From an uncultured bacterium (GTDB taxonomy: Bacteria; Patescibacteriota; Minisyncoccia; Phycocordibacterales; Phycocordibacteraceae): a stretch of DNA of 64,000 nucleotides. Below, piece after piece: positions 1 through 64,000 of this stretch. Each line of letters starts with the position of its first letter. The first letter of the stretch is position 1. The stretch spans positions 144,682 through 208,681 of the forward strand of contig CAVXAH010000001.1 of the NCBI GenBank assembly GCA_963759775.1. The letters run 5' to 3'. The notes under the pieces are model-generated. The model saw nothing but the letters and a program-made list of their open reading frames with translations, was not told the origin of the DNA and made no database searches. Both the position numbers and the translations under genes were made by a program.

Positions 1-217
1 GAATATTTGTTGTCGCTTCAAAGCCCTCCGCAGCAAGGAGGACGGCTCTTGCACGATTTCCCGCAAGCACTGATGCCTCTTCTCCGTAGAGGTAGCTTCC
101 CACAAGCGTCGTTACCAACATAGCGAAGAGCGTGGTGGCTAATAAGACCTCAACGACTGAAAACCCCCTGTTCGCTCGTGTTTGATATCTTTTTTGTTTT
201 TTAGGATTTGAGTTCAT
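1..217 (-). CDS. type IV pilin-like / pseudopilin, N-terminal part only (gene runs off the left edge)
   Basis: Reverse-strand translation from the ATG at 217..215 gives MNSNPKKQKRYQTRANRGFSVVEVLLATTLFAMLVTTLVG. This is a prepilin G|F cleavage/methylation motif followed by a hydrophobic helix. It is absent from the ORF track because no stop lies within the window. Confidence 0.6.
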   Translation of the reverse strand, partial: MNSNPKKQKRYQTRANRGFSVVEVLLATTLFAMLVTTLVGSYLYGEEASVLAGNRARAVLLAAEGFEATTNI

Positions 218-257
218 TGGTTGTTTTTTCCCTTTACACGATTTCACCAAGGAGAAA

Positions 258-698
258 TCAATAGTTCACGGTCCCCTTTGTGTTGAGGGCGACGACTCTC
301 GTTTCGTTGTTCGGCGAAGAAAAGGTTGTTGTTCCGACTGTGTTTGGGAGACCAGTAAATTTGGTAAACCGGTATTCGTTGGTACCCGTTACGCTCACGC
401 CGCCTGACGTTGCGAACGACTCATCTGCAGACACGTCTCTTGTCGCATAGGTAGCACCCTTGAAAATAGTAATGGTGCTTGTCGCCACATACACGCCCCA
501 TCCACTATCACCCTCCATCGCCCGAGAAAGAACGCTGGCGCGACGCAAGCCTTGAGCAAGACTTGTCGCCGCAACCTCAAGATTATTTCTGTTTTGAAGT
601 ATTTGGTAGATCGGGGCACCCATGCCGGTAATGAGGGCAATCATCGCAACCGAGAGAAGCATTTCAAGTAGGGTAAAACCTCTCCTGTTTTCTTTCAT
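258..698 (-). CDS. type IV pilin-like / T2SS pseudopilin
   Basis: The N-terminus MKENRRGFTLLEMLLSVAMIALITG is a prepilin-type N-terminal methylation motif (GFTLLE) plus a hydrophobic helix. It sits in an operon with pilC and pilB. Confidence 0.75.
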   Translation of the reverse strand: MKENRRGFTLLEMLLSVAMIALITGMGAPIYQILQNRNNLEVAATSLAQGLRRASVLSRAMEGDSGWGVYVATSTITIFKGATYATRDVSADESFATSGGVSVTGTNEYRFTKFTGLPNTVGTTTFSSPNNETRVVALNTKGTVNY

Positions 699-701
699 AT
701 C

Positions 702-1817
702 TTAGGTTTGAAGACCACCCACAAGAGAGTAGATAGGCAAAATCACCGCAAGAGCCACTGCTACCACTCCAAGCCACACAATCACGAGGAGTACTGGCTC
801 TAAAATAATTGAAATATTTTTAGTGGTTGTCTCCACCTTTCCTTCGTACGTACTACTTATGGAAAGGAGTGTTCTTGAGAGACTTCCCGCCCGTTCCCCA
901 GTCATCACGAGACGCTGAATTGTTACTGGCATTATCCGATCAAGGTGAGGATATCCTCTAAAGGTTTGTTCAAAAGAATTTCCTTCGGCAACACTTTGTT
1001 CAAGATATATGTACAGATTCTGATACGCCGGTATCGTCGTCGCTTGCGTAAGTGTATGCAGTGCGCGGGTGATAGGAAGTCCTGCCGAGAGTAGGGTGCC
1101 GAGCAAGTAGCTGAAGCGTGCAAGCTCTACTTCTTTGATTAGATTTCCGATACCCGGAGCTCGAAGAAGCATTGCCTGACCAATGAACTTTGTTTTTGAA
1201 AAGAAAAATATAAAGAAAATTAATAAACTGAGAACCGCGAGAAAACCTGGCACCGCAACCGATCCGTGAACAGCAAGAAAATTACCCGCTCCAATCAGCA
1301 TTTTGGTGATAAGCGGAAGTTTTATCTTGAGCTGGGAGAAGACGGCGGCGAGCTTAGGGAGAATAAACCACGCAATGCCAATACCAAGAACGACCGTCAA
1401 ACTAAGTACAAATACAGGGTAAAGCATAGCCGAACGGATTCGCGAACGAAAAAGGCGAGACTTTTCTTCCTGCTCGGCAACAAGTCGCATATTTTGCGAT
1501 AATTTTCCCGACTCTTCACCGCTTCGAATAAGAGACAGCGCCGTCACCGAAAATATGTCTGGGGCGGCGAGGGCCTTCCAAAGGGGAGAGCCTTCCTGAA
1601 TATCTTCACGGATACCTTTGATGAGACGTGTGAGTGCGCGCGACCTACTTCCCTCTTCTATTGTTTGAAGCGCCTCAAGCACCGTCATACCCGAGGTAAT
1701 AAGGGTGCTTAAATTCTGGAGCAAGTAATCACGCTCACCGCCAAGACCAATTTTTGAAAAAGACAAAGAAAGGCGTGCCTTTGTCTCTTGAAAGAGTGTA
1801 GAGAGAAAGTTAGTCAT
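702..1817 (-). CDS. pilC: type II secretion system F / PilC platform protein
   Basis: This is a polytopic membrane protein with duplicated GspF-type repeats (LxxSGxxLxxAL motifs, e.g. LITSGMTVLEALQT and LLSAGLPITRALHT). The ORF extends to 1853, but the Met at 1817 (MTNFLSTLF) gives only a small overlap with pilB. Confidence 0.8.
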   Translation of the reverse strand: MTNFLSTLFQETKARLSLSFSKIGLGGERDYLLQNLSTLITSGMTVLEALQTIEEGSRSRALTRLIKGIREDIQEGSPLWKALAAPDIFSVTALSLIRSGEESGKLSQNMRLVAEQEEKSRLFRSRIRSAMLYPVFVLSLTVVLGIGIAWFILPKLAAVFSQLKIKLPLITKMLIGAGNFLAVHGSVAVPGFLAVLSLLIFFIFFFSKTKFIGQAMLLRAPGIGNLIKEVELARFSYLLGTLLSAGLPITRALHTLTQATTIPAYQNLYIYLEQSVAEGNSFEQTFRGYPHLDRIMPVTIQRLVMTGERAGSLSRTLLSISSTYEGKVETTTKNISIILEPVLLVIVWLGVVAVALAVILPIYSLVGGLQT

Positions 1818-3453
1818 CAAGGGGCGGCTCCGCAACACGAACCAATTCCTCAATTGTCGTCACCCCTTTTTTCACCTTACCAAGTCCGTCTTCAAACATA
1901 GAGACTGTTCCCTGCTTCTTTGCGAGTGCCCGAATAACTTGCGCTGGCGGTGAAGTAAGAACCAATTCTTGTATTTCAGGGGTAATGCGGATGAGCTCAA
2001 AAATGGCAGTGCGCCCACGGTATCCCGTATCACCACAAGCATTGCATCCTTTTCCACGATAGAGAGTAAGTTCTTTTTTTCCAAAGAAACGCGCGGTGAG
2101 TTTTGCGGGAAGCGCCACATCGGAGACCGACACGACGATACTTTGTCTACAATGATCACAAATCTTTCGAACCAACCTCTGTGCAACAATAATATTTAAT
2201 GTTGAGGCGAGAAGAAATGGCTCAATGTCCATCTCAAGGAGGCGTGGGAGAGACGTCGCGGCATCGTTTGCATGAAAGGTAGAAAGGAGAAGATGCCCCG
2301 TAAGAGCGGCGTTCACCGCTATCTCCGCTGTTTCTTGATCTCTAATTTCTCCTACCAAAATAATATCAGGATCCTGTCGCAAAATAGACTTTAGCCCGTG
2401 AGCAAAAGTGAGGCTCGTCTCTGGATTAACTTGAATCTGGTTTATGTTGGCAACTTTAAATTCAACGGGGTCTTCAATTGTGGTGATGTTTACTCCCGGC
2501 TGGTTGAGCGACCGAAGGAGCGTATAAAGCGTTGTCGTTTTGCCAGATCCGGTCGGACCAACAATAAGGACCATGCCGTACGGACGGTCTGCGGCATCCC
2601 GAAAAATCTTCTCGTTTTCAGGAGTAAAACCAATATCGGAAAGCGCAAGGCCGCCAAGATACGTTGCGAGAAGACGAAGCACTACTTTCTCCCCCTCAAC
2701 GGTCGGTACTACAGAGGTACGGATATCCAGTGCCACTCCGTCTTTCATGAATTGCATGGAACCGTCTTGCGCCGCAAAATGCTCATCAATACGGAGCCGG
2801 CTTTGGACTTTGATGCGGTTCAATACGTTTTCATAGCGGTCGCGCGAGATACGACCCGCCTCTTGGAGTACGCCGTCAATGCGAAAACGGAGGGCAACAT
2901 CTTCGGTCTGTGGCTCAAAGTGCACGTCGGATGCATGAAGCGTAATCGCGTCAGAGAGAATTTGCTCAAGCATCTCGGGAGCGATTTTTCCTTTTCCTTC
3001 TATGATGCTCGTCAGCCGAGTGGCAAGCGAGGTACGATAATTTTCAAAAACCACATCAAGGTCTTCAGACAAGGAATACGCTACGTAAATTTCTCGATCT
3101 TTAAAAAGAGTCTTCAGGGTAGCGAGTTTTGGGTTTTGTGGGTCGTCGGTTGTGATGACGATATGCTCAGGTGTTTCCTCAAAAAGAACGACTCGAAGAT
3201 CTCTTGCGGTGGCTTCAGGAATCTTGAGTACCTGTTCCTTTGAGGGTGTTTTTGAGTTGAGGTCGGCGTAGGGAACGCCAAATGATTCAGAAACTGCTTG
3301 TCCCAAAAGGTCGCCCGTAATGAGCTTGTTCTCCAGAAGATAAGTTGCGAGAGGGTTCTTTCCTACTGCTTCCAAATCCTTTTCGGCAACATAGTTCTCT
3401 CGGACGAGAATCTCCCTTAATTTTGCGTCGTCAATACGCATAGGCTTAGGCAA
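1810..3453 (-). CDS. pilB: GspE/PilB-family type IV pilus / T2SS assembly ATPase
   Basis: It carries Walker A GPTGSGKTTT, the Asp box and Walker B region LRQDPDIILVGEIRD, and a C-terminal tetracysteine (CxxC...CxxC) motif. Confidence 0.9.
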   Translation of the reverse strand: MPKPMRIDDAKLREILVRENYVAEKDLEAVGKNPLATYLLENKLITGDLLGQAVSESFGVPYADLNSKTPSKEQVLKIPEATARDLRVVLFEETPEHIVITTDDPQNPKLATLKTLFKDREIYVAYSLSEDLDVVFENYRTSLATRLTSIIEGKGKIAPEMLEQILSDAITLHASDVHFEPQTEDVALRFRIDGVLQEAGRISRDRYENVLNRIKVQSRLRIDEHFAAQDGSMQFMKDGVALDIRTSVVPTVEGEKVVLRLLATYLGGLALSDIGFTPENEKIFRDAADRPYGMVLIVGPTGSGKTTTLYTLLRSLNQPGVNITTIEDPVEFKVANINQIQVNPETSLTFAHGLKSILRQDPDIILVGEIRDQETAEIAVNAALTGHLLLSTFHANDAATSLPRLLEMDIEPFLLASTLNIIVAQRLVRKICDHCRQSIVVSVSDVALPAKLTARFFGKKELTLYRGKGCNACGDTGYRGRTAIFELIRITPEIQELVLTSPPAQVIRALAKKQGTVSMFEDGLGKVKKGVTTIEELVRVAEPPLDD

Positions 3454-3817
3454 GCACCTGTTTCACCTTGTCCACAATTTCGGAAAGAGGGGTATTTGAT
3501 TTAATGAGAAAATCCGTTGCACCAAGCTCGCGTGCTTTCTTCTCGTCCTCTAGCTGACTTAGGTTAGTCATCACCATAATTGGAGTCTTGAAATCTTTTA
3601 TCAGTCTGAATTTTGCGAGCGCGTCAAAACCATTCATTAGTGGCATTACGAGATCAAGCATTATGAGGTCAAACTTCTTTTTTTCCACAGAATCAACCGC
3701 TGCGGCGCCGTCATATACCGTAGTGACATCGTACCCCTCGTGGGTGAGCTTGAGAGTGAGTGCGTTTGCCATTGGTCTTTCGTCTTCAGCGACCAATATG
3801 CTTTTTTTAATGTCCAT
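3446..3817 (-). CDS. single-domain response regulator (CheY-like receiver)
   Basis: MDIKKSILVAEDE...DLIMLDLVMPLMNGFD...PIMVMTNL...GATDFLIK is a receiver domain with the phospho-acceptor Asp context. The ORF upstream of Met 3817 is probably non-coding. Confidence 0.85.
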   Translation of the reverse strand: MDIKKSILVAEDERPMANALTLKLTHEGYDVTTVYDGAAAVDSVEKKKFDLIMLDLVMPLMNGFDALAKFRLIKDFKTPIMVMTNLSQLEDEKKARELGATDFLIKSNTPLSEIVDKVKQVLA

Positions 3818-3863
3818 ATCTTTCGGTTCAGTATAGCAGGCACTTAGCGGTATACTCTTCCCT

Positions 3864-4835
3864 ATGCACATCTATATCACCCGACCTATTCCAAGTTCTG
3901 GAAAAGCTCTGCTCATCGCGCATGGATATGAGGTAACGGCAAATGATGAAGACCGTGTTCTCTCGAAGGCCGAGCTTTGCGCGGAGCTAAAAAAAGGCAC
4001 GTATGACGCGATGCTCTGCCTCCTCACCGACCGTATTGATGAGGAGGTGCTTGTCGCCGCGGGACCTACCTGCAAAATCATCGCCAATTACGCAGTCGGG
4101 TTTGACAACATTGACGTGGTCGCGGCGAAGAAACGTGGTGTCCTTGTTTCAAACACTCCCGGCGTTCTTTCAGATGCTGTCGCAGAGCACACCATTGCAC
4201 TAATGATGACCCTTGCACGGCGCGTGGTTGAGGCGGATAGCTTTGTGCGTACCGGTAAATATGAAGCGTGGGGCGCAATGCTTATGCTTGGTACTGAACT
4301 CACAAAAAAGACGCTTGGGATTATTGGTCTCGGTGCGATAGGTCGCCGTGTTGCACACATTGCAAGCCGTGGGTTTGGGATGCGAGTGTGTTACTACGAT
4401 GTGAAGCCTTCTCCCGATTTAGAGAAAGAGTACGGTGCAGAGTTTTGCTCGTCTGTTGATGCGGTATGCGAAAATGCAGACGTCATAACTCTCCATGTAC
4501 CACTCCTTCCTTCCACCACTCACCTTATAGATGAGCGTCGCTTGCGCCTGATGAAACCAAGCGCACTCCTCATCAACACTTCTCGCGGACCCGTTATAGA
4601 TGAAGTGGCGCTCGTAGAGGCACTTAAAGAAAAAGTCATTACTGGCGCGGCACTTGATGTATTTGAGCACGAACCAGCACTTTCCCCTGGGTTAGCGACG
4701 CTTTCAAATGTTGTTCTCACTCCCCATATTGCTTCTGCGACCACAGAAGCCAGAGACGCGATGGCAGAAACCGCAGCCGCAAACATCATTGCTGCACTTG
4801 AGGGCAAAACTCCTCCGAATCTCGTTGTCGTTTAG
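3864..4835 (+). CDS. D-isomer-specific 2-hydroxyacid dehydrogenase (glyoxylate/hydroxypyruvate reductase or D-glycerate dehydrogenase-like)
   Basis: It has the NAD-binding motif GIIGLGAIGRRVA and the catalytic region NTSRG...D...LD...E...TPHIAS. Confidence 0.85.
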   Translation: MHIYITRPIPSSGKALLIAHGYEVTANDEDRVLSKAELCAELKKGTYDAMLCLLTDRIDEEVLVAAGPTCKIIANYAVGFDNIDVVAAKKRGVLVSNTPGVLSDAVAEHTIALMMTLARRVVEADSFVRTGKYEAWGAMLMLGTELTKKTLGIIGLGAIGRRVAHIASRGFGMRVCYYDVKPSPDLEKEYGAEFCSSVDAVCENADVITLHVPLLPSTTHLIDERRLRLMKPSALLINTSRGPVIDEVALVEALKEKVITGAALDVFEHEPALSPGLATLSNVVLTPHIASATTEARDAMAETAAANIIAALEGKTPPNLVVV

Positions 4836-5058
4836 AGCCTCTTTTAAAACTCTCGCTTGGCATTTACAAAAGACGGTACGCGTCGCCGCCCCAGCCAGGC
4901 GGTGCGCTCGCGCTCGTACGCGCAAGCGGTGCAAGGACGCACCGCACCATGCTTGCCGTCCGTGCAGACACGGACGGTTTCGGTTCAGAAACCGAAACGC
5001 TCCCTATGCGAGCCCGTCTTTTGCAAACGCCGCTCGCGCATACTTTTTAAAATAAGCT
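4836..5058. other. GC-rich multi-hairpin element filling the gap between two convergent genes (candidate structured RNA or complex bidirectional terminator)
   Basis: Three perfect hairpins lie at 4926-4945, 4958-4975 and 4977-4998; the last two share a CAGA loop. They are enclosed by a long-range pairing of 4867-4876 (caaaagacgg) with 5014-5023 (ccgtcttttg) and by A/T-rich ends. Confidence 0.4.
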
Positions 5059-5448
5059 CTAACGGTTTGTCCATTTTACGATTCGGTACGAAAGGTATCC
5101 GAGAAGGCCAAGCTGAATGGTGGGCGTAAGCCCCGTGCCGATTAGAGGAACAATCGGCATGAGTTCGCTATATGCCCACCTCCCTGTCTGAAGCGCCCAG
5201 AGCTCAATACTGATTGCGAGTACAACCCCACACACCACAATGAACCACGTGCGTTTTTGTAGTGCCGAAATAAAAAAGAAGGGGAGCGCGATAAGCGTAA
5301 TGAAAAGTGCGTCTGCAAAAGTGGCGTGGAGCAGCACCGATTCCGTAATCCCCGCACCTTGGTAATGCACATACAAAAACGCGTGGGCGTGTTCCCACGC
5401 ATAGTTGAGTAAAAAAGAAACTACAAAAAGGAGTGTGGCTACTTTCGG
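5059..5448 (-). CDS. hypothetical integral membrane protein
   Basis: The sequence from MPKVATLLFVVSFLLNYAWEHAHAF... has about four hydrophobic helices. The ORF track extends to 5586, but that extension is hydrophilic and basic and is probably untranslated. Confidence 0.55.
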   Translation of the reverse strand, partial: PKVATLLFVVSFLLNYAWEHAHAFLYVHYQGAGITESVLLHATFADALFITLIALPFFFISALQKRTWFIVVCGVVLAISIELWALQTGRWAYSELMPIVPLIGTGLTPTIQLGLLGYLSYRIVKWTNR

Positions 5449-5777
5449 CATTCGCTCAAGTATAAAGGAGAGGGCGACTCTTCCACAGGAAGCTCCGCCA
5501 TATAGCGGAGCTTCCTTGCGCCGTTCATTCTCCCTGTGGACACGATCCTTGTGGTTACAAAGCGTCCCGAGGTGCGTATATCCCATACGCTTGGTTGGGA
5601 CTGTAAAGTGTGTTTAGGATCTTCCGAGATGAGAATGAACCTACCTATAAGTCTCTACCTCCCCTTCCCCATGTCAAGAAAAAACTCCGGAAAAAGTTCC
5701 GGATATCAGGTGTATAAGTATGTATAAGTCATAAACCTACCGTCTCTGGCTTCGGAGAGTGGTGTACCATAGGGTAA

Positions 5778-6503
5778 ATGTCTCAAATTTCCTTTGTCAT
5801 CCCCACCCTCTCCGAAGAGCAGTTTCTGGAGAAAACTCTCGCAAACTTGAACAATCTTTCTATTTCTCACGAAATAATCCTTAGCGATGGTGGAAGCAAA
5901 GACCGCACGCTTGAAATAGCAAGGCGCTATACAAATAAAATAGTCGTGTGGGGTGAGTCCCGTAGGCAAACATTTGGTGAGGCAAAAAACGCGGGTGCGG
6001 CGCTTGCTACCGGAGAGTTTTTGGTTTTTATAGATGCGGATGTGATAATTCCTTCGCCACAAGCATTCTTTGAAGAATTCCTTCGCGTATTTAACGCAAA
6101 TCCAAAATTGCTCGCCTCAACCGTGCCACTCAAACCTCTTGCCGAGAATCATTCACTTGTGGATGCTTTTTTCTGCGCGCCGCTCAATTGGTTCTATGTG
6201 ATTTCAAATAATCTGTTCCATTCAGGCAATTCTTCAGGAGAATTCCAAATGATTCGCCGGAGCGCATTTGAGAAAATTGGCGGCTTCGCGACACATCTCG
6301 CCGCAGGCGAAGACAACGACTTATTCCGTCGCATCGCTCTCCATGGCCGAACGATGTCCTACAGAAAACTCTGTGCCAGGCACTCACTTCGCCGCGCTCA
6401 CAAATGGGGTTGGACAAAGACGTATTATGTTTGGATAAAAAACGGCTTTTCCGTCATGTTTCGCAACAAAGCAGCGTACAAAGAGTGGGCTATAGTTCGC
6501 TAG
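5778..6503 (+). CDS. family 2 glycosyltransferase
   Basis: It has an N-terminal GT-A fold signature: SFVIPTLSEE...ILSDGGSKDRT...FIDADV (DxD). Confidence 0.8.
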   Translation: MSQISFVIPTLSEEQFLEKTLANLNNLSISHEIILSDGGSKDRTLEIARRYTNKIVVWGESRRQTFGEAKNAGAALATGEFLVFIDADVIIPSPQAFFEEFLRVFNANPKLLASTVPLKPLAENHSLVDAFFCAPLNWFYVISNNLFHSGNSSGEFQMIRRSAFEKIGGFATHLAAGEDNDLFRRIALHGRTMSYRKLCARHSLRRAHKWGWTKTYYVWIKNGFSVMFRNKAAYKEWAIVR

Positions 6504-7516
6504 ACGCACGGAACAAGATTTTTAACGAAAATATCTACCGATCTATTCCACGTGTAGCGAAGTGCTGTCTTGCGACACGCTTCGCGCGAAAGCGTAAGGG
6601 CTTTTAGCGCCGCTTCGCCAAGGTCTTCGCTTAAATAACCGTCAACACCTTGCGTAATAATATCGCTTGGCCCCATAACGTTGTGGGCCGCAACGGGCAC
6701 GCCGCACGCAAGTGCTTCAATGATGACAAGTCCGAAGGTCTCGGTGCGCGACGGGAAGACAAGTACATTCGCACATGAAAGCCAGTCAACAAGCGCCTGC
6801 CCGTGTTGATACCCAACGAAATGGGCGTGCGGAAAGCGTTTTTCAAGAGCGGCCCGGTCAGGCCCATCTCCAATGACGAGTTTGGTTCCCGGAAGGCTCA
6901 GCGCGAGAAACTCGTCTACACTTTTTTCCGGCGCAAGGCGTCCGCAGTAGGCAAACACAGGCGACTTCAGGGGTGGAAGGTTTGGTTTTTCGTTACGTAC
7001 AAAAAGTTCGGTATCTACCCCGAGCGGCCAGGACACGAGATGTTTGAATCCGACTATGGAGAGTTCTTTCCGCAGACTCTCGCTTTCCGTTGCAATCATA
7101 GTACGCACCGCCGCACTATGGAACCAGCGCAAGTAAGCGTACGCGAGCTTGGTGAAAAAATCCCCGACGCGCGCCTTAAGGTACAGCTGAAAGTGCGTGT
7201 GATACGAGGTAGTGAATGGAATATTCTCGGATTTACATACAGACCTTGCCGCCAACCCCAAAGTGCCTTCGGTCGTAATGTGTACCGCGTCGGGTTTAGA
7301 TGCTTTTAAAAGACGGCGAAGTTTCTGACGTGGAAAGACAGCTAGGGGTGCTTCAGGCAAAAAAGGAAACGGAACCGTCATAAACTGTTGCGGTTCAATA
7401 ATCGTTACCGTATATCCTCGCTTCTCAAGAAGGTTCTGAAGCATCGTGAGCACGCGCACTGCCCCGTTCACTTGCGGGTGCCATGCATCGGTCACAATAG
7501 AGATGCGGCGTATCAT
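6500..7516 (-). CDS. GT-B fold glycosyltransferase (family 4 / GT1-type)
   Basis: It starts with ISIVTDAWHPQVNGAV and has the C-terminal EX7E-type region PSRTETFGLVIIEALACGVPVAA. Confidence 0.8.
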   Translation of the reverse strand: MIRRISIVTDAWHPQVNGAVRVLTMLQNLLEKRGYTVTIIEPQQFMTVPFPFLPEAPLAVFPRQKLRRLLKASKPDAVHITTEGTLGLAARSVCKSENIPFTTSYHTHFQLYLKARVGDFFTKLAYAYLRWFHSAAVRTMIATESESLRKELSIVGFKHLVSWPLGVDTELFVRNEKPNLPPLKSPVFAYCGRLAPEKSVDEFLALSLPGTKLVIGDGPDRAALEKRFPHAHFVGYQHGQALVDWLSCANVLVFPSRTETFGLVIIEALACGVPVAAHNVMGPSDIITQGVDGYLSEDLGEAALKALTLSREACRKTALRYTWNRSVDIFVKNLVPCV

Positions 7517-7522
7517 ATGGGA

Positions 7523-8137
7523 CTATCCTGATTTTTCAATATCTTCAATAAGGTTTTTGGAGACTGCACGACGACGAACGTAATGCATGGTCACGTAGTA
7601 TGCAATCGTCACGACGGTAATGCCTGCAATGGCATACTGTATGTTTTTGAAAATATTTTCAATGCTTCCTCCAAGGGCACTCCCAAAGAAATAGCCGAGT
7701 GCGAGCAGAAGTCCGTACTGAAATATTGCAACGATTGCGCCGTAGGTAAAAAAAGTGGAGAGCCGCATGCGTATCGCGCCGGCAAGCACGATAAAACCGG
7801 TTGCTACCCCATAGGCGAGCTTGCCGAAAAACATGGTCCGCAATGGATGGTGTTCCCATACTCGACGTACCTCATCAAAATGATTCTCGGAAACCCCAAT
7901 CCTTGAGAGTAAACGCCCCGCGAGTGCAGTGCGTGTCCCAAAGTATCCGAGTGCGTAATAAAACGCATCCTTTCCCATGTCAGTTACAAAAAAGACAATC
8001 GCAAGTACATAGAGATCGAGGACGCCCGCGGCGGCAAGTGTGCCCGCAACAAACGCCACAATTGGTCCTTCAATAACCGAGAGCGGAATGAGAATCCAGT
8101 ATCTATACGTGAGAACGAGCGCGGTGACGCTTTCCAT
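7523..8137 (-). CDS. DedA / SNARE-associated (VTT domain) membrane protein
   Basis: It is a polytopic membrane protein with the DedA-like motif region F..G..AA.G and GKLAYGVATGFIVLAG. Confidence 0.65.
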   Translation of the reverse strand: MESVTALVLTYRYWILIPLSVIEGPIVAFVAGTLAAAGVLDLYVLAIVFFVTDMGKDAFYYALGYFGTRTALAGRLLSRIGVSENHFDEVRRVWEHHPLRTMFFGKLAYGVATGFIVLAGAIRMRLSTFFTYGAIVAIFQYGLLLALGYFFGSALGGSIENIFKNIQYAIAGITVVTIAYYVTMHYVRRRAVSKNLIEDIEKSG

Positions 8138-8172
8138 AATCCGTACAGTATACCCTCACACCGCCCGGCGTC

Positions 8173-8733
8173 TTAGAACTCTAGCGCGAGGGTTGTTTTA
8201 TTCACGAGCGCAGCGAGATCTTCTTGTGTACGCGGAAGCTTTGAGGGGCGCGAGATGTCAACGAAGCCGACCACCGTAATGGTCACGTTCGTACAACCAC
8301 CAAGTGCGCGAGCAGAGCTCACTTTGCGTTCTCCAAGAATGACTTGGGCGTTAACCGGCAAGAGGACGTCAATGTGGTTTTCATAACGCGCATTCATGGT
8401 GTCGGCAATAACGCGATAACCAAAGAGTGGCGAGACGGCGTCGTAGTTACAGTATTTCCCCTCGGCATCCGTACCATCAATTGCAATGATGGTGCCGAAT
8501 GGAAGTTCATCGGCAAAGTCACGTGAACGCGCCGCAACCACTTCTGGGTTTGCGAACGAACCGCTTGCGGTGATGAGAGGGTCGCTGTCGGTTTGTCCGG
8601 GCACAGCGTTATAAGCCGTGAGCGTAACCGGATAGGTATAGACCGGAGATCCCGGTGCAGATGCGGTGGAAGGCGCCGCGGTTGCGGCGCTCCCCATAAC
8701 GAAAAGACCCATAAGGGCTGCAAAAATAGGCAT
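8173..8733 (-). CDS. secreted 3D-domain (RlpA/MltA-like double-psi beta-barrel) protein
   Basis: It has a signal-like N-terminus (MPIFAALMGLFVMGSAATA), then LTAYNAVPGQTDSDPLITASG...AARSRDF...LPFGTIIAIDG, typical of 3D domains. The ORF-track start at 8808 is a TTG that coincides with a TTGACA -35 box. Confidence 0.6.
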   Translation of the reverse strand: MPIFAALMGLFVMGSAATAAPSTASAPGSPVYTYPVTLTAYNAVPGQTDSDPLITASGSFANPEVVAARSRDFADELPFGTIIAIDGTDAEGKYCNYDAVSPLFGYRVIADTMNARYENHIDVLLPVNAQVILGERKVSSARALGGCTNVTITVVGFVDISRPSKLPRTQEDLAALVNKTTLALEF

Positions 8734-8779
8734 AACGATGTTAAAAGCGAAAAGCAGCGCGTAGCTGCTCGTTATTTCC

Positions 8780-8808
8780 ACTATAGCATATTGACAATAC
8801 GCTGTCAA
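8780..8808 (-). promoter_or_regulatory. sigma-70-like promoter for the 3D-domain gene
   Basis: On the reverse strand the order is TTGACA (8808-8803), a 17 nt spacer, then TATAGT (8785-8780). Confidence 0.45.
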
Positions 8809-8840
8809 GTGGTCCGCAAGCCCCGTGCTACCATCCCCAC

Positions 8841-9608
8841 ATGACCGTTTTTGAGAGCGTTCTGCTCGGTATTGTGGAGGGTGTTACGGAGTTTTTACCC
8901 GTTTCTTCAACAGGGCACCTCATCCTCGTAAGTACCCTGCTCGGGATTTCGCAAACCGAGTTCGCCAAGTCGTTTGAGATTGCGATTCAGTCGGGCGCCA
9001 TACTTGCGGTGGTGGTTTTATATTGGAAATCTTTTTTTAATTGGCCTCTCCTCAAGAAAGTGGCTACCGCATTTCTCCCAACCGCACTCATCGGCCTCCT
9101 CCTCTATAAAACCGTAAAAACGTATCTCCTTGGAAATGAGTGGGTGGTGCTTGGGGCGCTCTTTGTGGGCGGCGTGGCACTTATTGCTTTTGAGAAATTC
9201 CACGGCGAGCGAGAAGGCGCGCACGACCTCTCTTCCCTCTCCTACCGCAACGCCGCCCTCATTGGCGTTGCCCAAGCGGTCGCTATTATCCCTGGCATCT
9301 CACGCTCGGCCGCCACTATCCTCGGTGGTCTTTCACTCAATCTCTCACGCGTCGCGATTGTGGAGTTTTCGTTTCTGCTTGCCGTACCCACCATGGCAGC
9401 TGCGACCGGTCTGGATCTCTTTAAGACAAGCGCATCCTTCTCTTCCCACGAATGGATTCTGCTTGGCATTGGCTTCGCCGTCTCATTTTTCGTCGCGCTT
9501 GCAGCCATCCGTTGGCTCCTCCGGTATGTACGCGGCCATTCCTTTGTCGCGTTTGGTATCTATCGCATCATTCTCTCGGTAGCCTTCGCGGCGTTTCTAT
9601 TCTTTTAG
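8841..9608 (+). CDS. uppP: undecaprenyl-diphosphate phosphatase (BacA/UppP)
   Basis: It has the conserved N-terminus GIVEGVTEFLPVSSTGHL and the later PGISRSAATI motif, with eight hydrophobic segments. Confidence 0.9.
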   Translation: MTVFESVLLGIVEGVTEFLPVSSTGHLILVSTLLGISQTEFAKSFEIAIQSGAILAVVVLYWKSFFNWPLLKKVATAFLPTALIGLLLYKTVKTYLLGNEWVVLGALFVGGVALIAFEKFHGEREGAHDLSSLSYRNAALIGVAQAVAIIPGISRSAATILGGLSLNLSRVAIVEFSFLLAVPTMAAATGLDLFKTSASFSSHEWILLGIGFAVSFFVALAAIRWLLRYVRGHSFVAFGIYRIILSVAFAAFLFF

Positions 9609-9694
9609 TGCAGAAATACAGAGGCTCTGCACTCTCTTCTTATCCACAGAAAACCGCGTAGCCGAGCCGTAAAAAGAGCATCCTGTCGTAAAAT

Positions 9695-10879
9695 ATGGGA
9701 GAGAGCATGGATACTGTTATTTTCTTTGCGTATATTCTTGCGCTTTCTTTTTCCCTTTTTGTCGCCGGAGCACTCCTTGGCGCGCTTTTTTCTGCCCCAA
9801 TCCGAAAAAAAATAACCAAGCTTGTGCTTGGCGGAAGACATCGAACTGACCTTGACCTCTCAAAGACCTCTACAAACCCGCTCATAAAACCCGCGAGACA
9901 TCCGTGGGAAGCCGTTGCAACTTTCAACCCTGCGGCGCTCATGCTTGGCGACCGTATTCATCTTCTCTACCGTGCTATCGGAGTTGATGGCCTTTCACGC
10001 CTCGGCTACGCATCTACAAAAAATGCAGTCGTTATTGACGAGCGCCTTACGTCTCCGGCATACAGTCCACAAAACCCACGCATTGGCCTCCCCGGTCATA
10101 GGCGCTACTCACCCGTGCTCTACCCTTCTGGCGGAAGCTGGGGCGGTGTTGAGGACCCACGCATCGTCACCATTTCTGGAAGAGTATACGTTTCTTTTTC
10201 AGTATTTGATGGGTGGGACAACGTACGCATTGGACTTATTTCCATAAGCGAGGAAGATTTTCTCGCAAAGCGATTTGGAAACTGGAGCGCAGTTACTCTT
10301 CTCTCCCCTCCCGGCCAAATTCATAAAAACTGGGTCTTGTTCCCCGAAAAGATAAACGGCAAATTCGCGCTCATTCACAGCATTACTCCAAAAATTGAAA
10401 TCACGTATCGCGATTCGCTTGAAGCCATTGGAAATACAGAGCCCTATATTCAAAGTTGGAAAGGTGCACGCGACGCACGAAAAACACACGGTGAATTTTG
10501 GGACAGCTTTGTGCGCGGTGCCGGTCCACCGCCTCTTAAAACCGAACATGGCTGGTTGCTCTTTTATCATGCAATAGATGAGCGTGACCCCGGCAAGTAC
10601 AAACTCGGTGCGATGCTTCTTGACCTTAATGACCCGACAAAAGTGCTCCATCGTTCAAGCATTCCTGTTCTTTCGCCCGAGGAAAACTACGAGAACGAGG
10701 GGAAACCAGGCGTTGTGTATGCCTGTGGCGCGGTTATTCGGGGAGAAATGCTATACGTCTATTACGGCGGCGCCGACAAAGTGGTGTGTGTTGCCTTCGC
10801 GCCGCTTCGTACCTTTCTTAAGGCACTCATGTCCGGGAAGCGTGCGATACTAGTAAAAGCTCAAAATCCCAACACCTAA
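9695..10879 (+). CDS. GH130-family glycoside phosphorylase/hydrolase with N-terminal membrane anchor
   Basis: An N-terminal TM helix is followed by NP...WE..A.FNPAA, GVEDPRI, GAGPPPLKTEHGWLLFYHA and YKLGAMLLDLNDP...VYYGGADK, the beta-propeller signature of GH130 (mannoside-phosphorylase family). Confidence 0.75.
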   Translation: MGESMDTVIFFAYILALSFSLFVAGALLGALFSAPIRKKITKLVLGGRHRTDLDLSKTSTNPLIKPARHPWEAVATFNPAALMLGDRIHLLYRAIGVDGLSRLGYASTKNAVVIDERLTSPAYSPQNPRIGLPGHRRYSPVLYPSGGSWGGVEDPRIVTISGRVYVSFSVFDGWDNVRIGLISISEEDFLAKRFGNWSAVTLLSPPGQIHKNWVLFPEKINGKFALIHSITPKIEITYRDSLEAIGNTEPYIQSWKGARDARKTHGEFWDSFVRGAGPPPLKTEHGWLLFYHAIDERDPGKYKLGAMLLDLNDPTKVLHRSSIPVLSPEENYENEGKPGVVYACGAVIRGEMLYVYYGGADKVVCVAFAPLRTFLKALMSGKRAILVKAQNPNT

Positions 10880-10883
10880 AACT

Positions 10884-12782
10884 ATGTTTACTGTCCGACG
10901 TTCACCCCACAACCCAATCCTCTCGCCACGCCGCGAGCATCCCTGGGAAGCGCTCGCTGTTTTCAACCCGTCGGTCGTACAGGCCACAGACGGATTCCGG
11001 ATGTACTATCGTGCTCTTTCAAACCCCGACGCCCTCATCTCTCCCTACGCTGGCCAGTCAACTATTGGCGAAGCATTTTCGGAAGATGGGGCGCATTTTC
11101 ACTCACGTCGCCAAGTGCTCGTTCCGCAAGAACCTTGGGAAGCGTTTGGCTGTGAAGACCCGCGCGCAACAGTTTTTGAAGGAGTGACCTATCTCTCTTA
11201 CACCGCGATTGGCGGCTTCCCTTTTTCTGCGGACAACATCAAGGTCGCTATCGCCGTTGCAAAGGATGGGAAAAATTTTACCGAGCGACACCTTGCGACA
11301 CCTTTTAACGCGAAAGCCTTTGCACTTTTCCCCGAGCGCGTGGGCGGCAAAGTGGCCGCACTCCTTGCGGTACACACCGACCGGCCACCTTCAGAGATTT
11401 GTCTTGTGCTCGCCGATCGTGTGGAGGACTTCTGGTCAGCTGAGTTTTGGAAAAAGTGGTATGCCGACTGGCAAAGCCATGCCCTCAAACTTCGTCGAGA
11501 CGAGCGCGACCATGTGGAAGTCGGCGCGCCTCCTATAAAAACTGATGAGGGGTGGCTTCTCTTCTATTCCTATATAGAAGATTATTTTGGCGGTGGCGAG
11601 CGCGTCTTTAGTGTTGAGACGGCTCTGCTTGAGACAAATGACCCTTCAAAAATTGTGGCGCGCACAGAGTCCATCCTCGTTCCTGAAGAAATTTATGAGC
11701 GGTACGGCATTGCGCCAGACATTGTGTTCCCGACAAGCGTCGTGCGAAGCGATGAAGACACGATTGACCTCTGGTATGGCGCGGCCGACACCACCTGCGC
11801 GAAGGCTTCAATTCGCTTCTCTGATTTGCTTGATGCACTCTCTCCGAAAAAGGCGCGCGCGCTTACGCGCGCGAAAGAGAATCCGATTCTCACTCCTCGT
11901 GGAGATGGCTTTGAAAGTCTCGCGGTCTTTAATACTGCGGCGGTTGACATTGACGGCTCGGTTCGTCTCCTCTATAGAGCGATGGACCATGCACACACCT
12001 CTACTATAGGACTCGCAGAGAGTGGCGACGGCATTCATATTGATTCCCGGTCATCGACTCCTGTGTACGTGCCGCGTGCCGATTTTGAGCAAAAACGTGG
12101 AAGCCAAGACGGTAACTCCGGTTGCGAGGACCCACGCGCGGTTGTGATAGACGACCGTCTGTATATGACCTATACGGCGTACGACGGCGTGGTTTCGCCG
12201 CGTGGTGCAATAAGCTCTATTTCTCTTGATGATTTTCGTGCCAAACGCTTTGACGCGTGGAGCACGCCTTTCCTTTTGACACCAGACAATGTGGACGACA
12301 AAGACTTGGCCCTACTCCCGGAAAAAGTAAAAGGAAACTTCTTGCTCTACCACCGCATCAGCAGTCGCATTTGCGCCGATCTTCTTCCTGATCTCGCTTC
12401 CGGCAAACGCGTCTCGCGTTGCATTGAAATCCTTGGACCACGCCACGGCATGTGGGACGGCGTACGCATAGGCATGGCGGGACCACCTATAAAAGTAGAG
12501 GCAGGCTGGCTCTTCATTTATCACGGTGTCTCACGGCACGGCACGTATCGTCTTGGTGCGGCACTTCTTGACCCCTCCGGTACCGAGGTGCTTGCGCGCA
12601 GCGCCGACCCTCTCTTCGAGCCTGAGACTGACTACGAAATGAAAGGTGAAGTTAACCGAGTTGTCTTTTCTTGCGGGCAGGTTGTACGCGGCGACACGCT
12701 CTTCCTCTACTACGGTGGCGCCGATACAGTTACCGGTGTTGCAACCGGCTCTTTGTCGCATATTGTGAAAACGCTGTCATAA
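10884..12782 (+). CDS. tandem double GH130 domain protein
   Basis: There are two complete GH130 modules. The first runs from NPILSPRREHPWEALAVFNPSVV...CEDPRA...LWYGAADT. The second runs from NPILTPRGDGFESLAVFNTAAV...CEDPRA...LYYGGADT. Confidence 0.75.
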   Translation: MFTVRRSPHNPILSPRREHPWEALAVFNPSVVQATDGFRMYYRALSNPDALISPYAGQSTIGEAFSEDGAHFHSRRQVLVPQEPWEAFGCEDPRATVFEGVTYLSYTAIGGFPFSADNIKVAIAVAKDGKNFTERHLATPFNAKAFALFPERVGGKVAALLAVHTDRPPSEICLVLADRVEDFWSAEFWKKWYADWQSHALKLRRDERDHVEVGAPPIKTDEGWLLFYSYIEDYFGGGERVFSVETALLETNDPSKIVARTESILVPEEIYERYGIAPDIVFPTSVVRSDEDTIDLWYGAADTTCAKASIRFSDLLDALSPKKARALTRAKENPILTPRGDGFESLAVFNTAAVDIDGSVRLLYRAMDHAHTSTIGLAESGDGIHIDSRSSTPVYVPRADFEQKRGSQDGNSGCEDPRAVVIDDRLYMTYTAYDGVVSPRGAISSISLDDFRAKRFDAWSTPFLLTPDNVDDKDLALLPEKVKGNFLLYHRISSRICADLLPDLASGKRVSRCIEILGPRHGMWDGVRIGMAGPPIKVEAGWLFIYHGVSRHGTYRLGAALLDPSGTEVLARSADPLFEPETDYEMKGEVNRVVFSCGQVVRGDTLFLYYGGADTVTGVATGSLSHIVKTLS

Positions 12783-12794
12783 ATGCGAAGCGCT

Positions 12795-13544
12795 ATGCCT
12801 GAGCTTGTTATTTTTGACTTAGACGGCACGCTCACAAGAAGCAAACAGGCCCTCGCGCCCTCGATGACAAGACTCCTTGCGGAGCTTCTTGCCCGCACGA
12901 AAGTCGCCATCATTTCAGGCGGCGCATTTCTCCAGTTTGCAAAACAGGTTGTTGCGGAACTTGGGGATGACGCAGATATTGAAAACCTGTACATACTCCC
13001 TACTTCCGGCGCCGCCCTCTACGAGTGGCGTGCACGTGCATGGCAGAAAGTTTATGAAGAGCGCATTTCGGAAAATGATGCGAAACACATTGAAGAAGCC
13101 ATACGTATGGTCTCTCAAGAAACCGGACTCGTAGATTTCTCCACGCCATCCTACGGTGAGCGTATTGAGTACCGTGGCGCACAGGTCACTCTCTCTGTCC
13201 TTGGTCAACAGGCACCCCTTTCCGAAAAAGAAGCGTGGGATCCGACCAAAGAGAAACGCCACACGCTTCAGAGTGCGCTCGCCGCCCGTTTACCCGGATA
13301 CACCGTTACCATGGGCGGCAAGACGTCTATTGATGTAACGCGCGAAGGTATAGATAAGGCTTACGGCATTCACCAGCTTTCAAAGCGCCTCAAAATTCCA
13401 GAATCCTCCATGCTCTACGTAGGAGACGAGCTTGGGGCGGGTGGAAATGACGAGGCAGCTTATAAAACCAATGTGAAAACACGCGCGGTCGCCCACCCAG
13501 AAGAAACGAAAGAACTCATCAATGAATTGCTGGTGCTCGGTTAA
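12795..13544 (+). CDS. HAD-IIB hydrolase resembling eukaryotic-type phosphomannomutase
   Basis: It has the DxD nucleophile motif VIFDLDGTLT, then ISGG, GGKTSIDVTREGIDKAYG and GDELGAGGNDEAAY, as in PMM/Sec53-type enzymes. Confidence 0.65.
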   Translation: MPELVIFDLDGTLTRSKQALAPSMTRLLAELLARTKVAIISGGAFLQFAKQVVAELGDDADIENLYILPTSGAALYEWRARAWQKVYEERISENDAKHIEEAIRMVSQETGLVDFSTPSYGERIEYRGAQVTLSVLGQQAPLSEKEAWDPTKEKRHTLQSALAARLPGYTVTMGGKTSIDVTREGIDKAYGIHQLSKRLKIPESSMLYVGDELGAGGNDEAAYKTNVKTRAVAHPEETKELINELLVLG

Positions 13545-13551
13545 AGACGAG

Positions 13552-13575
13552 AATACTACCATATATGGTAGTATT
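13552..13575. terminator. perfect 24 nt palindrome between convergent genes (possible bidirectional terminator, no U-tract)
   Basis: The sequence aatactaccata|tatggtagtatt lies between the HAD gene stop (13544) and the helicase stop (13595). Confidence 0.3.
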
Positions 13576-13594
13576 GAGAATAAATAAAATTAGA

Positions 13595-15262
13595 CTAGTT
13601 GCGACAAAGTCGCGCGAGACGGATAGTTTCGTAGGAATATTCTCCGCGAAGCGCATTAAAAACTGGCGCAAGTCGGTCGCTGGTTGCTGTTCTAAATGCT
13701 TCGCGTATTTCATCACGCGCACTCTGCGAAAGTAGGTGCTCAAAGTCGTTTTTCACCAGTGTGCCGAGTTCGGCAAGATCTTCAAGATGTTTCACCACCG
13801 TGCTTTCGGTGAGTCCGCGCGCTTTCGCCGCGTCTTTGAGACTCCTTGCATCCCGCACCGCAGAAAGCGTCTCCGCAAGTCTTCCCGGCATCCCCTTAAC
13901 ACTTTTCTTCCCACTTCCTGCTTCCAGATCGCCGCTTACTGTGACCCCGCCCATTACCTTCACATATCTCTTTTGCATTTCTACTATTTCAAGCGGCGGA
14001 AGATTCGAAAACGTGCCGTTCGCGGTTTCTGATAGTTCCCGAAACTCTATATCTTTCTCAAGAATCTCTGGATGTACCGCAAGCGCGCGTTCATTGATAC
14101 CAAGGAGGTGAAGCCCCTCAAGCCGGCGCACACGCGAAAGCGCCACGTACCCTTGCCCATATTCAAATGCTTGCGAAAGGTCTATCACTGCCGCGTCCAT
14201 GCTCATGCCTTGGCTCTTATGTACCGTCATGGCGTACGCAAGGCGGAGGGGCACTTGAGCAATTGAGGCCTTCACCTTCCCATTTTCTTCCACCTGCCAT
14301 TCCATGGGCTCCGCCGTTACATACTTCCCGTCCTTTACCCGTACGACTGGCAGACCGCTCCCCAGCTCAAAATCTGCAACCGTACCGAGTGTGCCGTTTA
14401 CAAATTTCCCCTGGGGAGAGTTTTTCGTAAACATGACTGCCGCACCCATCTTAAGCTCAAGCACCTCAGGCGAAAGACATCCGCGCATAAGACCTTCCAC
14501 CATGGAATCCTTTCCTTTTGAACTCATATAGAATTTCTTGGGAACACCCTTGAGCTTGGCGAGCTCCGCCGCATTGATACGATCTACATCAGCATTGTGC
14601 GAAAAAAGTCTTGGGAGCCCTTCGGGAGTTTTCTCCACTTCCATTTTGCGCGCCATGAGGTGTTCGTAGTGCAGTTCCTCCACTGTACCGCTTCGTATTG
14701 CAGAAAGTACCGAAAGAAAATGCACATCATCTTGGCGGTGTTGCTCCGTGAGATAGCAGATAAGGGGGTTCTGCGCATGCCATGAGGCGGAGTCGTAGGC
14801 AAATTTCACTTCACGACCCATTTTCGCGACGGGCGGAAGCTGAAAAAAGTCGCCGACCAAAATTACCTGCAGTCCGCCAAATGGTTTTGCGACTCGCCGG
14901 ACTTCCCTACACACGGCATCCGCCGCTTCAAAGGTTGCGGCAGAAAGCATTGAAACTTCATCAATAATGAGCACTTTTGCTTTTTGAATACGGCGTGCCA
15001 CATGCTCCTTACTTGCGATTCGGTCTACCTCGGCACGCGAAAGCGAGTCGGCGATACCAATCCCACTCCACGAGTGGAGCGTCATACCGCCCACGTGTGT
15101 TGCGGCAATTCCTGTTGCGGCCGTAACCGAGGGTTCAATGCCGCACGCACGAAGCCATGCGACAAACGCATTAATGGTGTGCGTCTTTCCACTCCCCGGC
15201 TCCCCAGTAAGAAATACGTTTGCACCCGTTTTTAAAATAGTGAGTGCTTCCGCCTGCGTCAT
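13595..15262 (-). CDS. PIF1/RecD-like superfamily 1 DNA helicase with C-terminal HTH domain
   Basis: It has Walker A LTGEPGSGKTH, Walker B VLIIDEVSML, QLPPV, and the late motifs TVHKSQGMS and GQGYVALSR. The likely start is MTQAEAL at 15262; the ORF-track extension to 15364 reads through a repeat element. Confidence 0.85.
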   Translation of the reverse strand: MTQAEALTILKTGANVFLTGEPGSGKTHTINAFVAWLRACGIEPSVTAATGIAATHVGGMTLHSWSGIGIADSLSRAEVDRIASKEHVARRIQKAKVLIIDEVSMLSAATFEAADAVCREVRRVAKPFGGLQVILVGDFFQLPPVAKMGREVKFAYDSASWHAQNPLICYLTEQHRQDDVHFLSVLSAIRSGTVEELHYEHLMARKMEVEKTPEGLPRLFSHNADVDRINAAELAKLKGVPKKFYMSSKGKDSMVEGLMRGCLSPEVLELKMGAAVMFTKNSPQGKFVNGTLGTVADFELGSGLPVVRVKDGKYVTAEPMEWQVEENGKVKASIAQVPLRLAYAMTVHKSQGMSMDAAVIDLSQAFEYGQGYVALSRVRRLEGLHLLGINERALAVHPEILEKDIEFRELSETANGTFSNLPPLEIVEMQKRYVKVMGGVTVSGDLEAGSGKKSVKGMPGRLAETLSAVRDARSLKDAAKARGLTESTVVKHLEDLAELGTLVKNDFEHLLSQSARDEIREAFRTATSDRLAPVFNALRGEYSYETIRLARLCRN

Positions 15263-15321
15263 CGGGCGATTATATCCTAGAGCACGTTCAAAAACCCTAA
15301 CCCGAAGGCGAGTGCATGCAT

Positions 15322-15398
15322 CGGAGGGGGTTGCGAAGCGCGACGGCGCGAGCATTTCAGGCATTTTTTCAGCAGAAAAAATGCCGTACCCGAGGAGG
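15322..15398. repeat. 77 nt intergenic repeat, copy 1 (family A), with 10 bp hairpin at 15360-15385
   Basis: About 85 percent identical to 26059-26135. The hairpin is ggcatttttt-cagcag-aaaaaatgcc. The other copy has ggtatttttt...aaaaaatacc, a compensatory change. Confidence 0.8.
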
Positions 15399-15434
15399 CA
15401 TGCACCCGCCTGAGGGAGGTTTCGGAATTTGCGA

Positions 15435-16121
15435 TTAGTACCCGGCTATGAGTTCCATTCCACTCGAGTCCGATAGTTGCTTAAATCTACTCGTCGTTGC
15501 CGTTGTTTCTGGCTTCCCAATCAAAGTTGCATACACGACAAGCCGTTTATCGTAGGTCATTCCTTCCTTCGCGTCATATATCCAATTTCCATCACACGTA
15601 ATCAGGGTCAGGCGTGCTCCCTCTGTGGGATTGCTTGTAATAGCCCGCATGGGCACTTCGTGGTACGGGTACGTCACAAGTTCGTCAACCGTAAACTGAT
15701 GTGATTCCCCGCGCCGATTCGTCACTTCTATCACCTCTCCGACTTTCAAACTTGCAAGATTCTTGAAAACCCCAGAAAGGCCGAGACCGTTGTTCCGGTG
15801 ACCATACATGACTGCCGTTCCCGACTGCCCCGGAGCAGGGCCGTAGCCATACCAGCCAACGTCATTATAGTTTTTAGGTGCCGCCATGCGATCGCCCTCA
15901 GTGACTCCAAGATCTTGTACAAAAGCGTCTATTGAAAGCGCTGCGATGGTGATACGGAGTGGGCGAAGCTCGGCGAGTGGAATATAAGGATACAAATTTT
16001 GAGTGGGGCTGGTTTCCGTGTGTGGCGCAAATACGAAAGCGTATGCCGTCGTGCGTACCAAAAGAATGGCCGCGACCAACATTGCCGCACCCACTCCATA
16101 CGTGAATAGGTGACGTGTCAT
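15435..16121 (-). CDS. sortase (transpeptidase) with N-terminal membrane anchor
   Basis: It has the catalytic His context VMYGHRN, the TLxTC motif RLTLITCDG and a downstream Arg (KRLVVYA). Confidence 0.8.
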   Translation of the reverse strand: MTRHLFTYGVGAAMLVAAILLVRTTAYAFVFAPHTETSPTQNLYPYIPLAELRPLRITIAALSIDAFVQDLGVTEGDRMAAPKNYNDVGWYGYGPAPGQSGTAVMYGHRNNGLGLSGVFKNLASLKVGEVIEVTNRRGESHQFTVDELVTYPYHEVPMRAITSNPTEGARLTLITCDGNWIYDAKEGMTYDKRLVVYATLIGKPETTATTSRFKQLSDSSGMELIAGY

Positions 16122-16357
16122 AGAGTGCTATCGCTGTGCGAGTACTCGTGTTGGTAGGTCTTGCGCAAATAACCAGACCCAAAGAGAAGGATAGCCAAAG
16201 AGCCCGCGATGAGTATGGCGTTAAAAATTGCACTTGCTCCTGCTCCTGTATTTGGTGTGGTCGTTGCGTACAGTGTTTGCGCAGAAGCCACATTCGCACT
16301 AAGCAACAGGAATGAGGAGAGAGTGAAGGTTCTGACGATGTTGGAGAGTAGTTTCAT
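16118..16357 (-). CDS. 79 aa mini-protein: signal peptide plus PxTG sorting signal only (putative minimal sortase substrate)
   Basis: The sequence is MKLLSNIVRTFTLSSFLLLSANVASA|QTLYATT-TPNTG-AGASAIFNAILIAGSLAILLFGSGYL-RK.... Its stop overlaps the sortase start (ATGA at 16118-16121). Confidence 0.6.
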   Translation of the reverse strand: MKLLSNIVRTFTLSSFLLLSANVASAQTLYATTTPNTGAGASAIFNAILIAGSLAILLFGSGYLRKTYQHEYSHSDSTL

Positions 16358-16405
16358 ACGAGCAGGTGAGAGTGATGCCGCTCGAACGAGAGATGTATGA
16401 CAGAA

Positions 16406-16963
16406 CTAGCGAATGCCGGTATCGCAAGAAATGTCGGCTGTTTTATAACCGCTTGGTGCGACCGTAACATCCACAGGGCTACACGTCGGCATGACCTGAC
16501 CTCCTCGCGCAGTGAGTGTGTAGTTGCCCGGTGGGAGTGAAAATTGAAATGCGCCCTTTGCATCAGACTTCGTCGTTGCAAAGACTTGTGTAGAACCTCT
16601 ACGGTATACAGAAACGTTTGTGGCGTATGGCCTGTCGGCGCACTCTGGGTCCGGAGGGTCGCGCATCACCGGACACGTTGGACCAAGAGATACTATGCCG
16701 CGCACGCCCGAGTTGTAAGGTGAAATTCCCTGCCCGCCATCGGTAGTGCTGGTGGCAACTGGGCACACTGCAAAGTCGCACGAAGGCGACACGCGGCTAA
16801 CGTACGAGCCGTCAGGACAGAGCTTCGCATCTTGTGCACAAATACCTTGATTTTGAGAAGGGGCGGCGTGTTTGTTCGCTGCACTCGCAAGCACGTAGGC
16901 AATTCCCGTTAGTACGGCAATTATGAACACAATTGCTATGGTTTGATTCCAGTTCCAATTCAT
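16406..16963 (-). CDS. membrane-anchored Cys-rich protein with carboxypeptidase-regulatory-like (prealbumin-fold) domain
   Basis: An N-terminal TM (IAIVFIIAVLTGIAYVLA) is followed by two Cys-rich segments and VSVYRRGSTQVFATTKSDAKGAFQFSLPPGNYTLTA. It is the first gene of the sortase operon. Confidence 0.5.
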   Translation of the reverse strand: MNWNWNQTIAIVFIIAVLTGIAYVLASAANKHAAPSQNQGICAQDAKLCPDGSYVSRVSPSCDFAVCPVATSTTDGGQGISPYNSGVRGIVSLGPTCPVMRDPPDPECADRPYATNVSVYRRGSTQVFATTKSDAKGAFQFSLPPGNYTLTARGGQVMPTCSPVDVTVAPSGYKTADISCDTGIR

Positions 16964-17101
16964 GCGCCGCGTGTGTTCGTCGTTCTATGAATACTATGTA
17001 ATACCATTGTCTATCCTGACGTACAGACGTTTTGAATATTACGCCTCGCCGTAACTCTAACGAAGTTAAACGTCGTTACTTTCGCACGTTATACTGTTTC
17101 C

Positions 17102-18799
17102 ATGTCTGATGCGGATTTGAAATCAAAGCTCGTGGGAGTGATGAAAGGAGGAGTGAGCGACACCGAAACTGATTTGAAGGCGGTTAGCCGCGACACTTCT
17201 ATTTTTGAAAGAGTTCCTTCGCTTGTGGTGTACCCAAAGAACAAAGAAGACGTGCAGGCGCTTGTGCGTGAAATTGGAGAATTAAGAGGTAAGAATAAAC
17301 AAGTAAGTATCACGGCCCGCGCAGCGGGCACCGATATGACCGGTGGGCCGCTCACGACAAGCGTTGTCGCTTCCTTTACGAAGTACATGAACCAAGTGAT
17401 TGAGGTAACGGCAATGCCCGAGCGCGCAAAGCTTGGGTGCGCCGGATACGCGGTCACGGAACCCGGGGTCTACTACCGCGATTTTGAAAAGGCAACCCTT
17501 CCCAAAGGCCTCATACTTCCCTCCTACCCCGCCTCACGTGAAATAGCTGCTATGGGCGGCATCGTGGCGAATAATTCCGGCGGTGAGCGCACACTTGAAT
17601 ACGGTCAGACCACGAAGTACGTGGAGGAGCTTGAGTGCGTACTTTCGGACGGCTCGCTTGTGAATTTCAAAGCACTCTCCCCTTCCGAGCTTGAAATGAA
17701 AAAGTCTAAGCAAGATATTGAGGGGGACATATACCGAAAGATGGATGCTCTTATCACCAAGAACGCTGAGCTTATCGCTGCCCACCAACCGAAAGTTTCA
17801 AAGAACTCAGCTGGCTATGCGCTTTGGAATGTGCGCGACCTTAAAAAAAATACCTTCAATCTCGCAAAGCTCATCTGCGGCTCGCAAGGTACGCTCGCCC
17901 TGTGGACAAAGGCAAAGCTTGCACTAGTTTCGCCAAAAGAGCATCGCGCCATGCTGGTGGTGTTTCTCTCCGATTTGAATATTCTTCCTGAAATCGTACA
18001 CCGCGTCCTTCGCTTTAACCCAGAATCCTTTGAGTCGTACGACGAACACACCTTCACGCTTGCCGTACGTTTTCTCCCTGAAATGCTCTCACAGATGGGG
18101 TTTGCGAAGGCGGCGCGCCTTGGTATTTCCTTCCTCCCCGAGGTGGCGATGATAGCTACGGGCGGCACTCCGAAGATGATCCTCATGGCGGAATTTGCGG
18201 AAGACACTATAGAGGAAGCCGACCTCAAGGCGACGGAGTGTCACGATGCACTTAAAGACCTACCCATTAAACTTAAAATAGAAAAAGATGAGAAGGAGTC
18301 GGAGAAATATTGGATTGTCAGACGCGAGAGCTTCAACTTGCTCCGCAAAAACCTCCATGGAAAGTACGCCTGCGCTTTTATTGACGACTGCGTCGTACCT
18401 CCAGAAAGCTACCCCACCTTCCTGCCAGAACTCGCGGCACTTCTTGAAAAATACAAAGACACTTTTATATATACAATCGCAGGACATATTGGAAACGGAA
18501 ATTTCCACATCATTCCGCTTATGGACTTGGAAGACCCAGTCGCAAGAAAGACCATACTTGAACTCACCCCGCAGGTATACGCCCTCGCGATGAAATACGG
18601 CGGAACCACAACTGGTGAACACAACGACGGCATTATCCGCACACCGTATCTCCCTCTCCTCTTTGGACCAGAAATGACCAAGCTGTTTGAAGAAACGAAA
18701 CGTATTTTTGATCCACAAAATATTTTCAACCCCGGAAAGAAGGTTGGTGGTACTTTCGCCGACATTGAGCGCGACATGATTAAGACCGCTAAGGAGTGA
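17102..18799 (+). CDS. FAD-linked oxidase (GlcD / D-lactate dehydrogenase family)
   Basis: It has an FAD_binding_4 region (ITARAAGTDMTGGPL) and the C-terminal motif GGTTTGEHNDGIIRTPY...IFDPQNIFNPGKK. Confidence 0.8.
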   Translation: MSDADLKSKLVGVMKGGVSDTETDLKAVSRDTSIFERVPSLVVYPKNKEDVQALVREIGELRGKNKQVSITARAAGTDMTGGPLTTSVVASFTKYMNQVIEVTAMPERAKLGCAGYAVTEPGVYYRDFEKATLPKGLILPSYPASREIAAMGGIVANNSGGERTLEYGQTTKYVEELECVLSDGSLVNFKALSPSELEMKKSKQDIEGDIYRKMDALITKNAELIAAHQPKVSKNSAGYALWNVRDLKKNTFNLAKLICGSQGTLALWTKAKLALVSPKEHRAMLVVFLSDLNILPEIVHRVLRFNPESFESYDEHTFTLAVRFLPEMLSQMGFAKAARLGISFLPEVAMIATGGTPKMILMAEFAEDTIEEADLKATECHDALKDLPIKLKIEKDEKESEKYWIVRRESFNLLRKNLHGKYACAFIDDCVVPPESYPTFLPELAALLEKYKDTFIYTIAGHIGNGNFHIIPLMDLEDPVARKTILELTPQVYALAMKYGGTTTGEHNDGIIRTPYLPLLFGPEMTKLFEETKRIFDPQNIFNPGKKVGGTFADIERDMIKTAKE

Positions 18800-18839
18800 A
18801 CTGAGGGTTATTGACATCTCATGAAGATTGCCTGACACT

Positions 18840-19085
18840 AGTGGGTGGAGCAATCTCGCTTCGCACATTAGGAGGAGGAAGAACGCCGTGAACAATGCCA
18901 CGCAGATAGGGGGTTCGCCGAAAATGCGAATTCCCCTTGATATGGTCCAGGAAACTGACCAGCCCGAGCTAACAACAAAGGGGGGAGCGCCGGCACTACC
19001 AGTATGGGTCTTTCAATCAAAGTCAGAGCTTGATTTGTCCTACACAGAGGATCCAGACACGGCGTAACAGCCTACCTCGAATCCG
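18840..19085 (+). ncRNA. candidate structured ncRNA with RNase P RNA-like motifs (unverified)
   Basis: There is no convincing ORF in this stretch. GAGGAAG-AACGCCGUG (18875-18890) pairs over 8 bp with CACGGCGU (19058-19065), which is embedded in CCAGACACGGCGUAACAG. This resembles CR-I/P4 and CR-V (ACAGAAnCCGGCUUA). An AUAGGGG follows as in bacterial P RNA, and the unit ends at a strong terminator. Confidence 0.3.
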
Positions 19086-19121
19086 ACGCCCCCAACCTTT
19101 TTGGTGGGGGCGTTATTTTTT
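19086..19121 (+). terminator. rho-independent terminator
   Basis: The stem is acgcccccaacc-ttttt-ggtgggggcgt, followed by tatttttt. Confidence 0.8.
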
Positions 19122-19171
19122 GACCGCAGGGTCCTTTGCGGCTACGCGGTTTTTTTGCTACTCTTTGCTTT

Positions 19172-19264
19172 ATGAAACGCTTTTTCGCTATCGTGATCGT
19201 GGTACTCCTTGCGCTTGGAATGGTTGCAACGCTCCTCCCTATTGCTGGAGTGGGTGGATACTAA
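19172..19264 (+). CDS. possible 30 aa hydrophobic micro-protein
   Basis: The ATG at 19172 gives MKRFFAIVIVVLLALGMVATLLPIAGVGGY followed by a stop. This is a single TM helix, below the ORF-track size cutoff. Confidence 0.3.
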   Translation: MKRFFAIVIVVLLALGMVATLLPIAGVGGY

Positions 19265-19280
19265 GTCTGGGTTTTCCCCA

Positions 19281-19388
19281 CCCCTTACCACTTTTGAGGG
19301 ATACACGGTTCTTTTTGAAAGAAAATAACGAGGTTACCTCGCGACCGATAACGATTTTGTATCCCACGCCCTCAAAAGTGGTAAGGGG
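19281..19388 (+). promoter_or_regulatory. long inverted repeat (20 bp perfect arms) in the region upstream of the RRM protein gene
   Basis: The arm ccccttaccacttttgaggg (19281-19300) pairs with ccctcaaaagtggtaagggg (19369-19388). The pairing is extended by atac/gtat. Confidence 0.45.
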
Positions 19389-19507
19389 TTGCGCTTTGGG
19401 CTACTTCTGTCATACTGCGTGGTACTCGCTGAGTATTTGAGCTGAAGGTCCCATAAGGTCCGTAAGTGTTCGGTTTTTGCGAGGTTAATCAATCAACAAT
19501 CCAATAC

Positions 19508-19870
19508 ATGGATAAGCAATCAGTTCAGGGAAACAAACTCTACGTGGGTGGCATTCCCTACCGCTCGACGGAAGACGATATGAAGAAGGCCTTTTCGGAG
19601 GCTGGAAACGTCGTTTCCGCGAGCATTATTAGCGATCGTATGACTGGCCGCTCACGCGGTTTCGGTTTCGTCGAAATGGCTTCCGAAGCGGAAGCACAAG
19701 CGGCGATCGATCGTTGGGATGGTAAGGAGATGGATGGCCGAACGCTTTCCGTTTCTTTCGCTCGCCCGCAGGGTGATCGTCCTCCTCGCCGCGAAGGCGG
19801 TTTCGGTGGAGGTGATCGTGGTGGTTTCGGCGGCGGTGGCGGCTACGGCGGCAATCGCGGCGGATATTAA
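19508..19870 (+). CDS. RRM-type RNA-binding protein with Gly/Arg-rich tail
   Basis: It has RNP-2 KLYVGGI, RNP-1 RGFGFVEM and the C-terminal GGFGGGDRGGFGGGGGYGGNRGGY. Confidence 0.9.
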   Translation: MDKQSVQGNKLYVGGIPYRSTEDDMKKAFSEAGNVVSASIISDRMTGRSRGFGFVEMASEAEAQAAIDRWDGKEMDGRTLSVSFARPQGDRPPRREGGFGGGDRGGFGGGGGYGGNRGGY

Positions 19871-19910
19871 TTCCCTCTCGCCCGCCACACTGCAGAAGTG
19901 TGACGGGTCT

Positions 19911-19951
19911 CGCAAACAAAACACCCGCGGCTTTGCCGCGGGTGTTTTGTT
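19911..19951. terminator. bidirectional rho-independent terminator
   Basis: The sequence is aaaacacccgcgg-cttt-gccgcgggtgtttt, flanked by an A-run and a T-run, between convergent genes. Confidence 0.8.
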
Positions 19952-19966
19952 TTTGCTTCCCAGTGT

Positions 19967-20446
19967 CTAGCCGCACTTCATGAAATCTTTGTCGTGTTCG
20001 TCGCGCGGGAGAGCGATTGCATGCGCTTCCCTCTTTTTTGCTTCAGCGCTCCAGCCAATCAGGTTTGCAAGAAGTTGGAGGAAAGACGCCACTGCCCCGA
20101 GCGCGAGAATAAGAATCCCGTACCAGGCAAATGGTGTGAGGAAGTAGAAGAAAACCACGACGAGTGAGAACCACAACCCAGTGCACCACGGGCAGTTGAT
20201 GAGGGTCCCAAGCGAGCCACGAAAACTCTCGGGGTCGGCCCCTACAAACCATTCGCGAAGAAAGGCGGTTATAGCGTCGTACGTAAAAAGACGAATGAGG
20301 CGGAAAATCGCGAGCGAAATCAGAACAAAATCTCCGAGCGGAATCCATGCTGTAAGGCGGTTGTGTCCCGCGAGCCACGAGAAAGCGACGAGCGCGAGCG
20401 CGACAAAGAAAAACAAAAGGAACGTATGCCAGAAATGGAGCTTCAT
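19967..20446 (-). CDS. DUF1360-like membrane protein
   Basis: The sequence from MKLHFWHTFLLFFF has the LIRLFTYDAITAFLREWF...CPWCTGLWFSL pattern typical of DUF1360. The ORF-track N-terminal extension to 20605 is unlikely to be translated. Confidence 0.6.
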   Translation of the reverse strand: MKLHFWHTFLLFFFVALALVAFSWLAGHNRLTAWIPLGDFVLISLAIFRLIRLFTYDAITAFLREWFVGADPESFRGSLGTLINCPWCTGLWFSLVVVFFYFLTPFAWYGILILALGAVASFLQLLANLIGWSAEAKKREAHAIALPRDEHDKDFMKCG

Positions 20447-20507
20447 GCGGAAAATACTAACACAAAAGAAAACGGCCCGCGCAAGCGCGAGCCGATTTGA
20501 AACATTC

Positions 20508-20798
20508 TTATTTCGGCATCCTTGGCTGGTCACCAAGAGCATAACCTTCATCAACAGATTCGAAGAGCGATCGAAACCGATTGATGATCTTCGACACGAG
20601 GTCAATGAACGGCTTCAGGACTTCGGCAGCCCATTTGACAATTCCAATGATCAGCCGCCCTAAAGCATACTGACCGAGGAATTTTTCGATTGGTTCTCGG
20701 TACATGTAGATCAAGATTCCGATTCCGCCCGGAACAAGCGCTCCATAAAAAACGATGTTGAACACCACAACGAGTGCAGCCGAAATACTTGTTAGCAC
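20508..20798 (-). CDS. hypothetical small membrane protein (96 aa)
   Basis: It has one N-terminal hydrophobic hairpin (ISAALVVVFNIVFYGALVPGGIGILIY) and no recognisable domain. Confidence 0.4.
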   Translation of the reverse strand: MLTSISAALVVVFNIVFYGALVPGGIGILIYMYREPIEKFLGQYALGRLIIGIVKWAAEVLKPFIDLVSKIINRFRSLFESVDEGYALGDQPRMPK

Positions 20799-20877
20799 AT
20801 TCTCCCCCTATCAAGTTGGAACAAAAAATGAGAGCCGTCTGGCTCTCCCAGTCTTTATCCTAGCATATGCACACACA

Positions 20878-20912
20878 TTGTCAAGTCCTTCTGAATGTGG
20901 TCAAATAGCGCC
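20878..20912 (+). promoter_or_regulatory. promoter of prmC giving an essentially leaderless mRNA
   Basis: The order is TTGTCA (20878-20883), a 17 nt spacer, TCAAAT (20901-20906), 6 nt, then the ATG at 20913. The same palindromic -35 region reads TTGACA on the opposite strand. Confidence 0.45.
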
Positions 20913-21692
20913 ATGACGAAAGACGAGCGGTGGCTCCTTGATGAGAAATACAAAGGTGTCGCAACGCCGGAGTTTGAGAAAGATAAAGCCCGCCTCGAAA
21001 GAGGCGAGCCGGTGGCGTACGTGATTGGTCTTACTCCATTCTTGGGACTCAATATCTATCTGGATTCGCGCCCATTAATCCCCCGCCCCGAAACTGAGTG
21101 GTGGGCTGAGGAGTTACTTCGTGTCATGAGAAAATGTCTGGTTGAGTCGAGCATGCGACGACCCGAGGACTTTTCGAAGGGCACGAAGCAGCTCCGATTC
21201 ATCGACCTGTGTTCTGGCTCTGGAGCAATCGGGTGTGCGGTGCTCAAACACATGCCAAACGCCGAGGTGTATTTTGGCGAAATTGACTCTGCACACGAAG
21301 CGACGATACGAAAAAATATTTCAAAAAACGATTTGGATGCAGGTCGGGCGCATATCGGCATTGGCAACCTTTTTGAGCCGTTTGGCGGAGAGATGTTTGA
21401 TTTCATTGCCTCAAACCCGCCCTACATCCCAAGCGGGCGCACTCTCCCCGAAAGTGTGGAAAAGTGGGAGCCTACCCTGGCGCTTCGCGCTGGCGAGGAT
21501 GGGCTCTCGGTCATTCGCAAAATTGCTGAGGAGTTGCCGCGCCGCTTGCGAGAGGGCGGACAGGCATGGATTGAGTGCGATAGTGCTCATGCGGAAGCTG
21601 CGTGCGCACTGTTCAACACGAAAATTCTCAAGGCTCGGGTTATAAACGACCTGTACGGAAACCCTCGTGTTGTTGTTGTATCATATCCGTAA
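20913..21692 (+). CDS. prmC: release-factor glutamine N5-methyltransferase (PrmC/HemK)
   Basis: It has the SAM-binding motif DLCSGSGAIG and the catalytic NPPY motif (IASNPPYIP). Confidence 0.85.
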   Translation: MTKDERWLLDEKYKGVATPEFEKDKARLERGEPVAYVIGLTPFLGLNIYLDSRPLIPRPETEWWAEELLRVMRKCLVESSMRRPEDFSKGTKQLRFIDLCSGSGAIGCAVLKHMPNAEVYFGEIDSAHEATIRKNISKNDLDAGRAHIGIGNLFEPFGGEMFDFIASNPPYIPSGRTLPESVEKWEPTLALRAGEDGLSVIRKIAEELPRRLREGGQAWIECDSAHAEAACALFNTKILKARVINDLYGNPRVVVVSYP

Positions 21693-21952
21693 TGCCTAGC
21701 GCGCCTCTCCAAGCATTTAAGCCGCCCTCTGGTTTCTTTGAATTCGCCGACCTCGGTATTTCAGAAGGGTCTATCGTGAAATGGGTTCTTCTTGCCGCTT
21801 TCGCCCTTTGGGCGGTATACACGCTCGTCGTCATGTACCACTGGATCAAATATTCCCATGCCTCGTCGGTCGCCTTCCCTGCGATTGGTGTGCATCTCGC
21901 GGTCTCACTCGCGATTATGGCGTATGCTCTCACGGGCACTCTCCCCGTATGA
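21692..21952 (+). CDS. hypothetical two-TM membrane protein (86 aa)
   Basis: MPSAPLQAFKPP... has two hydrophobic helices. Its start overlaps the prmC stop (TAATG) and its stop overlaps the next start (ATGA). Confidence 0.45.
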   Translation: MPSAPLQAFKPPSGFFEFADLGISEGSIVKWVLLAAFALWAVYTLVVMYHWIKYSHASSVAFPAIGVHLAVSLAIMAYALTGTLPV

Positions 21953-22482
21953 AAGAATTTGAACTTGAGGCCGATGAGCACGTTGTACTTAAAGCGCGAA
22001 AGCACTGGCTCCTTTTTTTGATTCAACTTCTTCCTTATGTTGTTCTCGCCCTCATGCCGTTTCTAATCCGCCCCCTTTTGAACCTCGCTCCGGAGCTTGC
22101 TCGGTATGCATCGTTTTTTGATTATTCATCGGCGCTTGGACGAGCCGGACTCGGCGTGTGGCTTCTTCTCGTGTGGACTGGCGGGTGGGGTTCTTTCACC
22201 CGCTACTTCCTCAACCTCTGGGTGCTCACGAACGAGCGCCTCGTAGAGATTGAGCAGAAGGGGTACTTCAGACGCGAAGTCTCAAGTCTTCTTCTCACTC
22301 GTGTGCAAGACGTGACCACGAAAATATCAGGCGTACTTCCGTCGCTTCTTGATATTGGGGACATTAGCGTGCAAAGCGCGGGAGCCGTCAACGAATTCAA
22401 TATGCGAGGCATTGCGCGCCCTCAGCAAATGCGCGACCTCATTCTCAAATACGTTCCCGAAGAAGAGCCGAAGACGCTTTAA
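21949..22482 (+). CDS. bacterial PH-domain (YdbS/YdbT-like, DUF304) membrane protein
   Basis: MKEFELEADEHVVLKARKHWLLFL is followed by two TM helices and then LTNERLVEIEQKGYFRREVSSLLLTRVQDV, typical of bPH_2 proteins. Confidence 0.6.
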   Translation: MKEFELEADEHVVLKARKHWLLFLIQLLPYVVLALMPFLIRPLLNLAPELARYASFFDYSSALGRAGLGVWLLLVWTGGWGSFTRYFLNLWVLTNERLVEIEQKGYFRREVSSLLLTRVQDVTTKISGVLPSLLDIGDISVQSAGAVNEFNMRGIARPQQMRDLILKYVPEEEPKTL

Positions 22483-22515
22483 TAACTCTCTCCTGCCGTG
22501 TTAAAATCCTTCTCA

Positions 22516-23751
22516 ATGTCTGGGAAGCTTACAACCGAGTCCTATAAAGGCGTTCGCGACTTCTACCCTGAGGATCAAGCGTTCCTCAACTATTTCCGCG
22601 AGACATGCCGAAAGATGGTAGAAAAAGTGGGTTACGAGGAATACGGCGCATCCATTCTTGAACCAGCTGAACTCTACAAAGCCAAGGGTGCGGAGAATGA
22701 GGAAATCATAAAAGAGCAGACGTATACCTTCACCGACCGCGGAGAACGCGAGGTGACGCTTCGCCCCGAGATGACCCCGACCGTAGCGCGCATGGTCGCT
22801 GCAAAGCGCCGCGAGTTTGGCTTCCCACTTCGCCTCTACTCCATCCCAAACCTCTTTCGCTATGAGCGCCCCCAACGCGGGCGCCTTCGCGAACACTGGC
22901 AGTTAAACGTAGATCTTTTCGGGTCTCACTCCCCTGCCGCTGATGCCGAAGTGATTGCGGTTGCCTACGGCGTGATGAAGGCGTTCGGCGCAAAAGACGA
23001 AGATTTTGTCATTAAAGTAAACAGCCGCGCCCACATTGACTCACTCGCGGAGGGTCTCGGACTTTCAAAGGAACAACACAAAACATTCCTCCGTCTCCTT
23101 GATGCAAAAGCAAAAATGACCGAGGAGGAGTTCGCGCGCAAGCTTGCTGAAATTGGCGTTTCCGACCATGTACTCTCTAAAGCTCCTCCCGCCGAGCTTG
23201 CGCAAATGATTGCCGAGTTTGAAGCGGCGGGCATAAAAAATATTGTGTACGCGCCCGAAATCGTCCGCGGCTTTGACTACTACACCGGTACGGTATTTGA
23301 AATCTTTGATACCGACCCAAAAAATAATCGCGCGCTCTTTGGCGGCGGCCGCTATGACAACCTCACTGCCCTTTTTGACAGCGAGCCTCTCCCGGGAGTG
23401 GGCTTTGGCATGGGTGATGTTACGCTCCGCGATTTCCTTGAAACGCACAGCCTCATGCCTACCTACAAGCCAGCCACGCAGGTGTACCTCGCGCTTACGG
23501 ACACTGCTCTCGCTTTCATGGCGCAAACGATTGCCGGGACACTCCGCAAGGACAGCGTTTCTGTAGCCGTAGATTTTGGTGAGAGGAAGCTTGGCGACCA
23601 GATTAAGACAGCGGCGAAGCATAAAATCCCCTATCTCGTGGTCGTGGGCGAAAACGAAATCGCTTCGCAAATCTTCACCCTCCGAAATCTTGAGACCGGT
23701 GAGGAAAAGAAGCTTCCTCTCACGGAGATCGCCAAAGCAGCCCGTTCCTAA
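22516..23751 (+). CDS. hisS: histidine--tRNA ligase
   Basis: It has the class II motifs KGVRDFYPED, LRPEMTPTVARM, FRYERPQRGRLREHWQ and GGGRYDN, plus a C-terminal anticodon-binding domain. A GTG at 22498 is an alternative start. Confidence 0.9.
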   Translation: MSGKLTTESYKGVRDFYPEDQAFLNYFRETCRKMVEKVGYEEYGASILEPAELYKAKGAENEEIIKEQTYTFTDRGEREVTLRPEMTPTVARMVAAKRREFGFPLRLYSIPNLFRYERPQRGRLREHWQLNVDLFGSHSPAADAEVIAVAYGVMKAFGAKDEDFVIKVNSRAHIDSLAEGLGLSKEQHKTFLRLLDAKAKMTEEEFARKLAEIGVSDHVLSKAPPAELAQMIAEFEAAGIKNIVYAPEIVRGFDYYTGTVFEIFDTDPKNNRALFGGGRYDNLTALFDSEPLPGVGFGMGDVTLRDFLETHSLMPTYKPATQVYLALTDTALAFMAQTIAGTLRKDSVSVAVDFGERKLGDQIKTAAKHKIPYLVVVGENEIASQIFTLRNLETGEEKKLPLTEIAKAARS

Positions 23752-23753
23752 TC

Positions 23754-24332
23754 ATGCGTTTCGTCGTTTTTGACATTGAAACGAGAACCACGTCGCTTAA
23801 CCGCGGCCGCGTTGACCCGGCAGAACAGGAACTCACCGTCGTCGGCATTTATGATTCACAAACCGATTCTTACTCCTCGTACTTTAAAGAAGATTTGCCG
23901 AAGCTCTGGCCTATTCTTGAACACACCGACCTTTTGATTGGATTCAATTCCGACACATTTGATATCCCTATCTTGAACCGCTATTACCCGGGCGACCTCT
24001 CAAAAATCCGCTCTCTGGACCTGCTCGCGGAGGTATATAAAACTCTTGGCCGTCGCATCCGCCTTGATACGCTCGCGCAGGCAACTCTTGGTCGCGGCAA
24101 ATCTGGCGACGGTCTTAAGGCAATGGAGTGGTGGGAGGAGGGAAAGTTTGATCTCGTCCGGAAGTATTGCATTGATGACGTTCGACTCACCAAAGAGCTC
24201 TATGACTACGCTCTCAAAAATAGCACCCTCAAATACAAAGATCTTCGTGAAATTCGTGATATTAAACTCGACACTTCGCACTGGAATAATCCTTCTGCAT
24301 CCCCCGCAATGACGCACGCTCTTCCGTTATAA
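23754..24332 (+). CDS. DEDD-type 3'-5' exonuclease (RNase H-like fold)
   Basis: It has VVFDIETR (Exo I), GFNSDTFDIPIL (Exo II) and YCIDDVRLTKELY (Exo III). Confidence 0.65.
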   Translation: MRFVVFDIETRTTSLNRGRVDPAEQELTVVGIYDSQTDSYSSYFKEDLPKLWPILEHTDLLIGFNSDTFDIPILNRYYPGDLSKIRSLDLLAEVYKTLGRRIRLDTLAQATLGRGKSGDGLKAMEWWEEGKFDLVRKYCIDDVRLTKELYDYALKNSTLKYKDLREIRDIKLDTSHWNNPSASPAMTHALPL

Positions 24333-24348
24333 TTTGCGCTATGAATCC

Positions 24349-24464
24349 CGTTAGAGGTCAAAGCTGCGACTCAGGTGATGGTACTCTATATAAAATGGTT
24401 AGGTCGAATATATTATGTTCGCTGATAATCGTACGAACATTGTCACCAATGTTCTACCTCTAAC
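24349..24464 (+). promoter_or_regulatory. 12 bp perfect inverted repeat framing the dsbA upstream region
   Basis: The arm cccgttagaggt (24349-24360) pairs with acctctaacggg (24453-24464). There is an inner hairpin atgttcg...cgaacat, and the ATG lies at 24468. Confidence 0.3.
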
Positions 24465-24467
24465 GGG

Positions 24468-25136
24468 ATGAAAACCTCAACCACCATACCAATTGCTATT
24501 CTCATAGGCGGACTCATTGTTGCGGCGGCGGTGTATGTGACTGTTAAAAGCACGCAGCCACCCACTTCTTCCAGCACCGGAAATCCGGCGCTTGTGCGAC
24601 CGGTTGGCGCTGATGATCATATCCTAGGCAACCCGCTTGCGCCGGTAAAAATTATTGAATACTCCGACTTTGACTGCGCTTTTTGCAAAGACTACGACGC
24701 GACACTTCGCCAAATCATCGCTGACCTCGGGGCTTCCGGAAAAGTAGCGTGGGTGTACCGCCAGTTCCCTATCCCGAGCCACCCGAACGCAATGAAGCAC
24801 GCACAAGCAGCCGAGTGCATTGCAAAAGTCGCAGGCAACGATGCGTTTTGGAAATTTGCCGGTTCCCTCTTTGAAAACCAGCCTACCGACCCCTCACGCT
24901 ACGGAGCGCTTGCAAAGGCGACAGGAGCAGATACGAATGCCTTCGCAACGTGCTACCAAAATGCCGCGACTACTGTTGATGCGCGAATCCTTGCTGATAT
25001 AGAGAATGGCAAGGCTGCCGGCGCTAGCGGCACGCCCTACACCATCATCATTGCCCCTGGCAAAAGTCCTTTTGTAATCCCCGGAGCGTATCCGTACGCA
25101 GACGTGCGAGACGCGGTAGAAAGCCTACTCAAATAA
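24468..25136 (+). CDS. DsbA-family thiol:disulfide oxidoreductase, membrane anchored
   Basis: It has an N-terminal TM and the thioredoxin-fold active site CAFC (SDFDCAFCKDY). Confidence 0.8.
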   Translation: MKTSTTIPIAILIGGLIVAAAVYVTVKSTQPPTSSSTGNPALVRPVGADDHILGNPLAPVKIIEYSDFDCAFCKDYDATLRQIIADLGASGKVAWVYRQFPIPSHPNAMKHAQAAECIAKVAGNDAFWKFAGSLFENQPTDPSRYGALAKATGADTNAFATCYQNAATTVDARILADIENGKAAGASGTPYTIIIAPGKSPFVIPGAYPYADVRDAVESLLK

Positions 25137-25143
25137 GAGTCGG

Positions 25144-25992
25144 TCATTTAGACGTCTCCAGTAACTCCTCTCCGTCGCCCACGAGACTCATGCGGTAGAT
25201 ATCGAAGGAGTTTTGCCCCTCAAACATGTCAGATGGGTTTGGAAGATAAATGCGCCGCCTGGCGATTTCGTTCGTTGCGTCCGCAATAAGTCGGTGGAAT
25301 ACCGTGAACTCCTCGGCGCATTTACGGAAGTCTATGACGTAGCGGCGTAGTTGTGCCCTGCCGTCCTTGTTCTTTCGCTTTTTGCATTCATACACAATGA
25401 ACCGACAGACTGGTTTCCCAAATAGTTCTCGCACCGTGTAGTAATTGAAAATGGCTTGGATGATGAAAAGTGACTTCGTTGCACCCTCTTTGCTGAAGGA
25501 GTCCACAAACTTGTGGTCCACAATATCAACCGCGCCTCTTTCAAGCGGAGACTCAACCACGAGGTCGGAAATGGCTTTGAGTGGAAGCGGCAATCCATTA
25601 ACTTCCACCACGCCTCGCACCTCTACCCCAAGCACCTTGTGCCTGGGCGCTCGAGCGAGGTAAAAGCCGATAGCTTGCAGATATTCCCGCTCCATGGAGA
25701 GACGCTTTTCTTTTTTTGCCTTTCGAGTTTTCGCTCTTCCAAAGTCAATCTCAAAATCAGCGACCCCGCGCAAATATTCAAGCCCTCGCTCTGTCGCCGT
25801 ATTTTTGTCAACGCCCTTATAAAAGTGCTCAAGTGCCAGGTGCCCCGCGCGCCCGATGATTCCGGCAGGGGTTGAGGGTGTGTCATACACCTCTTCTACA
25901 TACCGCTTGTACCAGGCAAGGGGATTCCGCAGGAACGACATCAGTGACGAATGGCTCCAGTGTTTTATGGGGTATCGCCGCTTCGCCGTCAT
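25144..25992 (-). CDS. PD-(D/E)XK nuclease superfamily protein (RecB/Cas4-like fold)
   Basis: It has GRAGHLALEHF, ISDLVVE...VDIVDHKF (D...D-x-K) and a later Q..FNYY motif. The likely start is MTAKRRYPIKHWSHSS at 25992; the ORF-track extension reads through repeat copy 2. Confidence 0.6.
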   Translation of the reverse strand: MTAKRRYPIKHWSHSSLMSFLRNPLAWYKRYVEEVYDTPSTPAGIIGRAGHLALEHFYKGVDKNTATERGLEYLRGVADFEIDFGRAKTRKAKKEKRLSMEREYLQAIGFYLARAPRHKVLGVEVRGVVEVNGLPLPLKAISDLVVESPLERGAVDIVDHKFVDSFSKEGATKSLFIIQAIFNYYTVRELFGKPVCRFIVYECKKRKNKDGRAQLRRYVIDFRKCAEEFTVFHRLIADATNEIARRRIYLPNPSDMFEGQNSFDIYRMSLVGDGEELLETSK

Positions 25993-26058
25993 GGAGGAAG
26001 TATACGCAAAAATCTCATTCGGCACATTCCTGAAGCGAGCACGCGAGGGGAAGTGTAT

Positions 26059-26135
26059 CCGAGGGGGTCGTGAAGCGCGACGGCGCAAACGTTTCAGGTA
26101 TTTTTTCAGCAGAAAAAATACCGTACCCGAGGAGA
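26059..26135. repeat. 77 nt intergenic repeat, copy 2 (family A), hairpin at 26097-26122
   Basis: See copy 1 at 15322-15398. This copy lies between the rpoD stop and the nuclease promoter. Confidence 0.8.
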
Positions 26136-26165
26136 CACTTATCCGAGCGGGCTTTGCAATGAGCT

Positions 26166-27365
26166 TTAGTAGCTCTTTAGGTGCCGGGCTTTGCCGTGGG
26201 TGCGGATCTTTTCAAGCGCCTTGGCCTCAATTTGTCTGATGCGTTCGCGGGTGACACCGAACTCCTTCCCCACTTCTTCAAGTGTGTGGTAAATGCCGTC
26301 CAGAAGACCGTGGCGCATTTCAAGAATTTTGCGTTCTTTTGGCGAGAGGTCATCAAGGATAGTGCGGACTTGTTCGGTCAAAATGCGCTCGGATGACTCC
26401 TGCACGGGAGAAGGAATTTTGTCGTCGGCGATGAAGTCACCGAGCGTAGACTTCTCATCGTCGTCGGAACCGACTGGGTTCTCAAGTGAGAGGGTGTCTT
26501 GGTTGATTTTCTCAATTTGGTAAATCTTCTCTGGTTCAACACCCATTTCAACCGCAATCTCTTCCGGCTGTGGGTCGCGACCGAGGACCTGTGCAAGGCG
26601 GCGGGAGATCTGTTTGTATTTAGCAATGGTTTCCACCATGTGGACGGGGATGCGGATGGTGCGGGACTGGTCGGCAAGCGCGCGCGTAATAGCCTGGCGA
26701 ATCCACCACGTGGCGTACGTTGAGAATTTGTAGCCCTTCTTCCAGTCAAATTTGTCTACGGCACGGAAAAGGCCGAGGTTTCCTTCCTGGATGAGGTCAA
26801 GGAGCGTGAGGTCAGGTGAGCGACCAACGTACTTCTTTGCAATAGAAACCACGAGACGGAGGTTTGAGCGGGCAAGAATGTTGCGTGCCTCGCTGTCGCC
26901 CCTCTCAATACGCTGTGCAAGCGTGCGCTCTTCAAGAGCGGTGAGGAGCGGGTACTGACCGATTTCTCGAAGGTAAATCTGAATTGAGTCGTAGCTCGTA
27001 GACTCGCGGCCTTTGATGTTGCGGGTTGCGAGGTATTCGTCGGCATTGTCCTCAAGCATGCCTCCTTCCAAAATGTCGATACCAGCAATCGTAAAACGCT
27101 CGTAGAGGGCCTCAAGAAAATCCACGTCGTCTTCAACGTGCGGAAAAGCTTTGATGATTTCGTTGTAGGTAATATAGCCGCGCTCTTTGCCCTTCTTGAT
27201 GAGCTCCTCGGCGGACAGTGTCTTTGCGTGAGCGGCTTTCGCCTTCGCTCCTTTCACCGCGAGGCGTACCACACTCTTCCCGCGTGCTTTCACCGGGCGT
27301 GCAGAAATACGGCGCGCTTTTTGCGCAACCTTTTTAGACTTCTTCGTAGAAGTTTTCGCCGCCAT
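26166..27365 (-). CDS. rpoD: RNA polymerase sigma-70 factor RpoD
   Basis: It has region 2 ([31 protein letters not shown]), region 3, and region 4.2 ([24 protein letters not shown]). Confidence 0.9.
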
Positions 27366-27388
27366 GGAATATAAAATGGATTAAGGGT

Positions 27389-29077
27389 TTATGAACGAAG
27401 GGAGGACAAACGCAAAGACAAACGCGCGCACTTTGCTTGGGCGCTTTCTACTGCTTTGCTGTCTTTACTCGCTTCTGCTCTTCGCAATTCTGCAACTCCC
27501 TCTTGATACGCCTCGCGGATAACCGCTTCTTCAAAGGCGTTCAGAAGCTCATCTGCTGCCTCTACGGAGGGGTCCTCGCCAAAGGCTTGTTCTGCTTCAA
27601 AAAGAGCAGATTCAGGAACCCCATCCTCCGGCAGCGGAGCTTCGGTAATACGAGAATACTCTGATTCAATACGCTTCGCAAGCGGGGTTTTGGGATAGGC
27701 GTGGATAGCGGCGAGAAGTGTCTGTGTACGAGTTTCCCTGTGGGTTTTCTTCGAGATAGCCTCCTTCTTCCCCACTACTGTTCACCTCTCCCGACTCCGC
27801 TTCTTTGGGAAGCCGTTTGAGAGCCTCTTTTATTGCTTCCGCTGAGAGTCCGAGGGCACGGCCGGTGACGGTACGCAAAATGCTCGCGCTCCATGGGGCT
27901 CTTAATAGCGGCAATAAGAGGTAACACAATTTTCTCGGCAGTGGTTACCATGCGATGTGCATTTCGCTCGCGCTCGGCAAGGACGGTGAGGAAAAATTCT
28001 ACAACCGGCACCGCTTCTTTCACGCGTTTCGTGAATTCTTTCGCATCTTCGGTGATTAAATCCGCCGGATCTTTCCCAGAAGGAAGCCGTACGGCTTTCA
28101 CTTTGAGTCCGGCGCGTAGCGCGGCGATCGCAGACTTTGCTGTTGCGGCGAGCCCTGCAGCATCAGCATCAAGACACAGCATTAGGTTTTCGCTGTAACG
28201 CTTCATAAGCGAAAGATGCTTGTCGGAAAGCGCGGTGCCCGAAAGCGCCACGGTGTTTTGAAAGCCTGCTTGGTGCGCGTGGAGCGTATCCATCTGCCCT
28301 TCCATGAGCAAGGTGAAGCCGCGGGTGCGAATAGCATCTTTCGCCTTATCCATCGCAAAAAGAATGTCGGATTTGTGAAAAAGCTCGGTTTCTGGGCTAT
28401 TTAAATACTTAGCCTGTTCTTCTGCTGAGAGGGTTCGACCGGTAAAGGCCACTACGCGGCCGGCGGAATCCCGTATCGGGAACATAAGGCGGTTCCTGAA
28501 GCGGTCGTACCACGTGCCAGGCTTTCCATCTGCTTCTTTAATGAGCCCTACGGCTGCAAGTTCTTCTTGTTTGAAACCTTCAAGCGTAAGAGTCTCAAGA
28601 AGCGCGCGCCAGCCATCTGGTGCATAGCCAATTCCCCAGCCTTCTATCGTTTCGTCGGTGAGCCCGCGCTTCTTTGCATACGTATAGCCGTCGCCTTCTT
28701 TCGTGAGTTGAGTTACATAAAAATTCGCTGCCTTCGACATCACCTCGCGCAAGCGCTCGGTGCGCGAACGGTTCTCCCTTGAAGAGCCGCTGTACTCAAT
28801 TTCCACCCCCGCTTTTTCGGCAAGGATTTTGAGTGCGCCTTTGAAATCTACTCCTTCTATCTTTCTCAATGAAAGAGAATGCGTCACCACCCACTCCACA
28901 TCCGAAGCAGTGGTACGTCCCGCGATCAGGCGATACATGGAACGACGGCGTCTTTTCTTTATGAAATGGGCACAGTCCCACGATGGACTTCCCCGCTCTT
29001 TTGAGCTTCACATATCCCCCGACCACGTCTTGGATCGAGAGTTTATCCTTTATCTGCTGTACCGTGTCCGTCGCCAT
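27389..29077 (-). pseudogene. dnaG: DNA primase DnaG, reading frame interrupted about 3 times
   Basis: The Zn-finger N-terminus (CPFHKEKTPSFHVSPDRGTYHCFGCG) is in ORF 28796-29077. The TOPRIM core (LLMEGQMDTL, LCLDADAAG) is in 27775-28938. The C-terminal parts are in 27666-27929 and 27389-27775. One disruption near 28862 looks like a single inserted base (aaa-g-ata) when read against the expected IEKIEGVDF. Confidence 0.8.
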
Positions 29078-29120
29078 TGATTCCTATAGTGTACGCGGGG
29101 AGAAACGTATTTCAAAATCA

Positions 29121-29155
29121 AAGAAAAACGCCCTCACGGGCGTTTTTCTTTTTAA
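29121..29155. terminator. bidirectional rho-independent terminator downstream of rpoC
   Basis: The sequence is aaaaacgccc-tcac-gggcgttttt with flanking A and T runs. Confidence 0.8.
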
Positions 29156-29169
29156 TAAATACTTGAGAT

Positions 29170-32934
<3,765 letters not shown>

Positions 32935-32950
32935 TTAGAAGTTTGTATTG

Positions 32951-36149
<3,199 letters not shown>

Positions 36150-36376
36150 GTGTTCTTCGTGAATAATAAATAAGCGTGCCCGAGCCCATTACTCACTTCC
36201 CGTATGTAACGTCGGAAAATATATAAACAAACGCACGACGGATAACGCTCCCGCGTTTTGCGTTACTTTGCTTTTTTCTAACTCTTGCCCCCAGAAGCCC
36301 CTCGTGACTCAATCTGCCTGGTTCCCTACAAAATACTCCTACCCTCCTCCCTCGTCAATGGGCTCTGTGGATACTC

Positions 36377-37033
36377 CTATCGACCCTTGCGCCAGGCGTC
36401 GATGTTTGCGTGATGTCCGGTTTGGAGGACTTTCGGAACGCGATATTTCTTTTTATTAAAGACGATGGTTTCGGGACGGGTGAAAACTTCACTTGAGGCG
36501 ACACGGCGCTCTTCCACGGACGCATCTTTGCCGAGCACGCCCGGGATGCGGCGCGAGACGGCGTCTACGATAGCGAGTGCTGGGACTTCCCCGCCGGTAT
36601 ACACCGCTTCACCAACCGCAAACTCTTTGATCGGCGCAATGGTTTTCAAAATCTTCTTCGCACGCTCATCAATACCCTCGTAGCGCCCGCAGACGAGCAC
36701 AACGTCCGAATACTTCGCGAGTGCGTCGGCGTCTTTGTTTGTGAATTGCTTGCCGCTTGGACTAAACCAAACCACAACAGTTTTGAGTTTTGAGTTTTTA
36801 GTTTTGAGTGCTTTCTGAACAGCTTTTACGACGGGGAGCGCTTGCATCACCATCCCGGGTCCACCGCCATACGGGCGCTCGTCTACCTTGCCCCACTTGT
36901 TGTCTACAAAATCACGAGGGTTTTGGTACGAAACTGCTATCTTCTTGTCTTTTCGTGCGCGGCCGAGGATGGACACCGAAAGATACGCTTCACAAGCGTC
37001 TTCAAATAAAGTAACGAGATGGAATTTCAACAT
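36377..37033 (-). CDS. trmD: tRNA (guanine37-N1)-methyltransferase
   Basis: It has MLKFHLVTLFEDA...RPYGGGPGMVM...CGRYEGIDER. Confidence 0.9.
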   Translation of the reverse strand: MLKFHLVTLFEDACEAYLSVSILGRARKDKKIAVSYQNPRDFVDNKWGKVDERPYGGGPGMVMQALPVVKAVQKALKTKNSKLKTVVVWFSPSGKQFTNKDADALAKYSDVVLVCGRYEGIDERAKKILKTIAPIKEFAVGEAVYTGGEVPALAIVDAVSRRIPGVLGKDASVEERRVASSEVFTRPETIVFNKKKYRVPKVLQTGHHANIDAWRKGR

Positions 37034-37166
37034 TGTATTTTAAAGTGGTGTCAGAATTTATCAAATGCGAGGCGTGGGAAGCTGATTTTTGGAGACCTAC
37101 TCTGTGGTACGGCGGAGAAAATCAGCGGGACCCGCAACAAAGCAGATGAGGATTCTGACCCACTTT

Positions 37167-37475
37167 CTACGGCTGAATCTCACCGATCACCTGATCGACG
37201 GTCTTCATTTCCTGCTCGCGCTTGCCGCCAGCAGGCTCGTTGATTTTCAAATTCACGCGCGCGTTGTGCTTCATACCAACCGCATGGAGAAGCGGGCGGA
37301 GCGCGAGCTGTGCCATCTTCCCTTCTTTACCAATGACGCGACCCATATCTTCTGGGTGAACGGTAAGGGTGAGGAGTACTCCCATGTTGTCTACGGTGCG
37401 GACAATCACTACATCCTCCGGATGATCAACGATTGCTTTAACGATGTATTCAAGAAATTGCTGTTCTGGTTCCAT
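37167..37475 (-). CDS. KH-domain RNA-binding protein (UPF0109/YlqC-like)
   Basis: It has the GxxG-type KH motif VIGKEGKMAQ, and it sits between rpsP and trmD as in many bacteria. Confidence 0.75.
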   Translation of the reverse strand: MEPEQQFLEYIVKAIVDHPEDVVIVRTVDNMGVLLTLTVHPEDMGRVIGKEGKMAQLALRPLLHAVGMKHNARVNLKINEPAGGKREQEMKTVDQVIGEIQP

Positions 37476-37516
37476 CGGGAAGAGTTTACGGCTGGCAGTT
37501 TACAGTGGACAGTATA

Positions 37517-37951
37517 TCAAAGACACCGCCCTAACTGTTTCGTGTTAGGCGGCGGGGTTTCTGCAACTGGGGCTTCTTCTTTCGCAGGAGCTTCCGCGGC
37601 TGGTGCCTCAGGAGCAGCTTCTGCCTTTGCGGGTGCGGCCGCCTTTGGCTCAGCTCCTGCCTCAACTTCTTTTACCTGCACGCGGCGGCTTGGGAGCGCG
37701 TTTACTTTCTTTCCCCCGATGATTCCTTGAGAGATAAGGAGATTGCGGACCGTATCGGTTGGCTGTGCGCCCTTCCGAATCCACTCTTTAATACGATCTG
37801 CTTCAAGCGAAATAGCTTTTGAGTGCGGGTTATAGCTTCCCACGCGATCGGTAATGCGGCTTGATTTTGCGGCGCGTTCTTTTTCAAGAACGACCATGCG
37901 AAAAGCTGCGTCATTTACGCGGCCGATGCGCTGAAGTCGGATCATCAACAT
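37517..37951 (-). CDS. rpsP: 30S ribosomal protein S16 with Ala/Pro/Glu-rich C-terminal extension
   Basis: MIRLQRIGRVNDAAFRMVV...GSYNP...WIRKGAQPTDTV is the S16 core. About 55 extra residues follow (AEPKAAAPAKAEAAPEAPAAEAPAKEEAP). Confidence 0.85.
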   Translation of the reverse strand: MLMIRLQRIGRVNDAAFRMVVLEKERAAKSSRITDRVGSYNPHSKAISLEADRIKEWIRKGAQPTDTVRNLLISQGIIGGKKVNALPSRRVQVKEVEAGAEPKAAAPAKAEAAPEAPAAEAPAKEEAPVAETPPPNTKQLGRCL

Positions 37952-38168
37952 GTTGGGGCACGATACCAGAGGGACTGTGTCTGGTCAACGCTACGCAATA
38001 TAAATAAAAACGGCGGCGGGTCCTGTGAAGGATACCGCCGCAAGGATTCCGACTTGGGGAAAGCCGGCCCGCTCAGGGAGTGAGAACGGGAGCCACGGGA
38101 GTCAGGCCAATGGCTACCTATCACTATACCAAAGACCCCAGAAATTTGTTACTGTGTCAAAGTAACCA

Positions 38169-40152
38169 ATGAATTCGCCCTCTCCTACCGTATACGAAGG
38201 CCGTATCACGATGACCCGCAAGGGCATCGGGTTTTTCAACTAAGTGAAAAATCCTCCTCCGCTAAAGCGCCGAAAGACAAGGAGGATGATCTGCTCATTC
38301 CCGCCGATGCGACGCTCCATGCTTTCCACGGCGACACCGTAAAAGTAGTACCGACTGGAATGTATTCTGACCCCGGCAAGCCGCCCCGCAAATCCGGAAA
38401 GGTCGTAGAGGTGGTCTCACGCGCTCGCGAAACGTTTGTCGGAAAACTTGTTGAGGAGCAAGGTAAACCCTATATCCTTCCAGACTACAAGAAGATGCAT
38501 GTTCCGGTTGAAGTGCGCGAAACCATGAGTGCACCACTCGGACACAAGGTCGTCGTGCGTTTTAAGGAATGGGAGGAAGGAGCGATGTACCCGTGGGGCG
38601 TCGTTGAGGAGGTAATAGGTCCCGCAGGACTCCACGAGACAGAGATGCGTGCACTCGCGCTTGGGCAAGGTTTCTCGCCCACCTTCCCTCCAGGAGTTGA
38701 GAAAGATGCAGAGCACCTTGAAGAACATGGTCGCCAAATGATTGCCGACGAGGTCGCACTCGGGAAGCGTAAGGACTTCCGCATGGTGCCCACGTGTACC
38801 ATTGACCCCTTTGATGCAAAAGACTTTGACGACGCTCTTTCGGTACGCACACTTCCGGACGGAACCACGGAAGTCGGTGTGCACATTGCTGATGTCTCCT
38901 TTTTCGTTAAACCCGGAACAAATGTGGACACTGAGGGTCGTGAGCGCGCAACTTCTGTGTACCTCGTAGACCGTACTATTCCGATGCTTCCAGAAATTCT
39001 CTCAAACGACCTTTGCTCGCTCCGCCCAAACGAAGACCGCCTCACCGTTTCTGCCGTTTTCACGCTTGATAAAGATGCAAATATAAAAAGCCGATGGTTT
39101 GGCGAGACAGTCATCCACTCTGCGAAACGCTTTACGTATGAAGAGGCACAAGGTGTCCTTGACGCGGGCAAAGGCACCATGTACGAAGAGCTCGCCACGA
39201 TGAAGGACCTGGCACGAAAGATTCGCGCACGCCGCAAAGCGAAAGGTGCTGTTGATTTTGATACTGCTGAAGTAAAAGTGGAGCTTGATGCGTCCGGAAA
39301 ACCTATCGCTATCCGTCTCAAGGAGCGCAAGGAAACGAATCTCCTCATTGAAGACTTCATGCTTTCTGCGAATGAAGCGGTCGCTGAGCATCTCTCAAAG
39401 CTTGGGGAAAAAAGTGGTCCACACTTCGCTTCCCTCTACCGCGTCCACGACACGCCAGACGCCGACCGCATTGAAAACCTTGCGCTCTTTCTCCGTATAC
39501 TTGGCCACGACCTCAAAACCAAGGCTGGGCGGGTGTCGGGTGCGGAGTTGAACCGCCTCATGGCGAGCGTGAAAGGCACGCCGGAAGAGTACCTGATTAA
39601 GACGGCGACACTTCGCTCAATGGCAAAGGCCATCTACACCACCAAAAACATCGGCCACTTCGGACTCGCTTTTGATTTTTATACGCATTTCACGTCCCCC
39701 ATTCGACGCTACCCTGACCTCGTCATCCACCGCCTCATCAAAGGCGCATACGGGAGGTACGCCAATAACTGCGAAGGAAATGCAGGAGTTTGACGAGCTC
39801 GCGCTCCACGCCTCCGAGCGCGAGGTGGGCGCCGCAGAAGCGGAACGCGACAGTGTGAAGATGAAGCAGGTAGAGTTCCTCGCTGGCCGTGTCGGCGAAG
39901 AATTTGACGCGGTCATCTCCGGCGTCACCGACCGCGGCTTGTATGTTACGGAAAAGACCACGAATGCGGATGGCATGATCCGCATGCGGGATGTTGGCGA
40001 TGACTACTTTGAATACGACGAAAAGCACTATCGGCTTATCGGCCGTCGTACCAAAGAAAGCGTTTCAGCTTGGTAACCCTATCCGCGTGAAGCTCGCTGC
40101 CGCTCGCATCCCCGAGAAAGAATTGGATTTTGTGCCCGTTACAGCTATTTAG
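38169..40152 (+). pseudogene. rnr: ribonuclease R (RNB family 3'-5' exoribonuclease), reading frame interrupted about 3 times
   Basis: The ATG at 38169 (MNSPSPTVYEGRITMTRKGIGFF) shifts frame in a T-run near 38235. The RNB core (TIDPFDAKDFDDALS, YLVDRTIPMLP, FTSPIRRYPDL) is in 38360-39793. The S1-like C-terminus is in 39672-40076, with a last shift near 40055. Confidence 0.85.
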
Positions 40153-40179
40153 CGACAGCAACGGCCACTTCAAACTTCA

Positions 40180-40221
40180 CCCCAGTACCTACAAACTCGC
40201 TCCGCTCATTTAGCTACGGGG
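40180..40221. repeat. small palindromic repeat, family B, diverged member
   Basis: ccccagtac...tttagctacgggg read on the reverse strand gives ccccgtagctaaatg..., similar to 44802-44838 and 48714-48753. It lies between the convergent rnr and smc genes. Confidence 0.4.
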
Positions 40222-40230
40222 CAGGCCTCT

Positions 40231-42438
40231 TTATTTGGCAACGGCAACCGCTTCCTCGAATTTGACCGATAGTAACTTTGAAACACCGTCGCCGCCCATG
40301 GTGACGCCGTAGAGGATGCCTGCGCGGCTCATGGTTTCGCGGTTGTGCGTGATGACGATGAGTTGTGAGTGCTTCGCGAGGTTCTCCATCATGTCGCCGT
40401 AGCGGCGGGAATTGGCTTCGTCCAAGGCCGCGTCTGTTTCATCAAGTATCAAAAATGGTGGTGGGTTCACCTGGCTCATGGCAAAAATAAGCGCGATAGA
40501 GGTGAGCGCGCGCTCGCCTCCTGAAAGCTGGACCAAAGACTGCACTTTCTTCTTCGGCAGATGCACGGAAACTTCAATGCCCGGCCGTTTCGGCTCGTCC
40601 GGCAAATCTTCTTTTTCTTCGCCCTCCTCAAGCTCATCTTCGTCATCATCCTCTGGCTCCTCAAGCGTGAGGCGCGCGCCGCCGCCGCCAAACATCACTG
40701 CAAAATATTCGCCAAACGACGCATTCACTTTCGCCAAACCTTCGGCGAAATGCTTCGCGAGTTCGGTATCAAGGTCTCCAATGAGCGACCGGAGTCCTGC
40801 TGCGGACTTCGCGAGATCATCAAGCTCTTTTCCGAGGAATGCTTCGCGTTCGGACACTTCTTTATGCTCCGCACGAATGTCCTCACTGGTACCTCCCGCT
40901 TCCTCAAGACGAATGATGAGGCGTTCCATAGTGCGCTTTCGGTCTTCCTGCACTTTGCGCTCTTCTTTGGGAAGTGCGGAAAGCGGCGTGTAGGAAACGG
41001 CCGCGCTACCGACAACCGCAAGTACTTCACCTTTCAAGTGTTCAAGCTCATCTGAGAGGAGAGAAAGTTCTCTTTCGCGCGCATCAGCGCGTACCACCTC
41101 CCCTTCCTCATGTGCTTTTGTCTGCGCGAGGTCTAGGATGCGACGTTTGAGTTCCCTGCCCGTCTCGTCGTGGGCAGTCATAGTCTCGCGCGCACGAAGG
41201 AGTGCGGAGCGTGCGCGCTCATGCGCTTCGGCGAGCTTCGCGTCTTTCGCAAGGAGTGTGGTGCGCTCCTCTTCAAGCGTGTACACCGCGCGCTCTTCGT
41301 CTTTGAGCAAATCGCCGTCGGCCGAAACGAATCGTTCAACAAATATCTTGATAGCGTGACGTATAGACTGCACCACGGCTTCAAACGCCTGCGGGGTCTT
41401 TGCGGAGACGACCTGTTTCTCTATCTCCTCCCGAAGCGCGACGAGGTCTTCGCGCGGCACCTTCGCGTACGGCTCGCGCGCCACTTCCGCGCTCCGACGC
41501 TTCGCCGCCCCGAGCGCACCTTCCACACGGCCTATGTCACGCGAAAGTGCCGCGCGCTCGGTCCCGACGCGTTCTGCTTCCTGCTCATACGCGCGCACGC
41601 TTTGGAGACGCTTTGCTCCCTCCGCATCGGTTGTCGCACGCTCCTCAATCTTCGCAAGCTCGAGGGATGCGACTGCGAGCCGCTCTGCCGAACCGCTTTT
41701 TGCGGTGGCATTCTTCTTCTTTTCCTCCGCAAGAAAGGAGTCCTCAATCGCAAAATACGTTTGACCTGCGTGGGTAAGCTCAGCGCGCAGGCTATCTGCC
41801 CTTGCCAGCTTCTCTACCTGCTTCTCAAGGAAACGCAGATGCGGCGTGAGCTCTCGACGAAGCGCGTTCACCTGCTGAATGTTGTCTTCGGTTTTTATGA
41901 GCTTACGCTCCGCTTCCTGTTTTTTAAATTCGTACACCTTGAGCCCAAGTGCGTCTTCAAGCATTTCGCGGCGCTCACGAGGGTTTGCAAGCAATATCCG
42001 GTCCGCTTCTCCTTGCGAAATAATGTGGTGACTGGATTCTCCAATATTTGCACCCGCGAGAAGCTCTTCTATGTCGCGGAGTCGCACCTTAGAGCCGTTT
42101 ATGGAGTATTCGCTTGCGCCGTCGCGAAACACCGCGCGCTCAATTGATACCTCATCAAAATCAATCTTGAAATTCCTGCGAGAGTTATCAAACACGATAG
42201 CGACCGCTGCGCGGTTTGCGCGTGGCGAGGAATGCGAACCATTGAAAATGAGATCCTCTGCTCTCTTGCCACGCATGCTCTTCATAGACTGTTCGCCAAG
42301 TGCAAACCGAAACGCTTCAGCAACGTTGGATTTTCCTGAACCATTCGGTCCCACGATGGCGGTCGCACGCGAAGAGAAATCAAGCACGGTTTTCCGCGCA
42401 AAAGACTTAAATCCAGCTATTTCAAGCCGCTTCAACAT
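40231..42438 (-). CDS. smc: SMC-like ABC ATPase, short form without recognisable hinge (736 aa)
   Basis: The N-terminal head has MLKRLEIAGFKSF...GPNGSGKSN. About 400 aa of heptad-rich coiled coil follow. The C-terminal head has LSGGERALTSIAL and FLILDETDAALD. The start is chosen at Met 42438; the ORF-track extension to 42645 is hydrophilic and not SMC-like. Confidence 0.75.
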   Translation of the reverse strand: MLKRLEIAGFKSFARKTVLDFSSRATAIVGPNGSGKSNVAEAFRFALGEQSMKSMRGKRAEDLIFNGSHSSPRANRAAVAIVFDNSRRNFKIDFDEVSIERAVFRDGASEYSINGSKVRLRDIEELLAGANIGESSHHIISQGEADRILLANPRERREMLEDALGLKVYEFKKQEAERKLIKTEDNIQQVNALRRELTPHLRFLEKQVEKLARADSLRAELTHAGQTYFAIEDSFLAEEKKKNATAKSGSAERLAVASLELAKIEERATTDAEGAKRLQSVRAYEQEAERVGTERAALSRDIGRVEGALGAAKRRSAEVAREPYAKVPREDLVALREEIEKQVVSAKTPQAFEAVVQSIRHAIKIFVERFVSADGDLLKDEERAVYTLEEERTTLLAKDAKLAEAHERARSALLRARETMTAHDETGRELKRRILDLAQTKAHEEGEVVRADARERELSLLSDELEHLKGEVLAVVGSAAVSYTPLSALPKEERKVQEDRKRTMERLIIRLEEAGGTSEDIRAEHKEVSEREAFLGKELDDLAKSAAGLRSLIGDLDTELAKHFAEGLAKVNASFGEYFAVMFGGGGARLTLEEPEDDDEDELEEGEEKEDLPDEPKRPGIEVSVHLPKKKVQSLVQLSGGERALTSIALIFAMSQVNPPPFLILDETDAALDEANSRRYGDMMENLAKHSQLIVITHNRETMSRAGILYGVTMGGDGVSKLLSVKFEEAVAVAK

Positions 42439-42489
42439 TGACCTTTCTATTGTACCAAAAGAAAAGGTGTGATGCGGTACAATAACCCT

Positions 42490-43542
42490 ATGCCCAAAGA
42501 AACCTTCTCGTCCCTTCAGCACTTTTTGTTCCTTGGCGTGCTCCTTGGGGTTACCGCTCTGTTCATCTGGCTTCTCTCTCCTTTCGTTATGAGTGTGTTC
42601 TGGGCGCTCGTGCTCGCCATTGTGCTTCATCCGGTCTTCGTTCATCTTTCTGCGCGAATGAAAGGTCCGGTCATTGCAGCGCTCACTACCATTCTTCTCA
42701 CCCTAGTCATTGTCGGCGTTCCTCTCTACTTCATTGGGTCGCGCACCGCACATGAAGGACTTGCGCTTTACCACCACATTGCATCTGGCGGGGTGGACTT
42801 CAATGCTATAACCGAAAATCCACTCGTTGCGAAAACTCTGCTCTTCATTGGAGTTGAGCCTAGCGGAGCGGTAGCCGGAGTAAGTGCTTTTATACGAGAC
42901 ACGAGCGGAACCATCGCAGGAGAAGCGCTCTCCATTGGCGCAGCAACGGCGAGCGTGCTTCTTAAAACCGCTATCACGCTCTATCTCCTCTTCTTCTTTT
43001 TGAAAGATGGTGTAGCGATCGCACGCTACTTTCAACGCATCATTCCTCTTGGGGACGAGCGCGAACGCCTCCTCTTTAAACGCTTTACCTCAACGACCCG
43101 CGCCGTTCTCAAAGGAACCCTCATTGTTTCCATCGCTCAAGGTCTTATCGGAACCATTATCTTCTTGATCGCGGGTGTGCAAAGTGCGGTGCTGTGGGGT
43201 GTCTTGATGGCGTTTTGTGCCATGATCCCGGCCGTCGGCCCTTTCCTCGTTTGGCTTCCTATCGGGCTCTTCTTGCTTGTCACGGGTAGCGTGTGGCAAG
43301 GAGCACTCGTCCTCATTGCCGGAGCATTCATCATTGGCAGTGTAGACAATATCCTTAGACCGATTCTTGTGGGACGCGATATTGAAATGCCGGATGCGCT
43401 TGTGCTTCTTTCCATCTTGGGAGGCATCGCTACCTTCGGTGTCGCTGGCGTTATCATCGGCCCCGTCATCGGTGCCCTGTTCCTCTCGATTTGGGATTTG
43501 TTTGGAAAGGACTTTAGCGAAGAAATAGCCCTCCACGGGTAG
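42490..43542 (+). CDS. AI-2E family transporter (PerM/YhhT-like permease)
   Basis: It is a polytopic membrane protein with the characteristic C-terminal region ILRPILVGRDIEMPDALVLLSILGG. The ATG at 42490 is preceded by TACAAT plus 6 nt; the ORF-track start is 42469. Confidence 0.75.
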   Translation: MPKETFSSLQHFLFLGVLLGVTALFIWLLSPFVMSVFWALVLAIVLHPVFVHLSARMKGPVIAALTTILLTLVIVGVPLYFIGSRTAHEGLALYHHIASGGVDFNAITENPLVAKTLLFIGVEPSGAVAGVSAFIRDTSGTIAGEALSIGAATASVLLKTAITLYLLFFFLKDGVAIARYFQRIIPLGDERERLLFKRFTSTTRAVLKGTLIVSIAQGLIGTIIFLIAGVQSAVLWGVLMAFCAMIPAVGPFLVWLPIGLFLLVTGSVWQGALVLIAGAFIIGSVDNILRPILVGRDIEMPDALVLLSILGGIATFGVAGVIIGPVIGALFLSIWDLFGKDFSEEIALHG

Positions 43543-43679
43543 CGTATCCCAAAATCCTCATCTGCTTCGTTGCTCGCTCCGATGCGCCCTCACCATAGAT
43601 CTGACTATGGCTCGGTTTGCTTCTCGCTCGCGCCTTGCATCTGAAGGATTTTTGGACACGCTACAAGAAACAAAATGTG

Positions 43680-43711
43680 AAAACCGGGCACGCATGCGTG
43701 CCCGGTTTTTT
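43680..43711. terminator. rho-independent terminator (palindromic, usable on both strands)
   Basis: The sequence is aaaaccgggcacgc-at-gcgtgcccggtttttt, immediately downstream of ORF 43727-44029 on the reverse strand. Confidence 0.75.
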
Positions 43712-43726
43712 CTCGCATAAAAAACT

Positions 43727-44029
43727 TTAGTGTCCTTCGATTTGCCGACGAAGTACTTTCGGAGCTCGAAGTTTTCCAAGAAGCGCGAGACTCTCCTTGC
43801 CTGTGAGACGACGACCCATGTAAAGGTGCGAGTAGGAAAGAACCGAGAAAGCAACTGGGTGCGCGTGAACCGATTGGCTCTTGCAAATGACCTTCAGAAG
43901 TTCCTGCTTGTCTTCTTCCGTCATCAAGCGCTCGTGCTGTCCAGATGTTGCGAGAGCCTGATTTTTCCTCAACTCCATAGCTGCTGCGATCACTTCAGGG
44001 TACATGGTATTCCCCGGTGGTGGATCCAC
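43727..44029 (-). CDS. hypothetical 100 aa protein with weak XRE-type HTH-like C-terminus (cassette X cargo)
   Basis: The segment SVLSYSHLYMGRRLTGKESLALLGKLRAPKVL resembles the second half of an XRE HTH. The GTG start is preceded by TATACT plus 5 nt, and a terminator lies downstream. Confidence 0.4.
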   Translation of the reverse strand: MDPPPGNTMYPEVIAAAMELRKNQALATSGQHERLMTEEDKQELLKVICKSQSVHAHPVAFSVLSYSHLYMGRRLTGKESLALLGKLRAPKVLRRQIEGH

Positions 44030-44053
44030 GTATAAGTATACCTTGCCCCGGTC

Positions 44054-44138
44054 TCACCAACGCATTTTATCAAGCCCAGCTTGAGCGGCGGCCTGTTCAG
44101 CCTCTTGCTTTGATTGCCCTTCTCCGCGCGCTATTTCT
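44054..44138 (-). repeat. diverged duplicate of the last 85 nt of rnc (including a stop codon)
   Basis: About 82 percent identical to 44853-44937. It encodes EIARGEGQSKQEAEQAAAQAGLDKMRW-stop, against ...AQNGLEKMRW-stop in the real gene. Confidence 0.85.
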
Positions 44139-44196
44139 CTCAATTTGCGATTTGTCTGGAAAGGACTTTAGTGAGGAGATAGCGTTGCATGGGTAG
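44137..44196 (+). repeat. diverged duplicate of the last 59 nt of perM (including a stop codon)
   Basis: It aligns to 43484-43542 and encodes LSICDLSGKDFSEEIALHG-stop, against LSIWDLFGKDFSEEIALHG-stop in the real gene. It abuts the rnc fragment back-to-back. Confidence 0.85.
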
Positions 44197-44248
44197 AACT
44201 TTCTAAACTATCCAACACCTGGTGTTGGATAAATTAAGACAAAAATAA

Positions 44249-44270
44249 CCCCGCGCTCGGATGCGCGGGG
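44249..44270 (-). terminator. rho-independent terminator of ORF 44283-44726
   Basis: The stem ccccgcgc-tcggat-gcgcgggg is followed on the reverse strand by ttattttt. A second hairpin lies at 44209-44231. Confidence 0.7.
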
Positions 44271-44282
44271 AAACAAAGAATC

Positions 44283-44726
44283 TTATTCTTGCAACTCTGT
44301 CTTTAGCAGCGCCAGGAAAATGTCCTCGAATGTTGCTTTCGGTTGGCGGGACAACAACTTCACCATTGAGGAAACGTTCCTACCCGCCTCAATCTGAAGA
44401 GTCACGAAATTCTGTGCCGACCCGCCCCTCTTCACCTTGAGGAATCGAAATGCGAGTAATTCTTTCTCACTCACTTTCAAAACCTTGGCCAAAGGCGGTA
44501 TACGGGACTTCGAAATCGCTCTGTCCCCGAGACGAAATTCACGATAGATACGACCCTCTGAAACAGACCCTGTGCCGAGCAAAAGCGCGACCCGCTCTCC
44601 AATCTGAGTAGGAGTCAAGAGAAGATCGACTTCTCTTTGCTTGAGGAAATTGCTCTGCTCGTCGATGTCTTGTTCTTTTTTTTGACTCGAATCTACAACG
44701 GTTATTTGAAAAGTCTTCATTTCCAC
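44283..44726 (-). CDS. XRE-like helix-turn-helix protein, 147 aa (cassette Y cargo)
   Basis: LTPTQIGERVALLLGTGSVSEGRIYREFRLGDRAISKSRIPPLAKVLKVSEKELL fits the XRE HTH pattern. It has its own TATAAT box and a GGGAG Shine-Dalgarno sequence 7 nt before the ATG. Confidence 0.6.
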   Translation of the reverse strand: MEMKTFQITVVDSSQKKEQDIDEQSNFLKQREVDLLLTPTQIGERVALLLGTGSVSEGRIYREFRLGDRAISKSRIPPLAKVLKVSEKELLAFRFLKVKRGGSAQNFVTLQIEAGRNVSSMVKLLSRQPKATFEDIFLALLKTELQE

Positions 44727-44775
44727 ACTCCCATTTCACGCCACGGAATGTGACGATTCCGCCATTTATTATATA

Positions 44776-44799
44776 CTACCACCTCATCTTGTCAAGACC
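44776..44799 (-). repeat. third, 24 nt copy of the rnc stop region
   Basis: Compare ctaccacctcatcttgtcaagacc with ctaccacctcatcttttctagacc at 44853-44876. Together they flank the family B hairpin as direct repeats. Confidence 0.75.
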
Positions 44800-44801
44800 T
44801 G

Positions 44802-44838
44802 CCCCGCACTAAACCTCGAGGACTCGGTTAGTACGGGG
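44802..44838. repeat. small palindromic repeat, family B, copy 1
   Basis: Compare ccccgcactaaacctcgaggactcggttagtacgggg with ccccgcactaaatgctcgaggactcgcagttagtacaggg at 48714-48753. Confidence 0.75.
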
Positions 44839-44852
44839 TAAACTTGCGGCTG

Positions 44853-45536
44853 CTACCACCTCATCTTTTCTAGACCGTTTTGGGCGGCAGCTTGTTCAGC
44901 CTCTTGCTTTGATTGCCCTTCTCCACGCGCTATTTCTTCTTTATCCAAAAAGATGCCAACGGTAAAAAGCTTTGCGTGGTCGGGACCAACCTGGGAAATG
45001 GTTTTGTATGCGGGAGTAACGCCACGCTTGTCCTGTGCTGCTTCTTGAAAACGACTCTTCGCGTCTTGGTAGCTCTTGTTTGCAATGACCTGATCAATCT
45101 TTCCGTAAAGATTATTGGCAATAAATGCCTCAGCGCCTTCGTACCCCTGGTCAAGGTAAATCGCGCCGATAATAGCTTCAAACGCATTTGCCAGAATAAT
45201 TTGGCGCGCACGGCCAGTGTCCTTTGCCTCGCCTTTTGAAAGGAGCAGGTAGCCGTTGATGCCGATTGCTCCCGCAACTTCGGCGAGCGAGACCGTGTTC
45301 ACGAGCGCCGCACGATAGCTGGTGAGCTCCCCTTCTGGTTTTGCAGGAAATTTGTCGTACAGAAAACGCGTCACGGCAAGTTCAAGCACCGCATCGCCCA
45401 AAAATTCAAGACGCTCGTTGTGGGACGAAGCCAGCCCCTTGTTTTCATTCAAATACGAACGATGTGTCAGCGCCTCGGCAAGAAGGCCGAGATCTTTAAA
45501 AGAAATACCGAGTTTCTTGGCGAAAGCCTCGAAGTC
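44853..45536 (-). CDS. rnc: ribonuclease III
   Basis: It has the RNase III signature NERLEFLGDAVL and a C-terminal dsRBD (KSRFQEAAQ...GEGQSKQEAEQAAA). The likely start is MDFEAFAKKLG at 45536. Confidence 0.9.
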   Translation of the reverse strand, partial: DFEAFAKKLGISFKDLGLLAEALTHRSYLNENKGLASSHNERLEFLGDAVLELAVTRFLYDKFPAKPEGELTSYRAALVNTVSLAEVAGAIGINGYLLLSKGEAKDTGRARQIILANAFEAIIGAIYLDQGYEGAEAFIANNLYGKIDQVIANKSYQDAKSRFQEAAQDKRGVTPAYKTISQVGPDHAKLFTVGIFLDKEEIARGEGQSKQEAEQAAAQNGLEKMRW

Positions 45537-45576
45537 CATAGCCACTAGGGTATCGGGTTTAGGGAAGATATACAAA

Positions 45577-46506
45577 CTAGGAACGACCGCCCGGGATTGG
45601 GGTGGCACCTGCACCAAGACGTGCCTGGTCAAGGAGTTTTTGAACCGCCGCGGTCACTATAGGGAGCATGTCGTCATAAAAATTGAGGTCAAGAATGTCT
45701 TGGAGACGGAACCACTTCGCGTCGTCAAGCCCTCCGCTTTTTTTAAGCGTCACTGGCTCAAAGGGAGAGGAAGCGAGGAAAAACCAAACGTGTTTGCGTA
45801 CCTTTCCCTTCTCCGGATGCGAAGCGACATACTCATTTTCGCCTACCTGTGACTCAACTTTGCAAGTCAAGCCCAACTCCTCTTTCACTACGCGCTCAAC
45901 ACCGCGCTCGGGTGTCGCATCTTTCTCAATATGACCTTTTGAGAGGGTCCAGTGTCCGAACACGTCGTGCACGAGCGCGAGGTAGTACTGACCATCGTGC
46001 CTTGCGTAGACAATCGCTCCCCCCATCTTTTCAAGAGGGAGATCTTCTCTTTTTACTTTCTTCTTCCCTGTCTCTTCTTTACCTGGTTCGCCGATTTCTT
46101 TGTATACCGCACCGAGTACGCCGTTTACAAAGCGGCCTGAGGAGTCTCCACCAAATGTTTTCGCGAGCTCAATGGCTTCGTTAATAGCGACCTTCGCTGG
46201 GACTTGGGAACGATCGGCAAACAAAAGCTCAAAAAGTCCAAGGCGAAGGATGTTGCGATCAACAGGCGCGATGCGCTCAAGCGGCCATTCAGGAGCCGCT
46301 TTTACAATGATGAGATCAATGTCTTCTTTTTTTGCGAGCACGCCTTTGAGGAGAGTTTCCATGAACGGCATATCGGCGCTGTCGCCTCCAAACTCGGCGG
46401 CGTTGCGCCCGAGAATTGCGTGCGCCTCGGCGTCCGTAACGTGCGTCGTGTCCCATTCAAAGAGGGACTGAAGTACCACCGAACGAGCGAGGTGTCGATT
46501 TGCCAT
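45577..46506 (-). CDS. nusB: NusB antitermination factor fused to a C-terminal Nudix hydrolase domain
   Basis: Residues 1-140 are NusB (ARSVVLQSLFEWD...VAINEAIELAKTFGGDSSGRFVNGVLG). The C-terminal 150 aa carry a Nudix box variant (GHIEKDATPERGVERVVKEELGL). Confidence 0.75.
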   Translation of the reverse strand: MANRHLARSVVLQSLFEWDTTHVTDAEAHAILGRNAAEFGGDSADMPFMETLLKGVLAKKEDIDLIIVKAAPEWPLERIAPVDRNILRLGLFELLFADRSQVPAKVAINEAIELAKTFGGDSSGRFVNGVLGAVYKEIGEPGKEETGKKKVKREDLPLEKMGGAIVYARHDGQYYLALVHDVFGHWTLSKGHIEKDATPERGVERVVKEELGLTCKVESQVGENEYVASHPEKGKVRKHVWFFLASSPFEPVTLKKSGGLDDAKWFRLQDILDLNFYDDMLPIVTAAVQKLLDQARLGAGATPIPGGRS

Positions 46507-46673
46507 GGCCCGTCACACTAACAAGGCATTGCAATTCACTTTGTGAATTGCAGCCGCGCTGGTAATTATTCGGCCTTCAAGCACAACGCTACCTTTGCGC
46601 AATCGCGCAGCTCGGAGAGCAATGATGCCTTGTAGTGTGTCGGGCATGGAAAGAGCTTGGGGTTGAGTATAGC

Positions 46674-46714
46674 AAAACAACAAGCCCGCGCCAGAGGCGC
46701 GGGCTTGTTGTTTG
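46674..46714 (-). terminator. rho-independent terminator downstream of rpmF
   Basis: The stem is aaaacaacaagcccgcgcc-agag-ggcgcgggcttgttgtttt. Confidence 0.8.
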
Positions 46715-46729
46715 TGTATTAGAAAGAAA

Positions 46730-47086
46730 CTATACGCCGCCGCCCATTCCCGAACGGGCCTTCGGACGGCCACCGCCCGCGATCTTGCCCATAATACCCT
46801 TCAAGCCCTTTGCCTCGGCACCTGCGTGCTTCATGTGCGCGTGCTCATGTGTATGGGCAGGTGCTTTTGGTTCCGTATTTGGACCCTTCACCTTCTCTGC
46901 TTTCACCTTCTTTACCTTCGCAACGACAATTTGCTTGCCCCTATACATACCTGTTACTTCATCAATATGGTGTGGGAGGCGGAGGTTGCCGCTTTCCTTA
47001 TCCTTCACAATAGACATGCCGACAAGGGCATGGTGCGACCGGCGGTTACCGGTGTGCGACTTCGTATGACGCATTCGAATTGACAT
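46730..47086 (-). CDS. rpmF: 50S ribosomal protein L32 with long His/Gly-rich C-terminal extension
   Basis: The N-terminus MRHTKSHTGNRRSHHAL matches the L32 signature. The protein is 118 aa against the usual 55-65 aa, and the tail contains HTHEHAHMKH and GGGRPKARSGMGGG. Confidence 0.75.
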   Translation of the reverse strand: MSIRMRHTKSHTGNRRSHHALVGMSIVKDKESGNLRLPHHIDEVTGMYRGKQIVVAKVKKVKAEKVKGPNTEPKAPAHTHEHAHMKHAGAEAKGLKGIMGKIAGGGRPKARSGMGGGV

Positions 47087-47103
47087 GAGGGAGAATTTAA
47101 CAC

Positions 47104-47178
47104 GCCCAGCACTAAAACGCCAGTAATCTTGTAGCCGAAAATAAACGACACCAAAAAACTAACCCATTAGTGCTGGGC
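47104..47178. repeat. family B-related inverted repeat (12 bp arms, 51 nt loop) in the rpmF upstream region
   Basis: The arms are gcccagcactaa (47104-47115) and ttagtgctgggc (47167-47178). They share the gcactaa/ttagtRc core of family B. Confidence 0.5.
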
Positions 47179-47229
47179 ACGCCGTCAAGAAAATGCAAAG
47201 CTTCTTGAAAAAGAAAACAGATGGTTTTG

Positions 47230-48027
47230 TTAATACGCCTCGCAATACGCATAGCTAGCGTTAAAAGCACCACAACAAACTCGACCACTTCCTCCTTTAT
47301 AAAACATTGAAACACCCGTGTTGTTTGGGTATTGTGGAGAGGTGCACTGCGACCCTGCAGATCCGGGGACGGCACCCGAACCAGGTGGTCCTGCTGGCCC
47401 TTGTGGTCCCGTTGCTCCCGAAGATCCCGGCGGTCCTTGAGGTCCCGTTGCTCCCGAAGATCCCGGCGGTCCTTGAGGTCCAGCGGGTCCACCTGGCCAC
47501 GCTGTTATACAACTTGCTCCAAGACAGAACTCATTTCCTTTCACACCACCCGCGACGTCGAGCTTCTTAGTGGGAGAAGTGTTGCCAATCCCTATATTGC
47601 CGGCTGAATTGATAGTCCATCCGTAACCAGCACTGGAGCGCCACGTGTAGAGACCACCATCGTTAGTCCAGATGTCCCAAGAGCCGGCTCCTGAGTCGGT
47701 GTCGGTGAGGGTGATTCCGGTGTGCGGTGAGCCCGCGATGTTGAGGACTTTTGCGACGCCGGCTGAGCTTGTTGGGTTTGTGGTGCCGATACCGACGTTG
47801 CCGTACTGGACGATAAGGCCGTTGGATGCCCCGCCGCTGTTGAGGAGGAGGCCACCTGTCTTTATGTTGGCGGTGGGACCCGTATCAAGAGGGGCGAGGG
47901 TGTTGTTGGTGGGTGGAGGAAATGAGGGTTCGGAGAAGGTTGCGGCAAAAGCGTTCAGGCCGAAGGAGACGGAAGCTGTCACGAGGACGGCGAACGTGGG
48001 AAGAATTAGATTGGATGATGATTTCAT
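47230..48027 (-). CDS. secreted collagen-like (G-X-Y repeat) protein with Cys-rich C-terminus
   Basis: It has a signal peptide and a Gly/Thr/Asn-rich beta-type region. These are followed by GPAGPQGPPGSSGATGPQGPPGSSGATGPQGPAGPPGSG, which is encoded by a 36 bp tandem duplication. Confidence 0.65.
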   Translation of the reverse strand: MKSSSNLILPTFAVLVTASVSFGLNAFAATFSEPSFPPPTNNTLAPLDTGPTANIKTGGLLLNSGGASNGLIVQYGNVGIGTTNPTSSAGVAKVLNIAGSPHTGITLTDTDSGAGSWDIWTNDGGLYTWRSSAGYGWTINSAGNIGIGNTSPTKKLDVAGGVKGNEFCLGASCITAWPGGPAGPQGPPGSSGATGPQGPPGSSGATGPQGPAGPPGSGAVPGSAGSQCTSPQYPNNTGVSMFYKGGSGRVCCGAFNASYAYCEAY

Positions 48028-48096
48028 ATTTGAATAATACCCCTCCCCATGAGAATAACAATGTGGATCCGAGGATATAAGAAGTCCTTATGGTTT

Positions 48097-48681
48097 TTAT
48101 GAGAGGATGTGCAAAAACGTGCGGCGATGAAGCGCGCAGGGACCGGATTTTTGGATAGCCTCGTAGTGAGCTTTAGTTCCGTACCCCTTATGTTTTTCAA
48201 ATCCGTAGCCAACGTATTCAAGAGCGTACTCGCACATGAGACGGTCGCGCATCACTTTCGCGGCAATTGAGGCGAGAGAAATAATAGGAACAAGAGCGTC
48301 GCCATCAATAATAGTCTTTTGCGTATACTCTGGCGGAGCTTTCAGAGAACCATCAAGATATACGTAGACATTCTGGGCGTCTGGCGCGAGAGCGGAGACG
48401 CCGCGAGCTACCGCTTCACGCACGGCGCGCGAAATCCCTTCCTTGTCTATGAATGCTGCATCCTGAAACTGCACCGAGAAACGCGCGTCGCCCTTCACAG
48501 ACCGCTCCTTAAGCATTTCAAATATCTTCTCGCGTTTCTTTTCAGAGAGTTGTTTTGAATCCTTCACACCCGGAAACTCTTTTGCCACGTCAAATCCCTC
48601 GGGGACACACACGACGCCGACCGAAACGGGCCCAGCCAAAGGCCCTCTCCCTGCCTCATCTACCCCGAGCATGAATCGCAT
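48097..48681 (-). CDS. rnhB: ribonuclease HII
   Basis: It has GVDEAGRGPLAGPV and DSKQLS motifs. Confidence 0.9.
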   Translation of the reverse strand: MRFMLGVDEAGRGPLAGPVSVGVVCVPEGFDVAKEFPGVKDSKQLSEKKREKIFEMLKERSVKGDARFSVQFQDAAFIDKEGISRAVREAVARGVSALAPDAQNVYVYLDGSLKAPPEYTQKTIIDGDALVPIISLASIAAKVMRDRLMCEYALEYVGYGFEKHKGYGTKAHYEAIQKSGPCALHRRTFLHILS

Positions 48682-48713
48682 AGGGAAAGTATACTGTGGT
48701 CTATGGCGTCCAA

Positions 48714-48753
48714 CCCCGCACTAAATGCTCGAGGACTCGCAGTTAGTACAGGG
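48714..48753. repeat. small palindromic repeat, family B, copy 2 (in the dnaE 5' region)
   Basis: See 44802-44838. It is preceded by TATACT at 48690-48695, and the dnaE ATG lies at 48771. Confidence 0.75.
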
Positions 48754-48770
48754 CATGGTTCATCCCACCT

Positions 48771-51700
48771 ATGAGTAAGTTTATTCACCTGCATACTCAT
48801 AGTCATTACAGCTTTTTGCAGGCGCTTCCGAAGGTTGATGAGTTGGTAGACAAAGCAAAAGAGGAAGGGATGGATGCGGTAGCGCTCACCGACACGGGCA
48901 ACATGCACGGGGCGATTGAATTTTATAAAGCCGCTACGAAGGCGGGAATAAAACCGATTCTCGGCGTTGACGCATATCTCGCTCCGCGCTCGCGTTTTGA
49001 ACAAGACAGAAATATAGACAGCAAACGTTCCAAGATCGTTCTGCTTGCGGAAAACAATGAGGGATACACAAACCTTCTGTATGTGGTCACGAAGTCATGG
49101 ACCGAGGGATTTTTTGAGCGGCCGCGGCTTGATAAGGAGCTTCTCCGCGAGCGCAAAGGCGGCCTTATCGCGATACTCCCCTCCTTTGCAGGCGACGTCG
49201 CACAGCTCCTTCGCGCCGGAGACCCAAGTGGCGCCGCAGCCGCGCTCGCGGAATTCAAAGATATCTTCGGGGAAAAGAACGTATTTCTTGAAATCACGCA
49301 TCATCCAAAAGTGGAGGGTCACGAAGCGCTCATGAAAAAAATAATCGCCCTTGGGAAAGAGAGCGGCACGCCGCTTGTTGCCCAGCATGACGTGTACTAC
49401 CTTGCGCCTGAAGACCGCGAACCTACCGAAATCCTGCGCCGCATCCAGCAAGGCGAGCGCGGACGAAACGAAGAAGAAGACTTCTCTTTTATTGGCGAAA
49501 AACAGGCTCAAAAATTCTTCAAAGACCTCCCTGAGGCACTTGAGAATTCACGCAAAATCGCTGACCGCTGTACCGTTACGTTTGACCTCGGTAAATGGAC
49601 CTTCCCCACCGTTCCTGTCGGAAAAGGCTACAAAAACCACGCAGACGAGCTTCGAGCGAAAACGTACGAGGGAATTAAGACGCGCAATCTTGAGGAATCA
49701 AAAGAAGTGACCGACCGCATTGAATACGAACTCAAAATCATCAACGATAAAGGATTTGCGGTGTATTACCTCGTTGTGTCCGACCTCCTACAGTTTGCAA
49801 AGCGCGCTGGCATCCTCACCACCACACGCGGAAGTGCCGCAGGCTCTTTGGTTGCGTACCTCACCGGCATCACGAACGTTGACCCACTTTTCTACAAACT
49901 TCCTTTTGAACGATTCTTGAACCCCGAGCGCCCGAAAGCCCCCGATATTGACATGGACATCGCCGACAACCGACGCGACGACATGATCGCGTACGCGAAA
50001 CAAAAGTACGGTGAAGATCATGTGGCGCAAATCGGAACGTTTGGCACCATGATGGCGCGCGCCGCGGTGAGAGATGTCTCGCGAGCACTCGGTCACTCGT
50101 ACGGTACCGGCGACCGCATCGCAAAACTCATCCCCATTGGCTCGCAAGGTTTCCCGATGACCATTGATAACGCGATGAAGCTTGAGCCCGACCTCAAAGC
50201 TCTCTACGACGAAGACGAAGACTCCCGCGAAATCCTTGATCTCGCAAAGCGCATTGAGGGCTGTGTGCGGCACGTTGGTGTGCACGCCGCCGGCGTCGTC
50301 GTCGCTCCCACTCCGCTTATTGAGTGGGCCCCCATCCAACCCGACCCCAAGGGCACCGGAAAACTCATCACACAGTACGACATGTACTCAATAACGGACG
50401 AGTATGGGGGCGTAGGACTTCTGAAATTCGACTTTCTCGGAATCAAAAACCTTGCCATCCTCGCAGACTCGGTGACGCGCGTGAAGGCAACGCGCGACGT
50501 TGAAATTGATATTGAAAATGTGCCCGTCGACGATGCAAAGACTTTTGAAATGCTCGCGCGTGGCGAGACTGAAGGCACGTTCCAGTTAAACGGCTCGGGC
50601 ATGACTAGGTGGCTCAAAGACCTCAAGCCCACAACGATTCACGACATCAATGCCATGGTTGCGCTCTATCGCCCAGGACCGATGGAAACGATTCCTCAAT
50701 ACATTGAGCGTAAGAAAAATCCCAACCTCGTGAACTATCTTGATCCGCGCATGAAGGAATACCTTGAGTTCTCTCGCGGCGTCCTCGTGTACCAAGACGA
50801 CGTTCTTTTGACTGCCATTAAGCTTGGCGGATATTCCTGGCTTGAAGCGGACACACTCCGCAAAGCGATGGGCAAGAAAATTCCAAAGGTAATGATGGCT
50901 GAGAAAGAAAAATTGACCAAGGGTTTTGTGGAATACGGCAAGCTCACGCCCGCGAAAGCCGAGCAGTTGTGGAGCCTTATCGAGCCATTCGCCGCCTACG
51001 GCTTCAACAAGGCGCACGCCGCGAGCTACGGAAAAGTGGCATATCAGACGAGCTACATGAAAGCGAATTATCCGGTTGAGTACCTCGCCGCTCTTCTCAC
51101 GGCTGACAGCGGCAACACAGACGAAATCTCAAAATACGTTGCGGAAGCGAAGCGTATGAAAGTGCCCGTTCTGCCGCCAGATGTAAACGAAAGCGGAACC
51201 GACTTTACGGTCGTTGGGGACAAGAAAGACGTCATCCGATTTGGATTGTCCTCAATTAAAAACTTCGGCGACGGCGTCTCCCAGGCAATCATTGATGAGC
51301 GCAAGAAAAATGGCGCGTACAAGACGCTTGCGGACTTCCTTTCGCGCGTGGGCTCCAAAAATCTAAACAGGAAGTCGCTTGAGTCCCTCATCAAAGGCGG
51401 TGCGCTCGATTCCTTTGGAGAACGCGGCACCTTGCTTCTTAATATTGAAACCCTCCTCGCCTTCCACCGTGATGCGACCACGGAGGCGCCGCAGGATTCT
51501 CTTTTTGGCGCGTCTACTACCGCCGCCACACTTACGCTCAAGCCAGGTGCGCCGGTGTCGCTTAAAGACAAGCTTGAGTGGGAAAAAGAGCTGCTTGGTA
51601 TCTACGTTTCCGGCCACCCGCTCGATGCGCATGAAGGAACACTCGCGAAATCCAAACTTACGCTCGCAAAAATTAAGGAAGAGCCTCAGCCCGGACTCCC

Positions 51701-51941
51701 GATCATTCTTCCCCTTCTCGTCGCCGAAGTACGAACTATTCTCACCAAAAAAGGCGGTGAGAAAATGGCGTTCATCAAATTTGAAGACAAGACCGACTCC
51801 ATGGAAGCAGTCGTCTTCCCAAAACTCTTCAAAGAACACAGTGGTGCCATTGTCCCCGGTGCGTGCCTCCTTATAAAAGGCAACGTCTCAAACCGCAACG
51901 GCGAACTCTCCCTTTCAATTGAAAACCTAAAGGTGCTCTAG
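48771..51941 (+). CDS. dnaE: DNA polymerase III alpha subunit
   Basis: It has an N-terminal PHP domain (FIHLHTHSHYSFLQA), polymerase core motifs and a C-terminal OB fold. The 1056 aa frame is uninterrupted. Confidence 0.9.
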   Translation: MSKFIHLHTHSHYSFLQALPKVDELVDKAKEEGMDAVALTDTGNMHGAIEFYKAATKAGIKPILGVDAYLAPRSRFEQDRNIDSKRSKIVLLAENNEGYTNLLYVVTKSWTEGFFERPRLDKELLRERKGGLIAILPSFAGDVAQLLRAGDPSGAAAALAEFKDIFGEKNVFLEITHHPKVEGHEALMKKIIALGKESGTPLVAQHDVYYLAPEDREPTEILRRIQQGERGRNEEEDFSFIGEKQAQKFFKDLPEALENSRKIADRCTVTFDLGKWTFPTVPVGKGYKNHADELRAKTYEGIKTRNLEESKEVTDRIEYELKIINDKGFAVYYLVVSDLLQFAKRAGILTTTRGSAAGSLVAYLTGITNVDPLFYKLPFERFLNPERPKAPDIDMDIADNRRDDMIAYAKQKYGEDHVAQIGTFGTMMARAAVRDVSRALGHSYGTGDRIAKLIPIGSQGFPMTIDNAMKLEPDLKALYDEDEDSREILDLAKRIEGCVRHVGVHAAGVVVAPTPLIEWAPIQPDPKGTGKLITQYDMYSITDEYGGVGLLKFDFLGIKNLAILADSVTRVKATRDVEIDIENVPVDDAKTFEMLARGETEGTFQLNGSGMTRWLKDLKPTTIHDINAMVALYRPGPMETIPQYIERKKNPNLVNYLDPRMKEYLEFSRGVLVYQDDVLLTAIKLGGYSWLEADTLRKAMGKKIPKVMMAEKEKLTKGFVEYGKLTPAKAEQLWSLIEPFAAYGFNKAHAASYGKVAYQTSYMKANYPVEYLAALLTADSGNTDEISKYVAEAKRMKVPVLPPDVNESGTDFTVVGDKKDVIRFGLSSIKNFGDGVSQAIIDERKKNGAYKTLADFLSRVGSKNLNRKSLESLIKGGALDSFGERGTLLLNIETLLAFHRDATTEAPQDSLFGASTTAATLTLKPGAPVSLKDKLEWEKELLGIYVSGHPLDAHEGTLAKSKLTLAKIKEEPQPGLPIILPLLVAEVRTILTKKGGEKMAFIKFEDKTDSMEAVVFPKLFKEHSGAIVPGACLLIKGNVSNRNGELSLSIENLKVL

Positions 51942-51969
51942 CGCGATTTTGTGTTATATTCGAAAAGTT

Positions 51970-53208
51970 ATGGATGCCTCAGACAAAGAACGAGATCATA
52001 AGAAACTCGGAAAGGAGATGGATCTGTTCGCTTTCTCCGACACGGTCGGCAAAGGTCTTCCCCTCTTCACTCCCAAGGGCGCAACGATTCGCCGTGAGCT
52101 TGAACGATTTGTAGTAGATGAAGAAATAAAACGTGGCTATCTCCACGTGTACACCCCCGACATTGCGAAACTTGATCTCTATAAAAAAAGTGGTCACTAC
52201 CCGCACTACAAAGACTCTATGTATGCGCCGATAGAGATAGACGACGAGAGCTTCATGCTTCGCCCCATGACGTGCCCGCACCACTTTGAACTCTTCCTTC
52301 GTAAGCCCGTGAGCTACCGCGAACTCCCTATGCGTATCGCTGAGTTTGCGAAGCTCTACCGCTACGAGCAGTCAGGTGAACTCATGGGCCTTCAACGCGT
52401 GCGCTCAATGTGTCTTTCGGACGCGCACATTATCTGCGCCACTGAAGAACAGGCGGTTGAAGAGGCAGGCAAAGCGCTTGATTTGATTGAATACCTCTCA
52501 ACTACGTTTGGTCTTAAGCTCGGCACCGACTATCGGTACCGTCTTTCCCTCGGAGACAGATCAAATACAGAAAAGTATTACAAAAACGATGCCGCGTGGG
52601 AAAAAAGCGAAGACCTCTTGCGCAAACTCCTTAAGGAGCGCGTTGGCGACTTCGAGGAAGCAAAGGACGAAGCTGCATTCTACGGACCCAAGATAGATAT
52701 TCAGATGAAAAATGTGAACGGAAAAGAAGACACGGCCTTCACCGTGCAATACGACTTTTGCATGCCCGATCGCTTTGACCTCTCCTATACCGGCCAAGAC
52801 GGCGAAAAGAAGCGGGCTTTCGTCATTCATCGTTCATCAATCGGCACGATAGAGCGTACGATGGCTTTTCTCATTGAGCATTACGGAGGAGCCTTCCCTA
52901 CCTGGCTTTCACCAGAGCAGGTGCGTGTGGTTCCTGTCTCCCAGGCGCATGTTACCTACGCTAATGAAGTTACTGAGGCGCTTAAAGCAGTAAATGTGCG
53001 CGCCGACGCGGATAATTCAAATGAGTCGCTCGGAAAAAAGATACGCGCCGGAAAGACGGAGAAAATCCCGTACCTGCTTGTCGTGGGCGACAAGGAAGTT
53101 GAAGCAAAAACGGTCTCTGTAGAGAGCCGCGACCACGGAAAGAAAGAAGCTGTTTCTGTCACAGATTTTGTAAAACAGGTAACGGAAGAAATTCGAGAAA
53201 GAAAATAG
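51970..53208 (+). CDS. thrS: threonine--tRNA ligase, catalytic plus anticodon-binding domains only
   Basis: DHKKLGKEMDLF..., RPMTCPHH, FRYEQSGEL.GL.RVR and the HRS...GT.ER class II motifs are present. There is no TGS or N2 editing region upstream. Confidence 0.85.
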   Translation: MDASDKERDHKKLGKEMDLFAFSDTVGKGLPLFTPKGATIRRELERFVVDEEIKRGYLHVYTPDIAKLDLYKKSGHYPHYKDSMYAPIEIDDESFMLRPMTCPHHFELFLRKPVSYRELPMRIAEFAKLYRYEQSGELMGLQRVRSMCLSDAHIICATEEQAVEEAGKALDLIEYLSTTFGLKLGTDYRYRLSLGDRSNTEKYYKNDAAWEKSEDLLRKLLKERVGDFEEAKDEAAFYGPKIDIQMKNVNGKEDTAFTVQYDFCMPDRFDLSYTGQDGEKKRAFVIHRSSIGTIERTMAFLIEHYGGAFPTWLSPEQVRVVPVSQAHVTYANEVTEALKAVNVRADADNSNESLGKKIRAGKTEKIPYLLVVGDKEVEAKTVSVESRDHGKKEAVSVTDFVKQVTEEIRERK

Positions 53209-53225
53209 AATTAAGAAGTAAGAAT

Positions 53226-53259
53226 GAAAAACACCCGCGATTTTGTCGCGGGTGTTTTC
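53226..53259. terminator. bidirectional rho-independent terminator
   Basis: The sequence is aaaaacacccgcga-ttttg-tcgcgggtgtttt, between convergent genes. Confidence 0.8.
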
Positions 53260-53298
53260 AAAATCCTAATTCTATATTCTTAGTTCTCGCTTTTGCTC

Positions 53299-55551
53299 TT
53301 ATGCTCCGAGAGTTGCAAGTGCGCGTGTAAGTGCAAGCTTCGCACCCGTTACTCCGGTTGAGTAGCTCGCGTCAATCGCGGTCGTAAGTGAAGCGATTAC
53401 GCGCTCAAGTACTGGAGTGTCGCAGGAAGCGCAGATGCGCGCCACTTCTGGGTCGCATTCTGTACCGTCAACGCGTGCGCGGTATGCGTCATCAAGCGCG
53501 CAGGTTGTGTGTGTGAGGAGCTGTTCGACGTTCCCTCCGCCCTTAACGTGGTTTCGAAGCGTGCCGAAGACTCCGTCACGGTCGCGCTCAACAAGTGAAG
53601 CAATAAAGCCTCGTACGTGAGGAGCAACTCCCTTTCCGCCTTCGTGGCGCGCATGTGCTGTTTCTGTAGAGCGCGATGGAACGATAGGCTCAACTCGTTC
53701 GTAGATTGGTTCTACGCGCGGTGCTCGCTTGGACATGACTTCATCGAGCAAAACTGGTTCTGGAGCAGGCTTCTCAGAGACCGCTGTGTGGCGCGCAAGA
53801 CCTTTCACAATGTCTTCAATAGAGAGCTTTCCTTCGGTAGCAAATGATTTGAAGCCGTCATACGGTGAGTACGCGCGGCGCATAACCGGTGCTTCCACAG
53901 TCATCTCATAATGCATTTCTTCTGTTGGAGCCTCTACGACTTCCTCTACCGCTATCGGTGCGTAGGCAAGCTTCTCCGTGTTCAAGAGTGCGGAAACGCG
54001 TTCGCCAAAGGTGCGTGCGCCGCGCGCCGCAAACGGTACCGCTCCAAAAAGCACGAGATACGCGAGTGCGAGCGACCAGAGCACGAGAGCGAGCCAATAG
54101 AGCACGGTGCCCGCGGGGCCTAGATCAAGTCCGGTGTACGGAATTTGCGAAAGATAGAGGAACGCGAGTGGTTGCACCGCTGGTCCAGGAAGCGCCTGGA
54201 GAATGACTCGTGGGTTCCTGCTACCGCCGCCTCCACCACCTCCGCCTCCGCAGTTGCTCGTACAACCGCTTGTTTCAATAACTACGGCTGCTTCGCATGA
54301 GACTGTTTGCCCCGAAGCAGAAATAGCGGTTCCCGTGAACGTGATATTTGCCGTAATGGCGGGTGTTGCCACCGAGCCGCCAGCGACAGGCGTTGTAGAG
54401 CCGATGCCTTGGTTAATCGCAAAACTAACGGCGTTTGATGTGGTCCACGTAAGAGTTGATGTATTGCCGGAAGTAACGGTTGTAGGACTTGCGCTGAGTG
54501 TGCATACGGGCGCTGGAGGACCTCCTGGAGGGATTACCGTGACTGTCGCAGCACACGTGACGGTTCCACCTGCGCCTGTGGCAGTTCCCGTATACGTTGT
54601 GGTGCTTGAAAGCGCCGGAGTGGTTGTTGAACCAGCAGCAACCGGAGTCACCGAACCGATGCCCTGATCAATAGTGAACGCAGTGGCATTCGTGGTTGTC
54701 CACGAAAGCGTTGAAGTGCCACCTGTAGTCACAGAAGTCGGAGAAGCAGTAAGTGTGCAGACGGGTGCAGGAGGTGGTGGAGGAGTGGTTGAGATAGCGA
54801 CTGTTGCGCTACATGTAACTGTTCCACCTGCTCCTGTTGCAGTGCCAGTGTAGGTAGTCGTCGCGACAGGCGAAACCGAAGTTGAGCCGGCATCGACTGG
54901 AGTAACCGAACCAACGCCATTATCTATAACAAAAGATGTTGCATCCGATGTGGTCCACGAAAGGGTTGAGGTACCGCCCGGGGCAATGATGGTTGGCGAA
55001 GCAGTAAGGGTACATACCGGTACAACAGGCGCGGCCGGAGGAGGAGCGACATCAACCTGTGCGTCACAGGTCGTTTGTCCACCAGGACCATTCACGGTCA
55101 TTGTGTAAAGAGTGCTCGTAACTACGGTAACGTCGACAGAACCAGCGTCAACCGGACTCACCGAACCCACACCATTATCAATAGTGGCATCGGTCGCGGC
55201 TACGGTAGTCCACGAAAGTGTTGAGATTCCACCGCCAAAAGGAAGCGAGGTTGGAGAAGCAGAAAGCGTACAGGTTGGCGGAGGTGGAAGCGGTGGGGGT
55301 GGCGGAGGAGGTGGGGGCGGAGGTGGTGGTGGTGGCGGTGGCGGGGGTGGGGGCGGAGGAGGTGGTGGTGGAGGTGGAGGCGGTGGGACGCAGCAGGGTG
55401 GCAAAACTTGAGCAAGCACTTGTGAAGGTGTGGTAAGACCCGTCGCAAAAGCGATAGTCATGCCTGCGGCAACTGTTGCGAGAACGACAAAGAGCCCGAT
55501 CAAAATCGGATGGGCTTTTACGTATGAATTCTTTTTGCTTTTAGTTGTCAT
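53299..55551 (-). CDS. 750 aa surface protein: TM anchor, ~45-residue poly-proline stalk, four Cys-bounded Ig-like repeats, poly-Gly, IPYTG motif plus TM, cytoplasmic tail domain
   Basis: It starts with MTTKSKKNSYVKAHPILIGLFVVLATVAAG..., followed by PPCCVPPPP(P)n. Four repeats of about 85 aa follow, starting with CTL(S/T)ASPT..TSTL(S/T)WTT. The sequence then continues GGGGGGGGG, YLSQIPYTGL and a hydrophobic helix. The ORF-track extension to 55896 overlaps the upstream gene. Confidence 0.7.
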   Translation of the reverse strand: MTTKSKKNSYVKAHPILIGLFVVLATVAAGMTIAFATGLTTPSQVLAQVLPPCCVPPPPPPPPPPPPPPPPPPPPPPPPPPPPPPPPLPPPPTCTLSASPTSLPFGGGISTLSWTTVAATDATIDNGVGSVSPVDAGSVDVTVVTSTLYTMTVNGPGGQTTCDAQVDVAPPPAAPVVPVCTLTASPTIIAPGGTSTLSWTTSDATSFVIDNGVGSVTPVDAGSTSVSPVATTTYTGTATGAGGTVTCSATVAISTTPPPPPAPVCTLTASPTSVTTGGTSTLSWTTTNATAFTIDQGIGSVTPVAAGSTTTPALSSTTTYTGTATGAGGTVTCAATVTVIPPGGPPAPVCTLSASPTTVTSGNTSTLTWTTSNAVSFAINQGIGSTTPVAGGSVATPAITANITFTGTAISASGQTVSCEAAVVIETSGCTSNCGGGGGGGGGSRNPRVILQALPGPAVQPLAFLYLSQIPYTGLDLGPAGTVLYWLALVLWSLALAYLVLFGAVPFAARGARTFGERVSALLNTEKLAYAPIAVEEVVEAPTEEMHYEMTVEAPVMRRAYSPYDGFKSFATEGKLSIEDIVKGLARHTAVSEKPAPEPVLLDEVMSKRAPRVEPIYERVEPIVPSRSTETAHARHEGGKGVAPHVRGFIASLVERDRDGVFGTLRNHVKGGGNVEQLLTHTTCALDDAYRARVDGTECDPEVARICASCDTPVLERVIASLTTAIDASYSTGVTGAKLALTRALATLGA

Positions 55552-55651
55552 AATTTTTTGGGAATAATCCCCTGCCGCTTGCGCGGCGTATAAAAAAGAG
55601 GAGTTATCTGGGAGGCGCGATGTTTTGCGCCTCCCAGATAAAATGAAACTC

Positions 55652-56728
55652 TCAGAAGCACTGTCCGCCGAAGATCCAGCGCGTCTCTGCCGACTCTCCC
55701 GTAACGGTTTTGGCATTCGCTCGCGCGAGCGCCTTGTCGTCGTAGTAGATGGTTGCGATTTTCGTATCCTTGGTAGGAAGGTAGTCGAACCACCGTACGC
55801 CGATACCGCAGGAATGCCTTTGGACATAATCCTCGAAGATCCCCTGCTGAAGGAAGGCTTCTTCGTTCGAGGACGGTGGGTGCGCAAGTGCCGCATTGTT
55901 GCTGCGGTCCCAGCGATCGAGACAGAAAACCATTCGATACTTCGAATCGGCCTCTGCTACTTTTGCTGGGAGACGAAGCACATGCTCGCCTGGCGTTGGC
56001 GTAAAACTTCCTTTTTGCCAGCCCGATGCGCCGAGTACCTGATCAATGTGCTCGAAACTGCACCATTCATCGGCGCACTCCTCCACAAACGGCGACTCAA
56101 AGTTCTTCTCGCCGGCTCGCTTGAGGCCCGTGCATTCATCCGAAGACAAATCCGTCGGTCCGTATTGCTTGAGCCGCACAGCAGTGTCACCCTCTTTTGT
56201 GCGGAAGTGAATGAAGACGCAATTCTTCGCAAGGTCCGGTCCATCGATCGGATTTGCGCAGTCCTGCATCATCACCACCTTGCCAGTCACTGGATTCTTC
56301 CAGCCGGCCTCGCCTTTTTTAAAAGGACGCGATTCGCACTGTCGCAGAGGTTTTCCGAACTTCGAGGATTTGGTTGGTGTTTTAATGCACCATGACCAGT
56401 AGCTGCCTGTGAGACCATGAACCGGGACGAGGGATTCTACGTAGTTCGGCAACTCGCCGAGCGTTTTCAATCCCGCGCCTGTATCAATCTGCTGAAACGC
56501 TTCCAGAAAATCAATTGGACGCGCGCAGTAATGCCTTTTCGCGCACTGCTCAGGACTTACCGGACTTTCGCCCGTTTCGTCGAGAGCAAGGCTCTTTTCA
56601 AGCAGAACTGCGAGTTCAGCGGGGTTTTTCAAACCCCGCAAGAATGGATTGCCGAGCGGTGCAGCCTCGACCGAAACTGAACATCCGAGGATGAACAGCC
56701 CAGTGAGTACAGCAATGAGCTGTTTCAT
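55652..56728 (-). CDS. Cys-rich putative lipoprotein of unknown function
   Basis: It has a signal peptide with a lipobox (LFILGC) and 14 Cys residues. No domain was recognised. It lies between sortase 2 and the repeat protein. Confidence 0.55.
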   Translation of the reverse strand: MKQLIAVLTGLFILGCSVSVEAAPLGNPFLRGLKNPAELAVLLEKSLALDETGESPVSPEQCAKRHYCARPIDFLEAFQQIDTGAGLKTLGELPNYVESLVPVHGLTGSYWSWCIKTPTKSSKFGKPLRQCESRPFKKGEAGWKNPVTGKVVMMQDCANPIDGPDLAKNCVFIHFRTKEGDTAVRLKQYGPTDLSSDECTGLKRAGEKNFESPFVEECADEWCSFEHIDQVLGASGWQKGSFTPTPGEHVLRLPAKVAEADSKYRMVFCLDRWDRSNNAALAHPPSSNEEAFLQQGIFEDYVQRHSCGIGVRWFDYLPTKDTKIATIYYDDKALARANAKTVTGESAETRWIFGGQCF

Positions 56729-56819
56729 TTTCTCTTACTCCTCTATTGGTGCTGTCGTGAGACAGCGTGGAAAGAACAACTTTCTTTACCCTCCTTATGG
56801 AGAGCCATCGGATCTCGAG

Positions 56820-57506
56820 CTAGCTCGAGAGCTGATGGCTTTCTACAAAGTCTGCGACCACGACAAAACGGTCGCTCGTTGAACCGAACGAATCGCACGT
56901 TGAAAGCGTGAGGACCTTCCCCGAAACCGTAAGTGGAATACCGGCCGAGGTTGCGTCCTCCTTTGAGACACTCTTCACCCGGTAGGTATATGCCGTTTTA
57001 GACGCGTACACGGTTACAGTGTCGCCCTCTTTAAGCTTCTGGATGCCATTGAACGCTTTGAACGCTTGGTTATTTACCACAGGCAGGTAGCTTGCGTGGG
57101 CAAAGATGACGACGTTCCCAGCCTCTCCGAGCTTTGCTGAGGTTGGGTAGCGTACCGCTCCTTTAAGAAGAGCTTCGTCGAGTACCTCAATAGCCGTTGA
57201 AGTTGGGTTTGCGATGCTCACGGAAAGCGAGATTTTAGGAATCTCAATCTTCACCGGAACTTCCGAGACATTTGTGATAGTGCTCGTACCGGAGAGCGAA
57301 GCGGAGGGCGGAGCTACAAGAGAAGACGCGAGTGTCACATCTTGCGCTTCCACCGTCTTCACTTCTGGGAGGAGATCAGCCGCCGCGAGCACTGTGACGC
57401 TCATAAAGAACGTGCACAGAGAAAGAGCGAGGAAGGCCCACTTCCTCGTCCCTGCCTTTTGCGCGGCGAGGACAAGCCTCGCCGCGGTGTGAATGATGCC
57501 GTTCAT
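56820..57506 (-). CDS. sortase (second copy) with N-terminal membrane anchor
   Basis: It has the His context VIFAHASY, the TLxTC motif VLTLSTCDS and a downstream Arg (DRFVVVA). Confidence 0.8.
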   Translation of the reverse strand: MNGIIHTAARLVLAAQKAGTRKWAFLALSLCTFFMSVTVLAAADLLPEVKTVEAQDVTLASSLVAPPSASLSGTSTITNVSEVPVKIEIPKISLSVSIANPTSTAIEVLDEALLKGAVRYPTSAKLGEAGNVVIFAHASYLPVVNNQAFKAFNGIQKLKEGDTVTVYASKTAYTYRVKSVSKEDATSAGIPLTVSGKVLTLSTCDSFGSTSDRFVVVADFVESHQLSS

Positions 57507-57604
57507 ATGTAGAGTTCGTCTTGGCTATTAATACACCATGTAGTTTGTGGTGTCAAGCCCCCCTATTGACATAAAAAACACCCTGTGGTATGTATATACG
57601 CACT

Positions 57605-58351
57605 ATGAATACGAATTACGAAACAACTTCAAGCAACCGCACTGCGGCTATTAACGGCCTTGCGGTAGTTGGCTTTGTCGCACTCGTTGCGGGCGGTATG
57701 TGGCTCGCGGTTTATTCGGCACAATTTGTGCCGGCAGCCGTCTCACGCCTCGGCGCCGCGGCAGTCGCACTTACGCAAATCTTTAATCCGGCTCCTTCGG
57801 GGGGTCTCAGCGTCATTCCGACCGCGTCTACTACCCTTCCTTTCGGGAACGCCACGTCAACAGCTACTTCTACGGGCACGACTCCTTCTACAGGAACTAC
57901 GAAACCTACTCCAACTGCAGGAACACAAACCTCAACCACAGAACCAATTGGTGGCACAAATTCAGCGACACTCTTCGGTCTCTCTGACCTTGAAGTTACT
58001 ATCTCTACAGTTGGCTACCTTGCCTCAAGCGATCCAAACTCATTTGTCGCGGGAACTAAGGTTCCAAGTGGTGCTCGCCCTGCGGTGAAATTTACGATTA
58101 GAAACGTTGGCACGAACGCAAGCGGCGCATGGAAGTTCTCTGCTTCTATCCCAACCAAGCGTTCCTTCGTCTACAAATCAGCAAGTCAGCAGAACCTGAA
58201 CCCAGGTGAAAGCATTGACTACACGCTTGGCTTTGATGATGCACAGCGAGGTACTAATCAGGAGATTACTCTCACCGCTGATTATGAAGATAAGATTTCC
58301 GAGTCAAACGAAAAGAACAACAGCGCAGTCGCTGCAGTTACGATTCTCTAA
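57605..58351 (+). CDS. membrane-anchored CARDB-domain protein with Thr/Ser-rich linker
   Basis: An N-terminal TM is followed by a TSTATSTGTTPSTGTTKPTPTAGTQTSTT linker. The CARDB pattern then follows: DLEV...FTIRNVGTNASGAWKF...LNPGES...LTADYEDKISESNEKNN. Confidence 0.65.
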   Translation: MNTNYETTSSNRTAAINGLAVVGFVALVAGGMWLAVYSAQFVPAAVSRLGAAAVALTQIFNPAPSGGLSVIPTASTTLPFGNATSTATSTGTTPSTGTTKPTPTAGTQTSTTEPIGGTNSATLFGLSDLEVTISTVGYLASSDPNSFVAGTKVPSGARPAVKFTIRNVGTNASGAWKFSASIPTKRSFVYKSASQQNLNPGESIDYTLGFDDAQRGTNQEITLTADYEDKISESNEKNNSAVAAVTIL

Positions 58352-58363
58352 AGAACTCTCGTA

Positions 58364-58402
58364 GCAAATCCCCGCGGCACATGCCGCGGGGATTTGCTTT
58401 TC
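58364..58402 (+). terminator. rho-independent terminator
   Basis: The stem gcaaatccccgcggc-acat-gccgcggggatttgc is followed by ttttc. Confidence 0.85.
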
Positions 58403-58486
58403 TATGATGAATATGGTATACTATATCTGAATTTGTCCTTTGCATCCGCTAGCAATTTCGCTGGCTTCAACTATGGGAGTTACCGA

Positions 58487-58903
58487 ATGGAAACTTTTTT
58501 GAGACCCCTCGAGGAGCTTGCGCTGCGCGTAATCCCCGAGCGAACTGCTCACAAATACCGCGAACTCTTCCTTCCGAAAACCGTTGCTGTTATGCGGGAC
58601 GTATGGGAAAAGCTACTTCTCAAGCAGGGGCAGCGGCTCGAACAGTTGACCCAGCTCGCAAATGCGTTTGAGGGTGACTTTCCTCAAGCGCTCGAGACCC
58701 CCTCTCCCGAGTCGGTTGACTCTGTACAGGAGGTGCTCGTCTTTCTGAACAAGTTGGACGAAGCCTTACTCCGGTGTGCTGAAGAAGAGGCCGATACACC
58801 AACGCGCGAGGTCTTAGGGCGAATCATGGTGCAGGTGAAGCGGAAACTCCGCGGCATCAGCAACTACTGCGAGGACTTGTACAGAACGTTGACGGGGCAA
58901 TAA
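58487..58903 (+). CDS. hypothetical 138 aa helical protein
   Basis: METFLRPLEELALRV.... The first in-frame ATG lies after the upstream terminator, and GGGAG lies 7 nt upstream. No domain was recognised. Confidence 0.4.
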   Translation: METFLRPLEELALRVIPERTAHKYRELFLPKTVAVMRDVWEKLLLKQGQRLEQLTQLANAFEGDFPQALETPSPESVDSVQEVLVFLNKLDEALLRCAEEEADTPTREVLGRIMVQVKRKLRGISNYCEDLYRTLTGQ

Positions 58904-58916
58904 ATGCCCTTTTGCC

Positions 58917-58947
58917 AAAGCCCCCTATAAAACGGGGGCTTTTTTCT
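58917..58947. terminator. rho-independent terminator between convergent genes
   Basis: The sequence is aaagccccc-tataaaac-gggggcttttttc. Confidence 0.8.
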
Positions 58948-61053
58948 TATACGTCTAGGTTCGCGAGTTTTGCGTTGCTTTGTATAAAACTTTTGCGAGA
59001 AGGGACATCGGTTCCCATGAGGATGTCAAAAATACGATCTGCTTCTTGAGCGTCGTCTATCTTTACCTGCTTCAAGACGCGACGGTTCGGGTCCATCGTT
59101 GTCTCCCAAAGTTCAGACGGGTTCATCTCTCCAAGACCTTTGTATCGCTGGATATTTACCTTCGCGGCTTTCTTGGCGACAGCGACCTCCCCTTCTACGG
59201 CATCTTCTCCCTCAGTTGGGTTCTCCGAAAGTTCAGACGCTTTGACACCAAGTGTTTTCAAAGCTTTATCCTTTTCAGCATCTGTGTACACGTACTTCAC
59301 TTCCTTACCGCGCGAGATTTTGTACAACGGTGGCTGGGCGATGTAGACATACCCGCCGTCGATAATCGGGCGGAAGTGGCGATACAAAAGTGTAAGCAAG
59401 AGCGTGCGAATGTGTGCACCGTCTACGTCGGCGTCGGTCGCGATAATTATTTTGTGGTAGCGGAGTTTGTGATAGGTCAAAGACATCGCCAATGGCAGTA
59501 CCCATCGCAATCACAAGGTTCCTGATTTGCATGGAGTGCGAGCATCGGTCAATGCGCGCGCGCTCCACGTTCAAAATCTTTCCGCGAAGCGGAAGAATCG
59601 CCTGGGTACGGCGGTCACTCCCTGTCTTTGCGGTGCCACCTGCGGAATCTCCTTCCACAATGAATAGCTCTGCCTCTTCCGGCGACTTTTTACTTGGCAG
59701 TCAGCAAGTTTGCCCGGAAGCGTCATGCCTTCGAGCGCGCCCTTGCGGAGCACGGAGTCTTTCGCGGCCTTTGGCGGCTTTACGCGCCTTAAGCGCAAGC
59801 AATACCTTGTTTACGATTGACCGCGCGTCGTCCGGGTTCTCCTCAAGATACATCGCTGAAAATGCCTCCCCAAAGACGGTGGCGACGGCGCTTTGCTGCC
59901 TCAACCGAACCAAGCTTTGCTTTGGTCTGTCCTTCAAACTGAATCTCCGGAAGTTTTACGGAAATAACGGCTGTGATGACCCTCAAGCACATCATCGCCC
60001 GTAAAGTTCTCATCTTTTTCTTTCAGGATGTTTGCATTCCGACCATAGGCATTGAGTGTACGGGTAAGCGCTGTTTTAAAACCCGTGACATGTGTACCGC
60101 CTTCGCTGTTGTAGGTGTTGTTCGCAAAAGCAGTAATGCGCGGCGTGATGTCGTCTACGTATTGAAGTGCCACTTCTACCATTACTTCTTCTTTTGCTCC
60201 CTCAGGCTTCACGGAACGGTCAATATAGAAAATATTCTTGTGTACCGCTGCTTGATGCTTGTTATAAAATGCGACGAGCGATTTCAGACCGCCTTCAAAA
60301 TAAAACGACATCGACGGGACCTCGAGTGGAGGTCTCGCGGAGATAGAAAGTCTCCTCGTCCTCACAAGCTTCTCTGCGCTACGCGCATCAATGACCGTGA
60401 TGCGCTACGCCTTTCACGAGATACGCCTGCTGGCGCAAGTGCGAGACGATCTTCTCCCAGTTCCAGAGAATACCGTCAGTGAAAATCGTGTCATCCGGCT
60501 TGAAAACGACGACCGTGCCGTGAAGCTTTGAGGTGCCGATTTTCTTTACCTTTCCAAGCGCCTTTCCGATTTTGTATGCCTGCGTGTGAATTCCTCCGTC
60601 CTGGTGCACAAACACTTTCGTATCAACCGAAAGAGCGTTCACGACGGAGGCGCCGACGCCGTGAAGACCGCCTGAGACTTTGTATCCGCTTCCCTCTCCG
60701 CCGAACTTTCCCCCGGCGTGGAGCGTTGTCATCACCGTCTCAAGTGCCGAGACTTTTGTTTTTGCATGAATACCAACCGGAATACCGCGGCCGTTGTCTA
60801 CCACGCGTACGTAACCATCCGGCAGAAGCGCTACCTCAATTTCGCTTGCGTGTCCGCCCATCGCCTCGTCGCGCGCGTTATCAAAAATCTCCCAAATCAG
60901 GTGGTGGAGACCATCGGGACCAGTCGTCCCGATATACATTCCGGGGCGCTTTCGGACCGGCTCAAGACCCTCAAGAACGGTAATAGAAGAGGCGTCATAT
61001 GAGGCGCCTTTTGCTGCCCTATTTTTTTGCTCTTTTTCTGCTGTTTTAGCCAT
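58947..61053 (-). pseudogene. gyrB: DNA gyrase subunit B, reading frame interrupted about 6 times
   Basis: The GHKL ATPase N-terminus (VRKRPGMYIG, DNGRGIP, LHGVGASVVNALS) is in 60388-61053. The transducer is in 59934-60365. TOPRIM (EGDSAGG) is in 59305-59658. The tail ([26 protein letters not shown]) is in 58947-59510. Confidence 0.9.
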
Positions 61054-61123
61054 ATAAATCGGAGCTTTTCTACCCTTTTAGTATAGCATGAAAATAGCCT
61101 CTATTGTGCTACACTTGGCCACT

Positions 61124-62278
61124 ATGAATATAGAGATTTCACGAGCGGAGGAAGACCGTTTGCGCCTTGAACTTGAGGCGCGTGGAGACATTGATGCGGT
61201 GCGGATGAAGCGGTATCTCGCCATGCCCGACCTCTCCCGCACAGAGGGCTCTCCCTTGCATGAAATCGTGACGCGCGTGAAGGCACTTCCCGTCTTCAAA
61301 GGTTTTGACGACATCCGAATCCCCGAGATCGTTCCTGCATCAATTTCGTTTGATCTGTTTGATTTCCCGGCGAACCACCCCGCGCGGTCTAAATCAGATA
61401 CGTACTACGTTGATGAACAAAATATTTTGCGCACGCACGATACCGTCTTTTGGTACTACTACCTCAATCACCCAGCCATAAAAGAACGCATCGCAAAGAA
61501 GGAGTCCATGGGCACACTCTGCTACGGGAAAGTGTATAGAAAAGACGAGATTGATCGCAGACACATGAACATCTTCCATCAGATGGGTGGATGGTTCATT
61601 ACACCGGAATCCGAAAAGCTTGAGCTGGATGATCTAAAGAACGCCCTCTCGCAAGTCGTGAAAAGCGTGTTTGGTGAACGATACGAAATTTCGTTTCAAT
61701 CCAGACACCTTCCCGTACACGGATCCCGTCTCTTGAGGTTGAGGTGGGCGTCACGGGTGCTGCAGCACAAGCTGCCGGAAGCGAATGGATCGAAATCTTG
61801 GGAGGCGGTATGCCTAAGCCAAGCGTGTTTGCGAAACTGGGCGTCACCGGCTACCGCGGCTGGGCCTTCGGCTTTGGTCTTGAGCGGCTCGCGATTATCG
61901 GCACCGAGGTGCCGGACATTCGCCTTTTCTGGAGCGAGGACGAGCGCGTGAAGAAACAACTGCAAACTCGGGCAGAAGTTCGTGGAAGTTTCCAAGTACC
62001 CGCCGGTCGTGCGCGACATTTCTTTTATCGTGAAGAACGACTTCGTGCCAAACAACTATTTTGACCTCGTACGCGAAGTGATTGGGGACACCGCAGAACA
62101 AGTGGCGCTGATAGACAAGTATGAAAACGAAGCGAAGCTGGGGGCAGGCAAGGTGAGTTATGCCTATCGCATAACCTACCGAAGTCTGGACCGCACGCTG
62201 ACGAACGAAGAAGTAAACGCGCTCCACGCCGAGCTAGAGGCCGCAACCATCAAGAATTACCAAGCGGTCATTCGTTAA
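61124..62278 (+). pseudogene. pheS: phenylalanine--tRNA ligase alpha-type catalytic domain fused to a C-terminal FDX-ACB domain (mitochondrial-like single-chain architecture), three single-base insertions
   Basis: Class II core motifs (HPARSKSDTYY, FRKDEIDRRHMNIFHQ, GWAFGFGLERLA) are followed by KYPPVVRDISFIV...GKVSYAYRITYRSLDRTLTNEEVN (FDX-ACB). The frame moves +1 near 61692, 61733 and 61960 and so returns to the original frame. Confidence 0.8.
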
Positions 62279-62306
62279 AAACAGCCTGTGCTATACTCCC
62301 GCAACT

Positions 62307-63551
62307 ATGGGTCCGGAGCTTATTGCTTACCCGTTTCTCTTTATTGCGATTTTCTTTGAATCGTTTATTCTCGTGACGCTTCTGTCGGCGCCGGCAAAAC
62401 TCGCGCGAAAGCGCACAGGAGGCAGAGACGAGGCGCTCCCCACGGTGGCAGTCATTGTTCCCTGCTACAACGAAGCGAGCACGGTCGCGGCCACCTGCGC
62501 ATCACTCCTTGCCCTTTCATATCCAAAAGAAAAACTAGAAGTGATACTTGTTGATGACGGTTCATCAGACGAGACTCCTTTCGCGATGGCGGCGTTTGCG
62601 ACTCATCCACAGGTAAAGATTATCCGCAAAGAAAATGGCGGAAAACACACTGCACTCAACGCTGGTATCGCCGCGACTAAAGCAGACATTGTGGGATGTC
62701 TTGATGCTGACTCCTTTGTTGAACCAGACGCCCTTAAAGAAATGATCCCTTGCTTTAGAGACCCAAATGTCGCCGCGGCAACCGCGGCGATGTCCGTGCA
62801 TGAGCCTCAAAATGTGCTTCAGCATATGCAAAATGCTGAGTATATATTTGGCATTAGCCTCCGCCACTCACTTGCTTCCATCAACGCCATCCACGTAACT
62901 CCTGGCCCCTTTTCTCTCTATCGCAAATCCACTATAGAAGTGGTTGGCGGTTTTCGACATGGCCACCAAACAGAGGATATGGAAATGGCGTTACGGCTAC
63001 AAAAAGAGGGTTATGCCATTGAAAATGCGCCACGCGCGCGGGTGTATACCAAGGCGCCGAGTACGGTCAGCAAACTTATTAAACAGCGTGTGCGCTGGAC
63101 CAGCGGATTTCTCCGGAATGCGCTCAACGAATATCGCGGCTTGATTGGAAACCGTCGGTACGGAACACTCGGAACGCTGGTGCTTCCTTTTGGTCTCCTT
63201 TCGGTCGGCGGCACGGTCGTGTTATTTGGTCTTTCCCTTTTGACGTTCGGTACCCATGCGTTTGCTGCCTACGAGACCCGTATGGGCATCCCGCTCTCCT
63301 ACGCACTTCAAGCGGAACATCTCTCTCTTGACTGGTTCTATCTGCCCGCAAGCTCGTATATGGCGTTTGTCCTCGTTATTTTCTTGGCAGGACTCTTGCT
63401 CACCATTCTCGGCAAACGTCTCTCAAAGACTCCAGGACCTCTCACACTTGGATTCATTGCCTATGCATTTCTCTACGGTCTCATTGCGCCGTTTTGGCTC
63501 ATGAAAGCAACGACTGATCTGGTGCTTGGCAAAAAGCGCGCGTGGCGTTAA
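62307..63551 (+). CDS. processive family 2 glycosyltransferase (cellulose/chitin/PNAG-synthase-like)
   Basis: The GT-A core has VAVIVPCYNE, VDDGSSD, LDADS and the Q(R)xRW motif (QRVRWTSG), with multiple flanking TM helices. Confidence 0.8.
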   Translation: MGPELIAYPFLFIAIFFESFILVTLLSAPAKLARKRTGGRDEALPTVAVIVPCYNEASTVAATCASLLALSYPKEKLEVILVDDGSSDETPFAMAAFATHPQVKIIRKENGGKHTALNAGIAATKADIVGCLDADSFVEPDALKEMIPCFRDPNVAAATAAMSVHEPQNVLQHMQNAEYIFGISLRHSLASINAIHVTPGPFSLYRKSTIEVVGGFRHGHQTEDMEMALRLQKEGYAIENAPRARVYTKAPSTVSKLIKQRVRWTSGFLRNALNEYRGLIGNRRYGTLGTLVLPFGLLSVGGTVVLFGLSLLTFGTHAFAAYETRMGIPLSYALQAEHLSLDWFYLPASSYMAFVLVIFLAGLLLTILGKRLSKTPGPLTLGFIAYAFLYGLIAPFWLMKATTDLVLGKKRAWR

Positions 63552-63570
63552 ATTGAGCGCCCGACCTACC

Positions 63571-64000
63571 TATGTCACTCGCTGCGCGAAACGCCATCAT
63601 CGCTCTCCTCATTACGATTCTTATAATCGGCACGATCGTCTATTCCATCAACTATTTGAATCACGCACGTCTTTCCGAGCTCTCGGCTATTGAAAGCCAG
63701 CTCTCCATAGACACCCTTTCTCTTGATACGCAGTTTTCACTTCTGGAAGCGGCATCTTGTGATTCGGCTGACCAGACGCGCGGGCTTTCAAGCGAGCTTT
63801 CTGACCTTGGTGAACGACTTTCCTTTGCTGAAAACCAGCTCGGTAAGGGCAACGCACAGGTCATCCGTCTCAAACAGCAGTACACACTTCTTGAAATTCG
63901 CGATTATCTCATCACGCGCAAACTCGCAGACGCCTGCAAAACCAACCCCGTGACGGTACTGTACTTCTATTCAAACGCTGGCGACTGTGATAACTGCGAC
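63571..64000 (+). CDS. membrane-anchored hypothetical protein with CxxC motif, 3' end outside the window
   Basis: The ATG at 63571 gives MSLAARNAIIALLITILIIGTIVYSI... then ...VLYFYSNAGDCDNCD (thioredoxin-like CxxC context). The frame stays open to the window edge. Confidence 0.45.

What the first reader, a model, noticed from the sequence alone, without database searches (positions are those of the whole stretch)
15322..15398. Shared 77 nt element with a covarying hairpin upstream of both a PIF1-like helicase and a PD-(D/E)XK nuclease
The stretches 15322-15398 and 26059-26135 are about 85 percent identical. Each lies between the stop of an unrelated upstream gene (sortase; rpoD) and the -10 box of the downstream gene (helicase; nuclease), about 60-140 nt before the ATG.

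The central 10 bp stem differs at one base pair by a compensatory double change (ggCatttttt/aaaaaatGcc against ggTatttttt/aaaaaatAcc). This argues that the hairpin is under selection. The flanks (gaagcgcgacggcgc, ccgtacccgaggag) are also conserved.

Two DNA-metabolism enzymes 10.7 kb apart carrying the same upstream element suggests one of three things:
- co-regulation, for example a damage or foreign-DNA regulon;
- a shared transcriptional insulator or terminator;
- a small mobile repeat with an insertion preference.

The ORF track reads through both copies and produces spurious N-terminal extensions.
Basis: seen in the sequence. Interest (0 to 1): 0.6.

Follow-up and report, generated by a model that had tools for sequence, protein, structure and literature searches.

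The report
Conserved structured intergenic repeat of Patescibacteria
The two look-alike stretches are copies of a folded, non-coding repeat found many times per genome across the tiny "candidate phyla radiation" bacteria, next to unrelated genes, so it is not a shared switch for the helicase and nuclease, but the repeat family seems undescribed and under strong selection.

Summary
The two stretches are 88% identical. They are the cores of two roughly 100-nt elements, at 15306-15411 and 26047-26144.

Each element is a long outer stem capped by a three-way junction. Seven base pairs differ between the two copies by compensatory double changes.

The co-regulation idea is refuted:
- The same element occurs in about 55 loci of Patescibacteria genomes and in at least 70 metagenome loci, roughly one copy per 30 kb.
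- It sits in intergenic spacers, mostly right after stop codons. The 113 flanking proteins fall into 141 Pfam families, and none recurs more than three times.
- Relatives of this genome lack it upstream of the helicase (L001) and upstream of the nuclease (L127). They carry it in spacers that are empty in the window.

The family itself is notable:
- The core sequence is nearly invariant across distant lineages, and all helices covary.
- The outer stem differs from copy to copy but stays paired.
- Wobble pairs and folding energy single out one strand, the window's + strand, which is opposite to all four flanking genes.
- Some gene junctions keep the element across distant genomes, sometimes with the core flipped.

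It matches no Rfam family and I found no paper on it. It lacks terminator T-tracts, a promoter of its own and an associated transposase. The mechanism is unresolved.

The parts
15306..15411 (+). Copy A, whole element (outer stem P1 to P1). The structured strand is +, antisense to sortase and helicase.
   Evidence: Folds. Covariance model core hit 15318-15398, 65.0 bits.
15312..15319 (+). Copy A, P1 5' arm GTGCATGC. It pairs with 15398-15405 (GCATGCAC). Inner P1 pairs are TC 15321-15322 with GA 15395-15396, and GGG 15326-15328 with CCC 15389-15391.
   Evidence: This stem has a different sequence in copy B but is paired in both copies.
15332..15354 (+). Copy A, P2 hairpin: TGC-GAA-GCGC-GACG-GCGC-GA-GCA. 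That is a 3-bp stem, G/A internal loop, 4-bp stem and GACG loop.
   Evidence: The family shows covariation of both sub-stems, and the GA/GA positions are replaced by Watson-Crick pairs in some copies.
15355..15359 (+). Copy A, joining strand J2/3, TTTCA. It is conserved across the family (TTCAG or GAG).
15360..15385 (+). Copy A, P3 hairpin GGCATTTTTTC-AGCA-GAAAAAATGCC.
   Evidence: Its C-G pair is T-A in copy B.
15386..15388 (+). Copy A, joining strand J3/1, GTA. It is part of the family-wide CGTAC.
26047..26144 (+). Copy B, whole element. The structured strand is +, antisense to rpoD and nuclease.
   Evidence: Fold. Covariance model core hit 26055-26135, 65.7 bits.
26051..26056 (+). Copy B, P1 5' arm AAGTGT. 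It pairs with 26135-26140 (ACACTT). TCC 26058-26060 pairs with GGA 26131-26133.
26069..26091 (+). Copy B, P2 hairpin: CGT-GAA-GCGC-GACG-GCGC-AA-ACG.
   Evidence: Two compensatory pairs relative to copy A.
26097..26122 (+). Copy B, P3 hairpin GGTATTTTTTC-AGCA-GAAAAAATACC.
15435..15437 (-). Stop codon of sortase, 37 nt before the core of copy A in the direction of the gene.
26166..26168 (-). Stop codon of rpoD, 31 nt before the core of copy B in the direction of the gene.
15269..15274 (-). TATAAT, 6 nt before the helicase ATG (15262). This is the gene's own promoter-like box, outside the element. It is kept in the relative L001, which has no element there.
25999..26004 (-). TATACT, 6 nt before the nuclease ATG (25992). 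It lies outside the element and is kept in L127, which has no element there.

Best explanation
SHOWN. The two stretches are the cores of two copies of a multi-copy, non-coding, structured palindromic element family that is spread through Patescibacteria (CPR) genomes.

Each copy is a long hairpin. The outer stem P1 has a median of 24-30 paired positions, and its sequence differs from copy to copy. It is capped by a conserved three-way junction of about 75 nt, made of:
- P2, a stem holding a tandem G.A, with a GNYG loop;
- P3, an A/T-rich hairpin;
- conserved joining strands GG.U, TTCAG/GAG and CGTAC.

Copies lie in intergenic spacers, mostly directly after stop codons, beside unrelated housekeeping genes, at about one per 30 kb. 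Some gene junctions keep the element across distant genomes, sometimes with the core flipped. Other positions are gained or lost between close relatives. Selection acts on the fold of one strand, the + strand of the window, whatever the direction of the neighbouring genes.

The element lying 5' of a helicase and a nuclease here is therefore coincidence. These are the elements that follow sortase and rpoD.

INFERRED.
- The element folds as a single strand of + polarity, either RNA or single-stranded DNA.
- A factor conserved in these bacteria recognises it through the invariant junction.
- At its site the very stable hairpin serves as a boundary between transcription units: a block to read-through or to 3' exonucleases, or a double-stranded RNA processing site. 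Because P1 is symmetric, this role would survive inversion.
- New copies arise by duplication of the whole hairpin, P1 included.
For: Family and copy number.
- The pattern GCGCGACGGCGCN5TTTCAGG finds 85 loci, and about 55 of them are Patescibacteria copies with the same core. Several genomes hold 5 or more copies.
- The model R1 finds 69 copies in 396 kb of those loci, 12 of them beyond the seeding copy.
- It finds exactly 2 copies in the window.
- The window's own subtype, with the CAGCAG loop, occurs in at least 70 of 100 metagenome loci tested.

Structure.
- In the genome-derived set, 97.4% of cells are paired, with 98 double-change cells against 16.4+-3.2 in shuffles.
- In the metagenome set, 91.3% are paired, with 348 double-change cells against 99.6+-7.6, in all helices. 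Versions with the 3' partner slid by 1-3 columns fall to 31-72% paired.

No link to gene function.
- The 113 flanking proteins hit 141 Pfam families, none more than 3 times.

Presence and absence between relatives.
- L001 (helicase 76% identical) has no element upstream of the helicase. It has one between two GH130 genes, where the window has a 4-nt spacer.
- L127 (nuclease 70% identical) has no element upstream of the nuclease. It has one in the DsbA/nuclease spacer, where the window has 7 nt.

Position relative to genes.
- Convergent spacers are enriched, odds ratio 2.7, p=0.003.
- Stop codons lie 8-35 nt from the core.
- The predicted P1 overlaps the last codons of the flanking ORF in most copies.

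Strand.
- G.U against A.C in model pairs is 28:4 in the first set and 60:17 in the second, p=9e-7.
- The bias is seen in three of the four gene contexts, 28:4, 12:3 and 40:7.
- The core is more stable on the sense strand in 53/54 and 62/67 copies with RNA parameters, and in 50/54 and 66/67 with DNA parameters.

Long residence and flipping.
- At least 12 groups of copies sit after orthologous genes in different genomes.
- At least 4 of these groups hold the core in opposite orientations, for example L016/L027 and L042/L015.

P1 belongs to the copied unit.
- P1 consensus sequences are shared by copies at different loci, for example AAGAATAATGTTTTT, or the outer GAATTACGAAACTC motif.
- The L001 copy and window copy A share CGAGTGCATG.
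Against: - No molecule has been observed, because no transcript data could be consulted.
- No promoter-like signal is enriched upstream of the structured strand, and there are no promoter hits in the window copies. In about half of the copies, including both window copies, a + polarity RNA would need unexplained antisense transcription.
- No T-tract follows P1. At least 5 T in 8 nt occurs in only 6/71 (sense) and 8/71 (antisense) copies of the window's subtype. Classical intrinsic termination is therefore unlikely, and the boundary role rests on position alone.
- The near-perfect pairing of P1 could be kept by template switching in quasi-palindromes rather than by selection. G.U counts in whole-element folds are the same on both strands, 95 against 102.
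- In convergent contexts the wobble bias vanishes, 7:7.
- The covariance-model alignments lean slightly towards G.U.
- No transposase, target-site duplication or clean empty-site/filled-site junction was found, so the mode of spread is unknown.
Confidence: 0.6

Rival explanations
1. It is a cis-regulatory leader or operator that co-regulates the helicase and the nuclease, as a DNA-damage or foreign-DNA regulon.
For: - Both copies lie 60-140 nt 5' of DNA-metabolism genes.
- The structure is conserved.
Against: - The structured strand is antisense to both genes.
- Both genes keep a -10 box 6 nt before the ATG, downstream of the element.
- Orthologous genes in L001 and L127 have the same -10 box and no element.
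- The 113 flanking proteins of other copies are unrelated housekeeping genes.
- The orientation relative to neighbouring genes varies, and it flips at orthologous sites.
Confidence: 0.02
2. It is a canonical Rho-independent, bidirectional transcription terminator of sortase and rpoD.
For: - The element lies directly after stop codons.
- It is enriched between convergent genes.
- The hairpin is very stable.
- AT-rich copies often have an A-run before the stem and a T-run after it.
Against: - The window copies have no T-tract after the stem, and the terminator scan finds nothing significant.
- In the window's subtype, only 6/71 and 8/71 copies have at least 5 T in the 8 nt after P1.
- The genome has textbook terminators elsewhere, at 19918-19948 and 53228-53258.
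- A stem of 24-45 bp with a 75-nt structured cap and an invariant junction is far more than termination needs.
Confidence: 0.1
3. It is a family of independently transcribed small RNA genes of + polarity. The conserved three-way junction is the functional part, for example a protein-binding RNA or a ribozyme.
For: - Wobble and energy asymmetry is strand-specific and independent of the neighbouring genes.
- Covariation in all helices, with invariant loops and joining strands, is typical of functional RNAs.
- P3 tolerates an inserted branch in L064.
- The core is conserved where flanking proteins are only 58-86% identical.
Against: - No -10-like signal is positionally enriched upstream, and there is no promoter in the window copies.
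- No terminator T-tract is present.
- Spacers are almost filled by the element, leaving little room for a promoter.
- It matches no Rfam family, including all known small ribozymes.
Confidence: 0.2
4. It is a purely selfish, non-autonomous mobile element of the MITE or REPIN type. A transposase encoded elsewhere moves it as single-stranded DNA, and it has no role for the host.
For: - It is multi-copy, intergenic and palindromic.
- It is gained and lost between relatives.
- Subfamilies share stem sequences at unrelated loci.
- A preference for convergent spacers is expected for tolerated insertions.
- The strand-specific fold would fit a single-strand intermediate.
Against: - No transposase appears among the 113 flanking proteins, although only the commonest families were listed.
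- No target duplication was found.
- The termini vary while the interior is conserved, which is the reverse of MITEs and REPINs.
- Many positions are kept across distant genomes, with an unchanged core.
- There are no copies in viral contigs, phages or plasmids.
- The hosts are streamlined genomes with median spacers of about 23 nt.
Confidence: 0.25
5. It is a double-stranded DNA or cruciform site for a nucleoid or topology protein, as REP/BIME elements are for gyrase and IHF. It would be independent of transcription.
For: - The function tolerates inversion.
- The nested palindromes P1, P2 and P3 could extrude as a cruciform.
- The spacing along the genome is regular, about one per 30 kb.
Against: A cruciform or duplex site should be indifferent to strand. 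Yet G.U exceeds A.C by 88 to 21 overall, and the tandem G.A is kept on one strand.
Confidence: 0.08

Closest known systems
REP/BIME elements and REPINs (REP doublets forming hairpins, mobilised by RAYT transposases) of proteobacteria
   Same: - Dispersed, extragenic, multi-copy hairpin-forming repeats.
- Placed at gene 3' ends and between convergent genes.
- Either orientation occurs.
- Long vertical persistence, with pairing kept by compensatory change.
- Thought to act as single-stranded folds.
   Different: - REPs are 20-40 nt simple palindromes tagged by GTAG or CGTC. In REPINs the conserved part is the two ends and the loop is free.
- Here the ends vary and a 75-nt branched cap is nearly invariant.
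- No RAYT was seen.
- The host phylum is different.
ERIC/IRU (enterobacterial repetitive intergenic consensus, about 127-bp imperfect palindromes)
   Same: - Similar size, about 100-150 nt.
- An imperfect palindrome in transcribed intergenic regions.
- Both orientations occur.
- Sequence is highly conserved across genera.
- Presence or absence varies between orthologous spacers.
   Different: - No sequence relation was shown.
- ERIC is one long hairpin conserved along its length, without a conserved three-way-junction cap on a variable stem.
- ERIC is restricted to enterobacteria and vibrios.
Bacterial MITEs such as Correia/NEMIS (Neisseria), RUP, BOX and bcr1
   Same: - Small non-coding repeats with inverted ends.
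- Intergenic, co-transcribed with neighbouring genes, and forming stable RNA hairpins.
- Some are RNase III substrates or carry regulatory signals.
   Different: - MITEs have conserved terminal inverted repeats and target-site duplications, and they derive from known insertion sequences.
- Here the termini are copy-specific, apart from one subfamily with the motif GAATTACGAAACTC.
- No duplication or parent insertion sequence was found.
Intercistronic RNase III processing hairpins (for example phage T7 R sites) and mRNA 3' stabiliser hairpins
   Same: - A long, nearly perfect duplex placed between cistrons, directly after stop codons.
- The duplex part would work in either orientation.
   Different: - This resemblance is purely inferred, because no cleavage data exist.
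- Those sites are not a conserved multi-copy family with an invariant branched cap.

Membership tests
Any Rfam 15 family (riboswitches, small ribozymes, sRNAs, leaders) | Score at or above the family's gathering threshold. | tested here: not met
   There were no matches at gathering threshold in the whole window. At E<=10 around each copy, the only hit over the element scored 11.4 bits against a gathering score of 61 (sot2652); copy B had no hit at all.
Cis-regulatory leader / regulon element | Fixed orientation and position 5' of functionally related genes, conserved at orthologous genes. | tested here: not met
   - Orientation varies.
- Flanking proteins fall into 141 unrelated Pfam families.
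- The element is absent upstream of the helicase in L001 and upstream of the nuclease in L127.
Rho-independent terminator | G+C-rich hairpin followed directly by a T-tract. | tested here: not met
   - The scans are at or below shuffle expectation at both copies.
- At least 5 T in the 8 nt after P1 occurs in 6/71 (sense) and 8/71 (antisense) copies of the window's subtype.
REP / REPIN-RAYT | A 20-40 nt palindrome with a conserved GTAG or CGTC tag at its foot, and REP doublets with conserved ends. | tested here: not met
   - The conserved unit is a 75-nt branched core, while the ends of the hairpin vary.
- GACG occurs only as the P2 loop, and GTAC lies at the foot of P3.
REP / REPIN-RAYT | A single-copy RAYT (Y1 HUH transposase) gene in the same genome, flanked by the repeats. 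| not testable with these tools
   - Only 8-kb loci and one 64-kb window were available.
- No transposase family was among the commonest families of the 113 flanking proteins.
- Whole genomes could not be scanned.
MITE | Conserved terminal inverted repeats shared by all copies. | tested here: not met
   - P1 differs completely between copies, even at orthologous sites.
- Only subfamilies share part of the stem or an outer GAATTACGAAACTC motif.
MITE | Target-site duplication, and clean empty-site against filled-site pairs. | tested here: inconclusive
   Empty and filled orthologous spacers exist, but the sequences are too diverged to define junctions or duplications.
Integron attC site | R''/R' core sites (RYYYAAC ... 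GTTRRRY) at the base of the hairpin, in arrays next to an integrase. | tested here: not met
   - The stem bases differ in sequence between copies (for example GTGCATGC and AAGTGT) and show no GTTRRRY or RYYYAAC core site.
- Copies are dispersed singly between housekeeping genes.
Structured functional RNA (generic criteria) | Covariation supporting every helix, with conserved unpaired nucleotides. | tested here: met
   - 0 of 500 shuffles reach the observed covariation, and versions with the 3' partner slid by 1-3 columns fall to 31-72% paired.
- GG.U, GA/GA, GNYG, gAg and CGUAC are conserved.
Structured functional RNA (generic criteria) | Evidence that the structured strand is transcribed. | not testable with these tools
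   - No expression data were available.
- No conserved promoter was found.
- In about half of the copies a neighbouring gene reads in on that strand.

The most novel reading that the evidence does not exclude
The invariant three-way-junction core may be a functional molecule in its own right and a previously unrecognised class. It would be a small RNA (or single-stranded DNA module) of one polarity that is conserved across Patescibacteria and kept at defined gene boundaries in these minimal genomes. It might act as a ligand for a conserved CPR-specific protein, or as a catalytic or processing RNA. The variable long stem would only anchor or present it.
Probability: 0.3. Interest if true: 0.8.

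Novelty: new variant of a known kind. Interest (0 to 1): 0.55.

Why it matters
Patescibacteria (CPR) have some of the smallest and most compact bacterial genomes; median spacers in the loci studied here are about 23 nt. Hardly any of their non-coding elements have been described.

A 100-150 nt element kept in what extrapolates to about twenty copies per genome is therefore unlikely to be idle. Its core is nearly invariant where flanking proteins are only 58-86% identical. Every helix covaries, and the fold of one strand is under selection.

The element offers several things:
- a handle on how these organisms delimit transcription units or process transcripts;
- a candidate ligand for an unknown conserved factor;
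- a marker for CPR DNA in metagenomes.

It also has a practical use. The element causes false N-terminal extensions in gene calls, for example the 586-aa public version of this helicase.

Tried and rejected
Searches that found nothing.
- Rfam at gathering threshold and at E<=10 gave no family.
- ARAGORN found no tRNA or tmRNA in the window.
- Exact look-up of the window's helicase in the contig index failed for three start variants.
- The viral contig scan, the phage BLAST and the plasmid BLAST gave no copies.
- Five literature searches, including searches for the literal core sequence, found nothing relevant.

Ideas considered and dropped.
- Hammerhead, twister-type or other ribozymes. The local GA-stem-GA motif resembles hammerhead stem II, but the CUGANGA and GAAA strands are absent and no Rfam model matches.
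- tRNA-like structure. There is no T-loop and no ARAGORN hit.
- attC, IS200/IS605 ends or PATE. P2 and P3 are unlike each other, there are no core sites, and the orientation is the opposite of what a fold on the lagging-strand template would predict.
- A promoter inside the core. I found no acceptable -35/-10 pair on either strand by inspection.
- An upstream promoter at a fixed distance. There is no enrichment.

Tests of orientation.
- Orientation relative to replication gives only weak trends. GC skew on the structured strand is negative in 37/62 and 25/38 loci, and neighbouring copies share orientation in 9 of 12 cases. Flips at orthologous sites argue against a strict rule.
- Splitting the wobble test by gene context shows the bias does not depend on which neighbour reads in.
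Full report
OBSERVATION

Window 15317-15400 and 26054-26137 are 88% identical over 84 nt, and they are the only such pair in the 64-kb window (alignment). All four neighbouring genes are on the minus strand:
- sortase, 16121->15435;
- a PIF1/HTH_40 helicase whose real start is the ATG at 15262;
- dnaG-rpoD, with rpoD 27365->26166;
- a PDDEXK_1 nuclease starting at 25992.

In the direction of the genes, each element follows a stop codon (sortase, rpoD) and precedes the next gene. That next gene has TATAAT or TATACT exactly 6 nt before its ATG. The mechanical ORFs do run into the element (13595-15364 and 25144-26088), and the public version of this helicase (586 aa) carries that false extension, while its relatives are 548-571 aa.

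THE ELEMENT IS LARGER AND MORE STRUCTURED THAN REPORTED

Folding about 100 nt around either copy gives the same three-way junction on both copies, with z-scores of -4.4 to -5.7. It has three helices:
- an outer stem P1, whose sequence differs between the copies but pairs in both (GTGCATGC/GCATGCAC against AAGTGT/ACACTT: four double changes);
- P2, with a 3-bp stem showing two double changes (UGC/GCA against CGU/ACG), a G/A internal loop, an invariant GCGC-GACG-GCGC tip;
- P3, the A/T hairpin, with one double change.

That makes seven compensatory pairs between two sequences, with no disrupted pair. Rfam has no matching family, either at gathering threshold over the window or at E<=10 around each copy.

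WHAT ORGANISM, AND IS THE ELEMENT FOUND ELSEWHERE

The helicase places the window in Paceibacterota/Parcubacteria (CPR), on a contig of 594,792 bp. The next best relative is 76% identical.

A scan of one genome per species for GCGCGACGGCGCN5TTTCAGG returned 85 loci. About 55 are Patescibacteria, labelled Nomurabacteria, Paceibacterota, Adlerbacteria, Parcubacteria and 'Saccharibacteria'. They carry the same core, with the consensus AAGGGGTTTCGAGCGCGACGGCGCGAGAATTTCAGGATTTTTTAAGCTTCAAAAAATCCGTACCGGC, inside a long hairpin whose arms differ from copy to copy. The remaining loci are G+C-rich chance or coding matches.

Several genomes contribute five or more copies. A covariance model of the core (R1) gave these results:
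- only the two known copies in the window with filters off, at 65.7 and 65.0 bits, with the next hit at 11 bits;
- 69 copies in 396 kb of the Patescibacteria loci, including 12 beyond the seeding copy, which is about one per 30 kb, and some divergent variants.

At least 70 of the first 100 contain the element, at 42-64% G+C. There were no copies in viral contigs, phage records or plasmid records.

STRUCTURE IS UNDER SELECTION

On the model alignments:
- In the first set, 97.4% of cells are paired, with 98 double-change cells against 16.4+-3.2 in shuffles.
- In the more diverse second set, 91.3% are paired, with 348 double-change cells against 99.6+-7.6. The covariation score is 0.59 against 0.17, every helix is supported, and versions with the 3' partner slid by 1-3 columns fall to 31-72% paired.

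These alignments are fitted to the model, which favours the structure somewhat. A MAFFT-based alignment shows the same picture for P2.

The unpaired bases GG.U, the GA/GA pair flanking the P2 tip, the GNYG loop, gAg and CGUAC are conserved. In a few copies the GA/GA positions become Watson-Crick pairs (UA/UA, GA/UC, CC/GG, CG/CG), which shows that they lie within the helix. L064 carries two extra hairpins in place of the P3 loop.

WHICH STRAND FOLDS

In model pairs, G.U (possible only on the window's + strand, here called 'sense') outnumbers A.C (G.U on the other strand):
- 28 to 4 in the first set;
- 60 to 17 in the second set, p=9e-7.

The core is more stable on the sense strand in 53/54 and 62/67 copies with RNA parameters, and in 50/54 and 66/67 with DNA parameters. 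The wobble bias does not depend on which neighbouring gene reads into the element: it is 28:4 with only an antisense-reading gene, 12:3 with only a sense-reading gene, 40:7 with neither, and 7:7 in convergent contexts.

The known replication and transcription mutation biases would, if anything, predict the opposite sign. That is reasoning from established knowledge of GC skew. The outer stem gives no strand signal: G.U counts in whole-element folds are 95 against 102.

CONTEXT

The 113 flanking proteins hit 141 Pfam families, and none occurs in more than three. They include DnaB, GAPDH, RF-1, YidC, GrpE, ribosomal proteins, trigger factor and ComEC. No transposase is among the frequent families.

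Convergent spacers are enriched: 17 of 55 occupied spacers against 53 of 376 empty ones, odds ratio 2.7, p=0.003. Stop codons lie mostly 8-35 nt from the core on either side. The predicted P1 (median 24-30 paired positions, up to more than 45) overlaps the last codons of the neighbouring ORF in most copies.

Orientation relative to co-directional genes differs by subfamily:
- in the AT-rich subfamily it is 20 antisense to 14 sense as tabulated (window copy A, whose helicase ORF overlaps the element, was classed as convergent);
- in the window's subfamily it is 20 antisense to 5 sense, and the structured strand is opposite to the coding majority in 28 of 38 loci.

T-tracts after the stem are rare: 6/71 (sense) and 8/71 (antisense) copies of the window's subtype have at least 5 T in 8 nt. 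The window copies give no promoter or terminator hit above shuffle expectation, whereas this genome has textbook terminators at 19918-19948 and 53228-53258. No -10-like signal is enriched upstream of the structured strand.

ORTHOLOGOUS POSITIONS

- L001 (helicase 76%, GH130 81% identical) has stop, a short spacer, TATAAT, 6 nt and ATG before its helicase, with no element. It has a divergent copy in a 192-nt spacer between two GH130 genes, where the window has 4 nt.
- L127 (nuclease 70% identical) has TATACT, 6 nt and ATG, with no element before the nuclease. It has a copy in the DsbA/nuclease convergent spacer, where the window has 7 nt.

The element is nevertheless not simply a fast-moving insert. 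At least 12 groups of copies follow orthologous genes in different genomes, with flanking proteins 58-86% identical and some groups spanning both subfamilies. In these groups the core is almost unchanged, while P1 is entirely different yet still paired. In at least four groups (for example L016/L027, L042/L015, L004/L094, L074/L145) the core has the opposite orientation relative to the same genes. This is what recombination between the inverted arms would produce.

Stem sequences shared by copies at unrelated loci show that P1 is part of what gets copied. Examples are the AAGAATAATGTTTTT arm, an outer GAATTACGAAACTC...GAGTTTCGTAATTC motif, and CGAGTGCATG shared by the L001 copy and window copy A.

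INTERPRETATION

Shown:
- The window holds two members of a phylum-wide, multi-copy, structured intergenic repeat family.
- Their position before a helicase and a nuclease is coincidental.
- The fold of one strand is under selection, independently of the neighbouring genes.
- The core is conserved far beyond neutral expectation.

Inferred:
- A conserved factor recognises the folded single strand through the invariant junction.
- The large hairpin acts as a boundary after the upstream gene, as a read-through or exonuclease block or as a double-stranded RNA processing site. This role would survive inversion.
- New copies arise by duplication of the whole hairpin.

Template switching in quasi-palindromes could keep P1 perfect without selection on RNA. 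That is established knowledge of quasi-palindrome mutagenesis and was not tested here.

The main gap is the nature of the folding molecule. A + polarity RNA lacks a visible promoter in about half of the copies, including both in the window. Single-stranded DNA of that polarity would be the leading-strand template in most loci, and that strand is not usually exposed.

COMPARISON AND NOVELTY

The element works most like REP/REPIN, ERIC or MITE-type repeats. It fails their defining features: it has no GTAG/CGTC-tagged small palindrome and no conserved termini, and neither a target-site duplication nor a partner transposase was detected. It inverts their layout, with a variable stem and an invariant branched cap.

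It is not a canonical terminator, riboswitch, attC site or any Rfam family. Five full-text searches, including searches for the literal core sequence, found no description. That library is incomplete, so prior description cannot be excluded.

I rate it a new variant of a known kind. The regulon reading that motivated the finding is refuted. The family itself merits follow-up.

Noticed in passing
window 19918-19948 and 53228-53258: Two 90%-identical perfect palindromes, AAAACACCCGCGGCTTTGCCGCGGGTGTTTT. They are textbook bidirectional intrinsic terminators, which shows that this genome uses ordinary terminators alongside the structured repeat (D10/I4).
   Followed up: partly
window 15269-15274 and 25999-26004; L001 175-180; L127 about 1214-1219 (minus strand): TATAAT or TATACT lies exactly 6 nt before the ATG of the helicase and the nuclease. 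The arrangement is conserved in the orthologues of two relatives. It suggests leaderless or near-leaderless mRNAs in this lineage.
   Followed up: partly
window 13595-15364 (public protein P0001, 586 aa) and 25144-26088: Gene calls run into the element and add false N-terminal residues. Relatives of the helicase are 548-571 aa.
   Followed up: yes
window 54371-55233 and 55253-55387: Four tandem 255-nt units are followed by a GGN-rich (glycine-rich) run, apparently within a large repetitive surface-type protein gene (D1, D2, D6).
   Followed up: no
window 43469-44937: Pairs of 74-84 nt repeats, 80-84% identical and spaced 654-799 nt apart. They probably belong to tandem paralogous genes (D4, D5).
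   Followed up: no
L003, L018, L083, L126 (similar in L146 and L160): outermost part of the hairpin: A conserved outer inverted motif, GAATTACGAAACTC ... GAGTTTCGTAATTC, surrounds the element in several unrelated genomes and loci. Either this is a subfamily with conserved termini, or the element is nested in a second palindromic repeat.
   Followed up: partly
L016/L027, L042/L015, L004/L094, L074(4400)/L145: At orthologous gene junctions the conserved core is inverted between genomes while the flanking genes keep their order. This is as expected from recombination between the inverted arms.
   Followed up: partly
L064 3310-3415 (minus strand): A variant copy in which the P3 loop is replaced by two extra hairpins. 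It lies one gene away from a 46%-identical PIF1-type helicase.
   Followed up: no
L123 about 9650-9850: An element copy lies directly downstream of a tRNA-like sequence (GGGAGTTCGATTCTCCC...).
   Followed up: no
window 10879-10884 against L001 6731-6922; window 25137-25143 against L127 243-354: The gene-to-gene spacers of 4 and 7 nt in the window are expanded in relatives to 192 and about 110 nt, and the expanded spacers contain the element. This illustrates how much of the intergenic DNA in these genomes the repeat accounts for.
   Followed up: yes

Follow-up and report, generated by a model that had tools for sequence, protein, structure and literature searches.

Sortases are usually seen as enzymes for displaying folded proteins or for building pili. 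Their canonical LPXTG substrates carry a signal peptide, a passenger, an xPxTG motif, a hydrophobic helix and a basic tail, and adjoin a sortase whose His-Cys-Arg triad is intact. Class F sortases were first characterised in Propionibacterium acnes, and several are found per genome in Streptomyces and Actinoplanes. What they do for the cell is reported to be unknown, and Actinoplanes missouriensis mutated in four srtF genes showed no phenotype (PMC13251363). Among substrates that lack a recognisable folded domain is SspA of A. missouriensis, a sortase-anchored protein for which disorder is predicted throughout the mature part (PMC13293333). The EF2685/EF0750 family (NF053819, a 105-position profile) likewise consists of small sortase-dependent proteins of about 100 aa in which no folded domain is recognised. 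The short Ser/Thr-rich substrates of exosortases (PEP-CTERM) and archaeosortases (PGF-CTERM), associated with the work of Haft, reportedly comprise a signal peptide, a low-complexity Thr/Ser region and a C-terminal sorting domain. Sortase substrates may also be glycosylated, as is GspA of Actinomyces oris, through LcpA (PMC6381275). A different kind of partner is SafA, a 52-aa membrane protein beside the actinobacterial housekeeping sortase that protects SrtA from signal peptidase. Its gene lies immediately downstream of srtA, and the protein, which is no substrate and lacks a sorting motif, has a single transmembrane helix and an exoplasmic FPW motif (PMC9282373).

The locus described here lies in the window, the whole 64-kb stretch of DNA that was analysed, from an ultra-small bacterium of the CPR/Patescibacteria, and comprises three genes on the minus strand: a 185-aa gene (16406-16963), a 79-aa small ORF (16118-16357) and a 228-aa sortase gene (15435-16121). 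The first two are separated by 48 nt, and the spacing from the small ORF to the sortase gene is -4 nt, the sortase ATG being overlapped by the TGA of the small ORF (tctATGA). Re-derivation of the ORFs and translations showed the statements of an earlier, sequence-only reading about the small ORF and its flanking genes to be correct throughout. A promoter and terminator scan of 15200-17300 gave counts no higher than those for shuffled sequence.

The small ORF is best read as the precursor of a passenger-less sortase substrate, on the strength of its translation, its homologues (P0001 and P0002), family profile matches and purifying selection in this frame only. Residues 1-26 (MKLLSNIVRTFTLSSFLLLSANVASA, 16280-16357) form a predicted Sec signal peptide, with K2 and R9 in the n-region, a following h-region and, on a heuristic reading that agrees with the A-x-A pattern of the family, A-S-A at -3/-1 within a terminal VASA. 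Cleavage there and by sortase would leave the predicted mature peptide QTLYATTTPNT (residues 27-37, 16247-16279), 11 aa in length and without lysine. The sorting motif TPNTG (residues 34-38, 16244-16258) occupies the LPXTG position, and its P, T and G do not vary within the family. It is followed by a transmembrane helix (residues 41-64, 16166-16237; Kyte-Doolittle 19-mer maximum of 2.23) in which the conserved N46, S53 and G60 stand at heptad spacing ahead of Y63-L64, and by a basic cytoplasmic tail (RKTYQHEYSHSDSTL plus stop, 16118-16165) made up of R65, K66 and a further 13 residues. No Pfam domain was found in the small ORF. A loose sorting-signal filter passed four ORFs in the window, and an xPxTG motif was present only in this one. 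The proposal that the ORF encodes a complete tripartite sorting signal with essentially no passenger is thus borne out by TPNTG, helix 41-64 and R65 K66.

Comparison with the two relatives L001 and L002 spoke for coding. The small-ORF frame is the only one of the six without stops, and codon position 3 takes 32 of the 51 nucleotide differences from L001 and 40 of the 72 from L002. Residues 26-43 are kept in both relatives with codon changes that are almost entirely synonymous; in AQTLYATTTPNTGAG nearly all codons have changed synonymously with retention of the residues. The peptide QTLYATTTPNT itself is identical in L001 and differs in L002 by a single conservative substitution (L>V). Because almost every codon has changed synonymously while the residues are kept in two relatives, the substitution pattern indicates that the small ORF is a genuine, selected gene.

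A family profile search retrieved 571 representatives at 50% identity (E<=1e-3), 177 of them at E<=1e-10; the best 150 of the 571 are all 60-138 aa long. At 90% identity and E<=10, 327 clusters were obtained among 8000 candidates scored. Named members come only from Patescibacteria (Kaiser-/Adlerbacteria, Paceibacterota). The signal-peptidase site follows the pattern A-x-A|Q-T, with A at -3 in 109 of 114 sequences; all 114 have A at -1 and Q at +1, and 110 of them have T at +2. Behind it lies a poly-Thr spacer (45% T, almost no K, E or L; K 0.1%) of 11-72 aa, median 22, so that the window peptide ties the minimum. In the sorting motif P, T and G are found in 120/120 sequences and N in 118/120, the first position being T, A, V or I. 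The consensus around the motif reads T-P-G-x-P-N-T-G-A-G-G-D and continues into a transmembrane helix with a heptad N/S/G stripe, Y-L and R; counted from the P of the motif, columns +11, +15, +18, +25, +28 and +29 have an information content of 3.1-3.8 bits. The ends of the mature peptides are therefore conserved (Q-T; T-P-G-x-P-N-T) and their middle is free. The expectation that a 70-90 aa ORF with signal peptide, xPxTG, transmembrane and basic elements would be conserved beside orthologous sortases was strongly upheld. No Pfam or NCBIfam model covers the family, and a literature search on sortases in CPR, Patescibacteria or Parcubacteria, on PNTG, on class F and on Thr-rich small LPXTG proteins yielded no description of it. 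By profile search, then, the small ORF is a member of an undescribed family of hundreds of mini-proteins. Matches of relatives to WGxxGxxG_fam, GVDTG_CTERM, AimP_fam, PGF_CTERM and EF0750_LPXTG fell far below the cut-offs and were rejected as noise from signal peptides and transmembrane helices.

The same C-terminal module, PNTGAGG...N..L..S......G..YL.R, also ends proteins of 150-560 aa, many of them encoded beside the same sortase clade, which argues that it is a working sorting signal. This distinct module, common to larger proteins, and the length series of 11-72 aa are both points that the sequence-only reading had missed.

When all fetched loci were searched with a profile, the small members found had a sortase gene adjacent wherever the flanking DNA sufficed, usually on the same strand at a distance of -4 to 208 nt. 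The association was also seen in an unbiased scan with a degenerate DNA pattern encoding PNTGAGGD, in which matches were kept only if they had a transmembrane helix and a basic tail: about three quarters of the pattern matches were unrelated, such as internal sites in chitinase-type-looking and gut-bacterial proteins, and a sortase lay within 300 nt of the small member in all 15 assessable cases, that is, those with enough flanking DNA for the neighbours to be seen. The same adjacency emerged when loci were looked up starting from the substrate. Close sortase homologues with no adjacent mini-substrate also occur (L003, L004, L010-L013 and L020). Across these searches the mini-substrate family is tied strictly to this clade of sortases.

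The sortase (PF04203, E=2e-20) has an N-terminal membrane anchor that ends in an AXA-like TAYA|F. Its predicted catalytic residues, H108 (15798-15800), C176 (15594-15596) and R193 (15543-15545), are invariant in 30 homologues (alignment A1), and the AF2 model shows a sortase fold at a pLDDT of 88.5. With an invariant triad and a confidently modelled fold, the enzyme looks active. Among the class models, class F (NF033748) scored best by far, at 113.2 bits against 28 for class E, 25 for GN, 24 for D and 19.5 for C, yet this is below the cut-off of 166, as are the scores of six CPR relatives (99-139 bits). Two relatives carry the NCBI label class F sortase. In the profile search, the names of its closest homologues come from Patescibacteria and Chloroflexota-type MAGs, not from Actinobacteria. 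PDB sequence and fold searches confirmed a sortase and assigned no class, and the best Foldseek matches (about 1e-9) were class C, D and E sortases, which were not separated from one another. The enzyme is accordingly described as class-F-like, below the curated class F cut-off; its clade further differs from class F sortases by the dedicated mini-substrate next to it.

Compared with canonical LPXTG substrates, the family has no passenger (11 residues here, median 22), a motif that starts with T, A, V or I instead of L, a conserved A-G-G-D after the motif and conserved transmembrane residues. It also falls under the cut-offs of the anchor models: the small ORF scored 11.1 bits on TIGR01167 LPXTG_anchor (cut-off 15.9) and 13.1 bits on NF033846 NPXTG (cut-off 23.5), and just 6 of 44 relatives matched either model at E<=1. 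SspA shares the lack of a recognisable folded domain, but its anchoring enzyme is a class E sortase, unlike the class-F-like enzyme here, and it is not an 11-70-residue poly-Thr peptide. Nor are the EF2685/EF0750 proteins poly-Thr; NF053819 did not match the small ORF, and relatives reached about 15 bits against a cut-off of 47. PEP-CTERM and PGF-CTERM substrates, as reported, have a similar architecture but belong with an unrelated sorting enzyme family, a different motif and other organisms. GspA provides a precedent for a glycosylated sortase substrate; it has no sequence similarity to the family, for which glycosylation is only proposed. The small ORF resembles the SafA gene in encoding a small membrane protein and in its strict linkage to a sortase, but it lies upstream and has a complete sorting signal. 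A SafA-type factor was rejected on gene order, on the two hydrophobic segments and on the lack of FPW or PGP (criteria from PMC9282373). A pilin was likewise rejected, as the mature peptides are without lysine and contain no Ig-like (CnaA/CnaB) or other Pfam domain.

The 185-aa gene upstream encodes an N-terminal transmembrane anchor, eight cysteines and a CarboxypepD_reg domain (PF13620, E=8e-8), which is transthyretin-like. It had been suggested as a possible nucleophile partner, as a Cys-rich protein with a prealbumin-like domain. BLAST against all fetched loci found a homologue in L001 alone (72% identity), and none beside L002 or at any other; retained in no relative but the closest, the gene is not a conserved partner, and it was set aside as a component of the module. 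Further out, a GT4/UppP/GH130 cluster lies 2-9 kb from the module in the window, and GT2 and PAP2 genes are directly upstream of the module in one lineage. GT2, PAP2 and GT4 genes are near the module in a subset of loci only, and these glycosyltransferase neighbours give a weak hint of a glycan carrier. No LCP gene was seen among the Pfam-annotated neighbours.

On balance we think it probable that a dedicated class-F-like sortase attaches a bare Thr-rich peptide, which may be glycosylated, to peptidoglycan; that the mini-proteins always stand beside this sortase type points to the grafting of a short peptide and not of a folded protein. The small ORF and the sortase would form a dedicated substrate-enzyme pair. 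The 79-aa precursor would enter the membrane as a hairpin whose two arms are the signal peptide and the C-terminal helix, and signal peptidase would cut after VASA. The membrane-anchored sortase would then recognise TPNTG, and perhaps also the conserved face of the substrate helix through contact between transmembrane segments, and would cleave between T37 and G38; the predicted sortase substrate peptide is YATTTPNTGAGAS, cut at T|G. The C-terminal Thr of QTLYATTTPNT would be joined to an amine, presumably that of a peptidoglycan precursor. The product would be a wall bearing short, ribosomally made poly-Thr peptides in place of folded surface proteins, probably N-terminally pyroglutamylated and possibly O-glycosylated. 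The composition and variable length of the spacer fit a wall-embedded spacer or glycan carrier better than a protein that folds or polymerises. Against the proposal, a peptide of only 11 residues would scarcely protrude from the wall and would bring no obvious benefit.

Some features of the pair would also suit a product that stays in the membrane, where the precursor or a remnant (GAGAS-TM-RK) would regulate or stabilise the sortase or report its activity, with the poly-Thr as a disposable spacer or decoy. The transmembrane helix is unusually conserved for an anchor (heptad N, S and G, then Y-L), the linkage to the sortase is strictly one-to-one, and TAYA|F in the sortase anchor resembles the A. 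oris SrtA signal-peptidase site that is masked by SafA (PMC9282373). We nevertheless consider such a product unlikely, for the same stripe is found in the sorting signals of the 150-560 aa proteins and is therefore a property of the signal, the parallel with SafA is weakened by the differences in position, helix number and FPW motif given above, and P-N-T-G is invariant and the mature peptide under strong purifying selection. Those larger proteins also share the A-x-A|Q style of signal peptide, so that loss of a passenger is a plausible origin of the mini-proteins. That the small ORF is simply a decaying, functionless surface-protein gene is scarcely credible, and was already disfavoured, given the selection on the peptide and the hundreds of diverged members that retain both the minimal architecture and the sortase linkage.

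Two further readings accept cleavage and differ in the fate of the peptide, and both appear distinctly improbable. Were the sortase a maturation protease whose acyl-enzyme is hydrolysed or whose peptide is cyclised, a free Thr-rich signal or pheromone would result. The tiny product, its conserved N-terminal Gln with potential for a pyroglutamate cap and the retention of its sequence among close relatives are compatible with this, as is a weak, sub-threshold resemblance between the signal peptides and AimP/Phr-type models, but those HMM matches are far under their cut-offs, a low-complexity poly-Thr middle of 11-72 aa is unlike a receptor-specific ligand, and the neighbourhood holds no conserved receptor or kinase, a MASE1 histidine kinase being near the module only in the lineage sampled by L083-L086. 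Alternatively, the acceptor may not be peptidoglycan: copies could be joined head to tail into a mucin-like poly-Thr polymer, or the peptide could be attached to a particular protein to prime, cap or tag it. Conserved peptide ends with a free middle would suit such a unit, and pilus-polymerising class C enzymes are among the nearest structural matches to the sortase, though Foldseek leaves classes C, D and E unseparated. Against it, the near absence of lysine from the mature peptides excludes canonical pilin isopeptide polymerisation, an N-terminal Gln tends to cyclise and so to lose its amine, and the protein partner proposed, the 185-aa gene, is not conserved. Among the three roles put forward earlier for the small ORF, the low-complexity poly-Thr spacer, variable in length and with conserved ends, thus favours a peptide ligated to the wall by sortase, and the same anatomy speaks against a sequence-specific signalling peptide. 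Taken alone, it would still be compatible with a regulator or decoy.

If peptide grafting onto peptidoglycan is correct, widespread passenger-less substrates paired with their own sortase would amount to wall modification by bare peptides, and the small ORF would be a testable cognate substrate for a class-F-like sortase, as well as a concrete, assayable part of the almost uncharacterised cell envelope of CPR/Patescibacteria. More tentatively, and more likely wrong than right, we suggest that in many Paceibacteria-type CPR the dedicated sortase puts ribosomal poly-Thr oligopeptides (11-70 aa), probably pyroGlu-capped and O-glycosylated, onto peptidoglycan as a gene-encoded stand-in for teichoic-acid-like wall polymers, which genomes of so small a size could not produce; the small ORF would then be the first cognate substrate assigned to a class-F-like sortase. 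A bolder sub-variant would have the conserved Q-T N-terminus act as acceptor, giving head-to-tail poly-Thr chains built by the sortase. For protein-ligation engineering, so small a natural pair of substrate and sortase may be of interest too. The PNTGAGG-type signal could become a model that finds the substrates of this clade, the family being invisible to annotation; in the genome annotation an antisense call stands in the place of the small ORF, which is itself absent from it.

The 79-aa small ORF (window 16118-16357, minus strand) is the middle gene of a co-directional trio. It is preceded by a 185-aa gene (16406-16963, minus strand) encoding a TM anchor, eight Cys residues and a transthyretin-like CarboxypepD_reg domain (PF13620, E=8e-8), and followed by the gene for a 228-aa sortase (15435-16121, minus strand; PF04203 at E=2e-20) with an N-terminal membrane helix. 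The intergenic gaps are 48 nt and -4 nt, respectively, the TGA of the small ORF overlapping the ATG of the sortase gene. Translation of the small ORF gives, in order, MKLLSNIVRTFTLSSFLLLSANVASA, QTLYATTTPNT, G, AGAS, AIFNAILIAGSLAILLFGSGYL, RK and TYQHEYSHSDSTL: a predicted signal peptide, an 11-aa peptide and a sorting signal, exactly the parts described in the sequence-only reading. It is the sole canonical sorting signal within the 64-kb window.

A word-based search returned two homologues of the small ORF, one of 71 aa with 79% identity and one of 74 aa with 66%, each encoded directly upstream of a sortase gene. When the window was compared with the loci of its closest relative (L001) and of a second relative (L002), the small-ORF frame was the only stop-free one of six in both pairs, and codon position 3 took 32 of 51 differences from L001 and 40 of 72 from L002. 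Between A26 and S42 nearly every codon differs synonymously from L002, the only protein changes being L29V and S42T. The peptide and motif are therefore under strong purifying selection, and this codon comparison is decisive: the small ORF is a genuine selected gene. Gene calling overlooks it; on a public Logan contig with an identical sortase, a 63-aa antisense ORF (window 16209-16400, plus strand) is called automatically in its place. The 79-aa sequence was not returned from a collection of 5.8 billion proteins.

To find further members, one genome per species was scanned starting from a sortase alignment, yielding 80 loci. In 13 of those with the closest sortases, an ORF of the same architecture (76-161 aa) lies just upstream of the sortase; the MAGs concerned are labelled Kaiserbacteria, Adlerbacteria, Parcubacteria/Paceibacterota, Minisyncoccia, Patescibacteria and, in several cases, Saccharibacteria. 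A profile of these mini-ORFs matched 327 clusters at E<=10 among 8000 candidates scored. The 120 clusters listed of these are 60-168 aa long, none has a Pfam domain, and their meaningful names read "hypothetical protein". When 1.84 billion representatives were searched exhaustively by HMM, 571 proteins scored E<=1e-3 and 177 scored E<=1e-10; the top 150 measure 60-138 aa. In this family the signal peptide ends A-x-A, and the next two residues are Q (114/114) and T (110/114). The spacer is 11-72 aa long (median 22). Thr makes up 45% of it, Gly 11%, and Ser and Pro 9% each, with K, E, L and F virtually absent. It leads into T-P-G-x-P-N-T-G-A-G-G-D, in which P, T and G are invariant and N is found in 118/120. 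The TM helix is strongly conserved, with N (+11), L (+15), S (+18), G (+25), Y-L (+28/29) and R (+31) numbered from the motif P; the seven-residue spacing of N, S and G places them on one helix face. The window peptide (11 aa) ties the family minimum, which places the small ORF at the short end of a large family without annotation; its helix retains N46, S53, G60, Y63 and L64.

Profile searches of all fetched loci turned up small members adjoining a sortase; most pairs share a strand and are separated by -4 to 208 nt, and a few are convergent or divergent. As an independent, size-unbiased scan, metagenome contigs were searched with a DNA pattern encoding PNTGAGGD. In 31 of 121 matches, a TM helix and a basic tail come next. 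Eighteen of the 31 are complete small proteins, 15 of them with a sortase within 300 nt and the remaining three with <=317 nt of DNA left on the shorter side. The other 13 are longer proteins (151-562 aa) or are truncated on the 5' side where the contig stops; 7 of them have a sortase within 700 nt. Because the matches include larger sortase-adjacent proteins, the PNTGAGG-type signal is a working sorting signal on proteins with real passengers; its commonest bearer in this sample is the passenger-less version. Three look-ups that started from the substrate on long contigs all recovered the same pair. The small gene and the sortase form a strict gene pair; several close sortase homologues have no adjacent mini-substrate. 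Besides the sortase, the small ORF has no conserved neighbour. The upstream 185-aa Cys-rich gene, which had been put forward as a partner, recurs only in the closest relative, and GT2, PAP2 and GT4 genes are immediate upstream neighbours in a single lineage.

The sortase residues H108, C176 and R193 are invariant among 30 homologues, and the enzyme is apparently active. Its AlphaFold2 model is confident (mean pLDDT 88.5) and retrieved only sortases with Foldseek, class C, D and E entries scoring ~1e-9 at <=24% identity; no closely related solved structure was found in PDB sequence and fold searches. The best NCBI class model is class F (113 bits; class E follows with 28 bits), and since this score lies below the curated cut-off of 166 bits, as do those of six relatives (99-139 bits), the sortase is termed class-F-like rather than a class F member. 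The physiological role of class F sortases is stated as unknown in reviews and a 2026 study. The membrane anchor (residues 2-31; window 16029-16118, minus strand) ends T-A-Y-A before F, and homologues retain [V/T/I]-x-A there. This AXA-like site is similar to the signal-peptidase site that SafA, a 52-aa membrane protein, shields in A. oris SrtA (PMC9282373); no SafA-like small ORF lies downstream of the window sortase.

In the mechanism proposed, the 79-aa precursor would be inserted as a hairpin and cut by signal peptidase after VASA. The sortase would attack between T37 and G38, aided by the N/S/G face of the substrate helix packing on a membrane partner, for which the anchor of the sortase itself is the simplest candidate, and QTLYATTTPNT would be transferred to a lipid II or peptidoglycan amine. 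Pyroglutamate would form easily from the invariant N-terminal Gln, so that a peptide tied to the wall by its C-terminus would have both ends protected. Being poly-Thr, Lys-free and variable in length, the spacer resembles the linker with which ordinary LPXTG proteins span the wall, minus the cargo, and its composition is as expected of an O-glycosylation scaffold. We consider grafting of the peptide onto the wall somewhat more probable than not; that the product is a true sortase substrate is likelier than grafting, and that the peptide is glycosylated is less likely. Precedents exist in A. oris GspA, a sortase substrate glycosylated through LcpA (PMC6381275), and in SspA, a fully disordered substrate without a folded domain (PMC13293333).

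By analogy with SafA (PMC9282373), the product might instead be a membrane-resident regulator or a functional C-terminal remnant, a reading favoured by the conserved TM face and the AXA-like end of the sortase anchor. It is unlikely, since large substrates bear the same TM stripe, PNTG is invariant, FPW is absent, and gene order and topology are unlike those of SafA. A released signalling peptide is improbable given a low-complexity, length-variable middle and a neighbourhood without a conserved receptor. Conservation at both peptide ends would suit ligation to another acceptor or head-to-tail polymerisation; to this we assign a small likelihood, as the peptide has no Lys, its N-terminal Gln cyclises easily and the proposed 185-aa partner is not conserved. 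The conservation of the small ORF makes a functionless remnant very improbable.

As a wall-grafted substrate, the small ORF product and its sortase would work like an LPXTG substrate and sortase pair. The substrate family and its sorting-signal variant are new, the sortase mechanism is well known, and no computed result demonstrates chemistry beyond the sortase paradigm. The small ORF scores below the curated cut-offs of anchor HMMs. Identity with SafA (FPW absent, gene order and topology different), with pilins (no Lys) and, on comparison, with the EF0750 small-protein family was rejected. No account of minimal sortase substrates from Patescibacteria (CPR) emerged from full-text literature searches, and LPXTG appears in none of the top-ranked papers naming these taxa. 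Within the CPR envelope, the family stands out as a clear oddity that is widespread and testable.

More distant sortases of the same superclade are directly preceded by a conserved ~200-aa protein (WWE3-type loci L052, L055, L056, L061, L065, L066, L070, L072, L073 and L081) ending ...ATVCYG...ELP[KEN]TG, a TM helix and a basic tail. This protein is a dedicated substrate that carries a real passenger domain, and its position shows that the substrate-then-sortase order is old in CPR. In four cases, a MAG encoding a first-clade sortase also encodes a paralogue of a second sortase clade (L006/L051, L009/L075, L011/L034 and L013/L048). Different mini-ORFs precede members of this second clade. Those at L034 (3552-3719) and L053 (3504-3701) encode 55-65 aa: a single hydrophobic helix at the N-terminus, then P-x-LPNTG-T and a hydrophilic tail, without a C-terminal TM helix; that at L037 (3727-3954) has a signal peptide, AQT, poly-Thr and the end TTTPGLPNTGGGAASE before the stop, also without a TM helix. 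These may be minimal sortase substrates of another kind, either reversed or lacking the TM helix.

In other lineages, GT2 (240 aa) and PAP2 phosphatase genes lie directly upstream of the substrate or sortase at L083-L086 and L010, and GT2 and GT4 genes at L006. In the window, a glycan-related cluster (6500-13544) lies 2-9 kb from the sortase module and comprises a GT4 gene (6500-7516), a BacA/UppP-like membrane protein (8841-9608; VEGVTEFLPVSSTGHL motif, by eye), two GH130 mannoside-phosphorylase-like genes (9695-12782) and, by eye, a HAD-like gene (12783-13544). An 865-aa surface protein without a Pfam hit (53299-55896, minus strand) consists of a TM anchor, a ~60-proline run, four Ig-like repeats, a Gly run, an internal 'LSQIPYTGLDLGP', a TM helix and a ~250-aa C-terminal domain. 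Its xPxTG-plus-TM element is internal, not C-terminal, and could serve a sortase as an atypical site; no other fetched locus yielded the motif. Type IV pilus or type II secretion genes typical of CPR occupy 258-3453 on the minus strand: a T2SSE ATPase (1810-3453), a T2SSF platform protein (702-1853) and a prepilin-like ORF starting MKENRRGFTLLEMLL (258-698).

Follow-up and report, generated by a model that had tools for sequence, protein, structure and literature searches.

The 64,000-nt stretch of DNA analyzed here (the window) belongs to an uncultivated Kaiserbacteria-like CPR (Patescibacteria) bacterium. Judged from its sequence, the site between the convergent genes perM and rnc is permissive and has probably been filled through repeated homologous and illegitimate recombination with the DNA of diverged relatives, rather than through a cassette system of the att/integrase type.

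Extra ends of perM and rnc

The genes perM and rnc end at 43542 on the forward strand and at 44853 on the reverse strand, respectively, 1310 bp apart, and the interval between them hosts two small genes (X and Y) plus extra gene ends, one of perM and two of rnc (Table 1). A repeat comparison located all these duplicated ends where the first-pass annotation, made from the sequence alone, had placed them, and found such remnants at this locus only among the 61 genes of the window. The neighbors are core genes as well, with smc and nusB-NUDIX lying within the window and rpmF and rnhB further out in the relatives. Orthologs of perM share 57-81% identity, and the live rnc is 85% identical to its orthologs in the two related genomes L161 and L167.

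Table 1. Features of the perM-rnc interval and its flanking genes (positions refer to the window)
Feature	Coordinates	Strand	Description
perM, live (AI-2E family transporter)	42469..43542	+	Pfam PF01594, E = 4e-47
Imperfect palindrome, 126 nt	43539..43664	.	Begins at the perM stop codon and belongs to the X-side spacer; 20-nt arms, 90% complementary
Bidirectional terminator-like hairpin	43680..43709	.	Between perM and X; 13-pair stem, 8 GC pairs; T-run 3' on either strand
Cargo gene X	43727..44005	-	92 aa (100 aa with the GTG start at 44029); orphan
rnc 3'-end remnant 2, 85 nt	44054..44138	-	Encodes EIARGEGQSKQEAEQAAAQAGLDKMRW and stop; repeat, codon and BLAST comparison
32-nt identical block	44094..44125	.	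Equals live rnc 44893-44924; 0/32 differences versus 12/38 in the adjoining stop-proximal part (32% divergence)
Back-to-back junction J, GCGCTATTTCT	44128..44138	.	Dual reading: antisense rnc (..EIAR) or synonymous perM allele (A-L-F-L)
perM 3'-end remnant	44137..44196	+	Encodes ..LSICDLSGKDFSEEIALHG and stop; 60-nt alignment with the live end, 83% identity
Hairpin directly past the perM-remnant stop	44204..44236	.	16-nt arms, 88% complementary
Intrinsic terminator of Y, canonical	44249..44270	-	8 GC pairs, then TTATTTTTGT
Cargo gene Y	44283..44720	-	145 aa, small family; weak XRE/BldD-like HTH signal
Predicted promoter of Y	44768..44795	-	TTGACA-16-TATAAT (12/12); -35 hexamer within rnc remnant 3
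rnc 3'-end remnant 3, 24-27 nt	44776..44802	-	Encodes (A)GLDKMRW and stop; identity 22/24 to the live end, 21/24 to L161
Stem-loop between remnant 3 and the live rnc stop	44802..44838	.	-22.6 kcal/mol, z = -2.6; without U-tract 3'
rnc, live (RNase III)	44853..45542	-	Pfam PF14622, PF00636, PF00035

Compared with the live ends, the rnc copy at 44056-44138 is 84% identical over 83 nt (to 44855-44937), the perM copy at 44123-44196 is 80% identical (to 43469-43542) and the third copy, of the rnc stop region at 44776-44799, is 92% identical (to 44853-44876), with BLAST E-values from 1e-22 to 3e-5. The template of the extra perM end is the final 59-74 nt of the live gene. The third copy is present as first described but is not restricted to 24 nt, since BLAST alignments to the rnc alleles of L003 and L161 reach 27-28 nt. 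Within remnant 2, a diverged stop-proximal zone (44054-44093) is followed by the identical core and by a zone with one mismatch (44126-44138), and homology to at least 50 rnc alleles always stops at 44137/44138.

The differences between the remnants and the live genes are not those of decaying sequence. Eleven of the 15 differences in the rnc copy and 8 of the 10 in the perM copy fall at third codon positions, and each copy shows two amino-acid changes, compared with 10.5 and 7.2 expected under random substitution (P-value < 5e-5 and 1.5e-4, respectively). Because the differences are almost confined to third codon positions (P-value <= 1.5e-4), the extra ends come from working genes of diverged relatives and accumulated their changes under purifying selection, which bears out the origin proposed in the first-pass annotation.

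The 32-nt block within remnant 2 is likely the footprint of a crossover, marking the point of exchange. Only one of about 1,770 pairs of independent rnc alleles lacks differences in this block, and pairs with 12 stop-proximal differences carry on average 7.3 differences within it. Its length fits the MEPS of 25-35 bp quoted in PMC6382021. The mosaic rnc end, in which an identity block lies beside 32% divergence, is a sign of homologous recombination in the flanking gene. Together with the adjoining zone, the block forms a direct repeat (44094-44138 and 44893-44937) that matches at 44 of 45 positions over a distance of 799 bp, so that a 799-bp unit is flanked by 45-nt repeats with a single mismatch.

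Remnant 2 and the perM remnant meet back to back at junction J. A short overlap had been noted there as ttyctc; it exists but extends up to 11 nt, because perM-like homology from about 44128 overlaps the rnc-like homology that ends at 44137/44138. The perM alleles of relatives read GCGCTCTTCCTCTC or GCGCTATTCATCTC at this point. Joints formed by homology-facilitated illegitimate recombination (HFIR) are quoted as 3-10 bp in PMC6382021, and the overlap at J is at or just above this range. The joint looks like an illegitimate microhomology join. The joint between the stem-loop at 44802-44838 and remnant 3 has a possible GCA/GGCA overlap.

Several stem-loops accompany these joints. The palindrome at the perM stop codon has a folding energy of -45.3 kcal/mol (z = -3.8) and a homolog with compensatory changes in L022, at a different site. 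The hairpin past the perM-remnant stop is probably the perM-side stem-loop of the donor. The stem-loop next to the live rnc had been assigned to a repeated family (B), an assignment that we could not maintain as no other copy occurs in the window at up to three mismatches. An Rfam search of the window returned no match.

Cargo of the site

X and Y are mutually unrelated. They had been described as two HTH genes, which holds for Y, weakly, and not for X, where no HTH signal is detectable. X had also been read as a leaderless 100-aa ORF with a GTG start; the 92-aa form is likelier, with an ATG at 44005 and GGGGA 7 nt upstream, and it is the form of the sole database entry. Among 5.8 billion proteins X matches only itself, and it has no match in Pfam, PHROG, NCBIfam, PADLOC or PDB; its structure model, obtained with no alignment input, has a pLDDT of 58.6. 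X adjoins perM in an independent Logan contig too. An exact look-up in the contig index assigned the 92-aa X to one Logan contig, and the same look-up returned no match for the 100-aa X, the 147-aa Y or the 145-aa Y.

Two distant homologs of Y were found among 1.84 billion representatives. Y itself has no match in Pfam, and its homolog P0123 reaches HTH_3/HTH_31 below threshold (E = 0.0015, 18.9 bits versus a cut-off of 23). The Y-family profile aligns with 2ewt at E = 0.076 and Y with the PADLOC 'control protein' at E = 0.0027; the AlphaFold model of Y without alignment is unusable (pLDDT 45.9). The TATAAT and GGGAG motifs attributed to Y were recovered, the former as part of a promoter predicted with all 12 consensus positions and the latter 7 nt upstream of the ATG. 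The TTGACA hexamer of this promoter is provided by the Leu-Asp-Lys codons CTT GAC AAG, and is found also in the live rnc of L161. We had considered that two point changes created the hexamer in remnant 3, and rejected this possibility because it is native to these codons in the rnc of relatives. X and the Y family have no match among viral contigs, and neither does the interval in BLAST searches against plasmids and phages.

Comparison of the perM-rnc interval among relatives supports the earlier suggestion of a hotspot with variable cargo. The site is empty in three genomes, including the two relatives with the most similar perM, with stop-to-stop gaps of 6 nt in L161, 3 nt in L167 and 0 nt in L166. 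The gene order smc-perM-rnc-nusB-rpmF-rnhB is complete in L166 and is found from perM on in L161 and for perM and rnc only in L167. Four genomes, including the window, carry mutually unrelated cargo at the same place: besides X and Y in the window, L168 has a membrane protein of 58 aa, L001 a protein of 253 aa and L003 several genes over about 3.1 kb. Judged from these sequences, the convergent perM|rnc junction is an apparently permissive and variable insertion hotspot in one Kaiserbacteria-like clade.

An independent remnant of the rnc end was found in L003 (2310-2366), where it follows an IPT/TIG-domain gene and lies about 600 nt past the stop of the live rnc, and the cargo of L001 and L168 is devoid of any remnants. 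In L002, L029, L033 and L040, the short 'rnc-like' stretches found downstream of rnc correspond to the KKQEAE motif of smc and were discarded. The three independent rnc remnants reach about 27, 33-57 and 85 nt from the stop codon. These lengths differ, and therefore there is no fixed crossover site. A metagenome scan with perM returned no relative above 46% identity and no donor genome. No genome came to light in which perM'-Y-rnc' forms a single unit, and Y is an orphan, which weighs against the history proposed below.

Proposed history and alternative explanations

We propose that the incoming DNA came from diverged relatives that already held cargo at the perM|rnc site. It probably entered by natural transformation and would have been fixed by the general recombination machinery of the host; natural competence and homologous recombination have been demonstrated in cultivated Patescibacteria (PMC10633639). 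One side of the insertion would result from homologous recombination inside the flanking gene, likely at the 32-nt rnc block, and the other from an illegitimate join at a short microhomology inside the 3' end of the resident gene. Because the incoming DNA carried its own gene end, rnc would have been left intact, with the displaced old end persisting as a remnant. X and Y may have been stacked by two or more such events, and remnant 3 may have survived because the -35 of the predicted Y promoter lies within it. Neither a dedicated recombinase nor an att site would be involved.

The route may have been HFIR or a Campbell-type insertion of a fragment circularized at the same microhomology. If simple linear HFIR had its anchor at the core alone, the 45-nt segment would be left unduplicated. 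Its duplication needs a circular intermediate, or a deeper anchor in rnc combined with a mosaic history, or an earlier microhomology-mediated tandem duplication. The integration of a circle, as suggested in the first-pass annotation, is compatible with the topology, since a Campbell-type crossover within the rnc end predicts a direct repeat such as the 45 nt around the 799-bp unit. If these repeats recombined with each other, a circle of 799 bp would be released and rnc would be intact again.

A purely local origin, in which the interval was duplicated in tandem through microhomology and one copy then decayed in place, would yield exactly the observed topology and would explain both the near-identical 45-nt segments and the microhomology at the joint. 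We nevertheless consider it unlikely, as X is unrelated to Y and the remnants, where diverged, differ almost solely at synonymous sites, as non-functional copies would not. Moreover, the perM remnant is diverged right to the joint, so that foreign alleles are needed anyway and the local origin becomes a variant of recombination with relatives. That the contig is an assembly chimera of an X-bearing and a Y-bearing strain is quite improbable. The 11 nt at most that are shared at the joint are far too few for a k-mer or overlap assembler misjoin, bubble merging would not set two internal gene points back to back, and the source contig measures 594,792 bp. The same kind of rnc remnant occurs in L003, an independent genome from another study, and remnant 3 appears functionally integrated as the -35 of the Y promoter. 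These observations have to be set against the fact that X is known from a Logan assembly and Y solely from the NCBI/ENA record, and that the Logan contig with perM, X and the rnc remnant breaks off precisely with the final base of the shared 32-nt block, which indicates a branch in that read set.

The doubling of both gene ends back to back, like a circle junction, the location of the Y unit between 32-nt identical direct repeats resembling an att core, and the variable content of the site among relatives could also indicate a dedicated exchange of small circles, with the 3' ends of perM and rnc acting as att-like sites of a site-specific recombinase whose gene lies elsewhere in the genome. 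This is very unlikely. The unequal ends of the rnc remnants leave no common core, L001 and L168 hold cargo with no remnants, and only one such locus is found in 64 kb. The lack of an integrase stated in the first-pass annotation agrees with Pfam, PHROG and PADLOC scans of the window cargo, which detected no recombinase. The cargo ORFs tested in the four occupied genomes (the window, L001, L003 and L168) match no recombinase family in Pfam, and we could not uphold the att-like sites proposed earlier. No integrase was found among the cassette genes and the scanned flanking genes, and no recombinase, IS, phage or plasmid similarity at the locus; a repeat search revealed no attC-like or terminal inverted repeats bounding the cassettes. 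The locus thereby differs from integron gene cassettes, which have an IntI integrase with attI and are each bounded by attC imperfect palindromes. An IS or MITE is not indicated either, with no inverted repeats around X or Y and a single-copy stem-loop at 44802-44838, and the 24-nt repeat represents a gene end rather than the usual kind of target-site duplication. With no recombinase in or beside the element and no fixed-position core, the locus also differs from site-specific integrative elements, which combine a tyrosine or serine recombinase with an att core in a gene 3' end. We give still less credence to an integrase-free or trans-mobilized mini-cassette system that would use the gene ends as its sites, with perM-end/cargo/rnc-end circles of about 0.7-0.8 kb excising and reintegrating via the 32-45-nt block and shuttling single genes among Kaiserbacteria populations; within that reading, the HTH-like Y protein could take part in the movement.

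Relation to known systems

The layout had been taken for one with no described counterpart, but it matches the traces of minimal mobile elements (MMEs; PMC3787668), HFIR (PMC6382021) and insertion-duplication. MMEs of Neisseria (Saunders & Snyder 2002; Snyder 2007; described in PMC3787668) are short variable regions between conserved flanking genes that hold differing whole-gene cassettes, or none, in close relatives and have no mobility genes; transformation, combined with homologous recombination within the flanking genes, is credited with their exchange. The perM-rnc site likewise differs in gene content, empty sites included, has no mobility gene and shows signs of recombination in a flanking gene. 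Classical MMEs replace the cassette by a clean double crossover, whereas here the cassettes are stacked and pseudo-ends of both genes are kept, which points to one crossover together with one illegitimate joint. A further difference is the host, an uncultivated Kaiserbacteria-like CPR bacterium.

HFIR (de Vries & Wackernagel 2002; Prudhomme et al. 2002; summarized in PMC6382021) combines a homology anchor on one side with a microhomology joint on the other and traps foreign DNA beside the anchor gene; a joint of this kind lies beside the homologous anchor at 44128-44138. HFIR is known from laboratory transformation under selection, whereas in the perM-rnc case it is deduced from natural scars, and the duplicated 45-nt segment departs from the usual replacement outcome. 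Campbell-type insertion likewise leaves its unit between direct copies of the homologous segment, here 45 nt long with one mismatch. In contrast to it, the perM-rnc locus has no plasmid or replicon, provides no more than 85 nt of homology and calls for a circle that is hypothetical. The accretion of islands at tRNA/tmRNA 3' ends (Dehalococcoides ssrA islands, PMC3146451; ICE/IME, PMC5812530) similarly stacks partial target 3' ends, with the incoming DNA supplying a new end. Those islands depend on an integrase that the element encodes and on an att core that is identical and fixed in position, unlike the perM-rnc locus, which has no integrase and boundaries that differ.

The perM-rnc locus is a fresh example of a known process and not a new class of mobile element. 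It provides direct sequence evidence that tiny CPR genomes gain accessory genes at a permissive site, where convergent core genes meet, by recombining with the DNA of relatives that are fairly distant. The footprints of this gene acquisition are visible at base-pair level in an uncultivated CPR bacterium and include a MEPS-sized crossover block, a joint at a microhomology and displaced gene ends whose alleles of origin are 16-20% diverged. The locus also shows how a displaced gene end may persist by supplying the -35 of a newcomer's promoter, and its 799-bp unit within 45-nt repeats gives population-level work on recombination in CPR bacteria a concrete locus to test.

The perM-rnc interval and the same site in relatives

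In the window, which comes from a 594,792-bp contig of a Kaiserbacteria/Paceibacteria-like CPR bacterium, perM and rnc converge on a 1310-bp interval that holds two small cargo genes, X and Y, and three displaced gene ends, hereafter remnants, as opposed to the live flanking genes. Repeat finding reproduced the map of gene-end copies drawn in the first-pass annotation, and BLAST against the live ends returned E = 1e-22, 4e-15 and 3e-5. Y, previously credited with its own TATAAT and a GGGAG, has a perfect sigma-70 consensus promoter, GGGAG 7 nt ahead of its ATG and a canonical terminator. A bidirectional terminator lies downstream of X.

Features of the window
Feature	Position	Strand	Remark
perM, AI-2E transporter gene	42469-43542	+	clear Pfam match
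imperfect palindrome, 126 nt	43539-43664		begins on perM stop codon
X ORF	43727-44005 (to 44029 if GTG start)	-	between copies
chimeric ORF, 59 aa	44017-44196	+	through rnc remnant 2 into perM remnant
rnc remnant 2, 3'-end copy, 83-85 nt	44054-44138		84% identity to 44855-44937; repeat finding
32-nt block of remnant 2	44094-44125		identical to 44893-44924
perM remnant, 3'-end copy	end at 44196		80-83% identity to live end; repeat finding
Y ORF	44283-44720	-	between copies
rnc remnant 3, third rnc-stop copy	44776-44799		22/24 positions match; repeat finding
rnc, RNase III gene	44853-45542	-	clear Pfam match
nusB fused to NUDIX hydrolase domain	45577-46506	-	309 aa
45-nt stretch, 78% identity	9891-9935 / 10931-10974		upstream of gene 10884-12782
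84-nt repeat, 88% identity	15317-15400 / 26054-26137		genes behind it: 13595-15364, 25144-26088 (both -)
GGN-rich 9-15-nt periodic repeats	55253-55387 (also 54763-54785)		glycine-rich low-complexity coding stretch

perM adjoins rnc in seven genomes, the window counted, and is non-adjacent in the other 78 rnc loci. When the relatives were compared at this site, as had been proposed earlier, three of them turned out to be empty, with 6, 3 and 0 nt between the two stops (L161, L167 and L166, whose perM is 81%, 69% and 62% identical to that of the window). The remaining three carry other cargo: one 58-aa membrane protein in L168 (perM 65% identical), one 253-aa protein in L001 (62%; 1065 bp) and several genes in L003 (67%; ~3.1 kb). 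Empty sites and differing cargo in relatives show that the perM-rnc site is a genuine variable hotspot, and the ancestral site had practically zero intergenic DNA. L003 has an rnc-end remnant of its own (2310-2366, encoding ..AQAGLDKMR*), ~600 nt past the live rnc stop and directly after an IPT/TIG-domain gene. Insertion leaving remnants has thus occurred independently at least twice.

The full gene order in L166 is smc-perM-rnc-nusB/NUDIX-rpmF-rnhB; in L161 the same order is seen beginning with perM, and on the short L167 contig there are no genes other than perM and rnc. The fusion of nusB to a NUDIX hydrolase domain is conserved between the window, L161 (2160-3083) and L166 (4843-5775). L003 (3115-3894, minus strand) and L001 (5961-6722, minus strand) have in common a cargo family of 253-259 aa whose N-terminus has a hydrophobic segment and which matches nothing in Pfam, so part of the site's cargo predates the split of these two lineages.

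The palindrome that begins on the stop codon of perM has a folding energy of -45.3 kcal/mol (z = -3.8). A homologue lies at a different site in another Patescibacteria genome (UBA6033; L022 4708-4848), where it directly follows the TAG of a 117-aa ORF and precedes nusB. Between the two copies the arms are conserved, with 8 base pairs preserved via compensatory changes; the window and 170 loci yielded no further copies, and Rfam no match. A mobile hairpin element and an unknown small RNA are both possible identities for the palindrome.

Cargo genes and the Y promoter

The -35 element of the Y promoter, TTGACA, lies inside remnant 3, where it is formed by the Leu-Asp-Lys codons CTT GAC AAG, found also in the live rnc of L161. 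Since these are native rnc codons, the Y promoter overlapped the rnc end in the donor, which explains why remnant 3, short as it is, travels with Y.

The first-pass annotation described both cargo genes as HTH genes, and this holds at best for Y. X has no homologue among 5.8 billion proteins and matches neither a known family nor a PDB entry; its reading as a leaderless 100-aa ORF is also doubtful, because its only database entry is a 92-aa form with an ATG start, 7 nt upstream of which lies GGGGA. For Y (145 aa) an XRE-like fold is plausible. Its two homologues (136-140 aa) are distant, and the nearer one, P0123, scores slightly under threshold for HTH_3 and HTH_31 and matches a PADLOC 'control protein' model (E = 0.0027). 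The three-sequence profile gives a weak match (E = 0.076) to 2ewt, the DNA-binding domain of BldD. Structure models of X and Y were too poor for use. P0123 is 47% identical to Y over the central 62 residues and lies as a lone accessory gene, flanked by an rplI-like gene and a convergent rpmA, on an unrelated, short, low-GC contig (L170 547-957), where it has no remnants. Y's small family thus occupies a gap between core genes here too.

Elsewhere in the window, the 84-nt repeat comprises a leader hairpin (GGCATTTTTTCTGCTGAAAAAATGCC) and the first codons of two genes, which suggests paralogues with a common 5' regulatory element.

Origin of the remnants

Differences from the live genes fall mostly at third codon positions (11 of 15 in rnc remnant 2 and 8 of 10 in the perM remnant), and each remnant has two amino-acid changes, against 10.5 (rnc) and 7.2 (perM) residues expected under random substitution with the same base count (P < 5e-5 and 1.5e-4, respectively). 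This pattern bears out the earlier proposal that the extra ends stem from working genes of diverged relatives. A decaying local duplicate would not be expected to show it.

Homology of remnant 2 to at least 50 rnc alleles always ends at 44137/44138, and perM-like homology begins at ~44120-44128. The 11 nt GCGCTATTTCT can be read as antisense rnc (E-I-A-R) and also as a perM allele with synonymous changes only (A-L-F-L); at this point the perM of relatives has GCGCTCTTCCTCTC or GCGCTATTCATCTC. As the two readings overlap, the junction looks like a microhomology join of ~5 to 11 nt, at or just over the 3-10 bp reported for joints of homology-facilitated illegitimate recombination (HFIR; PMC6382021). 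The 59-aa ORF that crosses remnant 2 in antisense, carries on in frame through the perM remnant and terminates in ..DLSGKDFSEEIALHG* is probably a by-product of this junction and not a gene.

Within remnant 2, the stop-proximal 38 nt have 12 differences from live rnc (32%), the 32-nt block none and the last 13 nt before the junction one. The corresponding segments were taken from 61 independent rnc alleles of related genomes and compared in pairs. Where two alleles differed at 12 stop-proximal positions, the block had on average 7.3 differences, and only 1 of ~1,770 pairs had zero in it. Such rarity indicates that protein conservation alone does not account for the identity. The block instead marks shared recent ancestry, for which a crossover point is the simplest reading. 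Its size is within the 25-35 bp quoted as the minimal efficient processing segment for RecA-dependent transformation (PMC6382021).

The block is also where an independent Logan contig (ERR12037361), colinear with perM, X and remnant 2 over 1,252 nt, stops, exactly at the block's last base. This shows a graph branch there, though not its continuation. The branch and the recording of Y from the NCBI/ENA record only give some ground for reading the structure as an assembly chimera. However, an overlap of 11 nt is unable to mislead an assembler, and the points brought together in this layout both lie within genes. Moreover, the analogous remnant in L003 comes from an unrelated study and remnant 3 is functionally integrated in the Y promoter. 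We consider an artefact very improbable.

Probable general recombination at the site

The first-pass annotation, accurate and careful as an observation, proposed an att-like cassette system, a reading that is not supported. An att core is expected to give a single boundary, and the distances from stop codon to remnant end are ~27, 33-57 and 85 nt in the three rnc remnants, which speaks against any such core. In L001 and L168, cargo is present and remnants are absent. In agreement with the integrase reported as absent, the cargo proteins tested from the window and relatives have no recombinase domain. Repeat search found no inverted repeats or attC-like structures at the cassette borders, and no phage, plasmid or defence-system similarity was found for the locus. 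A scan of 61 window genes detected displaced gene ends at this locus only. Tandem paralogues or a remnant of a 5' end may lie behind the 45-nt stretch at 9891-9935, which is like the 5' region of gene 10884-12782.

All features fit a mechanism of general recombination, which we infer as follows. DNA would have come in from relatives that already had cargo at the homologous site; homologous exchange within a flanking gene would have combined with an illegitimate microhomology join inside the 3' end of the resident gene, the lost gene end being replaced by that of the incoming DNA. The point where remnant 3 meets the hairpin fits plain HFIR. On either side of the Y unit stand direct copies of a 45-nt sequence, 799 bp apart and with one mismatch, a layout characteristic of Campbell-type insertion. 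Other possible routes are a deeper anchor in rnc together with a mosaic event at an earlier time, or a microhomology-mediated tandem duplication that came first, with allelic replacement after it.

With its variable cassette site and conserved flanking genes, the locus resembles the minimal mobile elements of Neisseria, whose cassettes are swapped by homologous recombination with no mobility genes (PMC3787668), and cultivated Patescibacteria have been shown to possess natural competence with homologous recombination (PMC10633639). Displaced ends of the target gene that pile up in this way recall tandem accretion at tRNA/tmRNA genes (PMC3146451, PMC5812530), but here with neither integrase nor fixed core. 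RecA-type recombination between the 45-nt repeats is predicted to release a 799-bp circle and to restore an intact rnc ending in ..AGLDKMRW*. The locus gives a new and unusually legible case, from a CPR genome, of recombination processes that are already known.

Follow-up and report, generated by a model that had tools for sequence, protein, structure and literature searches.

A Patescibacteria surface-protein family with an internal LPXTG-type signal, a cytoplasmic tail and a neighbouring sortase: a possible two-part precursor

Background

Sortases and their substrates can form dedicated pairs, as do SrtB and its NPQTN targets, or the class GN 'marine' sortase and its single target family. 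To our knowledge, canonical sortase substrates all leave behind a stub of roughly 30 residues. In Streptococcus gordonii, such a membrane remnant, C-pep, tells the cell interior, after sortase cleavage, that an adhesin has been processed (PMC7763024, summarising Hall et al. 2019). In that account it is an ordinary short transmembrane peptide, which a separate two-component system senses within the membrane.

Here we analyse a locus in a 64,000-nucleotide stretch of DNA from an uncultured bacterium (the window), in which a sortase gene accompanies the gene of a 750-aa surface protein whose LPXTG-like motif and transmembrane (TM) helix are followed by a long cytoplasmic tail (Table 1). The initial annotation had read this protein as an unusual substrate giving two products, and motif conservation, outward topology and constant linkage to a sortase gene lend that reading support at the level of sequence. 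The same arrangement, accompanied by a sortase gene of its own, is found in at least 184 related species, so that a single precursor may give rise to two parts, one anchored to the wall and the other intracellular and anchored in the membrane.

Architecture of the precursor

The stop-to-stop reading frame of the target gene reaches from 53299 up to 55896; the start at 55551 (MTTKSKK...) is preferred because the basic N-terminus and hydrophobic segment that follow it match those of the homologues. As read from the sequence, the N-terminus begins with a K-rich n-region, which leads into a hydrophobic core of 21 aa and a putative AFA|T site, and homologues show the same layout with AxA-type sites (ALA|TG, AHA|D); it may be a cleavable signal peptide or an uncleaved anchor. 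All the parts that had initially been listed are present, namely PPCCV, four Cys-bounded repeats, CTSNC with nine glycines, LSQIPYTGL, a helix, basic residues and the tail of about 240 aa. The proline run had been overcounted at about 45: it comprises 36 prolines after PPCCV (38 with the PP preceding CC), and the supposed polyproline-II rod of about 14 nm accordingly shrinks to roughly 11 nm when recalculated from this count. The run is encoded by mixed CCN codons and is thus not a homopolymer artefact. It is restricted in its pure form to this genome, the stalks of homologues being mixed Pro-rich or Gly/Asp-rich, and the CC dyad recurs in 35 of 77 full-length homologues. That such runs make translation dependent on EF-P, as had been pointed out, is established knowledge, which here applies to a lineage-specific low-complexity stalk. 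The four repeats are Thr/Ser/Gly-rich and presumably Ig-like. By composition, the whole 432-aa ectodomain contains no lysine, and ectodomains across the family are Lys-poor (median 0.9%). A CxxxC followed by a Gly run is seen in 39 of the 77 full-length homologues, and a run of five or more glycines in 57.

Table 1. Features of the target gene and its neighbours in the window
Feature	Positions	Strand	Details and basis
Terminator-like hairpin 3' of target gene	53227..53259	-	consensus scan only
Surface-protein precursor gene (target gene), internal sorting signal and cytoplasmic tail	53299..55551	-	750 aa
C-terminal six-helix bundle	53311..53622	-	aa 644-747; AF2
Cytoplasmic tail	53302..54024	-	aa 510-750 (241 aa); alignment A1, AF2, Foldseek
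Transmembrane helix, then RGAR	54025..54111	-	aa 481-509; AF2 helix pLDDT >90, charge asymmetry
IPYTG, LPXTG-type pentapeptide	54130..54144	-	aa 470-474; within conserved segment YLSQIPYTGLDLGP
CTSNC, then Gly9	54223..54264	-	aa 430-443
Four Cys-bounded repeats of ~85 aa	54268..55275	-	aa 93-428; alignment of the four repeats, composition
PPCC dyad and proline run (32 P, L, 4 P)	55276..55401	-	aa 51-92
N-terminal signal peptide or signal anchor	55444..55551	-	aa 1-36; read from sequence
Terminator-like hairpin between Cys-rich and target genes	55604..55641	-	15-bp stem, then T run; consensus scan only
Secreted Cys-rich protein	55652..56728	-	358 aa, 10 conserved Cys; alignment A2
Sortase 2, membrane-anchored cysteine transpeptidase	56820..57506	-	PF04203, E 6e-22
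Membrane-anchored CARDB-domain protein, divergently transcribed	57590..58351	+	PF07705, E 1e-10

In the signal region a 6-residue spacer separates the motif from a hydrophobic helix, about 26-29 residues long, which leads into a K/R cluster; IPYTG is modelled by AF2 as coil. Across 195 proteins of the family the mean K+R count rises from 0.27 over the 28 residues that lead up to the TM helix to 3.3 over the 20 that follow it. Together with the N-terminal signal or anchor, these basic residues indicate that IPYTG faces outward; a position in the cytoplasm had been regarded at the outset as fatal to the sorting reading. The protein carries the [LIVM]PxTG pentapeptide, hydrophobic segment and basic residues of an LPXTG-type signal; this signal is not at the extreme C-terminus, since 241 residues follow the helix. 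A comparison of the 750-aa protein with the NCBIfam library, which we take to include the LPXTG-anchor model TIGR01167, returned no family at E <= 1. No other [LIVM]PxTG in the 64-kb window precedes a hydrophobic stretch, and the window together with some 1.2 Mb of flanks from related loci holds no credible xPxTG-plus-TM protein beyond the family itself and one paralogue. Elsewhere the organism uses canonical sorting, a further point for the sorting reading: a small ORF adjacent to sortase 1 (15435-16121) ends in PNTG, a TM segment and RK.

A family defined by its C-terminal module

Judged by sequence comparison, the C-terminal module (YLSQ-IPYTG-LDLGP, TM helix and tail) is a family without prior annotation. 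It comprises 1085 representative clusters and occurs in 184 GTDB species genomes, all of them Patescibacteria (Kaiserbacteria/Paceibacteria), and its ectodomains differ from member to member. An unbiased alignment of 25 sequences (A1) shows no variation at P, T or G of the motif. Among about 200 members the first position is I, V, L or M, with T and A also seen, and X is Y, Q, K or S; an IPRTG variant occurs in one further locus (L058). This matches the constraint seen in LPXTG. An xPxTG precedes the TM helix in 110 of 120 close homologues. Of the ten others, eight have gene calls that begin within the motif or past it, one is a chimeric-looking protein in which it is absent (P0086), and one is P0045, which has almost no ectodomain and a degenerate motif with T replaced by I (IPYIG). 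None of the full-length proteins among another 139 representatives lacks the motif, not even those that match the profile at only E 1e-31 to 1e-38, and a distant member, P0248 (SQVPYTGFEAGP), has a sortase directly upstream. The conservation on which the initial annotation had made its reading depend is thus borne out.

Conservation extends far beyond the pentapeptide, with near-invariant L-3, S-2, Q-1, L+1, D/E+2, L+3, G+4, P+5, G+7, T+8, Y+11 and W+12 relative to TG. Recognition by characterised sortases needs no such wide flanking conservation, and the segment may therefore have an additional or other role. This speaks for an alternative in which the protein is an uncleaved bitopic receptor or adhesin, an intact type I membrane protein whose IPYTG segment has a structural role or binds a partner (in oligomerisation, for instance, or in contact with the Cys-rich protein). 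The sortase would then have other substrates or be linked by inherited gene order only. The absence of an NCBIfam match also fits this alternative, which we consider unlikely, if the most serious competitor. Against it, an invariant P-x-T-G with variable X, the TM spacing and the basic cluster amount to a sorting signal, and P0045, the sole member almost without an ectodomain, is the one in which the motif has degenerated. Further, a paralogue in locus L051 carries the same signal (YLSQAPYTG, TM, RIRR) without the tail domain, here with a CARDB domain fused in frame behind it, which indicates that the signal can exist apart from the tail.

The cytoplasmic tail

The tail consists of a variable linker, a conserved YSxYDGFKSFA..LSIEDIVKGL motif (aa 561-590), a linker of VEPIYE-type repeats (counted by a census of EP[IV]YE) and a six-helix bundle. 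Its length after the TM helix ranges from 70 to 342 aa in the family (median 236, n=195). Structure prediction, which had been proposed at the outset, yielded a confident model of the bundle in the last ~105 aa (AF2 pLDDT ~95). Its best structural matches in the PDB and BFVD, all weak, are to clamp-loader domain III: the helical domain superposes on domain III (the collar) of the gamma/tau/delta subunits and on the C-terminal domain of MgsA/RarA, with an rmsd of 2.3-2.8 A over about 110-115 columns. The Foldseek probability is 1.0 in both databases; E-values go no lower than 4e-3 and extend to 1e-1, and the sequences are 14-16% identical to the PDB gamma/tau chains and 6% to the best BFVD match. 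By sequence, no Pfam match and no PDB profile match to this domain was obtained for the tail and, unlike clamp loaders, the target protein has no AAA+/ATPase module and its bundle is membrane-tethered. The modelled likeness is thus a resemblance of fold only, in which homology is not established.

The tail is better conserved than the ectodomain and always occurs in cis with it. This again favours the uncleaved protein, in which the cytoplasmic bundle would relay or anchor what the ectodomain binds: a conserved tail fused to an ectodomain would make most sense where transmembrane signalling requires physical continuity, which cleavage would break.

The sortase and its gene cluster

The sortase assignment at 56820-57506 made in the initial annotation holds: the protein scores 78.1 bits against PF04203 (cut-off 26.6), and its catalytic residues H137, C204 (LTLSTC) and R213 are intact and conserved in 50 orthologues from related loci, where the Cys lies in TLxTC. 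It reaches no NCBIfam cut-off for sortase classes A-F or GN, the best being class E with 48.9 bits against 160, and the nearest solved structure by sequence, 2KW8, is matched at only E 1e-5. Its motif preference is hence not given by class, a point that counts against the cleavage reading.

The co-occurrence with a sortase that had been proposed as a check was seen throughout: of the related GTDB loci, 47 extend 3.5 kb or more in the upstream direction, and every one of them has a same-strand sortase upstream, at a median gap of 1135 nt. A reverse look-up from two sortase orthologues found a large Pfam-less gene, identified by position and not by motif scan, between sortase and thrS in the same gene order. 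Nearly all loci belong to one clade with conserved gyrB...dnaE synteny, so that the adjacency could largely be inherited gene order, as the uncleaved alternative would have it; the wider synteny is lost in just three or four loci. In L028, L043 and L072 the gyrB/thrS/dnaE flanks are gone, and sortase, Cys-rich protein, target and CARDB protein are still together. This movement of the cluster as a unit counts against the uncleaved alternative, and so does the lack of any other candidate substrate inside or beside any of the 47 clusters.

The CARDB gene is a constant member, adjoining the cluster in nearly all related loci. The Cys-rich gene usually lies between the sortase and target genes; its product has 30 homologues, all in Paceibacteria-type contigs, and one was detected in 21 of the related loci. 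It has no Pfam or NCBIfam match and no meaningful fold match in the PDB, and it is modelled with AF2 pLDDT 88 and pTM 0.84. It had been called a Cys-rich lipoprotein, of which the first half stands: the 27 homologues of alignment A2 do not conserve the Cys of its ILGC, what they do conserve at the start of the mature protein is a junction of the signal-peptidase-I type (..A|AAPxGxPF), and the protein of L003 has ASA|TP with no Cys. It thus seems better called a secreted Cys-rich protein. A terminator-like hairpin parts the target gene from the sortase operon and counts against the cleavage reading. On balance we regard it as probable, though well short of certain, that the CARDB protein, a dedicated sortase, the Cys-rich protein and the precursor form a conserved four-gene surface module of Kaiserbacteria/Paceibacteria that acts through the cleavage pathway set out below.

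Proposed pathway and remaining alternatives

From these observations we infer the following course of cleavage, attachment and tail function. The precursor would be exported via its N-terminal signal, and its variable, Lys-poor, Thr/Pro-rich ectodomain would remain outside once the TM helix, preceded by (Y/F)(L/V)YLSQ-[IVLM]P[YQKS]TG-L(D/E)LGP and followed by basic residues, halts translocation. The neighbouring sortase would cut T473|G474, for which a candidate substrate peptide is, for example, AFLYLSQIPYTGLDLGP, and join the ectodomain to a nucleophile of the cell envelope, most likely a peptidoglycan precursor. What remains would be a protein of about 275 residues, anchored in the membrane and bearing the conserved cytoplasmic domain that ends in the bundle. 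The tail might position or retain the precursor before cleavage, or might act afterwards as an intracellular scaffold or signal, one-to-one with the displayed adhesin.

It is also conceivable, if improbable, that sortase 2 cuts between T and G and ligates the ectodomain to protein and not to the wall, giving a covalent surface assembly in which the partner is a further copy of the same protein (head-to-tail, or like a pilus) or else the CARDB or Cys-rich protein. The cluster always holds two more exported proteins, some family members have Gly-rich mature N-termini, and some ectodomains contain SpaA-type domains (PF19403 and, faintly, PF17802), which are typical of sortase substrates and count for the pathway above as well. 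However, the lack of lysine in the target ectodomain means that a pilin-type Lys nucleophile is absent within it, and lysine is scarce family-wide; moreover, no pilin motif and no second pilus-type sortase were found in the cluster, and the predicted mature N-terminus of the target is Thr, not Gly. Finally, fusion of a separate tail gene to a canonical substrate by assembly or frameshift error deserves next to no weight: the window does seem to contain indels (three frame changes are needed to read gyrB, and the ORF of rpoC begins only within domain 1), but the comparative data refute such an artefact, with the same continuous architecture in 184 GTDB species genomes and in more than 1000 representative clusters drawn from independent assemblies, full ORFs in L001, L003 and L086, and a tail that never has its own start or signal.

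Comparison with known systems

The proposed wall-anchored precursor resembles the LPXTG surface proteins of Gram-positive bacteria in its export signal and variable, repeat-bearing, adhesin-like ectodomain, and shares with their signals the [ILVM]PxTG, short spacer, hydrophobic helix, basic cluster and adjacent His/Cys/Arg sortase. It differs in that the signal is not C-terminal, being followed by a tail with a folded helical domain; in its near-invariant flanks (YLSQ...LDLGPxGT..YW); in the Pro-rich stalk, which lies at the N-terminal end and not beside the motif; and in a sortase outside the NCBIfam cut-offs. As in S. gordonii C-pep, as far as the summary cited above describes it, a membrane remnant would have a function of its own; unlike C-pep, it would itself bear a 240-aa cytoplasmic domain, and no link of the target system to a two-component system was seen. 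Like the dedicated pairs, one sortase stands beside one target family with an unusually well conserved sorting region; the targets of SrtB and class GN end at the sorting signal, whereas the present family continues into the cytoplasm.

Architecture of the precursor and its Cys-rich neighbor

Three genes follow one another on the minus strand and code for a sortase (sortase 2), an exported Cys-rich protein and a large surface-protein precursor, with a membrane-anchored CARDB protein encoded divergently next to them. The stop-to-stop frame of the precursor extends to 55896; the chosen start, where MTTKSKKNSYVKAHP leads into a hydrophobic core, agrees with the N-termini of its homologs. At the N-terminus, a basic n-region leads into 21 hydrophobic residues with a site between AFA and T. 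Next come PPCC, a proline-rich run (32 Pro and, past a single Leu, another 4), four Cys-bracketed repeats of ~85 aa, CTSNC with nine Gly, the segment ...PLAFLYLSQIPYTGLDLGPAGT, a hydrophobic helix, RGAR and a further 241 residues. The initial annotation had counted about 45 prolines, which is too many, as 36 follow PPCCV; a homopolymer error in this run is ruled out since all four CCN codons are used.

Features of the sortase 2 cluster and other relevant elements of the window
Feature	Position	Strand	Remarks
Sortase 1	15435-16121	-	PF04203
79-aa ORF	16121-16360	-	MKLLSN...VASAQTLYATTTPNTGAGASAIFNAILIAGSLAILLFGSGYLRKTYQHEYSHSDSTL; directly upstream of sortase 1
rpoC ORF	29170-32202	-	
Collagen-repeat protein	47230-48027	-	265 aa
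dnaE	48771-51941		
Precursor gene (long ORF)	53299 (stop)-55551 (start)	-	750 aa
Six-helix bundle of precursor	53311-53622	-	
EP(I/V)YE repeats of precursor	53650-53700	-	RVEPIYERVEPIVP; aa ~618-632
Ectodomain of precursor	54151-55446	-	432 aa; aa 36-467
CTSNC of precursor	54250-54264	-	
CC dyad of precursor	55393-55398	-	
Exported Cys-rich protein	55652-56728	-	358 aa
Sortase 2	56820-57506	-	228 aa
CARDB protein	57590-58351	+	
gyrB	58950-61053	-	

The ectodomain is composed of 19% Thr and 17% Pro and has no Lys at all, the last of which led us to reject a reading of the protein as a pilus subunit. Across the family the median Lys content is 0.9% in ectodomains vs 2.5% in their tails, a scarcity that could reflect either evasion of proteases or avoidance of sortase/isopeptide side reactions. 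A CC dyad just after the N-terminal signal is present in 35 of the 77 full-length family members, and a CxxxC motif with a Gly run right before the C-terminal module in 39 of the 77; both recur in distant subfamilies too. The two cysteines at each end of the ectodomain could pair to tie the ends together, or provide a link to the Cys-rich partner. The latter protein has 30 homologs, all from the same clade, and 10 conserved cysteines. Its AlphaFold2 model is confident (pLDDT 88), and a Foldseek search of it against the PDB gave only meaningless β-sandwich matches (TM <= 0.18, rmsd above 10 Å). Its earlier description as a lipoprotein is doubtful because its lipobox Cys is not conserved among the homologs. 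A few kilobases from the cluster, another gene encodes collagen triple-helix repeats (PF01391, E = 2e-6), and its product may constitute a further surface fiber.

Two essential genes in the window show frame problems: gyrB aligns to a homolog only via three frame changes, and the ORF of rpoC has its start within Rpb1 domain 1. These genes are either disrupted or affected by indel errors, which the assembly probably carries. This lowers trust in reading frames across the window; the architecture of the precursor gene is nonetheless confirmed by many independent assemblies, and an origin as a gene-fusion artefact is rejected on comparative data from 184 genomes and 1085 cluster representatives.

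A patescibacterial family with a conserved putative sorting motif

With the last 307 aa of the precursor as query, a homolog search matched over 213 proteins that share 42-64% identity with it; each is annotated as "hypothetical" and comes from a source of Paceibacteria/Kaiserbacteria type. When 1.84 billion cluster representatives were searched exhaustively with a profile, 1085 matched at E <= 1e-3, 151 of them at E <= 1e-30. Among GTDB species, each represented by a single genome, relatives were located in 184 genomes, all of them Patescibacteria. The module comprising the motif, the transmembrane (TM) segment and the tail is C-terminal in nearly all members, a short extension being added in a few distant ones. 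The regions ahead of it range from 0 to about 1100 aa and include Cys-bounded repeats as in the precursor, "YGCMD..ATNYN" repeats, "CPNI.GNQ" repeats and SpaA-type domains. Many listed homologs of ~275 aa begin with "MLPHV..PLAYLYLSQIPYTG"; taken as module-only proteins with an N-terminal motif, they would alter the topology argument, and this was rejected as the DNA shows them to be truncated gene calls within full-length ORFs. Searches of the precursor and its tail against Pfam, NCBIfam and PDB sequences recovered no family, and the best PDB profile matches, phycobilisome-linker domains at E = 0.077-1.2, were treated as too weak.

The IPYTG of the precursor is the sole [LIVM]PxTG followed by a hydrophobic stretch within the 64-kb window. 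Lack of conservation of this motif among homologs had been set beforehand as one of two observations that would refute a sorting signal; instead, xPxTG precedes the TM segment in 110 of 120 close homologs, as IPYTG (92), IPQTG (6), MPYTG (4), VPYTG (4) and once each IPKTG, LPYTG, TPYTG and APYTG. Among the 10 others, eight are gene calls beginning inside or past the motif, one (P0086) is chimeric-looking and without motif, and one (P0045) has IPYIG and an almost absent ectodomain. The motif is likewise present in every full-length protein among 139 further representatives, and subfamilies with diverged tails (profile E = 1e-31 to 1e-38) keep it as FVTLSQIPYTG(F/Y)(D/E)(A/T)GP. Three proteins (P0175, P0211 and P0248) that had appeared to be motif-less members all contain it, the apparent loss being an artefact of the hydrophobicity threshold. 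The motif's P, T and G do not vary in an alignment of 25 sequences of the module, and neither do neighboring L, S, L, L, G, Y and W residues. Fixed P and TG alongside a first position and an X that vary make up the pattern of an LPXTG signal. No part of the family protein is more conserved than the motif segment, the flanks of which are near-invariant, and the constraint on it exceeds what known sortases need.

Topology and the cytoplasmic tail

In 195 family proteins the mean count of Lys plus Arg is 0.27 for the 28-residue stretch that ends at the TM segment vs 3.3 in the 20 residues after it. This charge bias, taken with an export signal at the N-terminus and repeats of disulfide type, places IPYTG on the outer side, only a few residues away from the membrane, and the tail on the cytoplasmic side. 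A cytoplasmic position of the motif had been set beforehand as the second refuting observation; the data instead bear out the extracellular placement assumed in the initial annotation. In the AlphaFold2 model the motif is coil and the TM segment forms a long helix (pLDDT above 90).

Following a basic cluster, the tail consists of a variable linker, a conserved YSSYDGFKSFA..GALSIEDIVKGL motif, an EP(I/V)YE-repeat linker and a C-terminal six-helix bundle. Tandem (V/I)EP(I/V)YE repeats, which we take to resemble EPIYA-type tyrosine motifs, occur in 1-3 copies in the linkers of 105 of 199 family tails and, judged by their sequence, could be candidate docking or phosphorylation sites. The bundle is modelled at pLDDT ~95, and its best Foldseek matches in PDB and BFVD are to domain III (the collar) of clamp-loader gamma/tau/delta subunits, with MgsA/RarA C-terminal domains also among the PDB matches. 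The gamma/tau matches span ~110-115 columns at an rmsd of 2.3-2.8 Å with probability 1.0 and E = 4.5e-3 at best. Identity is 14-16% to the PDB gamma/tau chains and 6% to the best BFVD match, and sequence-profile searches gave no support for clamp-loader homology. The likeness in the model is read as a resemblance of fold that hints at an oligomerization domain. In most genomes the cluster whose product bears this collar-like bundle sits between gyrB and dnaE; this conjunction is probably a coincidence because the cluster lies away from both genes in three loci.

Sortase 2 and its linkage to the precursor

Sortase 2 has an N-terminal membrane anchor and matches the Pfam Sortase family at E = 6e-22, and its H137, C204 (in LTLSTC) and R213 are kept in 50 orthologs from related loci. 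It falls under every class-specific NCBIfam cut-off, the best being class E with 49 bits vs 160; its closest solved relative, at E = 1e-5 only, is 2KW8, which we take to be a Bacillus anthracis sortase, and the matches listed in its homolog search were close orthologs only. The protein is a genuine sortase, and its lineage is uncharacterised.

To survey gene linkage, ORFs from all six frames of 85 loci were searched by phmmer with the window proteins. A same-strand sortase lies upstream of the precursor gene in all 47 loci with at least 3.5 kb of upstream sequence (gap -18 to 2836 nt, median 1135), so the co-occurrence with a sortase of this type that had been proposed for checking holds in all 47. 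This adjacency is in large part clade-wide synteny: L001, L003 and L005 share the order gyrB, CARDB protein (opposite strand), sortase, exported protein, precursor, thrS and dnaE, and a reciprocal look-up from two sortase orthologs gave a matching order, with a large Pfam-less gene before thrS. In L028, L043 and L072, the flanks of which are without gyrB, thrS and dnaE, the sortase, Cys-rich protein, precursor and CARDB genes are still together, all on one strand, and a sortase is immediately upstream of the distant member P0248. No other credible xPxTG-TM protein was detected within about 1.2 Mb of related-locus flanks.

A paralog in locus L051 (4688-6697, plus strand) has a signal peptide, an ectodomain, YLSQAPYTG, a TM segment, RIRR and about 30 residues, and then continues in frame into a CARDB membrane protein and not into the usual tail domain. 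It is either a natural fusion or the result of a lost stop codon, and in it the sorting signal is separable from the tail. A phmmer search of the window returned no paralog of sortase 2; sortase 1, detected only via its TLxTC motif and Pfam, is of a different lineage with its own substrate. The 79-aa ORF beside it combines a signal peptide, a mature portion of only about 11 residues, ...TTPNTG, a TM segment and RK, and looks like a miniature canonical sortase substrate, the anchored product of which would be a mere peptide. By their sequences, sortase 1 and this ORF represent canonical sorting in the window.

Functional implications

Cleavage of the precursor by sortase 2 is the reading best supported by these patterns, and we consider it somewhat probable. 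As a sortase dedicated to it, the enzyme would cut between T473 and G474, the Lys-free ectodomain would be transferred to an envelope nucleophile, and the remnant would be a membrane protein of ~275 aa that contains the conserved cytoplasmic domain. The main alternative is that the protein stays intact and the motif region has another role, which is favored by the wide conservation of the motif flanks and the logic of keeping ectodomain and tail connected; against it speak the exact LPXTG-like constraint pattern, the absence of another substrate, the fact that the cluster moves as a whole, and the L051 paralog. Should cleavage occur, surface display would be coupled to an intracellular product, a new use of a sortase; should it not, the family would be an uncharacterised, clade-defining receptor with an LPXTG look-alike. 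The cleavage hypothesis is open to a direct in vitro assay with the recombinant sortase domain and the synthetic peptide AFLYLSQIPYTGLDLGP.

We further suggest, tentatively and with clearly less assurance than cleavage itself, that the sortase acts as a precursor splitter, which at the membrane converts one translation product into a wall-linked, highly variable adhesin and a membrane-tethered conserved cytoplasmic protein with a collar-like oligomerization bundle and EP(I/V)YE repeats. The amount of the latter fragment might report displayed adhesin one for one, or the fragment might organize an intracellular partner at the site of display. Patescibacteria are ultra-small and host-dependent, and these uncultivated cells are probably episymbiotic; the family gives a concrete handle on how they build and monitor their attachment surface.

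To our knowledge, every characterised sortase sorting signal is C-terminal, and the stub left over from cleavage is usually regarded as waste. Full-text literature searches returned nothing on this family, nor on any sorting signal with a folded cytoplasmic domain behind it. Such an arrangement exists in at least 184 Patescibacteria species, where the signal is trailed by a conserved domain of 240 residues and the gene has a private sortase next to it. Precursor splitting, if true, would be a sortase-based bacterial analog of cleavage-coupled receptors. A meaningful remnant has its closest functional precedent, as summarized in PMC7763024, in the S. gordonii C-pep circuit (Hall et al. 2019), in which what remains after sortase action is itself meaningful.
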